From positions 1 to 55,011 of the forward strand of contig JAUCBJ010008434.1 in NCBI GenBank assembly GCA_032718475.1: 55,011 nucleotides of DNA. The letters run 5' to 3'. Of the stretch, positions 1-55,011 are shown piece after piece (the first letter of the stretch is position 1; each line of letters opens with the position of its first letter). The notes beneath the pieces were generated by a model. The model made no database searches and had not been told where the DNA came from. It saw only the letters and a list, made by a program, of their open reading frames with translations. The position numbers and the translations under genes were made by a program. This stretch comes from Nemertoderma westbladi (Eukaryota > Animalia > Xenacoelomorpha).

Positions 1-924
1 GCTACTGAGAAGGATGTTATTCTTCAAAAGTTAGTTCTCGAACTAGCATCAGGAAAAACCTCTAACTCACCTGAACTACGTCCATATAAACACATACGGA
101 ATGAATTAACTGTCCATAATGGGACAATTTTTGGACCACAGTTTCGAGCAGCTGAACTATCACGTTTCTGCAAGGACAATGGATTTGCTTTATGGCCCTC
201 TGCTCCATATACACCAAACAGTAACGACGCTGCTGAGCGATTAGCGCAATCCTAAGAAACTGTCCAATGCAAAGATACCTCTGAAAGAAAAGATTGCCAT
301 ATTTCTCTTAGCTGACCACAGCACCATTAAAGAAAACGATCAGACACCAGCTGAAATAGTTTTTGGAGGTCTAAACATTAAAACACGTTTACATCGCCTA
401 CTGAAATTCCCTGAAGATCCAAAGATAATCACTACCAGTGGAAACTATATCAAAGGGGAAGCGATCTGGGTACGAAACTTTTCTCGTCGTAAACCTACTG
501 AAAAATGGTTACCCGCGATATATCAAGGACTTTTGGTTCAAGATTCGCTACAGTTGAAATATGTGGAACCATATTCAGACGCCATCTTGATCACCTGAGG
601 AAACGAATCAGCCCTTTTGTAGGCCAAGGGGGAGAGAGTAACAAAGACATGTTTCAGCCGAAACGAGTTGATAACAAAAATGGAGGTACCAAGACAATTG
701 AAACCTCGGCTGATGTGAACATGGGAGCAAGAGAGGTTACGGCGGAAAACCACTTGGGTGCAAGAGACGATACAGTGGAAACCCAAGAACGAGGACAAAT
801 GAGACATACTGTCGAACCTAGTTCGGAGTCGAGGTCTGATCAAACTCAAAGTGTCGCTGGAACACGACGGATCCGCAAGAAAACTGATTACTATGGTTTT
901 GACTCTAAAACTAATATGGACTAA
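1..924 (+). mobile_element. Degenerate Gypsy/Ty3 (K02A2.6-like) retrotransposon pol 3' remnant (integrase and C-terminal tail)
   Basis: Broken frames give ELRPYKHIRNELTVHNG, GPQF..FCKDNG, SAPYTPNSN.AAER, TPAEIVFG, GEAIWVRNF and RRHLDHLRKR...RIRKKTDYY; purine run AGGGGGAG near 985 could be the PPT. Confidence 0.75.
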
Positions 925-1106
925 AATGAGGATTAAGACCATATAACATATTAGATTTTGTTCTTTTGAACTAAATATTTCCCAGGGGGAGTATTTTAGG
1001 ATCTACTATTAACAGGTAAAGCCATGCTACACAAAATATAGGCCATGTCATTTGATGTAGGCCTGTTACCGTGTAACACATGGCTACAGACCACAGTAAT
1101 TATATA

Positions 1107-2040
1107 CCGGTGTAACAGGAAAATATGCCCCCCCGGGAAATGTGCCCGGGGGGGGGCATATTTTCCTAGGAAAAAATGCCCCCCCGGGCAAATTTCCCTA
1201 GGAAAAAATGCCCCCCCTTAGGAAATTATGCCCCCCCTGAATTATACAATAAACAAAACTTATTACTACTAAAACTTACAAAAATTATACAAAATAATAA
1301 ACAGTCACTTTACCAAATGAAGGAAAGGAGCAGGTTACAGAGGCGGGATTTTCTAACCAAAACAATAAACGATCATTTAACTAATTGAGGGAAAGGAGCA
1401 GGTTACAGAGGCGGGATTTTCTAACCAAAACAATAAACAGTCACTTTAGCAAATCAGGGAAAGGAGCAGGTTACAGAGACGGGATTTTCTAGCCAAAACA
1501 ATAAACGATAACATTACCAATTGAGAGAAAGGAGCAGGTTACAGAGGCGGGATTTTCTAACCAAAACAATAAACAATCACTTTACCAAATCAGGGAAAAG
1601 GAGCAGGTTACAGACTTAAAAAAGCTTGGAGCTGCTCGGCGCCCACCTGCCCACACAACACCACACACTCGCACTGCTGTTATACCAGTAGGTACTTACT
1701 ACAGTAGCCTACTGATTCAGCATACTTCAGTATGCTGTTCTACATTCCTTACTGCCTTACCTGCTTTACCTACCGGCAGACCGGTACCGTACTATTCTTC
1801 CAACTATTACAAGTTCTGCAGTTGGTAGATTAAAAGTGGCTACCAGCAGACCGGTATTGTACCAGTTTTCAGACTTTTGAGGGGGGCTAATTTTCCTGAG
1901 GGGAGGCATTATTTCCTAAGGAGAAAATGCCCCCCCGGGCTAAATTTCCTAGGAAAAATTGCCCGGGGGGACATAATATCCTAGGAAATAATGCCCCGGG
2001 GGGCATATTCTAGGGGGGGCTGATTTCCTTGTGACACCGG
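1107..2040. mobile_element. Non-autonomous DNA transposon (MITE) with TA flanks
   Basis: Termini CCGGTGTAACAGGAAA / TTTCCTTGTGACACCGG, TA on both sides, subterminal CCTAGGAAAAAATGCCCCC repeats at both ends; carries about 5 copies of the 68-bp repeat. Confidence 0.75.
1290..1615 (+). repeat. 68-bp tandem repeat, about 5 copies
   Basis: AGGAGCAGGTTACAGAGGCGGGATTTTCTAACCAAAACAATAAAC recurs every 68 bp. Confidence 0.9.
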
Positions 2041-3889
2041 TAGTGGTGGTACTGGTGGTCCCTAAAAGTGGGTCCCTTCAATACATACTGTATGTAGTTC
2101 GATAAGGGGTCCCATATTATACATACAGTACATTCAATAAAAAAATATTTTTCAATATTTTGTATATGTAAATTCTTAAAAGATTTTGTATGATCATTCT
2201 ATGATCGTAGCAGATGTACAATGTATTATGATCAGTGCAGATGAATCAAGCACATAGTATGATCCGTATAGATCTTGGCAGATTCGTAAAGTCGCTAGTC
2301 TAGGGATGGCACAAAATATCAAAATATCTAAAGCTTCATAGAAATGTTTCATTTTCGGTATTTATAGGTTTCCAAAGGACAAAGGTGCTGATTCGATTAC
2401 AAATGTTTTCAAATTCTCTAGTGGCACATAGGTCAGTAGGTGCCACTTTTTATTCTGTATTACTGATTTACCGGTCAGTTCATTAATCACAGAGTTGCAG
2501 ACCGGTCATAGTTTATGACCGTCACCGCCACTAACATAACCGATTAATATCTGTGTATTTTCTGCTGTTATTTTGTATCGTGATATTCATTACATACATA
2601 GTTCTGTGCTATTATCATTTCGGAAGATTAATATTGAGAAACACAAACGCTCTTATTTCCCCGACGGCATCAACGTTGTATTTTTCGGTGCTGTGTGCAA
2701 AATTTGGTGCCAGCAAGAACTTTTGAAAATTAATTCAATAGTTCAATTGATTGTGACAACTCATACTGTAATCCTATCTTACATTTTAGAGGTTTATAAA
2801 TATTTATCTAACAACTATACATCTCAAACTTGTATTTTTTGGAAGTATGGGGTTTCTTGAGTTTATACGGATTTGTGAGGGTTCTGAATTCAATGGAATA
2901 TGTAAAAATTGCATAAGAATTCTGAAACTTGTATTTTTCGGCGGTGGGTGAAAATTTTCAACAACATCGTTTATTGTTTAGGTTAGAAATTGCCGCCGTT
3001 GTAACCTGCTCTTTTCCTTCAATTGGAAGGTAACAACATCGTTTATTGATTTCCACCTTCCCACCCATCTTCCTTCATCGTTTGGGTATAAACTCAGCTG
3101 TATCAGCTGGCAATCAGGGCAATATTGGGCATGTTAGTTAAAGTGTTTCGCCATATTCGGCAGTACAGTACTGTACAGAGGACTGTACCTCTTCCTGCCT
3201 TCCCTTTAGCGTAACAAACAAACAATAAACATTTTAAATGTAATATACTAATAAGTACAGTATCATTATTCAATTAATTTTATATTGACAACTATTAACA
3301 AGAAAGATTACTAAAATATTGCAGCAAAGGCAGAAAGGCTGTATTGTTTTTAATAAATGATTAATGTTTCAACACCAACTAAATCTGCGAAAGTTGTTTA
3401 CATCTGAAACTATCCATCTTTGCTGGGGCAATCACACAACTTTCATACCCGCCATCCTTCATCCTACAGAACTGTATATCGCATTTTTAACCGCAATAAT
3501 TTTTATTGTCCGTTTAAATCCTTTTTTGTCCTTTTTTTTGATTTTTTATGTCCTCCAAAAGTCTAATGTTAGGTTCCATGCTACCGGTTTCTCTACTGCT
3601 GTTCTCTCAGGCTATCAGTACCGGTATTAGTATATATAGCACTATTTTGCTGTATTGTATGTATAGATGTAGGTATAAAGCAGGTATTTCTGTATTTTAG
3701 TACCGGTACCGGCACCGGTACTGCTATAGGCTTACTGTGTAGCCTACCATTTAAATACGGTAATGGTAGGCCTACCGGTTGTGCTAATAAATTTTAAATA
3801 ATTGATAGGCCAAACTGGATTGCAGGATTGTGGAAAATGTGGATTTACCTTTCACATAATTTAGGCCTATTACTGTATTAGTTTTATCG

Positions 3890-4545
3890 TCTCTGTAACC
3901 TGCTCCTTACCCTCAATTAGTTAAATGATCGTTTATTGTTTTGGTTAGAAAATCCCGCCTCTGTAACCTGCCCCTTTCCCTCAATTAGTTAAATGATCGT
4001 TTATTGTTTTGGTTAGAAAATCCCGCCTCTGTAACCTGCTCCTTTCCCTGAATTGGTAAAGTGACCGTTTATTGTTTTGGTTAGAAAGGCCCGCCTCTGT
4101 AACCTGCCCCTTTCCCTCAATTAGTTAAATGATCGTTTATTGTTTTGGTTAGAAAATCCCGCCTCTGTAACCTGCTCCTTTCCCTCAATTAGTTAAGTGA
4201 TCGTTTATTGTTTTGGTTAGAAAATTCCGCCTCTGTAACCTGTCCCTTTCCCTCAATTAGTTAAATGATCGTTTATTGTTTTGGTTAGAAAATCCCGCCT
4301 CTGTAACCTGCTCCTTTCCCTCAATAAGTTAAGTGATCGTTTATTGTTTTGGTTACAAAAATCCCGCCTCTGTAACCTGCTCCTTTCCCTCAATTAGTTA
4401 AGTGATCGTTTATTGTTTTGGTTAGAAAATCCCGTCTCTGTAACCTGCTCCTTTCCCTGATTTGGTAAAGTGACTGTTTATTGTTTTGGTTAGAAAACTC
4501 GGCCTTAACCTGCTCCTTTCCATCAATTGGTAATTGTTTTTGGCT
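3890..4545 (-). repeat. 68-bp tandem repeat, about 9-10 copies (same family as 1290-1615, opposite orientation)
   Basis: Unit TCTGTAACCTGCTCCTTTCCCTCAATTAGTTAAATGATCGTTTATTGTTTTGGTTAGAAAATCCCGCC, period 68. Confidence 0.92.
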
Positions 4546-4844
4546 ATAAAATGAGTGTTTTGCTACGTCATGTGGTAATCGATTATCGACAACAACCTCA
4601 AACTATTAAATATAGAGTCTTTTTACCACAGGCGCATATGGAAATCTATCTCATAGTCTATAAATCATGGAGTCATGCAATGTTTTGGCACAGGCATAGT
4701 GAAAGTATGCCTGTGTGCCGGTATGCCTGAAGGCCTACTGCTATGTCATATGATGATACTGATACCATACTGCCATACGTAACATGGCAACCTGATCCCC
4801 TATTTAACTGTATCTCTTTCTCCTGATTGGTTATAGGATCAGAT

Positions 4845-5809
4845 CAGGGATGGCAATTAGGTTTTAATATTAGGTTTTATTATTAGGTTTTAATAAAAAA
4901 CCTAGTGTAAAAATTATTAGGTTTTATTAGGTTTTATTGGGTTTTATTCCAGTCTGCCACGAGAGTGCAATCCGTTGGCCTAATTATTGGGTATTGGGGA
5001 AAAACCTCACATTTCGTTGTGTGCTAGAGTGCTAGACCTTCAACGGTTCGATTAGACATTAGCAGATTATCCAGTCGGGGAGTTCTATTTACAACTGACA
5101 GACTGAGTTGAAATTTAAACTTTATTTTTTAAAAGTCAACTTTTGGAGAAGGGTTTAAAATTCAACTTTTTTTTAAAATTCAACTTTTGGAGTTGGTTTG
5201 GAAATAGGCCTACTGATAAATATGGAATTGGGATCCATTACTGGTATTCCATTGTATAATAATTATGACATAGGCCTATAGCGGTACCGGTAATTTAATA
5301 CATCTAACAGTCTAATAAATTCCTGTAGTATTTCAGCTAATTTGCAAATGTAAAATGTTTTTAAAAAATGTAATCCCGGCGGTGAAAGTTTTTATTCCAT
5401 CGGTAATGATGGTTGATTTTTCGAGTTACACCCATAAAAAGAATAAAAACACCCTTCTGTAACGTCTTGGGGCTAACTGCAGTACGCAGTACTGGTACTG
5501 TACGTGTACGATAGTTTTGCCATAGTTTGGTGAGATTATTATAAGTTAATAAGTCATACTTGCAATTGCTTCACAGACTTGAGAATAGGCGCAATGAAAC
5601 CGCAATGGTCGATTTAGTGGGTGTTACAACCTTCAAAACAGCAATTAAGTCATTGGTTCTCGAAAAATTTCTTAATTTTTGTATGAAAATTTAGGTTTTA
5701 TTAGGTTTTTTTAGGTTTTATTAGGTTTTATTAGGTTTTATAAGGTTTTATTCAATTAAAGAAAAAACCTATTTTTGTTTTTTTTTAAATTAGGTTTTAA
5801 CCATCCCTG
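4845..5809. mobile_element. hAT-type non-autonomous element
   Basis: TIR CAGGGATGG / CCATCCCTG, 8-bp TSD GATCAGAT (4837-4844, 5810-5817), subterminal TTAGGTTTTA repeats. Confidence 0.88.
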
Positions 5810-6037
5810 GATCAGATGCCGTCAGATCAGATCAGATAAGGACAGACGTTTTATTCTACCTCGTAAAGTACTGCTGTACCGGTAGGTACTGAAGTAATAC
5901 TAAAACAGTAATAAAATACAGAAATAACTGAATAATGGCTGAATGGTGTATAATCCAGTAATCATTTAGCCTGTCCAGCTGTCTGCCTGTAGCGACCTAC
6001 CTGCCTACTGAGCTAGCGCTGTAGCGGTACGATCACG

Positions 6038-6507
6038 ATGGGTGACTCACTACGTGTTACTATCGCTTTACTTATTCGAGGAATCCAGGAGTCGCTATTC
6101 GGTACCCTCAAACTGTACAACATCGACCGAGACGTTCAGATGAGGTTGGAGGAAGAGAGAAACAAACAGTTGGCGCTAGCGGAAGCGTACAGACAACAGC
6201 TCCGACGACCGCCCCCGCCAAGGAAACCGGTGCATTCAGACCCCCTCGTTCTGCCCAAACTACTGCAGTCTTGTCTACTCAACGGTGGAGTGTTTCTATT
6301 CAGTATATTTATATTTAACTATATTATTCTACCAACGGTGGAGTTTCTACTTGGTTTAGTGACAGATCCATCCGATTCGGTTTCCTGGTTGTGGGTCCGG
6401 TGGACTTTGTCTTCTTTGTTTTCTGCTCTTTGGGTTATTCCATTATTCCTTCTCAGTAAAGTTGTTAACGGACTTTGGTTCCAAAGGATTGCTGATGCTG
6501 CATACAG
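6038..6507 (+). CDS. EI24: EI24 (etoposide-induced 2.4 homolog, ER autophagy membrane protein), coding exon 1
   Basis: QSCLLNGGVF and FSALWVIPLFLLSKVVNGLWFQRIADAAY are hallmark EI24 motifs; donor AG|GTCTGT after 6507 is phase 2 and matches exon 2. Confidence 0.92.
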
Positions 6508-6799
6508 GTCTGTGAGTCATTGAGTTATTATAGTACTCCGTAACCTGGTAACACTAACAAATCCTTGCTCACTGTAGTACCTACGAGCTACGACAGTCTG
6601 ACAGTGCGACTGCAGCTCTGGCTCTGCTACTACAAGACTACCCACCGGTGCCGGTACTGTAAGATAGGATTTGTATCTTTAAGTTATAAATCTATGGTAA
6701 TTCATAATTAATAGGTTCATTAATCAGTTAATATCATTAAATAACGTTTAATATTGCCGTGGCGGCGTTATGATTTCAATTATGGGGGTATATGTATAA

Positions 6800-7812
6800 T
6801 AGGATGGTTTATATTTCAAAAAATTTTTTGAATTTCAGCTGGGTTCATGTTCTATGTTCTATTTTGTTCCAAATTGCATAAAAACACGTTTGATAACTTC
6901 AAAATGTGTTGGAGTTTCCGGGAACTAGATCCACCGTGGCATCATAGTAGCTGCTTGAGCAATCCTGCCATCGCCCGGTCCCACATAAAATGTAATCGTG
7001 GGACTAGTTCTTGTCATTGTTAGGTAAAGAGGTATACATATTGTTATTGTACAAAATTGTACAAAATGTCTGGACTGTGTCAACTCAATATAAGGTCATT
7101 AATTTGTGGACCTAGCCTTGACATTTTGTACAATAACTCGAGAACTAATCACTCAACTCATTTTTAGAGTTTCAACATCCCCTAAATTGATCACTGCAGT
7201 TATGTGTGAATTGTGGATGCCTTGAGATAATTAGAATTATAATTTTTAGTGTATTTGTCAATATTGCATCAAGGCTGCAAGGCTCTAATGTTGACTTGTA
7301 CTGGACTTCACATTTTCTGCAATATCTCAAAAACTATTTGCTTTATGCTTGTTTTGAAGGTGTCTACACCAACTAAATCGGTCATTGTGGTTCTAATGAG
7401 CATAATATCCATGCGGTTGGAATACTAGAAGTTAATCATTACAAAAATGGGGAATATGACTCACTTGCGGCAAGGGCGGGGATCTGGACGTGGACATGTG
7501 AAAGAAATACTAACATTTTCAGTTGGGTTCAACGACAATTCTGTAGCAAATTGTGTAAGAAATTGGAATATGTATACCTTTTTACCTAACAATGAAAATA
7601 ACTAGTCCCACGATTACATTTTATGTGGGACCGGGCGATGGCAGGATTGCTCAAGCAGCTACTATGATGTCACGGTGGGTTGGGTCTAGTTCCCGGAAAC
7701 TTCAACACATTTTGAAGTTATCAAACGTGTTTTTATGCAATTTGGAATAAATTAGAACATAGAACATGAATCCAGCTGAAATTCAACAATTTTTGAAATA
7801 TGAACCACCCTA
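6800..7812. mobile_element. hAT-like MITE with about 210-bp terminal inverted repeats, in the EI24 intron
   Basis: 6800-7009 is the near-exact reverse complement of 7600-7812; 8-bp TSD ATGTATAA (6792-6799, 7813-7820). Confidence 0.88.
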
Positions 7813-7847
7813 ATGTATAATGTTCGGATTATTTTTCAAGTATATGG

Positions 7848-9892
7848 GTCCGTATCTCGGTAATGCTCTGTATCCGTATCCCAGTAATGTTCTGTATCCG
7901 TATCCCAGTAATGCTCTGTATCCGTATCCCAGTAATCTCTGTATCCGTATCCCAGTAATGCTCTGTATCCGTATCTCAGTGTGCTCTGTATCCGTATCCC
8001 AGTAATGCTCTGTATCCGTATCCCAGTAATGCTCTGTATCCGTATCTCAGTAATGCTCTGTATCCGTATCTCAGTAATTCTCTGTATCCGTATCTCAGTA
8101 ATGCTCTGTCTCCATATCCCAGTAATGCCCTGTATCCGTATCTCAGTAATGCTCTGTATCCATATCCCAATAATGCCCTGTATCCGTAAATCAGTAATGC
8201 TCTGTATCCGTATCTCAGTAATGCTCTGTATCCGTATCTCAGTAATGCCCTGTATCCGTATCTCAGTGTGCTCTGTATCCGTATCCCAGTAATGCTCTGT
8301 ATCCGTATCCCAGTAATTCTCTGTATCCGTATCTCAGTAATGCTCTGTATCCATATCCCAGTAATGCCCTGTATCCGTATCTCAGTAATGCTCTGTATCC
8401 ATATCCCAATAATGCCCTGTATCCGTAAATCAGTAATGCTCTGTATCCGTATCTCAGTAATGCTCTGTATCCGTATCCCAGTAATGCTCTGTATCCGTAT
8501 CTCAGTAATGCTCTGTATCCGTATCCCAGTAATGCTCTGTATCCGTATCCCAGTAATGCTCTGTATCCGTATCTCAGTCATGCTCTGTATCCGTATCCCA
8601 GTAATGCTCTGTATCCGTATCCCAGTAATGTTCTGTATCCGTATCCCAGTAATGCTCTGTATCCGTATCCCAGTAATCTCTGTATCCGTAACTCAGTAAT
8701 GCTCTGTATCCGTATCTCAGTAATGTTCTGTATCCGTATCCCAGTAATGCTCTGTATCCGTATCCCAGTAATGCTCTGTATGCGTATCCCAGTAATGTTC
8801 TGTATGCGTATCCCAGTAATGCCCTGTATCCGTATCTCAGTAATGCTCTGTATCCGTATCCCAGTAATGTTCTGTATCCGTATCTCAGTGTGCTCTGTAT
8901 CCGTATCCCAGTAATGCTCTGTATCCGTATCCCAGTAATGCTCTGTATCCGTATCTCAGTAATGCTCTGTATCCGTATCTCAGTAATTCTCTGTATCCGT
9001 ATCTCAGTAATGCTCTGTATCCATATCCCAGTAATGCCCTGTATCCGTATCTCAGTAATGCTCTGTATCCATATCCCAATAATGCCCTGTATCCGTAAAT
9101 CAGTAATAATGCTCTGTATCCGTATCTCAGTAATGCTCTGTATCCGTATCTCAGTAATGCCCTGTATCCGTATCTCAGTGTGCTCTGTATCCGTATCTCA
9201 GTAATGCTCTGTATCCGTATCCCAGTAATGCCCTGTATCCGTATCCCAGTAATGCTCTGTATCCGTATCCCAGTAATGTTCTGTATCCGTATCCCAGTAA
9301 TGCTCTGTATCCGTATCCCAGTAATGCTCTGTATCCGTATCTCAGTAATGCTCTGTATCCGTATCCCAGTAATGCTCTGTATCCGTATCCCAGTAATGCT
9401 CTGTATCCGTATCTCAGTCATGCTCTGTATCCGTATCCCAGTAATGCTCTGTATCCGTATCCCAGTAATGTTCTGTATCCGTATCCCAGTAATGCTCTGT
9501 ATCCGTATCCCAGTAATCTCTGTATCCGTATCTCAGTAATGCTCTGTATCCGTATCTCAGTAATGTTCTGTATCCGTATCCCAGTAATGCTCTGTATCCG
9601 TATCCCAGTAATGCTCTGTATGCGTATCCCAGTAATGTTCTGTATGCGTATCCCAGTAATGCCCTGTATCCGTATCTCAGTAATGCTCTGTATCCGTATC
9701 CCAGTAATGTTCTGTATCCTTATCTCAGTAATGCTCTGTATCCGTATCCCAGTAATGCTATGTATCCGTATCCCAGTAATGCTCTGTATCCGTATCCCAG
9801 TAATGCTCTGTATCCGTATCTCAGTAATGCTCTGTATCCGTATCTCAGTAATGCTCTGTATCCGTATCTCAGTAATGCTTTGTATCTGTATA
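7848..9892 (+). repeat. 24-bp minisatellite (about 85 units) in the EI24 intron
   Basis: Unit CAGTAATGCTCTGTATCCGTATC(C/T); it generates the spurious MLCIRIPV / IRIQSITG ORFs. Confidence 0.97.
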
Positions 9893-10069
9893 TCTGTCTC
9901 CATGGTCTAGTAACTTTGGTTTATTGTTTTGACGTGTCACTGTAACATTCTTCTTTCATTTAATTGATGTTTCGCCGAGATTTGATTTGCGTCAAGTTGC
10001 CCCCCCCCCCCCTCCCTCTGCCACTGGCATACAAATTTTTATTTCAATAACTCTTTATTATTGTTTCAG

Positions 10070-10553
10070 GCAATCAAAAGGCCGACCTGTACCTTTGCGA
10101 CGCGGTATAACTAACGCTATTGCCGATACTGTATTCAGCATTCTCGTACAAACAGTCTTCCTTCTACAAGCCGGGGTTATCGCCCTTCTACCCATCCCGG
10201 CAGTGGGCCCAGTACTCAGACTCCTACACCACTCTCTGTTGTATTCCCTCTACGCTTTCGATTACTCCTGGTTCAACCAGGGCCACTCAGTACAACTGCG
10301 GCTGTACTTCCTGGAATCTAATTGGCCGTACTATGCGGGATTCGGCCTCCCATTGGCTATCGTTACCTCCTTCTGCGATTCGTTTGCGGTTGGCGGGGGT
10401 TTATTCGCTCTGCTCTTCCCTCTTCTAATAATCAGTGCCACCTCCGCCTCCCCTGCTAACGATTACAACGAGAAGCCACTCAAACTGTTTGCCCCCTCTG
10501 TTACTATAGTGAATATGTTGACTCGATTTACCGTTTATCGTCGAGGCAAATAA
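10070..10553 (+). CDS. EI24: EI24 coding exon 2 (joined protein about 317 aa)
   Basis: Acceptor TTGTTTCAG|G; motifs IADTVFS, SLLYSLYAFDYSWFNQG, ESNWPYYAGFGLPLA, LFALLFPLLIISA. Confidence 0.92.
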
Positions 10554-12052
10554 ATATGTTTTTATTAATTATTTTGCAATTATTTACACCTATTGGTTTG
10601 TCTTAATTTATATTGATTTATATGAATTGAATATTAATAATTAATTATTAATATTATTATTTATATACTTATATTTATTTATAGTTATTAAACCGCAAAA
10701 ATTTTAACGTTTTAAATCAGGGTACAGAAGTCAGGGCTCATAAAAAATATACAGGACTCAGACTCCAAAATTCAACATTAATTTAGCCAAAATGATAGTT
10801 TCTTCATTGAAAAATGAACGTATTTGCTGACAATGATTGTTTATATTAAGCCCACGCCCTAAAATCAACCGATTTTTCAAGGTCTCCGGAACCGGTTTAA
10901 ATAATTAAAATGTTATTGATTGTTTCGTCTTGCGTTCTTCTACGCTCCGTAGGCAAATTTGCATGTGAATAATCACAATTAAATTAATTAATTAAACTTG
11001 GCAGTGGCCCTGGTTTCCATCTACTGTACCTAAAGGTTCGACCAGGGGACGTGAGTCAGGAAATGTTAGGAAATTTCCTAGATATATTTCTGGAAATTTT
11101 TTTATAAAATTTACTTTTAAATAGTAAATATTTACAGAAATATCCTCATATTAATTGCATAAAATAGTAATAATAATATTTGAACCAAAATTGTGATTGT
11201 GACTTTGTGTTTTGTCAATTTCATTATTACAATGGTTTATATTGAACGCAATTTCCGATATTATACATTTTCCAATTTTAACTCTCACAATTTAATACCT
11301 CGTGCTATTTTGGCTGTTTAAGCACATTCTGAAATCACAAGTAAAGTAAACACTAGAAACGAGGTGTTTCCTGCCTGGTTAGTGTCCTGCTCATGTTTTG
11401 GCTAGTGTGGTCGTAGATAGGGGTAAAGTATACTTTTAAGGAAATTTTCTGAAATTTCCTTGAATATAAATTTTTCTTGAAAATTATCATCCCTACACTC
11501 TTTTAGGTTCGATGTACATTAACAATTTACAATAATTGTTCTCTTCCAAAGTTGCCTTCAGTTTCTCTTCCAATATATTTATGCCGGATTATGGATAAAA
11601 TTGGGCCGCCACAACTCACTATCGCAACCCTAAGACTTTCGTGAGATAATCTGCAGGGATGGCATAACGAAACGAAAGTAATTTCGTTTCGTTTTCTAAA
11701 TTTCGTTTTTTATCAATCTATGAAATTTTCGTTACGTTTCATAGATATTAGATGCGTTTTTCGTTTCGTTTTCTTCTAAAATTTTTGATTTTATCAAATA
11801 AAAGTTTTAAATATAACCCCCCCCCCCCCATGCCAACACCTTGATATAGTTGTATAATGTAGTACAGAATACAATATACACCATAACCCTTAATACAACA
11901 ACCATTTTTAGGGGGTCGGAGCCCCCCCCCCCCTAATTTTTTTCAAATTTCAATAAAATGCTACGAAATTTGGTATGATGATAGTTACTGGTGATGATAG
12001 ATACTTACTGGTGGCCTTACCGGATTTTTTAATTTATGAGCTATTTCGATAC

Positions 12053-13872
12053 ACTAGAAAGGCATTTCCTAAAGGAAATGCAACCACGAAGCTAAGGAAA
12101 ATTAAACAAAGGGCCACAATTTGGTTTGTTGCATAGCCTAGTTTAGTAGCATTTGGCAATAAATAACCTGTATTCCCATGGAAACTAGAATTCTCTGGAA
12201 CTGTTGGTTTTACCTTTGAAAAAAGATTCAGTCCAGATTGTGGTTCAGATAACACATACCAAGTTTCAGAAAATATTGTAGTTTATGTCCAAATTACCGA
12301 TTTTCTATCAAAATGCATCTGTTTGCAGTGGTTGTCATGGAAACTGAAAAATAGAACAATGTAATTCGGATGCAGAATAAGTCATATAGTGGGGGTAGGG
12401 GTTAGTCCCAAGTCATAATACTATTAACTTGTGCTTTAAATTATCATTTTATAAATTTTAACATCTGTTTAGACTTGTTGCTATGGTAACTGTATTTTCT
12501 AATTAACCTCAAACGGCTTGTATATGGACCTTATAGATGAGTTGCAAAACCCCAAGTTTAATACAATACAGTTTTGCTACAAATAGAGTTATCAATATAG
12601 ATTTGAATGATATAGAGTTTAATAAACTACAGTTACCGTGGTAACTAAATTTCTGGAATAATTTAAGTTTCACTAAAAGTTCCAACTAGTGGTCCAGATA
12701 ACACACCCAGTTTTGTAAAATTTTATCGTGAAGTCTATGTCCAAATGATTAAGTTTTGAATAAAAACATCTGTTTTCAGCGGTTGTCATGGTAACTGAAA
12801 AATAGAACAATGTAATTCGGATGCAGAATAAGTTATATAGTGGGGGTAGGGGTTGGTCCCAAGTCATAACACCTTAACCTTAGGCTTCAAATTAACATTT
12901 TATAAATTTTAACATCTGTCTAGCCCGGTTGCCAAGGTAACTGGATTTTCTATTTAACCTCAATCGGCTCTGCTATGGACCTTATAGTTGTGTTGAGAAA
13001 CCCCAAGTTTATATCTATTATAGTTTTCCTACAAATAGAGTTTTAAATATTGACTTGAAATACATAGACTTTTTTCTAAGTCCGTTGCCATGGAAACCAG
13101 ATTTTTCCTGGATATGAGACCCAGACCAAAAGATGCGCCTCGACGAGTAGTATATACATGCAAAATTTCAGGGTACTTTTAAAGGCTAGTTTTTTCACCG
13201 GTCAAAAAAAACCAAATCTGCTCCATACAAGTAAAATAGCCCACTATGAATAGACCATCTCAGCTAAGGAAAATCTTTCTTAGCGAAAGTAGTTGATTTT
13301 CCTTAGCTTCGTGGATAAAAACATCTGTTTTCAGCGGTTGTCATGGTAAATGCAAAATTAAACAATGAAATTCGGACGCAGAATAAGTCATATAGTGGGG
13401 GTAGGGGTTGGTCCCAAGACATAACACCTTCTCATTAGGCTTCAAATTAACATTTTGTAAATTTTAACATCTGTCTAGCCCGGTTGCCAAGGCAACTGGA
13501 TTTTCTATTCAACCTCAATCAGCTCTGCTGCGGACCTTACAGTTGAGTTGAGAAACCCCAAGTTTATATCTATTATAGTTTTCCTACAAATAGAGTTATA
13601 AATATTGACTTGAAATACATAGACTTTTTTCTAAGTCCGTTGCCATGGAAACCAGATTTTTCCTGAATATGAGACCCATCCCACACGACGCACCTCGATG
13701 AGTAGTACATACATGCAAAATTTCAGGGTACTTTTAAAGGCTAGTTTTTTCCCCGACCAAAAAACCCCAAATCTGCTCCATACAAGTAAAATAGCCCACT
13801 ATGAATAGACCATCTCAGCTAAGGAAAATCTTTCTTAGCGAAAGTAGTTGATTTTCCTTAGCTTCGTGGAAC
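12053..13872 (-). mobile_element. Helentron-associated (HINE/DINE-1-like) non-autonomous element with internal repeats and a ~555-bp tandem duplication
   Basis: Subterminal inverted repeats CCACGAAGCTAAGGAAAAT (12085) / ATTTTCCTTAGCTTCGTGG (ends 13869, second copy near 13313), adjacent partial IR, terminal hairpin GCATTTCC-TAAA-GGAAATGC (12062-12081) followed by CTAG on the minus strand; 12765-13318 is repeated at 13319-13870. Confidence 0.7.
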
Positions 13873-13917
13873 AAGCCGTTAAAAATCGCCTTTTTCGCAA
13901 ATTTTACCTTTATTTTT

Positions 13918-14338
13918 CGTCTTTGGAATGAGATCTAGATATCATTAGAACCGCCTTCATCTGCAGATTCTGAATCTGAAACCCGTTATAATTTTCACCA
14001 AGAAATTTCGGAGATATTATCAAAATACTAAGGTGTAAATTTATGTGACATAAATCGCTATAATTCTAATGTTTTTTTTACTCAATTCTAGAATATTAAT
14101 TATGGGTAATGAAAAAACAAGATGGAGAGTTTTAAACGCTCAGCTAAATAATAATTAATATTCTAGAATAAAGACAACAATACATCAGAATTGTCGCGAT
14201 TTACATCTCTGAATTTACACATTAGTATTTTGATAATATCTTTACCAATTTTTGGTTAAATTTAAAACGGTTTTCAGATTCGGAATCTACAGACGAAGGC
14301 GCTTCGAATGATATCTAGATTATTACATTTCAAAGACG
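13918..14338. mobile_element. Fold-back (palindromic) MITE-like element
   Basis: The left ~185 bp is an imperfect reverse complement of the right ~185 bp (e.g. ATCTAGATATCATT / AATGATATCTAGAT). Confidence 0.7.
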
Positions 14339-14339
14339 T

Positions 14340-16618
14340 TGATACCAACAAACAACACATTCGAAAAGAGTAAGGGGAAGGAAGCTATGGACTTTTCAAT
14401 ACCCTAATGGAACCAAAGCACAACCGGATTACATCCTTATAAACAAAAAGTGGAGAAACAGCATGATCAACTGCGAGGCATACAGCTCGTTCAACCTAAT
14501 TGGTTCGGACCACAGAATTGTGACTGCAGAGAACATACTCAATTTGAGAGCCAGCAAACTCAGGAAAAGCAAGCAAATCAACTATGACTGGGAGAAACTC
14601 AGAACTGACAATGCAGTAAAGGATGCTTACACAGTAGAAGTTCAAAACCGCTTTGAAGCACTTCAGTCAACGGATGAAGACCAATCCACGGATTCAATAT
14701 ACCGGAATATAATAACAGCCCACAAGGAATCAGCTAAGAGGCATATCCCCCAGAAACCCAAACGAAAACAGTATGTTTTATAATTTATTATTGGTGCCAT
14801 GACAAAACTCTGAGGTTACTTGTAAGAGAGAAGATCTTAAGATAGCCTACAAAGTTAAAACCGAACAACCGAAAACATTAACAAGGTTGAGAAAGCTAAG
14901 GACGATCTTAAATTGGCCTACAACATCAGCCAGGAAAAGTACATACAGGATAAAATTGAAGCAATTACAACTGCTCACATACGGCAACAATCAAGACTTA
15001 CCTGGCAAACTGTAAATGAGGTTTCTGGTCGGAAACGTTGTGCAAAGGGGCGCCGCAAAGCCGATAGTCCTGAAGAACGTGTTGGGAAGTGGAAAAATCA
15101 CTTCAGCAACTTGCTTGGGCAGCCACCAAACATCGAGGTCAGCCCTACAAGGAAAATATATTACAATACACTACCTATAGAAACAGGGGACTTCACACCT
15201 GCCGAACTCCAAAGAAGCATTAAAAGCATGTCCAATAATAAAGCGAGTGGATTAGATGAAATCCCAGCGGAGGTATGGAAAACAGGAGTGCTAAATAGAC
15301 CATTATTGAATGTTTGCAACCGGATGTTAAAAGGGGAAAAGCCACCACCAATTTGGACTAAAGGTCAACTAAAGCCTCTCCCCAAGAAAGGAGACCTCGG
15401 TAACTATCGTGGGATCTGTCTGCTTGTGGTAGCTGCCAAAATATACAATAAAATGATTCTATATAGGATTAGGCCTCACACATAGAGAAACTACTGCGTA
15501 AGAGCCAAAACGGATTTCGACCAAGTAGATCAACAATAGCTCAGATACTTGCACTACGGAGACTGATTGAAGGAATTAATTCAACGAATCTCCCCGCAGT
15601 CATGACTTTTGTGGACTTCAAGAAGGCATTCGACTCCATCCATAGAGGCAAAATGCTTGAAATCCTAAGAGCTTATGGAATACCAGAATTAATTGTTGCT
15701 GGCATTGGATTGTTATATTGTGACACAGAAGCGCAGGTACTCTCACCAGATGGTGAAACTGAGTTTTTCTCAATCCTGGCTTGGGTACTGCAAGGTGACA
15801 CATTAGCACCATTACTATTTGTAATTGTGCTGGATTACGCAATGAGGACGGCCACAAAGGGTGAAGACCTGGGATTCACACTTCAAGAACGCAGAAGTAG
15901 TAGATATCCGGCAACTACAGTCACGGACACCGACTTTGCGGATGACATCGCCCTGCTCTCTAATACGCTAGCAGATGCACAGCTTCTACTAAATAAAGTG
16001 GAGAGGGCTGCTAACGAGGTTGGATTGCATATAAATGCTACCAAGACCGAATTCATGACCTTTAATGTTCATGGAAACTTGACAACCATTGATAATAATC
16101 AACTAAGGAAGGTCGATGACTTCCAGTACCTTGGATCATGGATAGAGAGTAGCAAAAAGGACATAGAAGTTAGGAAAGCAAAGGCTTGGGTAGCTCTATT
16201 AAAAATGAATACCATCTGGAAATCAAATCTCTCCAGGCACCTGAAGACTAAGTTCTTTCGAGCCACAGTGGAAAGTTTACTTTTATATGGGGGTGAGACC
16301 TGGACACTCACTAAATCACTTGATCAACGAATTGATGGTTGCTACACAAGACTACTAAGGGCAGCCCTAAACATCAGCTGGAGACAAACGCCGTGCTTTA
16401 TGGTACAATACCACCTGTATCAACCAACCTCCGTGAACGCAGATTAAGATTCAGTGGGCACTACTGGCGAAGTAAAGACGAGGTCATAACAGATCTACAG
16501 TATGTACTTTTCTGGCAACCAACTCATGGAAAGCTTAGTCGTGGACGACCGACCATAACATATATAGATCAACTTGAAAGGGATACTGAACTTGGGAGAA
16601 ACGAAATTGCGACAACTA
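14340..16618 (+). mobile_element. 5'-truncated RTE-clade non-LTR retrotransposon (APE C-terminus and RT), degenerate, left part
   Basis: WTFQYPNG..DYILINKKW, GSDHR, KASGLDEIPAE, PKKGDLGNYRGI, FVDFKKAFDSI, VLQGDTLAP, DFADDIALL; several stops and frameshifts; interrupted by the LTR element. Confidence 0.92.
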
Positions 16619-17760
16619 TGTAAAAGCTTTTGCGTCATTAACCGGTTATTTTCCCTTAAAGTACTCTGTAGTTGGTTTACCAGGCATAAAAAGGCCGTGT
16701 CCTTGCTGTACTGGTGTTTTAGAGGACATAAAAGTCATTTCTTCTGTATTTGTACTTTAGAGGACATAATCCGCAATCTCGTGACGCGATAAGCTAGATA
16801 CTCTTGAAAACAGTGTCGCTACCATGACGACGGCTAGCAGCTGATATTGCCACGTCGACATTTCTTTGTTTCTTTGTTCTCTCGTTGTTCGGTTGACCAA
16901 TCAGAGCGTTTTTTGTCTCTGTGTTGGAGGTGGATACAGAACTCAGTAGTTCAGTGTTATGTTTTTGCCCAGAGCCTAAGAACACCGGCTTTTGGCACCT
17001 CCGTGTTTCAGTCTTTAGTCTTACATTAGTAGGCTTAATTATAGAACGTATATCTGTTATCTACTCACTTATTCACTCACTATCCATAAATTACTAATAT
17101 TACTGCTTTTACTGTCGGTTATTCATTATATTGGTTGATGAAATATTATATCGGAATACTGATCAATAGTCAGATACCCCACCTTCTTGATATACTAAAG
17201 GTTAGAGAGACCGGTTACAAATAAACGATTGCGACCTATGTTAAGTGGTTTGAAGTGAATCTAATGCTATTTCATATGCCCGACATAAATTATATGTTGC
17301 TCTCTTTATACGTGACCAAATTTAGTGAAGGTCGGCAGATTAGTGTGCAGTATTGTGCAGCATTGTGTATGAGTGTAACTGATAACAAAGCATCTCCTAA
17401 AGAATGCGCCATATACGTGAATCTATAGCCTTTTCGTTGTGTCTAGTTTAAGTCATAACTCTGTTTACATATTTAGAGCGCCACGTCCTAAAGGAACTGT
17501 TAATATTTCCCGAAAGTGAATAATATTTGTCAGAGATTATATATTACGATCAGTCGAATAATACAGTAGGCTTACACCATCAATCATTAAGCTCCGAACT
17601 CAGTCTCCCGGGTATATCCAACGGGTGAATGATTGCGCATAGACTGGCTTCGGCTAATGTAGTGTATCAAATACTCGTCATAGGCTAAAGACTATCTATC
17701 ATCCAAAAGACATTCTAATTTTGGCAGGTTAAACTGTCAAAGGTCTTAAAAGCGCAAACA
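16619..17760 (+). repeat. 5' LTR of the BEL/Pao element
   Basis: Direct repeat of 32050-33191; only one difference seen by eye (A17757 vs G33188); CCAAT box near 16897, AATAAA near 17219. Confidence 0.97.
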
Positions 17761-18041
17761 ATAACAGATATTGCTTCTGGATTGCGGTGTAAGCAATCTA
17801 GTCGAAAGTACCGGTCGACCGGTAACCAGTAGGCCTGACTGCCTGATCATCCGGACCGGTACTTACTTACAGTACAGGTACAGCAGTATTATTCGATTGT
17901 GGTATTGTATACCGGTAGGCTGTTTAAGAGATTAGGGACTGTACACCCCTTGTTTCTTTTGGAGCTTACTTATTTCTGTCAGTTTTATTTATTTGTAGGC
18001 CAGTATTGAGCAGAAGGCGTGTAAGCCTGCTCAGATTGTAC

Positions 18042-18614
18042 AGATAATTTGTAGGCTTGACTGTTGGCTAACTGTTGATTAGGTCTGAACGGATTGCAGT
18101 GCATGTAGAGTGTATGTCCGATAAAGAACGGTTAGGAAGTAGGGGCAGCCATAGCTGTAAGGTAAACCCCCATCTAAAGAATAAGTCGTACTACTGGGTT
18201 AGAACGCATACTACTTAACCATTTCGGAGTCTGCATGTCCTGTGGTTTATTTAGGCTTGATAGGAGTCCGCCAGCGTTTGGTCTGTACTTTGTTTGTGTA
18301 GTCTGTACGGGTAGCGTATAATTTTATTTAGATAATTTGTAGGCTGGATAGTTGTCTGGCTGCTGTTGGGTTTGAGGAAATTTCGGTGTGTGTAAAGCAT
18401 CTGTCCGATAAAGAACGGTTAGGAAGTAGGGGCAGCCATAGCTGTAAGGTAAATCCCCATCTAAAGAATAAGTCGTACTACTGGGTTAGAACGCATACTA
18501 CTTAACCATTTCGGAGTCTGCATATACCGTAGTTTGTTTAGGCTTGATAGTAGTCTGTCAGTATTTGGTCTGCATTTTGTTTGAATAGTCTGTACGCGTA
18601 GCGTAATATTTATT
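18042..18614 (+). ncRNA. Tandemly duplicated (~287-bp unit) structured RNA element in the retrotransposon leader
   Basis: A 122-nt core differs at one base between copies (18115-18236, 18402-18523); the flanks diverge in sequence but pair with each other as a long G-U-rich stem in both copies. Confidence 0.7.
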
Positions 18615-19945
18615 ATTCAGAGTTTATGCGATTATTCGCAACATTCATATCCCCAAGTTTATTCCTACAGTAATTGTGTTTGTTATACATACCGTTATAG
18701 TTAAACTAACCCCGGTACTACATCAGGGCTGCTCGGCGTAGGTAAAGACTGGAGATTTTGTGCTTTGGTCACTCCGGCAGATACCGTGGTTCTTTTAGCT
18801 GTTCAAGTATTTTTAACTACTAATTATTTGTCGTACAAGTACTTGTACCTAATTTAGGGTTTAGTGTACAGTGCTTTCCGAAAGCAATTAGTGTGTAGGC
18901 AGTGTATTTGTGTTGTAAAGTGGTTAATAGGCACGTTGGTTCTGGTAGACCGCGGTAATTAACTTCTAGGTAGGGACACTCCGTGATACATAACGTAGTA
19001 CCTATAGCGATACGGTTATAGGTCGTCAGGCGGTGGTATTTTCCTATCTGGACAACGCAATATATTTACTACTACTTATTATTTTCAAATACCGTAGTAT
19101 CCTGTCTGTTATAATAACCAGAATTCTAACCCTTTGTTAGGCTGGTTTGTAGACTTCCTGTAAAATTACCCTAAAAATTTCGTACGTAATATTTTGTTGT
19201 GTTTAATTAGAGATTTAATCTCACCCGTATCGTAAGTAATTTGTAGTATTAAGTAACTTAGGTAAATTAGAATTATCTGTTTTAGTGTCCCATAAGTAGC
19301 ACTTCACTGAGAGCGCACAGCTTTTGTGTAGTGACTTCCCCCAGAAATAATAACATTTATTTCAAATATTGACAAAACCCATTTTAAACGGGTATATAAA
19401 TATTATAAATCAACTCAAACGATTTATAAATAGTAGGCCTGCCATACAACAACTAGGTCTCAATATCAGTTGGACTACTGCTTAAATAACGGTAATAAAG
19501 TAAGTTAAAGTAACCAAGTAACCCTTAAAATTCAGAAATTCAATTATTCTAAAATAATTGACATACCGGTATTTACAATAGGCTTATTATATTTATTTCT
19601 ATAAATTTTAGGTTGAAATCATACCGGTATTCTGTAATTAATTCTAGTCTGTAATTATACTTATATATATACACTATAAGTGTAAACTGCATACCGGTAT
19701 TCATGATAGGCCTATTATATATTTATATATATTTGTGCTAAAATTACCTACCGGTATTCTGTGATAAACTAGTCTGTAATAATACTTATATATACTATAA
19801 GCATACCGGTATACTAATATATTATATATCACGCTACACTGAGTAGCAGTATCGGTAATTAATTACTAGGCTAGCAGTTAACACGGAATTACTAGACTTG
19901 CTTAGACTGTAATATAGCAGTAGACATTCAACTGTGTAAACAAAC

Positions 19946-22900
19946 ATGTCTGATACTAAGCAGAACCTGTCAGACAGTTTATTAGATGTAACTATCTGCG
20001 ACTCAGATAGAGGTGTAGAACCGTCTAGTCCTAAGTTCAGTTCACCTCCCACTGTGAGGAAGGTCATCCCTCCAGTAGTAATAACAGAACCTAGGCTGGT
20101 CCAACATCGTAGGTCTATCATAGGCACTCAAGCTCAGGTCAAGCGGGACCAAGAAGCAGCGGAACAGCAACAACCCGCGAGCCAATAACTTATTTCTCAG
20201 CGGCCCAACAGCTCCAGTAGTGAGGATACTGTAGAGCTGACACCCGAGCGCGGAGCAAAGATGACGGATGCGGTTTATTCGGATCCCCTTCTCATCCTTC
20301 CTGCAGCCGTACTCACTAGGTTATTGATCGCGGTGGAAGAACACCAGATCGATTGGGTGAGAAGTAAACGATCGACTAAAGATAGTTATGCGGGATACAC
20401 AAAGGAAGAACTGAAATCTATGGTCGAGTCGCAATGGAACTTCCCCGGACCCGGACTCCCGTTTGATTTATCAGAAGCTGCCTGGGAAGACATACACCGG
20501 ATGGGAGTAGCCAAGGAAACCATCGATCCAGCTGTGTGGAAGAGGTCCGCAGCCGGATACGCACAGGGATTCTTCAGCTCTATGGAGCGAGTAAAAGAAC
20601 AACTGTTTCAACAACCTCAAGGACCTCAAGAGCAGGGACAACTGCTTTATCAAGTTAGAGAAAGAATTCTGCGAATTAGGCTAATCTTATCAGCCTTTGA
20701 GGAGGCTTCTAAAAGAAGACAAGACACGTCGTTGCAAGTTGCCGTAAAGACTTGGTTTCAACGGGTGAGTCGCCAGGTTCAAGGAACGGCTCAGTGGAAA
20801 GCTCAGCTGGAGGAGCGCTCAACCCATGGAGAATCAACAGACGCTACTTTTTCCCAAGTGGAAAGTGAAGCGACGGCAGAGAAACCGCATAAGAGGGATG
20901 CCATTGACATCTATCTTCTCAGACTATCAGCGTTTTTTAGGAGATGAAGAGTTGAGGAGAAGGTTAGATGGACTTAGCCCTAATAGCGAAGGAACTCAGC
21001 GTGTGTTGGATGCCATCGATGTGGAAATGAGGGCTGCGAACCAGGCTAAATTTGATGAACGCCTCCGCATCACTAGAGTCCAAGAAGAACAAGTAAAGAA
21101 AAAACGTATAGAAGACAGAAAGGCAGCGGCAGTAGCAGCAGCAGTGGCATCGGCAGAAGCTGAAAGAAAAGCGGCCGAAGCGGAAAGAAAGGCGGCAGCG
21201 GCAGAGGCAGAAGTGGAGAGAAAAGCGGCCGAAGCGGAAAGAAAGGTGGCAGCGGCAGAGGCAGAAGCGGGGAGAAAAGCGGCCGAAGCGGAAAGAAAGG
21301 CGGCAGCGGCAGAGGCAGAAGCGGGGAGAAAAGCGGCCGAAGCGGAAAGAAAGGCGGCAGAGGCAGTAGCAGAAGCAGAACGGAGAGCGGCTGAAGAAAC
21401 CACCCAACTAGAATTGGAAAACATTCAGGAGAATCAAGACTGCATAAATAAACAGTTAACAGCTAGTAATATGCAGATGATGAATCGATCTACTCCCAAA
21501 AGACATACATCATCTGAGGAAGGCGACACCACCGATACTGAAGGCAAAGGAAATAGATCTCACCTAAGCAGACGTAAAAGAACATCCCACCGTCAGAAAT
21601 TGCCTGATTTGCCTCCGGCTGTTAGAAGGCAACTAAATAACACCAACTTAGGTAGTACAGAACCCACAGACCAAATAATTACAATAGAAAGACTCCCTAC
21701 TATAGTAGATGAGCCTGAAATAATTAGGCCTGTTCCCGAAGCCACCCTTTCGGTGGTAGAGAAACCTGTACTCCCTGAACCTACCTCGCAATTCCCTTTG
21801 CACAGCACTAAGCTACCTGTGCCCAGCAGAACAGCCCATGAGACAGTTCATGCCCTGGACTCCGAGCGAAATATTCATGATTTGTCGCCCGTTGTCCCTC
21901 GTCCGCCCGCTACAACGTTGGCGAATCCCGCTTCGGCGGTTGAATGGGTGGATGAGAGACGACGGGGGATGGATCTCCTGCTCGGACAGATGCAGGAGAC
22001 CGTTCAGCAATTCAAGGGCACAGTAAGGGAAAGTAGATTAGAGTTGCAAGAAGTGCAGCAAAGTATCGCGCTAGAACGCGATAAATTAGTAAATACACAA
22101 AAGGGTATACCAACACCCCCCGTAACAATGTGTCAACCTGTTAGGTCTGAAGTATCTCATGCGCAAGGTGTGGAGCCTACACGCATCTATACTGCTAGCG
22201 AAGTAGAAACTCCTATAGTGAACCCTATTAAGGGTAATTATAGACCTGTTGATAATGATATTCCCTATAGACCTGATCATAATCCAAGAAATTTATATAC
22301 CGATAACTCGATATTAAATAACACGATGGCCCAAGAAAGTTTTACGCGTCAAATGGCTAGAACCGAAGCCCGGCAAGCGGTAAAGGTGGGAGAGATAGTC
22401 AAGTTCAATGGAGATGAGATGAAATGGTTACCTTTTAATGAATATTATAAAGATAACATACAGAACTCTGTACTATCTAATGGAGAGAAACTTAGATTCC
22501 TCATCGAGTGCTTGGAAGGATCTCCCAAGTTAATGGCGTTAAAGTTTATTGGACATCCAGACGGATTAAGACAAGTTTGGGATACACTAAACATCAGGTA
22601 TGGTAATAGGAATAACATAGCTGGGTATTTGTATGCAAAGTTAGTAGCGCCCCGAAAGTTTATTAGCAGCGGGATTATAGAGTTTTCCGATGAGATTCAG
22701 GAGATCTGCAGACAATTAGATTGGCTAGGTAAGTCTCATGAGTATCAGAGTGCTATGGTTATTAGAGCAGTGGCTTCTACTTTACCGAAGGGTGGAGTAG
22801 GTACACGCTGGGATAAGAAAGTGTTATATATGATGGAACAACAACGACAAGACCCTACCATGGCTGATCTCATGTCATTCCTAGATGGAGAAGTGAAATT

Positions 22901-25900
22901 ACAGCTCCTGAAACTGTCCAGAGAGAAGACACCGGAAAACAAGGTAAGTGAAAAACCCGTCGCTAGGAGAAAGGTAACACCAGTGTGTTATACAGATGAT
23001 GGCGAAAGCCAGACTTCTCAAGGAGAAGATAGCGGGAAAGACACTGACAGATCTTATTACGTAAATAAAATGCCTAAAGATCAGGTAAGTAAATTTAAGT
23101 CTCGAACAAATGACAGGAGAGAACAGGTAAGAAAAACTCCTCCTACGTCTCCCAAGAGAATTCAGGTGAGAAAGCCCGAAGAAAGGACAAGTGTACACAA
23201 TGTTACTCAGAGTAAGGTAAGTAACATCAAACCGAAATGTGCGCTATGTGATGGGACCCATCGCTTAAATATGTGTGATGAATTTCTAAAGAAATCATTA
23301 ACTGAGAGACGTGAAGTCATGTGGGATAAGCGGTTGTGTTATAATTGCCTCAGACATGGACACCAACGGCGAACCTGTTACTCTGACACAAGATGTGCCA
23401 AGTGTGGTGCGAAACATCATATCTTGTTACACACTGAATTCGAGCGAAATAGTCCGAGTCAGGTAAGTGATTCCGAACTACATGTCCAATTCAGTGATGT
23501 GAACGACACTGATCAATCTGAGATGGAAGGATTCTATACGGACGAGTTCTCCGACGAAAACGAATCCTGTTACACGATAAATACCACAGTGTATCGAGCA
23601 CTCACGTATGAAAAGGATACGGACAGCGACCTTACCCTAACTACTTCTGATCAACAACCATTTTGGAAAGCGCCAACTTCCAATGTAGGGATTAGAGAAT
23701 TTCCTGTGGTACAGGTAAGGGTCCACGGACCAAAAAGGAGTTATGTAGTGAACGCCCTCCTTGACTCCGGTAGTACAGGAACATTCATCGACAAAGAGCT
23801 AGCCGAGGACATATTTGCTGGACAACCCAAGTTCCGAACTAAGCTAAACATGTCAGGAATTATGCAAGTTTGGAAATCCACAGTAACAGCGGATTATTAT
23901 GTAGGTGCGTTGTCCACCCCCCAGGACGAACTAGGAGAACGTAGCATAAGGTCAGTGAAAATGGTGGCTATAAAGAATTTCGCTACTACTCAAGCAGACC
24001 TTTATAATTGGGACGAGGATGAGAGCATTCAATATCTTAAGATACCTCGATTCCAGACAGATTATCCTGGAGTGCAAATACTCATCGGCCAAAATGCACA
24101 TGAGGCGCTCGAGACATTGGAGAAACGGCCTGCTCAACCGCAGCCACTACAGACCTATGCGGTAAGAACTAGAGTAGGTTGGTACTTTACTGGCCCTTCC
24201 CGTAGAACTCTCATGGAAAGATTACCGAAAGATCAGGTACATCAAGTGCGAGAATGGGAAGTTGAGAACAGTGAGTTCGACGATCCAACTGAGGGAACTC
24301 CATACTCCTCAGACAATGACGATATACATCAACTCTTCGATGAGGAGAATGCCATCGATCTCCTCAAGGAAAGCGAGACTTGGCAAAATCAAGTGAACTT
24401 ATGTCAACTCCTTCTCCCATCCGAGCGAGACGACTATAACGACGAGCTTAATGACGTCATTGAACGTTATAATGCCAAGACTCGGGATGAACACGCCGTG
24501 AGATTCTTTACTCAAGAGGTCGTAGAGCCCAACTCCTACGATAAGGCCCTATCGGTGGAGGAAGAAAGAGCCAAGCAGATCCAAGCGACAACTACTCGTT
24601 TTCTTAAAGATCAAGGTAGATATGAGATCGGTCTTCCTTTCCGAAAGCGAGTACCAAAGTTCATTAACAACAGACCTTTGGCAGAGAAAAGAATTGCTCA
24701 ACTACATCGACGCCTTACGGCAAATTCTTCAGCTAAAGAAATGTATCAAACGCAGTTGAAGAAGTTTATTAGCAAGGGATATGCGGAGCTAGTACCGGAA
24801 GAAACACCCATAACTGAGAGAACGTATTATTTAACTCACCATTACATTCCCAAACCCGGTAAACCCCATGAAGTACGAGTGGTGTTTGACGGTTCCGCCC
24901 TTTATATGGGCCAATCTCTTAATTCTGAATTGTTACCCGGACCCAACTTACTCCAATCCTTGTTGGGAATACTATTAAGATTAAGACAATATTCCATTGC
25001 TTTCGCCTCAGATATAGAAGGCATGTTCTTACAAGTCAAAGCGCTGGATAGGAATCGAGATAGCCTACGATTTTTGTGGTGGCCTGAAGGAGACCTCAAT
25101 AAGAAACCGGTGGAGTACTGGATGACCATCCAAGCTTTTGGGATAATCTCGAGCCCTTCAAACGCCTGTTCCGTGGTGCGCACCACTGCGGATGACAACC
25201 GAGACGCCTTCTCTAAAGAAGTGATCGACAATATCAAACGAGACATCTACATGGACGATAATCTGAAGTCCCTTCCATCAGTCGAAGAAGCCATTGAGGT
25301 CGCTAAAGGAACGGTAGAATGCTTAAGGAAAGGTGGATTTCGATTAACTAAATTCACCAGCAACTCCCGTGAGTTTCTGGAGTCGATCCCGGTAGAAGAT
25401 CGAGGAGCAAAAGACCTAGATCTAATAAAGGATGATCTCCCAGAAACTAAGACCCTTGGTTTGAAATGGGACACAGAAAGAGATATCCTGTTTTTCCAAC
25501 TAAAACAGCGAGATAATCCAGTTCGGACTAAACGGATATGTTTAAGTATCCTGAGCACTTATTTCGATCCATTGGGATTTATTAGCCCAGTTATATTGAT
25601 TGCTCGGAGTTTAGTACAACAAATGTGGCTTGAAAACCACTCATGGGACGATCCACTTAAGGGAGAATTATTAAAGAAGTGGATGAAATGGGAAGATTCT
25701 CTACCAGCCATCGAAAACTTCATAATTTCCCATTCATATTTTGGTCATGTTCTCCCTACGTATTCATATCAACTCCATGTGTTTGGAGACGCCAGCGATA
25801 TGGGAATAGGTATAGTAGCCTACCTAAGGGTGGAAACTCCGGACGGAATCAAAGTTGCCTTGGTTACCTCTAAGGCATTGATAAACAACAAGTTGAAAGT

Positions 25901-28132
25901 TCCTCGAGCAGAGTTAAAAGCGGCTCTATACACTACAGCCATCGGCCGGAATGTAACAGAACAGATCGACTATCCCCTGGAGAAAACTGTCTATTGGACC
26001 GACGCTTTACTCGTGTTGGAGTATATAACCAATGAAGTCTGTCAGTTCAGCGTCTTCGTTACCAACAGAGTAGCTATTATACTCAGTCGCACGACGATGG
26101 ATCAATGGAGACATTGCCCCGGAACGATTAATCCAGCAGACATCGCTTCCAGGGGAGCAACTCCACAAGAACTGGTAGATACTCCAGACTGGTTAGGTGG
26201 ACCCGACTTCCTCTACCAAGAAGAAGAAGAATGGCTTCCTCATCTTACTACAGCAGAAATTAGACAGGCCAAGGGAGCGGAGAAAGTCAAGCCTAAAACT
26301 CAGGCGAGTAAATCGAAGTTATTCAAACCCCCAGTAGATCTGTCTGTACTACATACTTCCGGAGACGACGCTTTGGATCAGAAACCCACAGCCACAAATA
26401 AACCCATTGTGGAAATCCGTGATAAGGATTGAAAATCTGGTATACCAGACGTCTCGTAAGGACTCTCACCTCTTCTGCAGAGAGCGATGCATCACTACAG
26501 TTCCTGGAATCGGCTTTGTAAGGCCGTTACATATTTAAAGAGATGTTTTCACCATCACTACTCTGGGATGAAAACAAAGGGTGATACCGCTCCAATCACA
26601 TCAGTGCAGGTCCATGTTATTAAAGACCTTCCTAAATATAAGGTACCCGACAAGTTTCTGAAGGAGAAGATCAGTTATCAGGAGCATGAAGAAACCAACA
26701 AACAGATGCTGAGACTCTTACAATGCTATGAAGATTCCGATAAGTATTTCCTGTTGTTGAGAAATCCACAGATGCGCTTAAGGGATCGTTTCTCTAGCAC
26801 AATGATAGATGGGTTGATACGTGTTGGAGGAAGGTTAACGAATGCCCCATTATCCTTTGATACTAAGTTCCCCATACTCATTAGAAATCTTGAAATACAA
26901 GTCAAGATGATTGTAGATGTTCATAGCAAACTTTATCATGCTGGTAGAGAACGAGTTCTTAGCGAAATTCGAACTCGCTATTATTTTTATAAACCCCGTA
27001 GAGCTCTGAACCAAGTTCTTAGGAACTGTATACCCTGTAGGAGAGCATTCAGTAGGCCTTTAACACAGAGAGAGGCAGAATTACCTAGGGAACGAGTAAG
27101 CTTTTATGAACCACCCTTTACTAATACCGGTGTGGATTTATTTGGCCCTATTGAAGTATATCGTGCTAGGACTATAGTCAAGAGATGGTGTGTAATCTTT
27201 GTTTGTATGACTTGTAGAGCCATCCATCTCGATATGGTGAACGATTTATCTACCAACAGCTTTCTATTAAGCTTACGACGACAAATGCTCGCTTTGGCAC
27301 TAGTAACACGATGAGATCTGATAAGGGAACCAACTTCATTGGTGCCAACAATGAAATCAAAGCTTACGTCAAAGATTGGAACCAAAGACAGGTGGACGAC
27401 CAACTACGAGTAACAGCGTCTAGTTGGACCTTCAACGCCGCCGACGCCCCTTGGTGGGGAGGAAGTTGGGAGAGATTAATAAGAAGTGTGAAGACGGCAT
27501 TTCATTTCATAGTGCCTTGCCGCGCTTATCTCACCGACGAACTTTTGCGGACGTTAATGGAAGAAATCGCCGCCTATCTCAACGAGAGACCGCTTATGCC
27601 AGTCTCATCGAGTCCCGATTCCCTGGAAGCGCTAACACCTGCGCACTTCCTACTGAAGAAACCTGTAGCCATGCTCCCACAATCGGAAATCACAGACGGA
27701 GACGAATACTGCCGACAAACTTGGCAACTCATGCAGTTGTTATCCCGTCGTTTCGCTGACCATTTCGAAAAACATTATCTGCCCACGCTACAACTTCGAA
27801 CTAAGTGGTTTGCGCAGCAAGAAAACGTCAGCGCTGGAGACATGGTGCTTATTGTGGATGTGGATCTTCCACGTAAGCGGTGGCAGACAGGTCGTATAAT
27901 CGAGACGCACATCTCGGATGACGGTTTGGTGCGATCGGTAGAACTCGTCGTCATGCGACGTAACTTCTAGAAACCGGGAATTGTCTTCGAGACGCAGCAG
28001 CTCAATCGCCCAGTGGGACGTTTATGTTTACTGGAAAGAGACAGAGAACTCTCCGGAAACTATGGGAGACAAGATACTCTTCCCACGACCACCTCCCTAA
28101 TCCAACAAACATCTAGGGACTCCCTAACTTAA
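19946..28132 (+). pseudogene. BEL/Pao gag-pol polyprotein, disrupted
   Basis: Ala/Glu/Lys coiled-coil repeats (21150-21390), DUF1759-like KFNGDEMKWLPF, three Zn knuckles, protease ALLDSGS, RT YMDD, RNase H HVFGDAS/PRAEL, integrase GVDLFGP, SDKGTNF, WERLIRSVK, terminal RPVGRLCLLE. In-frame stops at 20186, 26430 and 27968; frame changes near 20830-20947 and near 27300. Confidence 0.93.
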
Positions 28133-29763
28133 CAACGGCTGGAGTGGGTGTGTGACCATATTACTTTATATTTGTATTTGTTTTATTTTTATATTTATGT
28201 ATGTATTATTATGTAATTTTATTTTAATCGTTTTATTTAATTTTATTTAGTAGTATGGTATTTTAGAGATTATTTAGTAGATTAGTGCAATATATATTCG
28301 CGTTTATTATTTAATTACGTATATTATATATTTAGTGCGACGGCGAGAAATAATTCTTTTTCTCTTTCCTTACTGCCCGTATTACATTATCAATACGTGA
28401 CTACAGTAAGATGAAATCTTCGTACTTATTAAAGTACAATAAAGCCACTACTATATTCAAGTATTATTGGTAGGCAGAGTATTAGGAATGCAAAGTTCAG
28501 ATCCTCGTGTCTCGGCTAAACCAAGCTCTGGGTAGACCTTGGAAACGACTTGCCTCTTCACACTGACATTGCTTCGTGCGATATTGCTCTCATAAAACCG
28601 TATATTAAATAATACATATAGTAGCGTGATGTCCCTTTAACAGTAGCGTATAACGCAAAATAAATCTGTTAAACCCTTTGACCATCTGTAATTCTAGTCG
28701 ATTAAGATATCGCGGCACCCACCGATATACTTGAAAGACAAATTTCTAGAATCAATGGTTAACGTCCCCAGACAAGTTCTGGAATAAACTGGTGCCCATC
28801 CTAAATATTAATTATTAATATTTACAAAAATCTGTCAAATATCAGATCCTTAAAATTCTAGTCGATTAAGATATCGTAGCACTTACCGATATTCTTAAAA
28901 GGACAAAATTTCTAGAATCAAGGATCCCAGTCCCCAGACACGTTCTGGAATAAAATTGTGTCTATTTAACATTAAATAATAAAATTTACGGGAATAAATT
29001 TAAATTCAGATATTTCAATGAATTTAATAAATTGTCATTTTATACAATTTATAACATTCCCAAAATTCCATTAATTAATAGATCATGGGAGCGGAGATTC
29101 ACTATATTAAGTGTATTTGTGTGCGAGAATCTCCAATGTATAGTCAATAGCCGATAAAATTCATAGAATCATGTATAAAGGGGATATTGACCATTAAAGA
29201 ATTACTATTAAATAGCATCCCAGATCTGTATGCATGAGAATTACCCTAATTCTACCGCTAGCTTTCCATAATGTCACCATGGCAACAACCATGCTAGAAT
29301 TAGAAGTGAGTTAAAAGAACAATAACAGGCTTGCCCATTGAATAGCATACGGAATAAATAGCACACCGCTAGTATCTAAAGATACATAATAACAACGTGA
29401 CATTCTGGAAGGCACTTGACTAACGGACAAATGACCCGAATGTGTGATAGAATGTGTACAATTTGTGACAGTTACGTGGAATTTGTGCGTTTGTAGGTGA
29501 ATGTTACTACTAAGGTGTGTTTACAGTAGCGAGTCGCAATTGTGAAAGTAACCCTAACTCTCCAGTAAGAACCCGAAGTATATCTAAGCCTTTGGGACGG
29601 ACGGTGGAGTGGCTCGTGCTGGTTGTTGTAGTCGTTGTGCAGCTACGACGTTGGCGATAGGCACATCGGCGAAAGTACACCAGCGCTGAGGATCTTGCAC
29701 TGTCCGGGGGCAGAGAGGGGTAGGCAGCGACGCCCGCTCGCCTAAATATAAACTCATTATAAT

Positions 29764-31971
29764 ATGGATAAACTCATAGCAGATATGACTGAGTTGATAG
29801 AAGATGATCTTGGCATCAGGGAGCGATATACTCTACCTTTACAAGCGTTTGTCGATAGCTTGATATGCGGCGACGCTGGTCCAACTACTACGGAGGATGA
29901 TGGTCATTATATCGAACCGCCAATGTCCCCGGAGCAACTTACGCGTGAATTGGACTATAGAAAGTTCACCGCTCGCTATACGCATCGTAATGGTACGTAT
30001 ATGGACTTCTTAACTACCGGCCACCCTATCGATTTACCCGATACGGACGATGTGGATACCGAAAGGGAAATGGTTTTATTTAAATATCATACCCAACGGA
30101 ATCGGAATGATAAGCCAAGAATAGAACACGAGAACTCTATTCGAAACAGACTCGAAAGAGAAGACGTTGAAGAGCCGGATAAACGCAACGACTTCAACGA
30201 TTATCTGGAATTCTTGAGAGAAACATACCTCAATATTGCCAGTCAACAAAATCTCGAAACTCGATATCCTCAAGGTATACATCATGATCCTATGATAGAA
30301 CTCAAACGACTCTATTTCACTATGATGTATCTTACCGCCGATCGACCGCTACCTGTTGTCCCAGATAGCTTCGAACAGATGGAGGAATATTGTAAAACTG
30401 GAGAACGATCACCCGCGTTTCCTCTGCAGGACATGCGTCTTTGGTATTACTGTGACGAATGCCCTAGACCCAATCAGCAAACGGAAAGACATAAACATCC
30501 GCGGAGACGTTGCGCTAAACACAGTTTTACACGATATACTTACGGGAGTTTCGAGCGAAACCTGTTCGACGTGTCCCCTGCGGTCGCTCGACTCAAGCGA
30601 TCCTTGAACAAACCGATGATCAGAGTTCCGGAATACTCGGTCAGACCTCCGCATTCCTCAGTTAGACCTCAAACTCTTGACCCTAATAGTATCACGGATC
30701 CTCCCGAACTGTACTCACTGTTCAAAGATCTAGTGTTACCCGAACAATTGATCTGTGGCACTCCGGTAGTAGGCTCACGAGACATTCGCCAACCCTACCT
30801 AGCTGGATTGGGACGTGGTCATCTAATATCACCGTTTAACCCATACAACCGTCCCGGCTTCACCTCTATCCAACCCGTTACGGAAGTCGAAGAGAGCGTC
30901 GTACGAAATGCATTAGACGCTATTCGGCAGAAAATCGGAAAAGGAACGTACGATTGTTTGGAGAAGCGTAAATTGCAGCAACAAGTCCAAGCGGTGAAGG
31001 AATTAGCTTTACCCCAGTTCGATAGAGAAATACAAAATCTCGAGGAGGACATCGAACGTGGACGAACCTACTCTTTGCAAGAGTTTCTAGATGAGCGTCT
31101 ACAACAACAAGCGGAGGAGAATCAGCTCGAGGAGAGACATATAGAACTGGATGAGAGAGAAGAAGCGGCTTTAGCTCAACCCGAAGCACAAATCCTTATG
31201 ACGGATCTCTACTCTAAAACCATTCTTCATCCCTCGATGGTTCCCCATTTCGGAGACAAACTTTTTGCGACGGCACAACCCCAACCGGTTGATATCAACT
31301 TAAGATCTCGAGATCTTATCGCCGACGCTCCTCTGTTGCAGCGTCCGCCCATCGAACCCGCTCGTGTCGATGGTATACTCGTTGAACCTCCGGACAATAG
31401 AGCAGATCTTGTCCGTCGCATGGTACACGATGTAAACATACGCGCTAGACCTTTACCGGACTCGTTTTATGGGATCAAAGATCACCCTTATTACGTCAAT
31501 CCTAACGATATTACTTCATACCATTTGATCAATTATATCCGTCAAGACCCTGAGTATGGCGATTTATTTATCAACTCGCACCCTGAGTTACAGGAAGTAT
31601 CTCGACGGCCCTACGAATATCGAGCCCGAGAACGCGAGCTGGAAAGAACTATTAAACCAAGGAAGTTTCTCACCACTCACGGTCCGCCTACCGCCATTGC
31701 CCAGACAACCCGTCAAGGACCCGTAGGAGCTGCTGTCCTGAGGCGCGCCCTAAAGGCTGTTAGACCTCGCTCCACGGAAGTTGATATCGATCAACCAGGT
31801 ACCTCGACCGGCGGATACACCGATCGCAATCCGAAACCTTCTGATGCAATTGTATTGCACCCTTCACCCAGAAGTTACAGCCCTCCTAGTAAAGTGGCTC
31901 GCCCCAAAGAGAAAAGGACTCTTGCTAGCCTCAAAAAACTGCGTAAACGCCGTCCGCGTAAGAAAGACTAA
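29764..31971 (+). CDS. Extra ORF (735 aa) of the BEL element, unknown function
   Basis: Uninterrupted 2.2-kb ORF between pol and the 3' LTR; CDEC...HKH...CAKH putative Zn site, acidic coiled coil, basic C-terminus KKLRKRRPRKKD; no signal peptide or TM segment visible. Confidence 0.85.
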   Translation: MDKLIADMTELIEDDLGIRERYTLPLQAFVDSLICGDAGPTTTEDDGHYIEPPMSPEQLTRELDYRKFTARYTHRNGTYMDFLTTGHPIDLPDTDDVDTEREMVLFKYHTQRNRNDKPRIEHENSIRNRLEREDVEEPDKRNDFNDYLEFLRETYLNIASQQNLETRYPQGIHHDPMIELKRLYFTMMYLTADRPLPVVPDSFEQMEEYCKTGERSPAFPLQDMRLWYYCDECPRPNQQTERHKHPRRRCAKHSFTRYTYGSFERNLFDVSPAVARLKRSLNKPMIRVPEYSVRPPHSSVRPQTLDPNSITDPPELYSLFKDLVLPEQLICGTPVVGSRDIRQPYLAGLGRGHLISPFNPYNRPGFTSIQPVTEVEESVVRNALDAIRQKIGKGTYDCLEKRKLQQQVQAVKELALPQFDREIQNLEEDIERGRTYSLQEFLDERLQQQAEENQLEERHIELDEREEAALAQPEAQILMTDLYSKTILHPSMVPHFGDKLFATAQPQPVDINLRSRDLIADAPLLQRPPIEPARVDGILVEPPDNRADLVRRMVHDVNIRARPLPDSFYGIKDHPYYVNPNDITSYHLINYIRQDPEYGDLFINSHPELQEVSRRPYEYRARERELERTIKPRKFLTTHGPPTAIAQTTRQGPVGAAVLRRALKAVRPRSTEVDIDQPGTSTGGYTDRNPKPSDAIVLHPSPRSYSPPSKVARPKEKRTLASLKKLRKRRPRKKD

Positions 31972-32049
31972 CTGTTTAGAGTATTTTTATATTTTAGAAA
32001 CTGTGATTTGTTATATTTTATAGACTTAAATCCCATTTTCTGGGAGCGG

Positions 32050-33191
32050 TGTAAAAGCTTTTGCGTCATTAACCGGTTATTTTCCCTTAAAGTACTCTGT
32101 AGTTGGTTTACCAGGCATAAAAAGGCCGTGTCCTTGCTGTACTGGTGTTTTAGAGGACATAAAAGTCATTTCTTCTGTATTTGTACTTTAGAGGACATAA
32201 TCCGCAATCTCGTGACGCGATAAGCTAGATACTCTTGAAAACAGTGTCGCTACCATGACGACGGCTAGCAGCTGATATTGCCACGTCGACATTTCTTTGT
32301 TTCTTTGTTCTCTCGTTGTTCGGTTGACCAATCAGAGCGTTTTTTGTCTCTGTGTTGGAGGTGGATACAGAACTCAGTAGTTCAGTGTTATGTTTTTGCC
32401 CAGAGCCTAAGAACACCGGCTTTTGGCACCTCCGTGTTTCAGTCTTTAGTCTTACATTAGTAGGCTTAATTATAGAACGTATATCTGTTATCTACTCACT
32501 TATTCACTCACTATCCATAAATTACTAATATTACTGCTTTTACTGTCGGTTATTCATTATATTGGTTGATGAAATATTATATCGGAATACTGATCAATAG
32601 TCAGATACCCCACCTTCTTGATATACTAAAGGTTAGAGAGACCGGTTACAAATAAACGATTGCGACCTATGTTAAGTGGTTTGAAGTGAATCTAATGCTA
32701 TTTCATATGCCCGACATAAATTATATGTTGCTCTCTTTATACGTGACCAAATTTAGTGAAGGTCGGCAGATTAGTGTGCAGTATTGTGCAGCATTGTGTA
32801 TGAGTGTAACTGATAACAAAGCATCTCCTAAAGAATGCGCCATATACGTGAATCTATAGCCTTTTCGTTGTGTCTAGTTTAAGTCATAACTCTGTTTACA
32901 TATTTAGAGCGCCACGTCCTAAAGGAACTGTTAATATTTCCCGAAAGTGAATAATATTTGTCAGAGATTATATATTACGATCAGTCGAATAATACAGTAG
33001 GCTTACACCATCAATCATTAAGCTCCGAACTCAGTCTCCCGGGTATATCCAACGGGTGAATGATTGCGCATAGACTGGCTTCGGCTAATGTAGTGTATCA
33101 AATACTCGTCATAGGCTAAAGACTATCTATCATCCAAAAGACATTCTAATTTTGGCAGGTTAAACTGTCAAAGGTCTTAAAAGCGCAGACA
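32050..33191 (+). repeat. 3' LTR of the BEL/Pao element
   Basis: Copy of 16619-17760, preceded by the short purine tract GGGAGCGG. Confidence 0.97.
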
Positions 33192-33270
33192 AACTATGGA
33201 GAATCGGGAAGCCTGGAAGGATCTCATTTCCACTGTCCGAGTTCGCTCCACCTAGTAGTAGTAGTAGTAA
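33192..33270 (+). mobile_element. 3' end of the interrupted RTE element
   Basis: Continues the RTE frame MENREAWKDLISTVRVRST* and ends in a (TAG)n tail. Confidence 0.88.
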
Positions 33271-34146
33271 CTTCCCCCAATATTTTGCGGCCTATAGGTA
33301 TGTAACCTCGCCAATCGAGATTTATCTTCCTCAAAATTAAAAAATCTGGAATTCTTCACATGGGCGCCTGTGGAAATATTTTATACTAAAACACATAAAT
33401 ATATTACACATAAGGGCCTACAGCAATCCCAAGTCTGTTATGTGAAAAAATCTTCGCTACCATTACTGGAAATTATTACGTTTCCGGTTGTACCTCTTTA
33501 CCTTTACTTTACCTCTTGTATCATTAAATTTTTGATTCAGTTGCGGACCAACGCTGTGCAGCGCCCAGTGGCAAATCGAACTAAAGTTAAAGTTGAAGTA
33601 AATTTTTTTTGTGTCCCTCTAGCGGCGAGTGACGGAATTATATATTTCACTAAAAACACTACAGTCTATGTCCCTTAATATATATCGAATTTTTTTGAAA
33701 CCAATTTTTTTGACTCAGCACCTTCGTTTCTACAAAAATTATCCAGCCGATTTTATAAATTATTAATTTTTAAGTAAATTAATTAAATTTATTAATTAAA
33801 ATTAATTAAAATTTTCAATATTATTAAAAAAATTTTTTTTTCAAAAAAGTGTTGGATAATTTTTCAAGATGTTCAAAAAACCTTTCAAACGAGCCATAAA
33901 TTATCGAATTTGGGTGAAAAACAGCGGAGGAGTAGTATTTTGAAAAATGGAAATATCGTGAAATGTAATTCTGAGATAATTTGCTTTAAAATTTGAACCT
34001 TCCCGCTCAAACCTGACTGTCTGTAGTCTGTTAATCGGTCAGTAGTGTTTGACACTATGGCTTCATACCAACTCACTAAAATTATCAATATGGGGGTTTT
34101 CGGGGTCGGTGATTTCATTTCTGATGTTTTCTGATGTTTGTTTGTA

Positions 34147-34300
34147 TCTGACAGCATGTCTGTCTGACAGCATGTCTGTCTGACAGCATGTCTGTCTGAC
34201 AGCATGTCTGTCTGACAGCATGTCTGTCTGACAGCATGTCTGTCTGACAGCATGTCTGTCTGACAGCATGTCTGTCTGACAGCATGTCTATCTGTCTGTC
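34147..34300 (+). repeat. 16-bp tandem repeat, about 9 copies
   Basis: (CTGACAGCATGTCTGT)n. Confidence 0.95.
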
Positions 34301-35247
34301 TTCTAAATTTTGACGATAAACTGAAAGACAGCGATAACTCGAAAACTAAAAAAGATCTCGCCAAACCGTTTCAAGATTTGAACTCCCCATTAGATTCTGC
34401 ATCAGATGAAATAGAAAACCAAAAATGTGAAAATTTTACCCAAGGAGGGGGTACCCCCCCCCCCCCCCCCCTTAAAGATAATCATTAAACTGTTAAATAA
34501 ATATAATAACCCCCCTACATCAGGTTCTTATCTCAAGTGATATTTCGGCTCTTTACGTCACAACAAGTTTATCAATAAATATATGAATTTCAATAAAATT
34601 TCAAGTTTGAGTGCAAAAACGCATTATATTATTTATTTCATAACATTTCTGCACCCCCTTAGTACTCTGCCCCCCCCCCCCCCCCCCCCTGATATTTACA
34701 CCCCAACCGAATTTTTTTAAAGGTCACATCTGCTATTCCCCCACACCCACAAGCCACAAAGAGACACACAGCAGCAGCACTCAATGCTACTTTACTTACT
34801 ATACTTGGTAACCTTCTACAGCAACCACAATTTTAATTTATATATAAAATTACAGTAATTTATACAATTAGACTGTGCAATTAATACAACAGTATACAAC
34901 TGTCTGACAGTTTACATAGTACCAGTACGCAGTAGGGTGTCCAGTATTTTATCTTAAATATAATTATTATCAGGTTATTCTTGTTATTGCATTTGCATAT
35001 TGTATTACAGGAATATTGATTCCGGGCCGGTTAATGGAAAGGCATTGAACCCAAGCTTGATTAGTGCATTACATATTCCCGTACTCGCTTACTAACTATA
35101 CTGCTATAACTGTAACACTGTTAAGCGGTCAACCTTAAAATCGGAGTACAGAGTAGGCCTGCCGCTAGAGCGCTACCGGTACCTTAGACAGTACGAAAAG
35201 AAGCAATAAATATCAATCAATCAACTTATTGACATGAGAATACTGCC

Positions 35248-35547
35248 ATGGGGCGTTTTGATATTGTGGATCGATTCGTAAAGATAGTAAAAAACAACCC
35301 AATACGCATTCCAGTAGGCATATTCGTGGGATATTGGGTTGGATTCTACGCGTACCAATGGAGCGGTGACTACGGGATGTACAGATCACGTCGCTTCCGA
35401 TACTTTATGCACAAGTACCACCCCGAGAAACTCGAGTACTTCTACTGGGCGCAGGAGCGGGGGGGCGATCGAGACATGCGGGTTAACGATTACGATCAGT
35501 GGTGTCGACGGCCTGAGATACTCGCACTTGAAAAGAACAAATCGTAG
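35248..35547 (+). CDS. CEBPZOS: CEBPZOS-like small single-pass membrane protein (99 aa)
   Basis: An N-terminal hydrophobic helix followed by MxxSxxFRxxMxKxxPxxLExFYxxxExxGxxxxRxxDxxxW, the spacing I recall for vertebrate CEBPZOS; GC-richer than the flanks. Confidence 0.75.
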   Translation: MGRFDIVDRFVKIVKNNPIRIPVGIFVGYWVGFYAYQWSGDYGMYRSRRFRYFMHKYHPEKLEYFYWAQERGGDRDMRVNDYDQWCRRPEILALEKNKS

Positions 35548-35796
35548 TATTGGTAGTCCTAAATACATAATACTGAACCCCGTTCCGGTCTACTACCACC
35601 AATGTCTCTCGATAAACAACTTGCTCCATTCTTAGTTGATGTTATGTCGTTTGCTGTTACTGTGCTGACGTACAGACGTTACGAATGTATCTCACGAAAA
35701 CCCATTCAGCTGTTCAGTGGAAAACGATTTTGAGTGCCGATTCATGAATGTAATACTAAAAATGTATTAGGTACTCCTCATTTAGTCTATTTAGCT

Positions 35797-36007
35797 GGGT
35801 GTAAACGCTACGCCGATAACCACTGCCGGCAACGGAAAATATGAAAATATGTTACCGGAGTTCGCGACTCTCGTTTATTGTTTTGGTTAGAATAACCTTC
35901 CACTGTAACCTGTTCCTTTCCCTAATTAATAAATAACATAAATTAGCTTTAATAAAGGTTGTCGGCGTTGGTTGTCGGCGTTGGTTGTCGGCGTAGCGTT
36001 TACACCC
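35797..36007. mobile_element. Mutator-like MITE
   Basis: TIR GGGTGTAAACGCTACGCCGA / TCGGCGTAGCGTTTACACCC, 9-bp TSD TATTTAGCT; contains one diverged 68-bp repeat unit. Confidence 0.85.
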
Positions 36008-37400
36008 TATTTAGCTTATTGTTTGAGTTTAGAGAACCCCATTCTCTTTAATTTGCTTCACAGTTTTTTTTAGTAAGTTGTAATTATAATTACTCCGGTC
36101 AGGTTAGAGATGCGTTCATTTATTTAAAAGTTAGTCTTAAAATATTTATCGACATAATGCTGATATATAAGCCCTATTATAGATAACCTTTGCACTTTTT
36201 GTAGATGAAGTTTGGTATAAATAAATAAATAGGTACTATGACTCCTGCTTGAATTAATTTGAATATATTTTCCCCTTGAATGTTCAATTCTATTTTAATA
36301 GAGTTTAATTCATACATTTTTATTGTAGTAAAGAATACAGCGTAACGGATCTGTCGGACATGAGCTATGGGTGAACCGGATATACGATCCGGCCGTGGAA
36401 TTTACCAATATCCGGCATTACGGCCGGATATTTTGTGTTATTATTTTATTTTTAATGATATAAATTGAAGGGGAGTGGAAATAATACATATTTTTTATTT
36501 ATTTTTGGGAAAACGTTGAATTCATTAATAATAATAATTAAAAACATTATTAAAACCATTAATATTCAATATAAAAAAACATCACTCAAAACTTCTGTGT
36601 CAGTAATAAACAATTACGGTAATAAAACAAAACTAGAGAAACTTTTTATCTTGTTAAGTAATTAGTAAGGTTATAGTATTATTCAGCCGGATATCCGGCA
36701 ACAATCAAAAAATGATATCCGGTAGATGAGGTACGGACCAGCATTAATACTGGCTTAAGTTTCAGACCCGTGCTGTAACTTTTGATTTCGAGCAAAAATG
36801 ATACTGAAACTTAACCTGAGTTTAGCTGTTACTTTCGCGTAGAAAATGTCCCGAGTAGAAAAGAGAAGCCTACATTCTACGAACATATGTTCAGATTCCA
36901 GAAACCAATTTTGACCAAAATGGACCAAAAAACCAAATTGCCGTTTATGACTGTAATTTTTAGAAGATAAAGCTGGGATGTAAATTAGTTGATCAGTGAT
37001 CATACTCGATAGCGGTGTAATTCACAAAGGTTCAGCAATTTCTAACAGTCATAACTTAATTCGTGAGTTATTATTTTTTTTTTCATATAAATAAAAGGAA
37101 CTAAATTTATTCTTTTACCAGAATGTTCTTGACTCGTATATTATTTACCCTTGGATAGTAAATGGATACCAAGTCCGTGAGCATCAACCTGCAGTTGTCT
37201 TAATGGTTTTATTTTTTAAATTTTAAATTCAATATTATTTATTCATATATTATTGGTTTTGCCTGTGATATCGAAAATAATGTTATTAAAACTCATCAAC
37301 AATACCGTAATCGTAAAGATAAACGTAAACAATAACATCAAACTTATAAACAAGACTAAAAATATATTATATCCAATATAGTATTATTTATATAACAGCA

Positions 37401-37778
37401 CTATTTACACCGTTTTGTATCGGGCCCTTGTGCACCTGGTACATCCAATGCGTCACCGCCCACTCGTTTAGAAACAGAGTTCGCGATGCAAACAGCACCG
37501 GCCACATCTTCTGCGTCGCTATCACTACCAGACAGACTACCTTTAGTCTTTGTATTTACCGTAACAACTTTATTAGTACATTCTCGAGCAAATTTGTCCT
37601 TATTAACCACCTCAGTAAGTTTGTTGTTAACTTCCTCCTGCACAGCGGTTGTGATTTTTATTAACTCCGACAAGTAGGAACCTTCACTACTCGCAAGCGG
37701 TCGAATTATTTCGCAAACACTCGACCCGGAAATAGCCTGAATAGACGCCTTAAAAACTGGACTGCATTCATTGTCCAT
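37401..37778 (-). CDS. GON7: GON7-like KEOPS/EKC complex subunit (125 aa from the first ATG)
   Basis: Helix YLSELIKITTAVQEEVNNKLTEVV resembles the Gon7 core; acidic tract and C-terminal GPDTKRCK resemble human GPSAKRPK. Short, fast-evolving family, so the call is tentative. Confidence 0.62.
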   Translation of the reverse strand: MDNECSPVFKASIQAISGSSVCEIIRPLASSEGSYLSELIKITTAVQEEVNNKLTEVVNKDKFARECTNKVVTVNTKTKGSLSGSDSDAEDVAGAVCIANSVSKRVGGDALDVPGAQGPDTKRCK

Positions 37779-37826
37779 GATATATAAGTTAAGTACCGGC
37801 ACCGGGTACACAAAGTTTTTAATAAG

Positions 37827-38225
37827 TTATTCTACTAAATTCTTGTTTATGTTGTGTAGAAATACCAAATCAAAGTTGTGGGCTTTTAGAGTCTGACAGA
37901 CGCTCTGTATCATCAAAGGGTCAATGGCGTGGAGATTTTCGATCAGCAAATTTCTGTATTGTTGAGGCCACTCTGGGAACCACTTGGCGAACAGACGAAG
38001 TTGGCAAGGGAACGTGTCCAACCCCGAATACGCCTCGAGATTAACCGATTGTAAACTGTTTACCAGACTACCGATGTCCCGCGGTTGCAGCTGGTGGATG
38101 AGGCAGTCCTTGAACTGCATACGCTGGATATATGACCAAGATCGGTACCAGCTTTCAATACACTGGACTTCCACTTGGGCTGAATTACTTCCAAACTGTT
38201 CGCTATTCCCTGCTCCAGCCTGCAT
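37827..38225 (-). CDS. C14orf119: C14orf119-like (DUF4508) protein, 132 aa
   Basis: EVQCIESWYRSWSYIQRMQF and FPCQLRLFAKWFPEW..RN match the family's two W-rich motifs. Confidence 0.85.
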   Translation of the reverse strand: MQAGAGNSEQFGSNSAQVEVQCIESWYRSWSYIQRMQFKDCLIHQLQPRDIGSLVNSLQSVNLEAYSGLDTFPCQLRLFAKWFPEWPQQYRNLLIENLHAIDPLMIQSVCQTLKAHNFDLVFLHNINKNLVE

Positions 38226-38291
38226 CTAATTAACCTATAAATAAGTTGTAAGTACAAAGTACCGGTAACCAATTAGTGTTTATCGCAGATT

Positions 38292-38504
38292 TTATTCAGC
38301 GACGCTGTAGGTATTCATCTCTATCAATGAATCTATTTTGGTCTTTAATTCCGGGACGATGTCGCTGGACACAAAGAGATGAGTTTCATCTAAATCGTAA
38401 ATAACAAACTTTTGTCCAAGTATCTCCTTTTCATCCAAATATAGTAAAAATTGTTTCATAGGGGCATCGCATTTGACAAGAACTCCCTTTAAAACATTTA
38501 CCAT
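38292..38504 (-). CDS. GTF2H5: TFIIH subunit 5 (TTDA/Tfb5), 70 aa
   Basis: MVNVLKGVLVKCDAPMKQFLLYLDE...FVIYDLDETHLFV. Confidence 0.96.
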   Translation of the reverse strand: MVNVLKGVLVKCDAPMKQFLLYLDEKEILGQKFVIYDLDETHLFVSSDIVPELKTKIDSLIEMNTYSVAE

Positions 38505-38867
38505 ATTACCTGTACCCTATGCTGTAGGCCTATTACGTATTAGTTGTAAGATATTAATCAGTAATCAGGTTTCGTTAGGCCTCCTCCTGTCTCAAATAAA
38601 CTACCTACAGACCTACAGCTACAGTACAATAGTAAGATTCTGCAGAGTTCACAATATAATAATATTATCAGAATGGACTTACTGTAGAATCGTTTGCGTA
38701 TGTAAATTTCCGAATATAAAACAACTAGCTAAGTATCCCCATGATAATAACAATAATATAATTAATGTCGTCGGACAATATTGTAGGCGCGGTGTAGTTT
38801 ACAATTATAGGTGATACCATAATATGTGCTGCAGAGTACACGTACGTGGGGACTTCGCGTCGCGCAG

Positions 38868-39297
38868 CACGTAAGTCCAGATGAGCCTTTGCGTATAGGT
38901 ACAATTAGTGTACCTAGTCATTCGCCCCTAGCGGCAGACTGAGGGAATGTAAAAGTCTGTCTGTGAGCAGAATTTCTCATTCGTAGGTCACTCATACCAA
39001 GTTTATTCAGTATCAGATGAATCTGATGGTTGGTTCTATAATTACAGTTACAGCTATACTTTTACGTTTATGTCAATTATTCCCCTAGAGGCAGACATAT
39101 GAACTACAGAAGTCTGTCTACCCTGTCAGCCTGTACAATTTCTAAACTTTTGATAGATTACATGTGTACCAACTACCAAGTGTGGTTCCATTTCATCAAA
39201 GATTGACTGACTTATTAGCGTTCAAAAATTTTCGCGGAAAACGACAGTCGGGTCCTCTAATTGTACCCCTACGCTAAGGCTCGCCTGGACTTACGTG
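38868..39297. mobile_element. MITE-like element with ~40-bp TIRs
   Basis: CACGTAAGTCCAG..GAGCCTT.GCGTA..GGTACAATTAG is mirrored at 39257-39297. Confidence 0.7.
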
Positions 39298-39799
39298 GCT
39301 CGCCCCACAGTGTAACAGTCAACTCGCTTAGCGGGACTTCTTACTCAAAGTTTTTAGTTTAACTCATTGTGTATAACTAATGCTTCAATGTTTATTTTTT
39401 AGATATCAATGCCATCTCTGCCATCTTAAATAGAATAAATAGATACAAATTACATCGACTGGGGGTTGCACAGTCCTTAAAAAATAACAATTATTGAAAT
39501 CGGTACCCACAACATTCACTGTGTTTCACTCGTAGTTTGCCGATGATATGAGGCGACTCTTACTTCGTTACTTTGTCTCCTCAATAATTTTATGAGTTAA
39601 ACGCTGGGGACTCCCCTTGTGAACTAAATAGTGTTTACTTTCTTAAATCCGATCGATTTCCAGCTCTAGGCTCTTTATCAAGGTTTCAAATAATATAAAT
39701 CAACAATACATAATATTTAATATTTAGAGCGTATGTAGGTAGGTACCGGTATTAGTTCTTCCTGTCCCTCCACCAGTCAGGGTATTGTATGATGGGGTC

Positions 39800-42365
39800 A
39801 TAATGACAGGGTATTGCCTGATAACTTTATAGAAGTAAAAGTGTCTGAGTCTGAGTCTATACTCCCAGATATTCCCATTGGCGATATCTCCTTTGCAGAA
39901 GTGAAGGCTGCTGCAAAGAGCATTAAGACCAATCGTGCCAGTGGAGTAGATGGTGTTCCCTCTGAGGTCTTTCAAATACACAGTACTGAGCAAAAGTTTG
40001 GTTACATTGTGACTTATTTACCAATTTCAATAATTTTTCCAATTTGATGGATGTCAATTATGTACAGGTCACTCAATACACCATATTATGCTTGCCCCTA
40101 AATCTTGTCAATAGTGGGAAATTCAAATTGAACTAAAATGCTAGTAATTGTAGTTCTACCGGTAGGCCTACAGTACTGATAGGCCTACAATTCGTAAATT
40201 TGGAACTTTGATTCGAGGAACTTTGCTGGATATTTAAATTTGGAAATTTTATTCGAGGAACTTTGCCAGATATGGGGAAGGTAGGTGAACTAACACCTAA
40301 ACGGAGGTGTGCGATATGGCATCTTTTTGATGTGGGCATCTCAGTGCCTGATATTGCTGAAAGATTTCACACAAGGATGACGGTCGATACCGGTCGATCA
40401 AACGTTTTCAGACAACTGGGTCATTTTCCTCAAAAAAGCGTTCTGGACGCCCTAAGAAAACAACACCAAAGGAGGATTTGACAATCAGGAACATCTCTCC
40501 AGCCAATCCATTCTCGAGTTCCCAGGATATTGCTGCTCAGCTCAATGGACGTCGTAATATTGCGGTCAGTTCATCCACTGTACGACGGAGGCTAATCCAT
40601 GTTTTTGGGTTACGAGGTCGACGTGCAGCAAAGAAACCAAGACTTTCTGCAAAAAATATTAGAGACAGGATATTTTGCACTAAATACAAAAATTGGTCTT
40701 CAAACGACTGGGAGAAAGTTATGTTTAGCGATGAATCTCAGTTCAGTTTATCTCAGTTTGAAAGCACTGGTCGCTGGGTTCGGCGCCCCGTGAATGCACG
40801 GTTTGATCCCAAGTACATCATCAACTGCATCAAGCACCTTGCCATCGCTCAAAAATCGTCAGCAAACTGTTGGCTGAAGAAGGCTTTGAAGTGGTAAAAC
40901 CATGGCCTGGCAACACACCGGATCTAAATCCAATAGAAAACCTGTACCGAACAACAAGAGTCCCACAAGAAATGAAAACAAATAAGTTGGTGCCAGTTCC
41001 TAAGAAGGGCAACCTAACACTCTATGGTTCTTTTCGGGGAATTTCATTGATCTCGATTGCTGCAAAGCTATATAATAGAATTCTATTAAATCGCATCAGG
41101 GATCCCATTGAGAGACTGCTCCGTGGAAATCAGAATGGGCTCCGTAAAGGTCGTGGGACCATGGAATCCATTTTGGCACTTAGAAGGATAATTGAAGAGT
41201 TATCAAAAAAGAAAGACAGGCATCTGGCTGTTATTTTTGTTGACTTCTTCAAAGGCCTTTGATTCAGTCTCTCGCTCACGTATGTTCAGCATACTTTCAT
41301 TATATGGGATTCCTGATGAAATTATTGCAGCAATCAGATCAGTATACGATGGTTCGAGAACATTTGCGTCTACTGTTGACGGTGACAGAACCATTTGAAG
41401 TGTTATGGGCGTCCTCCAGGGAGACACACTTGCACCATTCTTGTTCATAATTGTGGTTGACTATGTTCTACGCATGTCCTTAGATCATCATAATGATGAT
41501 GGGGTGATGATAACTCCACCTACTGGCTCCAGAAGTCGAGGAAATCCTGCCAAGTACCTAACTGATCTAGACTTTGCTGATGACTTAGGAGTACTCTCAG
41601 AATCACTAGAGGGAGCCCAACGGCTCCTCAGCTCATCAGAACTGGCTGCTTCTAGTGTTGGTCTTTTTATTAACTCCAAAAAGACCAAAATTTTGAAGGT
41701 TAACTTTGAAAGTCCTCAGCAAGTCTCTGACCGGATGAGCATAAGCTCAAAGGATGGTAAGCTTAAAACTTGAGCATATGGACGACTTGTGTTACCTGGG
41801 ATCATGGATACGGAAGTCATGACCTTCGAATGCGTAAGGGAAAGGCATGGGCAGCCTTTAATATCCTTTCCAGGATTTGGAAGTCACAGAGAATTAATCG
41901 GAAACTTAAGGTCCGATTAATTAGAGCAGCAGTAGTTCCAGTACTCCTCTGTGGGATTCCATGCTGGGCACTAAACTGGCTGAGGACACCAAATCTCTGG
42001 ATGGTACATTAACAAGAATGCTAAGTACAATGCACACATATCGAACCAGACACTATATAACATTGGAGGTGTCTCATTTGTTCCCCAAGCTTGACACTAG
42101 AATAAAGTCGCCTCCGCTTTGCAGGACATTGCTTTCGCTTGAGGACCAGCCAGTGCATAATCTTGTGCTTTGGCAGCCTCATGGAGTGAATAAGCATGAC
42201 TTTCTTGTGACTCATCTTAAAGGACACTGGCCTTGTAGATGCGAATGATCTAGCAAATGTTATGGGTGATAGGGAATTGTGGCGGCGCAATTTTGTCGAC
42301 AAGCCGGCACAGCATTTTTAAAAATGCAGCAGCAATGCAGCATGCCGATCCTAGTAGTAGTAGTT
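39800..42365 (+). mobile_element. Degenerate RTE-clade LINE (second family), interrupted by a Tc1-like remnant
   Basis: RASGVDGVPSEV, PVPKKGNL..FRGISL, QNGLRKGR, FVDF.KAFDS, GVLQGDTLAPFLF, DFADDL; (TAG)n tail at 42352-42363. Confidence 0.88.
39979..40950 (+). mobile_element. Tc1/mariner transposon remnant (left TIR and internally deleted transposase)
   Basis: TA followed by CACAGTACTGAGCAAAAGTTTG; HTH MGKVGELT..., VSSSTVRRRL, RRAAKKP, WEKVMFSDES, WPGNTPDLNPIENL. Confidence 0.87.
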
Positions 42366-42671
42366 ACTTAGGTAGAAGAGTTGAAGCAAGTCAGTAGTTG
42401 AAGAAGTACAGCCAGTAGACGTATTCCAGAGATTTTCTGTAGCCGTTAATACCCCTCATAGTATTATAATGACAGACAGAGACATCACGGCCAACTACGG
42501 TGTATACTGATTATTGCAGCATTAGCATTGCATATCACTGTACTAAGATTACCCTAGTTTAGGTTTTGTTATTTACATGTTATTTTTGTTATTTTGTTTT
42601 ATAATTCAAATCAATTTCATTTATCGATACCCTAATATTTAATTCAAATTATAGGCTAGTAATTGCCTATT

Positions 42672-43676
42672 ATGACACAATTTTGTCGCTGCTCATGTTA
42701 CTTCACAAACAATATATTTCTTCAGAAATACAACTTACACGTTAAAGTTGATAACTGCGAGAAAATCTTGCAAACTTATAACCACCCCCTAGAGGAAAGG
42801 GGATGTAAATCGTCGAAAGATATAACCGAGGTGACGGAATACATTCAGAAGGAGTTGTCTCGACGGAAAAACCTATCTATAGACAGTCGCCGACGGAAGC
42901 TGGAAATACAGGCCAATTACAAACCGCTATGGCCGGACATTTACAAGCTTTCGGAATCCGAACACCTCTGCCCGGAATTTATCGCGCTCGCTAAAGCTTG
43001 CCATGCCAACCCACAATGCGAAACCGGTTCATATGCGACTGCTAACGAAACATTTAAACTATACAGCTTCCCTGTTTTTACGGAAACATTTTGCAAGAAA
43101 TTTGTTGAAGAGATAGTAAATTTCGAGTCGAGTCCCTTGCCGAAAGGACGGCCGAATACGATGAACAACTACGGTATTTTACTCGACGAGATTGGATTCG
43201 ACGAACATTTCCTGGATGTACTCCGCATAGAGTACCTCAACCCAATATCCGCTTGCTTTTTCCCAGAATGGACAGGAACTGAACTCGACTCACACAAAGC
43301 CTTCATAGTTTCTTACCAGTTGGGACAGGATCTCGACTTAGCTTACCACTTCGACAACAGCGAAGTCACATTGAATGTTAGTCTTACCGACGCGTTCGAA
43401 GGAGGAGATATTTACTTCGGAGGGATGCGAACGGAGTCGGTAAACGAGTCGACGGAGCAGGTCGACGTCCAACACCGAACCTGTGTAGGTCTGCTGCATC
43501 GCGGCCAACAGCGTCACGGGGCTCGGCCTATCAGCGCGGGCCGGCGGTATAATCTAATCGTCTGGATGCGTAGTTCCGGCGTCCGGAACAAACTGTGTCC
43601 GATGTGTGGTTCGGAACCGAGTCGTGTGCCAGTACAGTTCGGTTACGGTGACGGGTTTACATTAGCGGTGAACTAG
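42672..43676 (+). CDS. OGFOD2: 2-oxoglutarate/Fe(II)-dependent oxygenase OGFOD2 (334 aa from the ATG)
   Basis: FCRCSC..NIF, KGRPNTMNNYG, LDSHKAF, DLAYHFDNSEVTLNVSL, HRGQQRHGA, RYNLIVWMRSS, CPMC. Confidence 0.93.
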   Translation: MTQFCRCSCYFTNNIFLQKYNLHVKVDNCEKILQTYNHPLEERGCKSSKDITEVTEYIQKELSRRKNLSIDSRRRKLEIQANYKPLWPDIYKLSESEHLCPEFIALAKACHANPQCETGSYATANETFKLYSFPVFTETFCKKFVEEIVNFESSPLPKGRPNTMNNYGILLDEIGFDEHFLDVLRIEYLNPISACFFPEWTGTELDSHKAFIVSYQLGQDLDLAYHFDNSEVTLNVSLTDAFEGGDIYFGGMRTESVNESTEQVDVQHRTCVGLLHRGQQRHGARPISAGRRYNLIVWMRSSGVRNKLCPMCGSEPSRVPVQFGYGDGFTLAVN

Positions 43677-45450
43677 GACTGGGATTAAAGGTATGGGTGG
43701 ATTGCTGGATTGGATGGTTCCTACAAATTACAAATAGATTTTCGTGCTTTTGGGGTTTTTTATGTTCTAATTTAATTTGGGTTTTTTTGGTATTTATTGT
43801 TGAATCTACATTAAATTATACCAATTATTATTGTATTGATACCATAATTAAAGTCTGCGTTCTAAATCTCTTTATTTGTGTATATTTATTTATTTGTTCT
43901 TTAAATTATTTGTTTGTATTTACTTCCAATCTAATTCAGGTGTTGCTATATCAGTATAACAGTTACAAAGTAATGATTTTTTGTAAACGCAGTTGTAATA
44001 TAGTTGGCTAGATATGGCAATGGCACACATTTTTCCATACGTTTTTTTATGGCATACCCCGCTACATTTATTTCACCTCCAAAAGGCGTGATTTTATTAT
44101 TTTGTGGTGTAATAATTTACAAATTAATTTATCGTCATATTTTTGGGGATGATATAAATGACACATTTATGTGATTTAATAAATGGAGACAAATTATGTG
44201 AAAAAAGCGGTGTGAAAATTACTGTGAAACATTGCTCTTTGATTGCAAAATTTGGGTTCTATATTTATATAATATATTTACAGAACAAACGAAATTAATA
44301 CGAAAATAAAAGTATTCGTATTATAATTAATCACAAACAAATAAAAACATTGTAAAAGTTAGATAGCAAATAAGAGATTGTGCCTGGTTGATATATTAAA
44401 ATTGGTTTATGAATCATAGAACAGTATTATCACAATCTCGATTTATTAACCTCGCTAGGCTCGGTAAATAAGATATCTCGAGTATAGTGAAAGTAGTAAT
44501 GTTACACTTTATTTAACATGCAATACGTATGTAGTTTTGTTTTTAAATGGAACATTATTTTCACAACGTTATTTATATATTAGTTTCACTTAATGAAAGG
44601 CAAGTAAAGCAATATTGGAAATTGGTATACGCGAGGTGTTTAAATAATACTTATTCGATAATAAATTAATTCCCTTACGTTAGGCTGACCTCTCCATTAG
44701 GTCACTGGGTTCCCATTCCCAACACCACCCCTCCCCCATTCCGCCATACCACCCCCTTATTTTTAAACCTAGCTGCTGTAATTTTTAAGATTTGTTTGAA
44801 TTGTTCTAAAACATGTCAGGTAATATAAAATAGGTTTAAGGACAATTATCTTTATTCTTGAACATTTTAAAAGGTATACAAAATATAAAAAAAACGTTCT
44901 AGAATAAGAAAAAAATAGCAAAATCTAGCTATTAGCATAACATAATTATAAAATTAATTAAATTCAATTAAAGAAGATTAATATTAAATTAATATAGAAT
45001 AAAATTAATGTTTTAGAATTTACATAGAAAAATAGCAACTATTAGCTAGTATGTATGATTTTTAGCTTTTTTTAAAAAAAGTTTAATAATTAGCTAACAA
45101 TAGCTCACATTTTAGAAGAATTGACTCAAAACTGCTGGTATAAAAATTGGGGGGTGGATGGTTGAACAAACACAGTTCGTACCGATTAATGTAAATATCA
45201 TTATAAATGGATAGGTTTAAATGTAATCACAAATTACATTGTTTGAATTCAATAGCTAAATTTGCAGTGAAAATAATGTAAAGGGTGTTAAAATAATGTA
45301 AAAGGTATGCGAATAATGTAGTTGATTTGATTATTTAACGCCGTTTCTATGGAAGGAGTTAAAATAATGTTCCAATTTAAAAATAAAATTTATTACACAA
45401 GGTCAATATTATATTGTTTCCGTAAATTGTAAATCGCGAATGAAAATATA

Positions 45451-46005
45451 TCAATCAACAGTAAAAATTCTAGAAGAAATATCATCAATTAACCAATCAA
45501 CGCCTTTCAACAAATTCTGACCAGTGACAGCGCTGCACGCATGTATAGACCAATGGTGGGTCTTTATATCGTCTAGTTGCAACACACAACGTATGTCGTT
45601 GTGGGAGAGGGCCCCGGGCAAGTCCTGCTTATTCGCGAACACAAGGAGCGTCGCTCCCGCCAATCGTTCCTCCTTTAATAGTCCGTGGAGTTCCGAGCGG
45701 CAATCCTCGAGTCGCCTCGTATCCGCGCTGTCTACAACCCATATCAACCCGTCCGTCGACTCAAAATAATTCCGCCAGTAACTTCTCAGGGATTTCTGGC
45801 CGCCAACGTCCCATATATTCAGTTTAAAGTCGCGATGTTCCAGGGTTTTTATATTGAATCCCAGAGTCGGACTGATAGTGTCTATGTCCTCGCCGTTAAA
45901 CTTTTTAAGAATGGTAGTTTTTCCCGCGTTATCTAAACCCAATATGAGTAGTCTCATTTCCCGTTCCTTCTGTTTCATCTTCTTAAGGATGGTGAGTAAA
46001 CCCAT
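45451..46005 (-). CDS. ARL2: ADP-ribosylation factor-like protein 2
   Basis: [52 protein letters not shown]; 184 aa, intronless. Confidence 0.97.
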
Positions 46006-46161
46006 GGTAATCCAGCAATCACACCAATCAGCTAATACGTAATAATGCCTTAATCCTGTAATCTGCAGTACCGGTCAGCCGGTACCGGTACTTAAGCCGG
46101 TATTGGTAAGGGTAGTGTTTAATCTGTTTTTGTGTGTACAGGTTTACGGCAGTACGGGGAT

Positions 46162-46424
46162 GTTTGAAAAAGGTGGACTGGACACAGAAAACATGGACAA
46201 CGGACAGACCAATCAGAAACATATTATGCAAAGCAGTTTGTATCAATTGGTCTGTCCACCTTTTTCAAGTTTCGCTTTCTTAGATACATAATTGGGAATA
46301 AGATGCGTGTTTGAAAAAGGTGGACTGGACACATGCACAAGAAAACATAGATAATAGTCTGACCAATCAGAAACGTATTAAAGCAATGCTATTTATTATT
46401 GATTGGACTGACCACCTTTTTCAG
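46162..46424. repeat. Two tandem ~110-bp palindromic units upstream of ARL2
   Basis: Each begins TTGAAAAAGGTGGAC, contains GACCAATCAGAAAC and ends CCACCTTTTTCA. Confidence 0.75.
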
Positions 46425-47944
46425 GTTTCAATTATCTATCTATAATGGGCTTGCTGGAAGCAGCTGCATTAAGAATTCTGCGGCGGTGTCCTATGCGTAT
46501 CTACCCCCCCCCCCCCCCCCCCCCGCGCGGATTGCCCCCCTATAGACTTACAGTAGGCCTACCGGTATAATAATAGTAGGTCTAGCGTACCGTACAGCAC
46601 TTTAATTTAGAATTATTGGTTTATTTTTGTGGTTGGGTTAGTTGGTCAGGCCCAAACAGCCAAACCCTAATTAAAACTGTCATTAGTAACTCTATAACCT
46701 TAAAGTCCCGATGCTCTAATCTAAGAAATTTTGTGGAATTTAGGATCCAGAATTTAGGAAATTTAAGGTTGGGGTTACATGTCAGTTTTAATTACGGTTT
46801 TGGGCCCCCATTTCCACTTTGAATTAGGGTTTCGGACCGCCACTCCCAAAATATGGGGACTTCCCTAGTAGCACACCAACGTTCACCTCACGTTTAGAAT
46901 AGTTCTAATAACGTGGATAACGTTGTTCTGATAACGTTCTAGGTGCGTTCACTGTACACGTTCATCTAGGAAGGGATTTGTCCCGCTCAAAAAACGTTGA
47001 TTCGACGTCATCTTATAAACGTTAGATATTCGTTCTAAAATGGTCCGTTCAACTAATTATTTACCGAACTCCTTTTGAACGGTTTAATATTGTTTTGAAA
47101 AGGTTCAATAATGGTTCCTTCAAACGTTCAAAACTGTTGGTTTGAACTGTGCTTGAACTAAAAGTGTAGTTCAAATATATAATTTCGAACGAATATTTAA
47201 CCACTGCTAAATAGCTGTCAATCATTCACTATTAAATGATAATATGGCAAAATGCCCCTCCCCCCCCCCCCCCCCCCCCTGGACAACTGACCACCGCTGT
47301 TAGTGCAACGATTTGTGTACTGCAGGACTGCAGCAAAAGTAAATCAACTGAACATGAAAACAAACATTTGCTTGTTGAAATAACACCACAAGTTTATATT
47401 GAATATTACCACTACTTACTTTATCACAAATATACCGAATTTACCGAACATGAGAAACATGGAAAGAAACATAACAAGAAGATAAATCAAATAGGAAATA
47501 CATAATATATCATTAAGGTAAAAGTTAAATAGATAAGTCTAGAGTTAATTATTACAGAGTGGGAGTACTGTATAATGATATCTTTCTCTGGGTAGCATTC
47601 CTTCGTTTTCTCCTGAATTTTGTAGCTAGTCGAATCCCCACACACACTCCATCCATAATAAATTGCCTTTCCCAGCTGTAACAAAAATAAAATTTATTTA
47701 AAAATAAAAAAAATTAAAAGAAACATTTTATGCACTACTTTACTTCAAAAAAAGGAAGGAGCCGATTATATAATTATACCTAATGAATAGCATGTTGTAT
47801 AAGTCACTTTTACTTCAAGTGATATACTGTTAGGCCTATACTTTTATAAACTGTATACTCTTGCACAAATATGAAACCGAATCTTTCTAATGTGATGCTC
47901 ATTTATACATACATATATACTATAAATATACATATAATATATAT

Positions 47945-48140
47945 GCCGCCTCCGCTTTGCAGGACATTGCTTTCGCCGTGAGAACCAGTGAGTCTGTGCA
48001 CAATCTTGCGCTTTGACACCCCATGACTTCACCCAAGACGCCTCTTAAAGGACATTGGCTTTGGAGATGCTGATAATTATGGGGATAGGGAATTGCGGCG
48101 GTGGAATTTTGTATATAACCTGGCATATCATTCTTTGCAT
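47945..48140 (+). mobile_element. 3' fragment of the RTE family seen at 42109-42330
   Basis: Shares CGCCTCCGCTTTGCAGGACATTGCTTTCGC, CTTAAAGGACA and GATAGGGAATTG. Confidence 0.8.
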
Positions 48141-49131
48141 GCTGCTTCACAGTAAGCCAATTGAAGGTTGCATGGTGGTGGTGGTGGAACAAATTTTTGT
48201 TATAGATAGATAAATACTTACATACCGCATTATAAACTTGAGAGATTCAACCAAAGAATTTAAATATTTAATTTACCGCTGTGGCTTAAGCAGGCTGATC
48301 GGTAAATTGGATCAATTTAAAAAATTTATATTTATTCAATCATGTTTTTTTGCATTAATTTTATCTGTTTATTACAACAATCTTCGAATTAAATTACATG
48401 CAGTACCGCTCATGTGATATATTAAATTACATATTTTAAAGCTAATAACTCTAACTGTCTAAAGTTCTGTCATATATTCGACTAGAAATAAAATTATTAA
48501 CTAATAATTAAATTGTAAATAATTACCTTTAGTCTCTTTGATGGATGGCGGCCCTTTATTATTGGTCCCGATACGGTTGAAAAGCATCACAAGATTGACC
48601 TCGATCTTCGCACTGTTCGCCTATTGAATGTATGTACCCCATGACGTATGTACCCCATGCCGTCATAAAAATATACAGGAAATAATTGAGACGCAACAAA
48701 AATTAATTTAAATTACAGTTATACAATGCAGTATGTTGTATTACACACCGTTATACAGTACCTACTACTGTATACTTTGCTCCTGAGTTCTGTATGAACC
48801 AATATACCACTATTTTTACATCATTCAGTACTTGGGCAGTTCCAGTATTGCCTGTAATTGGATGATTCATCACAGACACTGGTTCCCATAGCGTGGGAAA
48901 GTTTGTCGTTCAGATAATTATTATTTTGAACGGAAAATGTTTAGTATTGAACCGCTATTGAACTACGGTTATGAAAAACATAGTTTGGACATTTTTTGAA
49001 CGACAATTTTAAAAATATCTGAACTGAAATTGAACTGGTTAATTTTTATTGGATAATAAACAATATTGAAACGTTCACAATAGAAAACGGAAATATAACT
49101 TGCCATTTACAAATCGTTACTTTTCAGTTTC

Positions 49132-50339
49132 TGTAAAAGCTTTTGCTGAATTGCCCGGTTATTTTTCCTTATTTTTCCCGTAAAATACTCTGTAGTTGGT
49201 TTAATAGGCGTAAGAGGCCGTATTATTGCTGTATCGGTGTTTTTAGAGGATCTAAGAGCTATTTCTTCCGTATGCGTACTGTGGAAGGCATAGTTGATGA
49301 TTCTATGGCAATTCCGTGACGCAAAAGGGGCTAGATACTCTTGAACAGTAGTTACTATGACGACGGTTAACAGCTGATATTCATATGTGTTGATTTTCTT
49401 TGTTCTACGGCATCTCTCAGTTCAGTCAACCAATCAGAGCGTTTTTACTGTTCTTGTACAGAAATTTCCTAGAAATCACGCAATGCTTTATGGGCAGTGT
49501 TATCATTCAGTCCTGAGCCAAGAAAGAACGGCTTTTGGAATATTTGTGCTTTTCTGCTTTTAGCCTAACACTAGTAGGCTTAATTATAAGGACATATATC
49601 CGTTATCTGGGTAGCTCAATGGTTAACAACTTACTCAATGCTTGGCTGGTCTTGTCGTGCATACTTTTATAACGTTATACTGCTATTTACTGTCGGTTAT
49701 TCATTATATGGTGATGAAATATTATATTGGAATAACGAGAAATAACCCCGAAACCCCAATATTCTTGATATACCGAAGGTAAGAGAGACAGGTTACATAT
49801 AACGATTGCGACTTATGTTAAAGTGGTTTGAAGTGAATCTAATGTTATTTGATAGACCCTACATGAGTCGGTCTGTGTTCCTTTTATATGTGACTAAAAT
49901 CAGTGAAGATCGGCAGATTAGTGTGCAGCATTGTGCGGCGTTGTGTATGAGTGAGACTGATAACGAAGCATTTCCTAAAGAATGCGCCATATATGTGAAT
50001 TGTAACTAAGCCATATCGTTGTGAGTAGTTTAAGTCATAACTCTGTTTATAGATAGAGCGCCACGTCCTAAAGGAACTGTTAATATTCCCCGAAGGTGAA
50101 TAATATTGTCAGAGATTATATAATACTGTCAGTCGAATAATACATTATGCTTACATAGCAATACGATTAAGCCGTCGAACCCAATCTCCCGGGTATATCC
50201 AGCGGGTGAATGATCGCGCACCGATTGGTTTCGACTAGTGTAGTGAATCAAATACTTGTCAGAGGCTAAAAGTGATTTATTATCTAGAAGACATCCTAAT
50301 TTGGCGGGTTAAACTGCCAAAGGTCTGAAAGCGCGAACA
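49132..50339 (+). mobile_element. Solo LTR of a sister subfamily of the BEL element
   Basis: TGTAAAAGCTTTTG...GCGCGAACA, 5-bp TSD GTTTC, collinear with 16619-17760. Confidence 0.93.
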
Positions 50340-50897
50340 GTTTCTGAACTCAAATTGAACTGGTTATTGCTTTGGACGCCATTCAAACGTCCAAGAACAT
50401 TAACGGGAAATTAACTGATACCATTAATGAACGTTACTTTTCAGTTGAAACACCAACACCATTTAGGCGTTATTATATGGAGACTAATTTAGAACGTTGA
50501 AATCTGGTACAGTATGTGCGACGTTTATGGAGTGGACATGTTCTCAACGTCCAAAAGCTGTGTGTGAACGTTATGTGCTACTAGGGTTATTTACCTCCCT
50601 CGCTGCGCTCGGTCGTTTAATATCAGATCTCGGGATGATTATATTTCCCTCACAGTACAATAAGTAGTTATTATAATTAACTTTATACTGTAATGAGTTA
50701 GAATATTGACGTTCCAATATTGATGCTAAGGCTGTAAGACTCAGCTCACAGACTTCGAGGCTCGCCCCATATTATTGAACTAGGAATAAAAGAAATACGC
50801 ATATTGCATACCTATACCAATGATAAGATTTAGGCTTACTTAACTGCTATTGTACTTGCTATATACTATATATATATATATAAGATATTGGATATAT

Positions 50898-51917
50898 ATG
50901 GCTCCAGAACGAAGAAAGTCTACAAAGCCATCCCCAGCAAAGGGAATCGATTTGTCGAAGCTATTCAACTGCGACATTTGCTCTGCATTCTTCATTGATA
51001 AAGATGACCTTGAGGCTCACAGTACTGCCTGTCAGACTACCAACAAAAATCTATGTCCTCACTGCTGCAAAAAGGTGGTTGGAAACAACTGCTTGGGCTG
51101 TGACATCTGTGGTATGTGGATTCATGGTGCGTGCCTGAACCTCACCTCCACTGAAATACAAATCCTAGGTAAATGTAAATTCTGTAGAATAATTTGCACT
51201 AAATGTGAAAGCAAAGGAAAACTCTCTATAAAGTCTGATTTGGAACCATCAGTGGAAACACTGGTCACAAATCTACAAAATACTCTAACCAACGAAATCA
51301 GTTCATTTACATCAGCCGTAACGAAAGCCGTGGGTTCAGATATACCCATTGATCCCAGGAATGATGATTGGCAATCTCAATATCGACGGAAGAAACACTC
51401 AACACATCATGTCAATAGCAGTACCATGGATACTTACCTATCTGTTGATGATGTTGGAAGAGAAGTTAGGGAACAACAGAAACGCGAACTGAATATTGTT
51501 GTTTCTGGCCTTCCACTCCCGTCGAATGCGAATAATGATCTGGATACAGTAAATGGCTTTCTATCAAAAGAGTTTGAGCTTGTAAATGGGGACACGAACC
51601 CAGTTGACAAAATTCTGTACCGTCGAGGGTCGAAAGACAACAAACCATCTATGTTTATTGTTAAACTCAATTCATATACTGCCAAGGCAACAATTCTTAA
51701 ATCCAAAAGGAAGTTACGCAATTCTAGTGATCATTCTCATGTGTTTGTCAATCAAGATCTTACCAAATTCCAGGCTAAACAGCAATATATGCGCCGCCTA
51801 GCAAACCGCAACTCTGATAACGGACCAACCCATAATCATGAAGTTTCTGCTCAAAACTCTTCCACCCCGACACCTGTCTTCAGGGACACATCTATACTCC
51901 CACCAAGCCAAATTTGA
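50898..51917 (+). CDS. ORF1 of a CR1/L2-group LINE (C2H2 and PHD fingers)
   Basis: CDIC..HSTAC, PHD CPHC..CDICGMWIHGAC..CTKC, REQQKRELNIVVSGLP, VFVNQDLT. Confidence 0.85.
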   Translation: MAPERRKSTKPSPAKGIDLSKLFNCDICSAFFIDKDDLEAHSTACQTTNKNLCPHCCKKVVGNNCLGCDICGMWIHGACLNLTSTEIQILGKCKFCRIICTKCESKGKLSIKSDLEPSVETLVTNLQNTLTNEISSFTSAVTKAVGSDIPIDPRNDDWQSQYRRKKHSTHHVNSSTMDTYLSVDDVGREVREQQKRELNIVVSGLPLPSNANNDLDTVNGFLSKEFELVNGDTNPVDKILYRRGSKDNKPSMFIVKLNSYTAKATILKSKRKLRNSSDHSHVFVNQDLTKFQAKQQYMRRLANRNSDNGPTHNHEVSAQNSSTPTPVFRDTSILPPSQI

Positions 51918-54410
51918 GACAGTGCTCACTCAGCCGTCGACTATATTGCTAATAATCATAAGGAAAACTCGTATAATTTAAATTCAAATTCCATTGTCAA
52001 ACTTACACCTAAGATATTTTGTATAAATTGTCAGTCAATTAGAAATAAGATAGTTCCTTTACGGTCCTTAGTCTCCCTCTACACTGAGACTCCTCTCATA
52101 ATCTGCCTTACAGAAACTCACCTTCTCCCAGATGAATCGGATGATCTTTTTTCTTGCCCTGAATTGAAGGATTATGATATATTTAGAAGAGACCGCCCCT
52201 CTCTAAATCGTGGTGGTGGAGTAGCAATAATTGTTTCGAAAGTACTAAATGCAACAAGGGTTGAGGAAAATGCACTTGGTGAATCTATCTGGGTTGATTT
52301 AAACGCTTATAAGAAGCCTATCCGCATTGGTGATGTATACATTCCCCATATTACAACCGAAAATATGTTCAGTTTTGCTTCAGACATGAATTTATTCTGC
52401 CCAGTTGAATTCAACAATCCAACTGTTATAGTTGGAGATTTTAATCTCCGTGGTATTGACTGGCAGATATCTAAACATACCAATGAGTGTAGATTCCCGG
52501 CTGCTGCAGATAATCTAATTAATATTACATTGGATAGAGACTTAGCGCAAGTTGTTGATAAACCGACACATGTGGCTGGTGGTATCCTAGATCTGATATT
52601 TTGTAGTGATACCTATTTGATTGGAAATGTAAATGTTGGCAATCGATTTGGCATTGAAGATATCAGAAGTGATCATATGGTTGTCTCTGGGACATTGCCT
52701 CCCTTATCAATTCAAAATATGCACCCTAAAGTACCTGACTGGTCTAAGGCAAACTGGAATAAAATATACGGCATTGCATCGCACATCAAGTGGTCTGATG
52801 TTATCCAACACAGTTTTGACCCTGATACAAACCTTGCGTCTTTGGAATTTATATTGAACTGCATCACTGAGGACTGTGTCCCATTGTGTAATGACAGCAA
52901 GAAGAAAATTATTCCTTCTGTTAAGAAGTTGTTACGCCGTATTCACCGAACAAAGACTAAATTGATGGAATCAACCAACCCTCAAAGAAATTCTGACCTA
53001 GAACATAACCTTTCAAGGTTAAATGCCTCACTAGAATCCATTTATTTGGTAAACAGACAAGTACAGGAAAACCGCATATTGAAGCACAAAAATTCCAGAA
53101 AATTTTGGAAATATGTGAAATCACATCTAGTAAGAGGAAGCACCATCCCTGCAATGAAGAATGATAATGGCGAAACTGTTATCAGTGATCTGGATCGTGC
53201 CAATTTAATAAATGAAACATTCAAATGTGCTTTTTCCACTGACAATGGTAATATCTATAAACCACCTCCTAGACACCCCATGAATGATGTGTTGTCTGAT
53301 ATAAGATTTGATGATACCATTATATATAAACTTTTGTCAAAAATGAAAACAAACAAGTCACCTGGACCTGATAAAATTCCTGCCGTGTTACTACGCAATC
53401 TTTGTACCTGGTTAGCCTCGCCGCTGTCAAAATTATTTCAGCAGTCTTTTGACCTCGGTATTGTCCCGGCTACTTGGCGGCTTGCCCATGTGGTCCCATT
53501 GTATAAAAACAAAGGTTCACGATCTGTTGCCAGTAACTATCGGCCTATATCACTGACGTCCCTTCTAGTAAAACTGATGGAGACGGTTATCAGAAATGAA
53601 ATTTCCAATTACCTGCTTCGTACAAAATTAATAACCTCACAGCAACATGGATTTATACGTAACCGCTCTACATTTACTCAGCTGCGGATTGGACAAAATT
53701 TCGTAACCATGGCATACCTGTGGAGATTATATATACAGATTTTTGTCGTGCTTTCGACAAAGTCTCACATAAAAAACTTATTTGTAAATTGGAATCATAT
53801 GGAATTAAGGGTGATTTACTTAAATGGCTCGGTGCATTTCTTAGTGACAGGATCCAAAGGACTGTTGTTAATGGCATTCTTTCAGATTCTATACGTGTAA
53901 CCAGCTCCGTTCCTCAGGGTAGTGTAATTGCACCATTATTATTCACAATATATATTAACGATATCGGGGACGACATTTCTTCAAATACGATATTTAAACT
54001 CTATGCTGACGACACAAAAATATACTGATAGTAAGAATCTACCCGGTTAAAAAGTACGCATGTGATGGGCTTAGTCCTACAATTGCGCCAATAAAATATA
54101 AGTTATTTTCGGTAAAATAAACTTATCATTCGAGGTTAAGACCCCTAGATCCCTTCCTATAATAAATGTATAACAAAAATATACAGACCACTAAAATCAT
54201 TAGAGGATACAAAAATCTTGCAACAGGATATTAACAAGCTAACTGCTTGGGCTAACACCTGGCAGATGGAATTTAACATAAGAAAATGTTGTGTTTTAAC
54301 TCTGCAATCCGGACGATCACACATTACTAATGATTATTATATGAATGGGCAACGTTTGTCTAATTCTGAGGAGTCCAAAGACCTGGGGATTATAATGTCT
54401 CCAGATCTTC
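51918..54410 (+). mobile_element. ORF2 (APE-RT) of a CR1/L2-group LINE, disrupted
   Basis: ICLTETHL, GDFN, LDLIF, SDH; SPGPDKIP, NYRPISLTS, QHGF, DFCRAFDKVSH, VPQGSVIAPLLF, YADDTK; frameshift near 53690, insertion at 54026-54172, cut by an LTR at 54411. Confidence 0.9.
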
Positions 54411-55011
54411 TGTAAAAGCTTTTGTGGGATAACTGATTCGTTTGCCTTGTTGGCCAGTTCCCCCCCAGTCGCTAAGAATACTCTCAAAGTGATCTACAGC
54501 TAAAAATAGTGCAAGTTACCAGCTTATTGGCTGATTTGCTGTACGCAGGCATCTGGGCTCTGTTTAATCGGCCAACAAGCCTAGGGAGGTTGCGTCATAG
54601 CCTTGTTTTGTATCTCCCAATAGAATTTGAGTTATCCTTGATGTTGACCTATCACAGAGTACTGAACTGAAAATTTCCTATCTCACTGCTCTTTCTCTGT
54701 GTTGAACGGGAGCTTCGTGGAATAAGGGAGTTGGTATCCTCGTATAGAGCAGTAGTCACGAGTTTTTCAAAGCCACGAAAGAACGGCTTTGTAGTGTTTT
54801 ATGCTTTCTGCTTTTTAGCTCAACACTAGGAGGTTTAATTATAAGGACATATATCCTTTAACTGACTGATGATCAAACAAAACTGACCTGGCTGCAATTA
54901 CGCATTTAACTCGCATTTGACGCACCTGACTGATGATCAAACAAAACTGACCTGGCGGCTGACCAAACGCACCTGATGACTGATTGATTGTCTTAACTCA
55001 AAACAACTGGC
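54411..55011 (+). mobile_element. Third, more diverged LTR of the same BEL group (runs off the window)
   Basis: Starts TGTAAAAGCTTTTG; shares AAAGAACGGCTTT and TTAATTATAAGGACATATATCC with the solo LTR. Confidence 0.8.

Follow-up and report, generated by a model that had tools for sequence, protein, structure and literature searches.

A 55,011-nt stretch of a Nemertoderma westbladi contig (the window) was analysed. It contains a BEL/Pao LTR element of 16.6 kb (16619-33191), whose features are listed in Table 1. A single base distinguishes the two LTRs, and the AACTA duplication lies on either side of the element, so the insertion is young. In contigs of the public runs X1 and X5, the left flank was joined directly to the right flank (16614-16620), which would mean either a polymorphic insertion or a target that is a repeat in its own right.

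The gag-pol ORF encodes DUF1759, two CCHC-type knuckles, a protease motif, a reverse transcriptase (RT) with YMDD, and Peptidase_A17. Pfam domains followed the BEL/Pao order (DUF1759, Peptidase_A17, Integrase_H2C2, DUF5641), and PF05380 was present in all top RT homologues. The TG...CA LTRs, the 5-bp target-site duplication and the polypurine tract are likewise of the BEL/Pao type. No chromodomain was matched by Pfam in the element, and its pol was not of the Ty3/gypsy chromovirus kind, to which the Tf1/sushi group belongs. Named BEL/Pao reference elements (Sinbad/Sailor, Suzu and Tas clades) were absent from the RT matches. Pol is interrupted in this copy both before and within the integrase. 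For the 739-aa ORF in the env position, Pfam gave no family and an Atlas search no usable match. The leader (17772-20188) is unusually long (2.4 kb), with a direct repeat (18042-18621, spaced 287 bp, 85%) and a second repeat pair near 19562-19829.

Table 1 Features of the BEL/Pao element and of the related LTRs in the window.
Feature	Position	Strand	Remarks
Target-site duplication AACTA, 5' copy	16614-16618	+	Other copy at 33192-33196
5' LTR, TGT...ACA	16619-17760	+	1142 bp; one mismatch to the 3' LTR, at 17757
CCAAT-box-like motif	16897-16902	+	164 nt before the 3' end of the candidate primer; kept in the solo LTR
Pyrimidine tract and TTTAG, acceptor-like	17005-17019	+	Kept in all three LTR subfamilies
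Candidate self-primer ATATCTGTTAT	17050-17060	+	Contiguous, no intron within
Putative primer-binding site ATAACAGATAT	17761-17771	+	Offset 0 from the LTR end; without TGG
ORF upstream of and overlapping gag-pol	20189-20947	+	252 aa, stop to stop; without Pfam match
Gag-pol ORF	20769-26432	+	1887 aa; stop precedes the integrase
Integrase region	26460-27970	+	Two overlapping frames (Integrase_H2C2; DUF5641)
Extra ORF between pol and polypurine tract/3' LTR, env position	29752-31971	+	739 aa
Polypurine tract GGGAGCGG	32042-32049	+	
3' LTR	32050-33191	+	1142 bp; the 11-mer recurs at 32481-32491
Solo LTR, sister subfamily	49132-50339	+	75% identical; target-site duplication GTTTC
Third LTR, more distant	54411-55011	+	Ends at the window edge

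A sequence-only reading of the window had claimed that the 5' LTR is followed by no TGG, and that the sequence found there has an exact complement in the LTR itself. Both points were confirmed (17761-17771 and 17050-17060). ATATCTGTTAT is the reverse complement of ATAACAGATAT, and the window contains it at just two places, 17050 and 32481, one in each LTR. Dinucleotide shuffling of the LTR produced the 11-mer in 35 of 20,000 cases, and in 81 of 20,000 when offsets of 0-4 were allowed. These values (2e-3 to 4e-3) show that the earlier chance estimate of ~1e-3 was about right. Among 14,279 internal 11-mers, four were complementary to the LTR, one of them the primer-binding site (PBS). The 11-bp core duplex had a predicted energy of -10.5 kcal/mol. 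The primer lies 700 nt from the PBS, compared with 62-203 nt in the relatives described below.

Pairing had also been proposed to resume in a second helix, TAGAA with TTCTG. This helix is present, but did not exceed chance when the flanks were shuffled around the fixed 11-nt core (p = 0.40). A duplex extended beyond the core was rejected altogether, as p was below 0.05 in only 1 of 16 elements. An element-encoded tRNA primer was rejected as well: the 55,011 nt of the window held no tRNA-like gene, and the element had no Rfam match at the gathering score.

Two sister LTR subfamilies occur in the window. Their 11-mers, as quoted in the sequence-only reading, were located at 49596 (solo LTR) and 54851 (third LTR), with one and three mismatches, respectively, to the window PBS. 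The PBSs of both subfamilies fall outside the window. Leaving the LTR start aside, identity to the third LTR peaked over the last 60 nt up to the primer 3' end. Two blocks ending at 17061 were identical at 22 of ~38 and 20 of ~25 positions, and the next block at 5 of ~26. Joints in the contigs of three public runs began at 17061-17063. The identity drop and the joints hint weakly at a constraint that may end at the primer 3' end.

Public DNA runs contained the window element in many variants. The PBS junction was covered by 168 contigs in X1, 56 in X3, 2 in X5 and 0 in X4; the variant letters of these contigs are unlisted though some pieces differ at 6-9 positions, which makes them uninformative on covariation. 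In a wider contig set, none of the 40 variant rows listed, out of 258, fell on the two 11-mers.

Metagenomes were scanned with an RT alignment for distant relatives. Of 526 loci that were confirmed, the 80 best, at 37-43% identity, were retained and grouped into 58 families. Scans of IMG/VR with a single RT and with the alignment gave no relative. For scoring, 16 of the 58 families were used, those with a 5' LTR end set by a repeat boundary and thus independent of pairing; for L018, the LTR of L032, a partner 96.6% identical to it, was used. Scoring left out L078 and further apparent repeats, which were internal duplications or had no readable LTR ends. Each family was scored by the greatest length over which the sequence behind the LTR (offset 0-4) matched the LTR perfectly, whether contiguously or across an intron; the offset range and the strict splice rule were fixed after the sequences had been inspected.

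Pairing of 10-15 nt with the own LTR was found in 15 of the 16 families, and always began 0-4 nt from the LTR end. Non-cognate pairs reached at least 10 nt in 5 of 272 cases under the strict splice rule, and in 11 of 272 when any GT-AG was accepted; two of these matches came from the pair L005/L010, which has a common primer. The summed cognate score was 189, compared with 145 for the best permutation, and none of 100,000 permutations reached the observed value. Among the 16 self-pairing elements, the window's included, there were 15 distinct 10-nt PBSs. In the sisters L067 and L075, primer and PBS were altered together. The window PBS begins with AT, and a GT or AT start was seen in 15 of 16 elements. 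The exception to self-pairing was L076, which matched over 4 nt only and has, behind a 5-nt spacer, a site of the TGG type. In L018 (56-75), the post-LTR sequence begins with TGG, yet pairs over 14 nt with the family's own predicted splice junction; a TGG by itself can mislead PBS annotation.

The relatives are not all independent (L005/L010), metagenome assemblies may merge copies, and many loci share assembly-name prefixes, so that the number of hosts may be small. In an RT tree (59 rows, 22 same-family duplicates dropped, no outgroup), the window element stood on a long branch (2.2), and its best RT identity was 44%. Its tree distance was 3.14 to the tRNA-type L076 and 2.94 to L018, the nearest splice-type family. 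The window RT is thus about equally far from both types, and the relatives argue by analogy.

The relatives differed in how the primer is laid out. The match was contiguous in 5 of the 15 self-pairing families, whereas in the other 10 it existed only across a canonical LTR intron. These predicted GT-AG introns were 71-186 nt long, and the downstream exon contributed 5-8 nt of the match. Scored contiguously, the split families reached only 6-9 nt, and the unspliced cores paired more weakly by 3-13 kcal/mol. Under the permissive rule (any GT-AG), which is the fairer test of the two, the same ten junctions still scored best. Donors followed GTRNG in all ten split families, a motif that fits 34 of the 473 GTs in those LTRs, and the acceptors were pyrimidine-rich YAG. 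Seven further families, for which only the LTR start is known, gave a splice-type match at an LTR-like end in five cases and no clear match in L045 and L071; in L002, also of this set, the splice match ranked second. Between L044 and L025, and between L048 and L055, the junction flanks and the GT/AG were kept while the intron interior had diverged.

The sister families L054, with a split primer, and L060, with a contiguous one (read by eye), have the last seven primer bases in common and, like L067 and L075, change primer and PBS together. In the RT tree (59 rows, no outgroup), contiguous families were scattered among split ones, a pattern consistent with repeated intron loss. In L074, a single contig has two LTR variants (1-326 and 6694-7103), one showing an intron acceptor at the primer and one lacking it; this is possibly a snapshot of intron loss, or else a merged assembly.

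A splice-built primer was thus predicted in 10 of the 16 scored relatives, and not in the window element, whose primer is contiguous. An intron splitting the latter was sought and rejected, as the best match stayed contiguous under both splice rules. The acceptor-like tract at 17005-17019 lies ~30 nt before the primer, and no GTRNG donor was found upstream of it. Speculatively, the tract might serve as an acceptor in trans-splicing, or be a relic.

The position of the primer in the transcript was assessed from promoter and poly(A) motifs. The CCAAT-box-like motif of the window LTR suggests a start site upstream of the primer. A TATA box was visible in 3 of the 15 relatives, 135-178 nt upstream of the primer. 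Both motifs suggest that the primer is not the first 11 nt of the RNA. In 12 of the 16 elements, a poly(A) signal lay no more than 100 nt after the primer, compared with 1.7 expected. The window element is one of the four without such a signal; its only AATAAA lies at +159 and is not kept in the solo LTR. Because poly(A) hexamers follow the primer and TATA or CCAAT motifs lie upstream of it, the primer most likely sits inside R, at neither end of the RNA. Two sources for it had been offered in the sequence-only reading. A cut 5' fragment is favoured here, and the RNA 3' end is unlikely, given the signal downstream of the primer in most elements.

We propose, at a probability of about three in four, that the window element self-primes from a cut 5' RNA fragment, in the manner of Tf1 but with neither a terminal primer nor a pretzel. 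Transcription would start some tens to ~150 nt upstream of the primer, which would place the primer inside R. The leader would fold back, pairing the PBS with the R segment. A cut, probably in the 5' copy and just behind 17060, would free a 3'-OH; the nuclease would be RNase H, by analogy to Tf1. The freed end would read AT in the window element and AC in most relatives. RT would then copy U5 and the remaining R and transfer to the 3' R, and the sequence upstream of the cut, any intron included, would be templated by the 3' copy. In retroviruses, the PBS is re-copied from the primer in each cycle. If the same holds here, this would be the cause of the tight covariation of primer and PBS.

In the split relatives, the primer is predicted to arise only after splicing of the LTR intron in its middle. 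Only a spliced 5' copy would be competent, while the unspliced 3' R would stay intact for strand transfer, and the intron would be inherited. For an intron in mid-primer to persist, the 5' copy would have to be spliced and used, and the 3' copy left without splicing. The unspliced 3' copy would also be kept from competing for the PBS. In contiguous forms such as the window element, the 3' copy may have been spliced too, or contiguity may be ancestral. We lean slightly towards a wider reading for a broad branch of marine-animal BEL/Pao elements. A spliceosome-built self-primer would have replaced the tRNA, splicing of the 5' copy would license reverse transcription and protect the 3' repeat, and contiguous elements like that of the window would be derivatives by intron loss. 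The splice-built primer is predicted from the relatives, not from the window copy.

Self-priming might instead start from the 3' R copy, with the 3' end of the RNA, or of a second packaged RNA, cut or trimmed to the edge of the duplex. As 12 of the 16 elements have a poly(A) signal downstream of the primer, the latter would be present at both RNA ends, and the contiguous primer of the window element, for which the poly(A) site was not located, would be competent at both. However, the intron was present in the scored 3' LTR copy of all ten split families. Spliced 3'-end priming on the same RNA would be expected to purge it in each cycle, and such priming would remove the R overlap required for strand transfer. 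We regard a primer from the 3' copy as unlikely.

The pairing could also be real but structural, serving packaging, dimerisation or a translation switch, while another primer is used. The 11-bp core is energetically modest, and what is known from the sequence is the pairing, the cut site and the primer being predictions. Against a structural role, the pairing always sets in 0-4 nt past the LTR end, at the very place from which minus-strand synthesis has to start; it is absent (4 nt) in L076, the sole family with a TGG site, and no other primer site is evident. A purely structural duplex appears quite improbable. Priming of the window element by a small RNA, for instance a fragment of a host tRNA, with a coincidental LTR match, is very improbable. 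In its favour, priming by half-tRNAs is known to occur without TGG in Ty1/copia (excerpts of PMC6317226), and the window element, on its long branch, stands near the tRNA-type L076. Against it, the chance of such a match is 0.2-0.4%, the same feature recurs in 15 of 16 relatives, and neither a tRNA-like gene in the window nor an Rfam match at the gathering score in the element was found.

Self-priming as proposed here has its closest model in Tf1, Tf2 and Tj1 of the Tf1/sushi group, which are self-primed Ty3/gypsy chromoviruses according to excerpts of three reports (PMC7175516, PMC4600332, bioRxiv 10.1101/2022.12.06.519325). As excerpted there, the Tf1 primer consists of the RNA's first 11 bases and is released by RNase H (PMC7175516), and priming takes place within a three-duplex pretzel (bioRxiv 10.1101/2022.12.06.519325). 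Like these elements as so described, the window element has no tRNA site, and a PBS of ~11 nt adjoins its 5' LTR. In both, the PBS is complementary to an LTR segment of the same element whose 3' end faces U5, and a cut would be needed. Unlike them, the window element belongs to BEL/Pao, its primer is predicted to lie within R, and the primer of most relatives is split by a predicted spliceosomal intron. Flanking ungapped Watson-Crick helices of the pretzel kind were found at p<0.05 in 0 of 16 elements, bulged or G-U-rich helices being outside the scoring. The earlier suggestion of self-priming gained support from the covariation in 15 of 16 families. The exact Tf1 geometry probably does not hold, the primer being predicted inside R and no pretzel helices having been found.

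Two other BEL/Pao elements bear on this comparison, namely Achilles and Cer7 of C. elegans, of which the latter has been proposed to supply its own element-encoded tRNA-like primer. In contrast to Cer7, no tRNA-like structure was found in the window element, and the complement of its PBS lies only in the LTRs. Achilles has a tRNA-Tyr PBS, according to an excerpt of its description (PMC4580426). It shares superfamily and domain order with the window element, and L076 likewise has a TGG-type site, whereas in the window element and 15 of the 16 scored relatives this place is taken by a self-complementary site. For the plant elements Tcn1 (gypsy) and TAR, Houba and Osr-1 (copia), self-priming was predicted from PBS-LTR complementarity (PMC6317226, in excerpt). 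That prediction is of the same kind as ours, and places the trait outside Tf1/sushi; however, those are plant gypsy and copia elements, and the excerpted text describes no intron-split primer.

In the full-text literature, with subscription journals and Repbase reports outside its scope, no description of self-priming or of a splice-built primer in BEL/Pao was found. Terms for priming or tRNA were absent from the searched parts of three BEL/Pao papers (PMC554778, PMC3118150, PMC6238403). If true, the proposal would extend tRNA-independent priming to a third LTR superfamily, with a primer made by pre-mRNA splicing, a step absent from the literature searched. Splicing would then be a switch for transposition. 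It would also explain why PBS finders that use tRNA or contiguous DNA complementarity are blind to such elements, which should moreover escape control by tRNA supply or by 3' tRNA fragments.

Elsewhere in the window, a LINE RT (14859-16447) lies next to the BEL/Pao element, and another LINE (50844-54410), whose ORF1 is Cys-rich and whose ORF2 encodes an endonuclease-RT, is followed by the third LTR. An intronless OGFOD2 open frame (42663-43676) shares ~50% identity with homologues of every animal group; it is possibly a retrogene, or the host lineage is fast-evolving. Tandem arrays were found with a unit of 24 bp (7825-9910, ~80 copies), 68 bp (1222-1629 and 3820-4568) and 16 bp (34115-34326).

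What the first reader, a model, noticed from the sequence alone, without database searches (positions are those of the whole stretch)
18042..18614. Duplicated long RNA rod capped by a near-invariant 122-nt domain
Two tandem units share a 122-nt core with one C/T difference (18167 vs 18454), while their ~70-nt flanks differ extensively yet still pair. Copy 2: 18358-18376 pairs with 18537-18555 (19 bp including G-U) and 18384-18394 with 18519-18529. Copy 1: 18101-18109 pairs with 18230-18238, plus further helices. The core can form TCCGA/TCGGA, GGTTAG/TTAACC, GCAGC-CATA-GCTGT and either GGGG/CCCC or AAYCC/GGGTT; the single difference keeps the latter pairing. A variable stem with an invariant head indicates sequence-level selection, as in a ribozyme, export element or packaging signal. 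I could not match it to a known ribozyme class.
Basis: partly seen in the sequence, partly recalled or inferred. Interest (0 to 1): 0.8.

Follow-up and report, generated by a model that had tools for sequence, protein, structure and literature searches.

The report
Twin RNA rods in retrotransposon leader
Two tandem 287-base units in the unusually long non-coding leader of a young animal jumping gene (a BEL/Pao retrotransposon) are each predicted to fold into a long RNA stem with a branched head that likely marks the element's RNA for packaging or export; the two heads are nearly identical most likely because one was recently copied onto the other, and nothing points to a ribozyme.

Summary
The two units (18042-18329, 18330-18621) lie in the 2,500-nt 5' leader of a 16.6-kb BEL/Pao LTR retrotransposon (LTRs differ at 1 of 1,142 bases). 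Each is predicted to fold, on the + strand only, into a roughly 240-nt G-U-rich stem. Their arm differences keep the stem far better than random placement (0 of 300, both directions). Public contigs of this very large family show the head is not invariant: 16 sites vary, and both units here share a letter carried by only 0-5% of family depth, while private arm letters are not shared. That points to recent conversion between the units. Head variation still avoids predicted pairs (10 of 45 unpaired against 3 of 58 paired sites, p=0.015), so the head is a constrained structure. No Rfam family and no hammerhead core. The leader is purged of AUG (7 against 37 expected). Best guess (0.45): a Gag-binding packaging platform on a long stem, like the CaMV leader. 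Main rival (0.25): an RRE/CTE-like export element, possibly for the orphan basic-tailed ORF3. Function untested; no RNA data.

The parts
16614..16618 (.). 5-bp target-site duplication, left copy (right copy 33192-33196)
16619..17760 (+). 5' LTR, 1,142 bp, TGT...ACA ends; CCAAT-like box near 16897 and TATA-like box near 17040 are kept in the sister LTR
   Evidence: one difference from the 3' LTR
17761..20260 (+). 2,500-nt non-coding leader, AUG-depleted; no TGG directly after the LTR, so no evident tRNA primer site
18042..18329 (+). unit 1; predicted stem about 18050-18114 paired with 18230-18287
18115..18236 (+). head 1 (122 nt), predicted branched domain
18330..18621 (+). unit 2; predicted stem about 18338-18401 paired with 18518-18574
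18402..18523 (+). head 2 (122 nt): closing helix 18404-08/18511-15, helix 18417-28/18496-507, helix 18429-32/18455-58 with hairpin 18433-44; family variation mostly in loops; 18462-18481 without a listed variant
20261..20947 (+). ORF0, 228 aa, helical, no homologue found; overlaps the gag frame in another frame
20826..26432 (+). gag-protease-RT-RNase H ORF (DUF1759, three Cys/His knuckles at 23238-23432, Pao peptidase A17); ends in a stop before integrase
26460..27970 (+). integrase region in two further frames (Integrase_H2C2, DUF5641); broken in this copy or in the assembly
29764..31971 (+). ORF3, 735 aa orphan in the env position; no hydrophobic segment (max 19-aa hydropathy 0.97), Cys/His cluster at aa 230-253, C-terminal tail with 12 K/R in 20 aa
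32050..33191 (+). 3' LTR, preceded by a short purine-rich tract

Best explanation
The two units sit in the 5' leader of a young BEL/Pao LTR retrotransposon and are each predicted to fold into a long G-U-rich stem carrying a branched head that likely serves as the docking site by which the element's own Gag picks its full-length RNA for packaging, and the two heads are nearly identical most likely through recent conversion between the units. Shown by sequence or calls: the element and the position of the units; arm differences that keep the predicted stem; one- and two-unit forms in the family; family variation of the head concentrated in predicted loops; a family-rare letter shared by both heads; AUG depletion of the leader. 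Inferred: that the stem forms in vivo (0.9); that conversion, probably template switching during reverse transcription in the one stretch that selection had kept similar, made the heads identical (0.8); that the ligand is the three-knuckle nucleocapsid of Gag and the job is packaging (0.45); that the stem only needs to pair, to hold the head out and apart from the rest of the leader; that duplication adds a second docking site and is optional.
For: Position: 280-810 nt behind the 5' LTR, upstream of all ORFs; retroviral packaging signals lie in 5' UTRs (PMC5035971 passages). Gag has three Cys/His knuckles. Stem: 14 of 14 varying pairs of the two-unit consensus fold stay paired, 3 by two-sided change; random placement of the same 33 substitutions reached the observed energy in 0 of 300 trials each way; + strand only. 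Family contigs: of 7 listed arm variants tested, 5 of 5 at paired sites keep the pair and the letter at 18264 faces a G that it would pair with. Head: 10 of 45 predicted unpaired against 3 of 58 paired sites vary at 10% or more in X1 (p=0.015); of those 3, one turns G-U into G-C and two break pairs at helix ends. Conversion: the letter at 18502/18215 is in both units but 95%, 99% and 100% of pooled depth in X1, X3 and X5 read another letter, while private arm letters at 18264, 18269, 18363 and 18585 (95-99.6% of X1 depth read otherwise) occur in one unit only. An X5 contig bridges the unit junction (18207-18375) and another skips one unit (18077 to 18431). Analogy: in CaMV and RTBV the arms of the leader stem are not conserved in sequence and a purine-rich packaging signal is exposed on top (PMC5902531 passages); the 5' part of this head (18408-18432) is 80% purine.
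Against: No binding, packaging or expression data; no RNA run on record and only contigs were laid. Formal covariation on the two units is not significant (62 of 500 shuffles), and the consensus fold was derived from the same two sequences. Contig depths are not copy numbers, linkage between sites is mostly unknown, and 191 of 231 variant rows were not shown. X1 may be the source sample. The CaMV shunt layout is absent: the nearest upstream AUG frame ends at 17662, about 390 nt before the stem. AUG depletion suggests ribosomes read this leader, and two stems of about -80 kcal/mol in their path are not explained by packaging. Relatives manage with leaders of 15-334 nt and nothing similar, so such a rod is not a general BEL/Pao packaging signal. 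Arms of the two units are largely cross-compatible (48 and 51 of 54 pairs, against 49 and 54 native), so pairing does not explain why conversion stopped at the head.
Confidence: 0.45

Rival explanations
1. Export element. The rods work like an RRE or CTE: the head is bound by the orphan ORF3 protein (Rev- or CERV-like, made from a spliced or internally started RNA) or by host NXF1, and licenses export of the unspliced 15-kb RNA.
For: Size and layout resemble the RRE (about 250-350 nt, scaffold for an arginine-rich motif; PMC3342944 passages). ORF3 has no membrane segment, a Cys/His cluster and a K/R-rich tail. A C. elegans LTR retrotransposon uses a large orphan protein with a Cys loop for genomic RNA export (PMC10309623 abstract and section 15). 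The head holds internally repeated 6-7-mers (p=0.023), as a multi-site scaffold might. RSV uses direct repeats for export (PMC5035971 passage).
Against: ORF3 has no homologue or usable model; splicing not shown; basic tails are common and may only be nuclear signals. The RRE lies in env and the RSV repeats flank src, not in the leader.
Confidence: 0.25
2. Translation module. The rods are shunted over or form part of an IRES that lets ribosomes reach the AUG at 20261 across a 3-kb leader.
For: ATG is the most depleted of 64 trinucleotides in the leader: 7 against 37.1 expected (z -6.2, 0 of 500 shuffles), its reverse complement normal (33 against 35.4). CaMV and foamy-virus leaders are shunted.
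Against: No short uORF ends in front of the stem. The rods end about 1,700 nt before the AUG. AUGs are not significantly enriched inside the rods (3 of 7, p=0.13).
Confidence: 0.15
3. No specific ligand. The stem is kept for a generic reason (RNA compaction or stability, editing substrate, small-RNA source) and the head is an ordinary loop homogenised by conversion.
For: The head is not less variable than the leader overall: 17 changes at 3% in the 151-nt stretch against 125 at 5% in 1,461 nt, and the average family head differs from this one at about 5.9 sites. Seven of 11 one-sided stem changes are A/G opposite U.
Against: Head variation is uneven: several sites carry two or more alternative letters while 18462-18481, mostly predicted unpaired, has no variant at 3% at the highest depth; variation avoids helices. 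The leader shows no A>G excess (18 A>G, 27 G>A in X1).
Confidence: 0.1
4. Self-cleaving ribozyme of a new class, releasing 287-nt rod-like monomers as in retrozymes.
For: Tandem units near 300 nt with rod-like folds; earlier notes report many hammerhead arrays in this genome (unchecked).
Against: No Rfam hit at gathering score in the window and only three chance snoRNA/scaRNA hits (E 0.47-7.4) in 16600-20300. No hammerhead CUGANGA core on either strand and no hairpin, twister, twister-sister or HDV core string (recalled motifs). Cleavage between the primer site region and gag would cut the genomic RNA of a family that has multiplied. Units occur as one or two copies inside the element, not as free arrays.
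Confidence: 0.05

Closest known systems
CaMV / RTBV pregenomic RNA leader (PMC5902531, passages read)
   Same: Long leader stem whose arm sequence is not conserved, with a purine-rich signal on top for the capsid protein; reverse-transcribing element.
   Different: Plant pararetrovirus; one stem, not two; needs a short uORF ending just before the stem, absent here; no sequence likeness tested.
HIV-1 Rev response element and Rev (PMC3342944, passages read)
   Same: Roughly 250-350-nt structured scaffold; element encodes an accessory protein with a basic stretch.
   Different: RRE lies in env and is single; no Rfam RRE match here; ORF3 is 735 aa and unlike anything searched.
Cer1 CERV of C. elegans (PMC10309623, abstract and section 15 read)
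   Same: LTR retrotransposon with a large orphan protein bearing a Cys motif, needed for genomic RNA export.
   Different: Cer1 is Gypsy/Ty3-related (search listing); its RNA target is not defined in what I read; ORF3's role here is untested and no homology was found.
MPMV CTE and RSV direct repeats (PMC10746203, PMC5035971, passages read)
   Same: Cis-acting export elements that work in one or more copies.
   Different: Located outside the 5' leader (RSV repeats flank src; CTE position recalled as 3'); bind host NXF1/Tap.
BEL/Pao LTR retrotransposons (PMC3118150, PMC6238403, passages read)
   Same: gag-PR-RT-RH-IN order, DUF1759, Peptidase_A17, DUF5641, TG...CA LTRs, 5-bp target duplication.
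   Different: 16.6 kb, above the 2-15 kb bounds used in PMC3118150; 2,500-nt leader against 15-334 nt in control loci; orphan ORF3; long branch, best RT-RH identity about 45%.

Membership tests
BEL/Pao LTR retrotransposon (host element) | Direct LTRs with TG...CA ends and target-site duplication | tested here: met
BEL/Pao LTR retrotransposon (host element) | Pao-type domains in gag-PR-RT-RH-IN order | tested here: met
   DUF1759, Peptidase_A17, Integrase_H2C2, DUF5641; best 120 hits all carry PF05380
BEL/Pao LTR retrotransposon (host element) | tRNA primer binding site (TGG...) behind the 5' LTR | tested here: not met
   no TGG in the first 17 nt; also absent in L003, L004, L013, present in L011, L012; host tRNAs not available for a direct test
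Retroelement packaging signal (Psi-like) | Structured element in the 5' leader of the genomic RNA | tested here: met
   (structure predicted, not probed)
Retroelement packaging signal (Psi-like) | Specific binding by Gag/nucleocapsid and need for packaging | not testable with these tools
   bench test
Pararetroviral ribosome shunt | Short uORF ending just upstream of the stem base | tested here: not met
   nearest upstream AUG frame ends at 17662
RRE / CTE-type export element | Match to a described family | tested here: not met
   Rfam
RRE / CTE-type export element | Element-encoded adaptor with a basic RNA-binding stretch | tested here: inconclusive
   ORF3 tail 12 K/R in 20 aa, no homologue
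RRE / CTE-type export element | Confers export on intron-containing RNA | not testable with these tools
   no RNA data
Known small self-cleaving ribozymes | Catalytic core motif or covariance-model match | tested here: not met
Known small self-cleaving ribozymes | Self-cleavage in vitro | not testable with these tools
   bench test

The most novel reading that the evidence does not exclude
This BEL/Pao lineage has evolved a complex-retrovirus-like control system of its own: tandem RRE-like rods in a 2.5-kb AUG-free leader are the target of the orphan 735-aa ORF3 protein, which routes the unspliced RNA to export and packaging. It would be a Rev/RRE analogue in a retrotransposon superfamily for which my searches found no described RNA cis-element.
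Probability: 0.2. Interest if true: 0.75.

Novelty: new variant of a known kind. Interest (0 to 1): 0.42.

Why it matters
BEL/Pao elements are widespread in animals, yet no listed paper of my searches dealt with their packaging or export RNA signals (titles and abstract starts only). This family offers a compact candidate with thousands of natural variants, so structure and ligand can be tested directly. It is also a clear case where near-identity between two repeats inside one element reflects conversion and would have been misread as strong sequence selection. As it stands the thing is a structured leader element of a retrotransposon, a known kind, in an unusual element.

Tried and rejected
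Rfam: nothing at gathering score, three chance hits by E-value. Exact head patterns: 0 in viral contigs, 0 then 1 in metagenome contigs, 0 in prokaryote genomes; the one hit, L001, is a 22-nt chance match inside a bacterial gene. A covariance model of the two heads found only its own 2 sequences in the window and 13 BEL loci; built from two near-identical rows, it is weak. A model of the whole rod was too long to calibrate. No whole genome is held. No RNA holder listed; X4 is only guessed to be RNA, so expression and splicing are untested. Viral contigs gave no relatives of the RT. ORF0 and ORF3: no Pfam, no homologues, no usable Atlas hit (CHAD-like rows under 0.9), poor single-sequence models (pLDDT 42 and 52), no fold match for ORF0; ORF3's model was not searched. 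Splice donor in the head: a donor-like string lies at 18160/18447 but its +3 position varies in 29-44% of X1/X3 depth, so it was dropped. Switch between two pairings of the repeated hexamer: the side-by-side form is 7 kcal/mol worse and has probability 0.00; loose ends hint that both copies of the hexamer changed in parallel in a divergent subfamily, but linkage is not shown. A two-sided change in the closing helix of that subfamily is likewise pieced from different contigs and is not counted. Editing-driven A>G bias: not seen in the leader spectrum. Selection against chimeric arms: little support. Transition/transversion difference between head and leader: p=0.06. Contigs laid on the head are less alike than on the whole stretch (40% against 59% at 95% or more), but edge effects confound this. 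Assembly polishing as the cause of head identity: unlikely, since the shared letters are minority letters, but not excluded without reads. Earlier findings: none near, by sequence or by words. Supplement of PMC3118150 with element lengths per clade was not read and bears on how unusual 16.6 kb is.

Full report
Context. The window is repeat-rich, most likely animal DNA. The finding lies inside an LTR retrotransposon: LTRs at 16619-17760 and 32050-33191, differing at 1 of 1,142 bases, with TGT...ACA ends and a 5-bp target duplication. Between them lie a 2,500-nt non-coding leader, ORF0 (228 aa), a long gag-protease-RT-RNase H frame, an integrase region in pieces, and an orphan 735-aa ORF3. Pfam gives DUF1759, Pao peptidase A17, Integrase_H2C2 and DUF5641, and the 120 listed homologues of the RT-RNase H region are BEL/Pao-type proteins of 31-44% identity. 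In a 26-row tree the element is a long branch among elements of aquatic animals; its place is unsure. At 16.6 kb it exceeds the 2-15 kb bounds that PMC3118150 used for full-length elements (passages). Of 13 control BEL loci, 8 showed an LTR-like pair; in the five where the leader could be read cleanly (L003, L004, L011, L012, L013) it was 15-334 nt, and none of the 13 resembled this leader.

The observation. The two units, the 122-nt block with one difference and the three helices are as described. Arms differ at 22 of 73 and 12 of 52 columns; the contrast with the head is far beyond chance. Folding z-scores are -2.5 and -5.25 and only the + strand folds well, as expected of RNA with many G-U pairs and not of a DNA inverted repeat. 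In the tandem each unit pairs with itself (probability 0.99-1.0) and not across units.

Is the stem selected? In the two-unit consensus fold 14 of 14 varying pairs stay paired, 11 by one-sided and 3 by two-sided change; 18 further differing columns are unpaired. That count leans to the structure it came from, and the shuffle control on two rows is not significant (62 of 500). A stronger test placed the same 33 substitutions at random in the arms: mean energies -59.3 and -63.9 against the observed -84.5 and -80.6, reached in 0 of 300 trials each way. Independent support comes from public contigs (15,697 laid from X1, 3,728 from X3): I tested the 7 listed variants that fall in the arms (40 of 231 rows were shown); 5 of 5 at paired sites keep the pair, one faces a G it would pair with, one is in a loop.

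Is the head invariant? Not in the family. Laying three runs on one head pooled both units: in X1, 16 positions carry another letter at about 2% of depth or more, 13 at 10% or more, and the average family head differs from this one at about 5.9 sites. A single-unit relative in X5 (record 26, joint 18077 to 18431) differs at 17 of 105 bases in 18431-18535 and at 25 of 173 upstream. The key site is 18502 (18215 in unit 1): both units here carry the same letter, while 95%, 99% and 100% of depth in X1, X3 and X5 read another. In the arms the reverse holds: at 18264, 18269, 18363 and 18585 this copy has letters private to one unit, with 95-99.6% of X1 depth reading as the other unit does. The tandem form is not peculiar to this copy: an X5 contig (18207-18375) and an X4 contig (18247-18394) bridge the junction, and all X5 depth over the key site reads the common letter (that the bridging contig is among those counted is inferred). 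A rare letter in both heads with unshared private letters in the arms is what conversion confined to the head would leave. Template switching in the most similar stretch is the likely route (inference). Caveats: depths are sums over short contigs, not copy numbers; linkage is mostly unknown; X1 may be the source sample.

The head is still constrained. Sites varying at 10% or more fall at 10 of 45 predicted unpaired and 3 of 58 paired positions (p=0.015); one of the three converts G-U to G-C and two break pairs at helix ends. The tetraloop at 18437-18440 varies at three of four positions while its stem hardly does, and 18462-18481 shows no variant at 3% although mostly predicted unpaired. The head contains repeated 6-7-mers (p=0.023). 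So there is a structured domain with some sequence constraint, but the 121/122 figure overstates it.

What does it do? No Rfam family matches and no hammerhead or other recalled ribozyme core string is present, apart from short chance words; cleavage here would also cut the genomic RNA ahead of gag. The leader has 7 ATG against 37 expected, the most depleted trinucleotide, with the reverse complement normal, so it is likely part of a translated RNA on the + strand. The position behind the LTR, the three-knuckle Gag and the CaMV precedent, where stem arms are free in sequence and a purine-rich packaging signal sits on top (PMC5902531 passages), favour a packaging platform (0.45). The CaMV shunt uORF is missing, so how ribosomes pass the rods is unexplained. 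The export reading (0.25) rests on the RRE-like size and layout (PMC3342944 passages), on the CERV precedent (PMC10309623 abstract and section 15) and on ORF3, which has no membrane segment, a Cys/His cluster and a basic tail but no homologue. A translation module (0.15), a generic stem (0.1) and a new ribozyme (0.05) remain. None of the functions is tested.

Literature. Nine searches ran; no listed title or abstract start described a structured leader element in a BEL/Pao retrotransposon. The library is limited to open-access papers. Passages only were read of PMC5902531, PMC3342944, PMC10746203, PMC3118150, PMC13524379, PMC554778, PMC6238403 and PMC5035971; abstract and one section of PMC10309623; no supplements. 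The Tf1 self-priming mechanism and the ribozyme core motifs are recalled, not from a call.

Verdict. Real, selected RNA structure in the leader of an unusual BEL/Pao element; head identity mostly from recent conversion; function most likely protein docking for packaging or export. New variant of a known kind; interest 0.42.

Noticed in passing
window 17761-17771 and 17050-17060 (also 32481-32491): The 11 bases directly behind the 5' LTR, where a tRNA primer site should be, are the exact reverse complement of an 11-mer inside the LTR (chance 0.003-0.005). This recalls Tf1-type self-priming (recalled), but the 11-mer lies just behind the TATA-like box, probably before the start site, and the sister solo LTR differs there by one base. 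L003 and L004 show only an 8-nt complement; L005 and L013 none.
   Followed up: partly
window 17761-20260: Strong strand-specific AUG depletion (7 against 37) with CTG excess (z +7) over a 2.5-kb leader; TAGGC occurs 16 times against 1 for its complement.
   Followed up: partly
window 29764-31971: ORF3: intact 735-aa orphan in the env position, no homologue among 1.84 billion representatives, predicted helical region at aa 372-469, basic tail.
   Followed up: partly
window 28690-28989 and 29403: A second duplication (about 136 nt, 81% alike) upstream of ORF3, with five TTCnnGAA words resembling heat-shock elements (recalled motif) in 28744-29410; a structured stretch at 29525-29774 (z -4.8) precedes ORF3. 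Possible internal stress-inducible promoter.
   Followed up: no
window 17619-17993: Further strongly folding region across the LTR end (z -4 to -5.6), with a 14-nt palindrome at 17810-17823; 14-nt palindromes occur 5 times in the element, so it is not exceptional.
   Followed up: partly
window 19562-19829: Short tandem duplication with four copies of a 10-nt palindrome containing ACCGGT.
   Followed up: no
window 49132-50339 and about 54413-55011: Sister solo LTR (75% alike, own 5-bp target duplication) and the start of a third, more distant LTR; the 3' half of the LTR is visibly better kept than the 5' half.
   Followed up: partly
window 42663-43676, 45451-46074: Host genes without apparent introns: an OGFOD2-like gene and a small GTPase that looks like ARL2 (name recalled).
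   Followed up: no
window 14343-16447, 40361-41773, 50844-54028: LINE-like RT fragments; the BEL element interrupts or abuts the first. 24-bp, 68-bp and 16-bp tandem arrays lie at 7825-9900, 1222-1629/3820-4568 and 34115-34326.
   Followed up: no
L002-L014: Thirteen loci in contigs filed as bacterial or archaeal MAGs hold BEL/Pao retrotransposons, most likely host-animal contamination.
   Followed up: no
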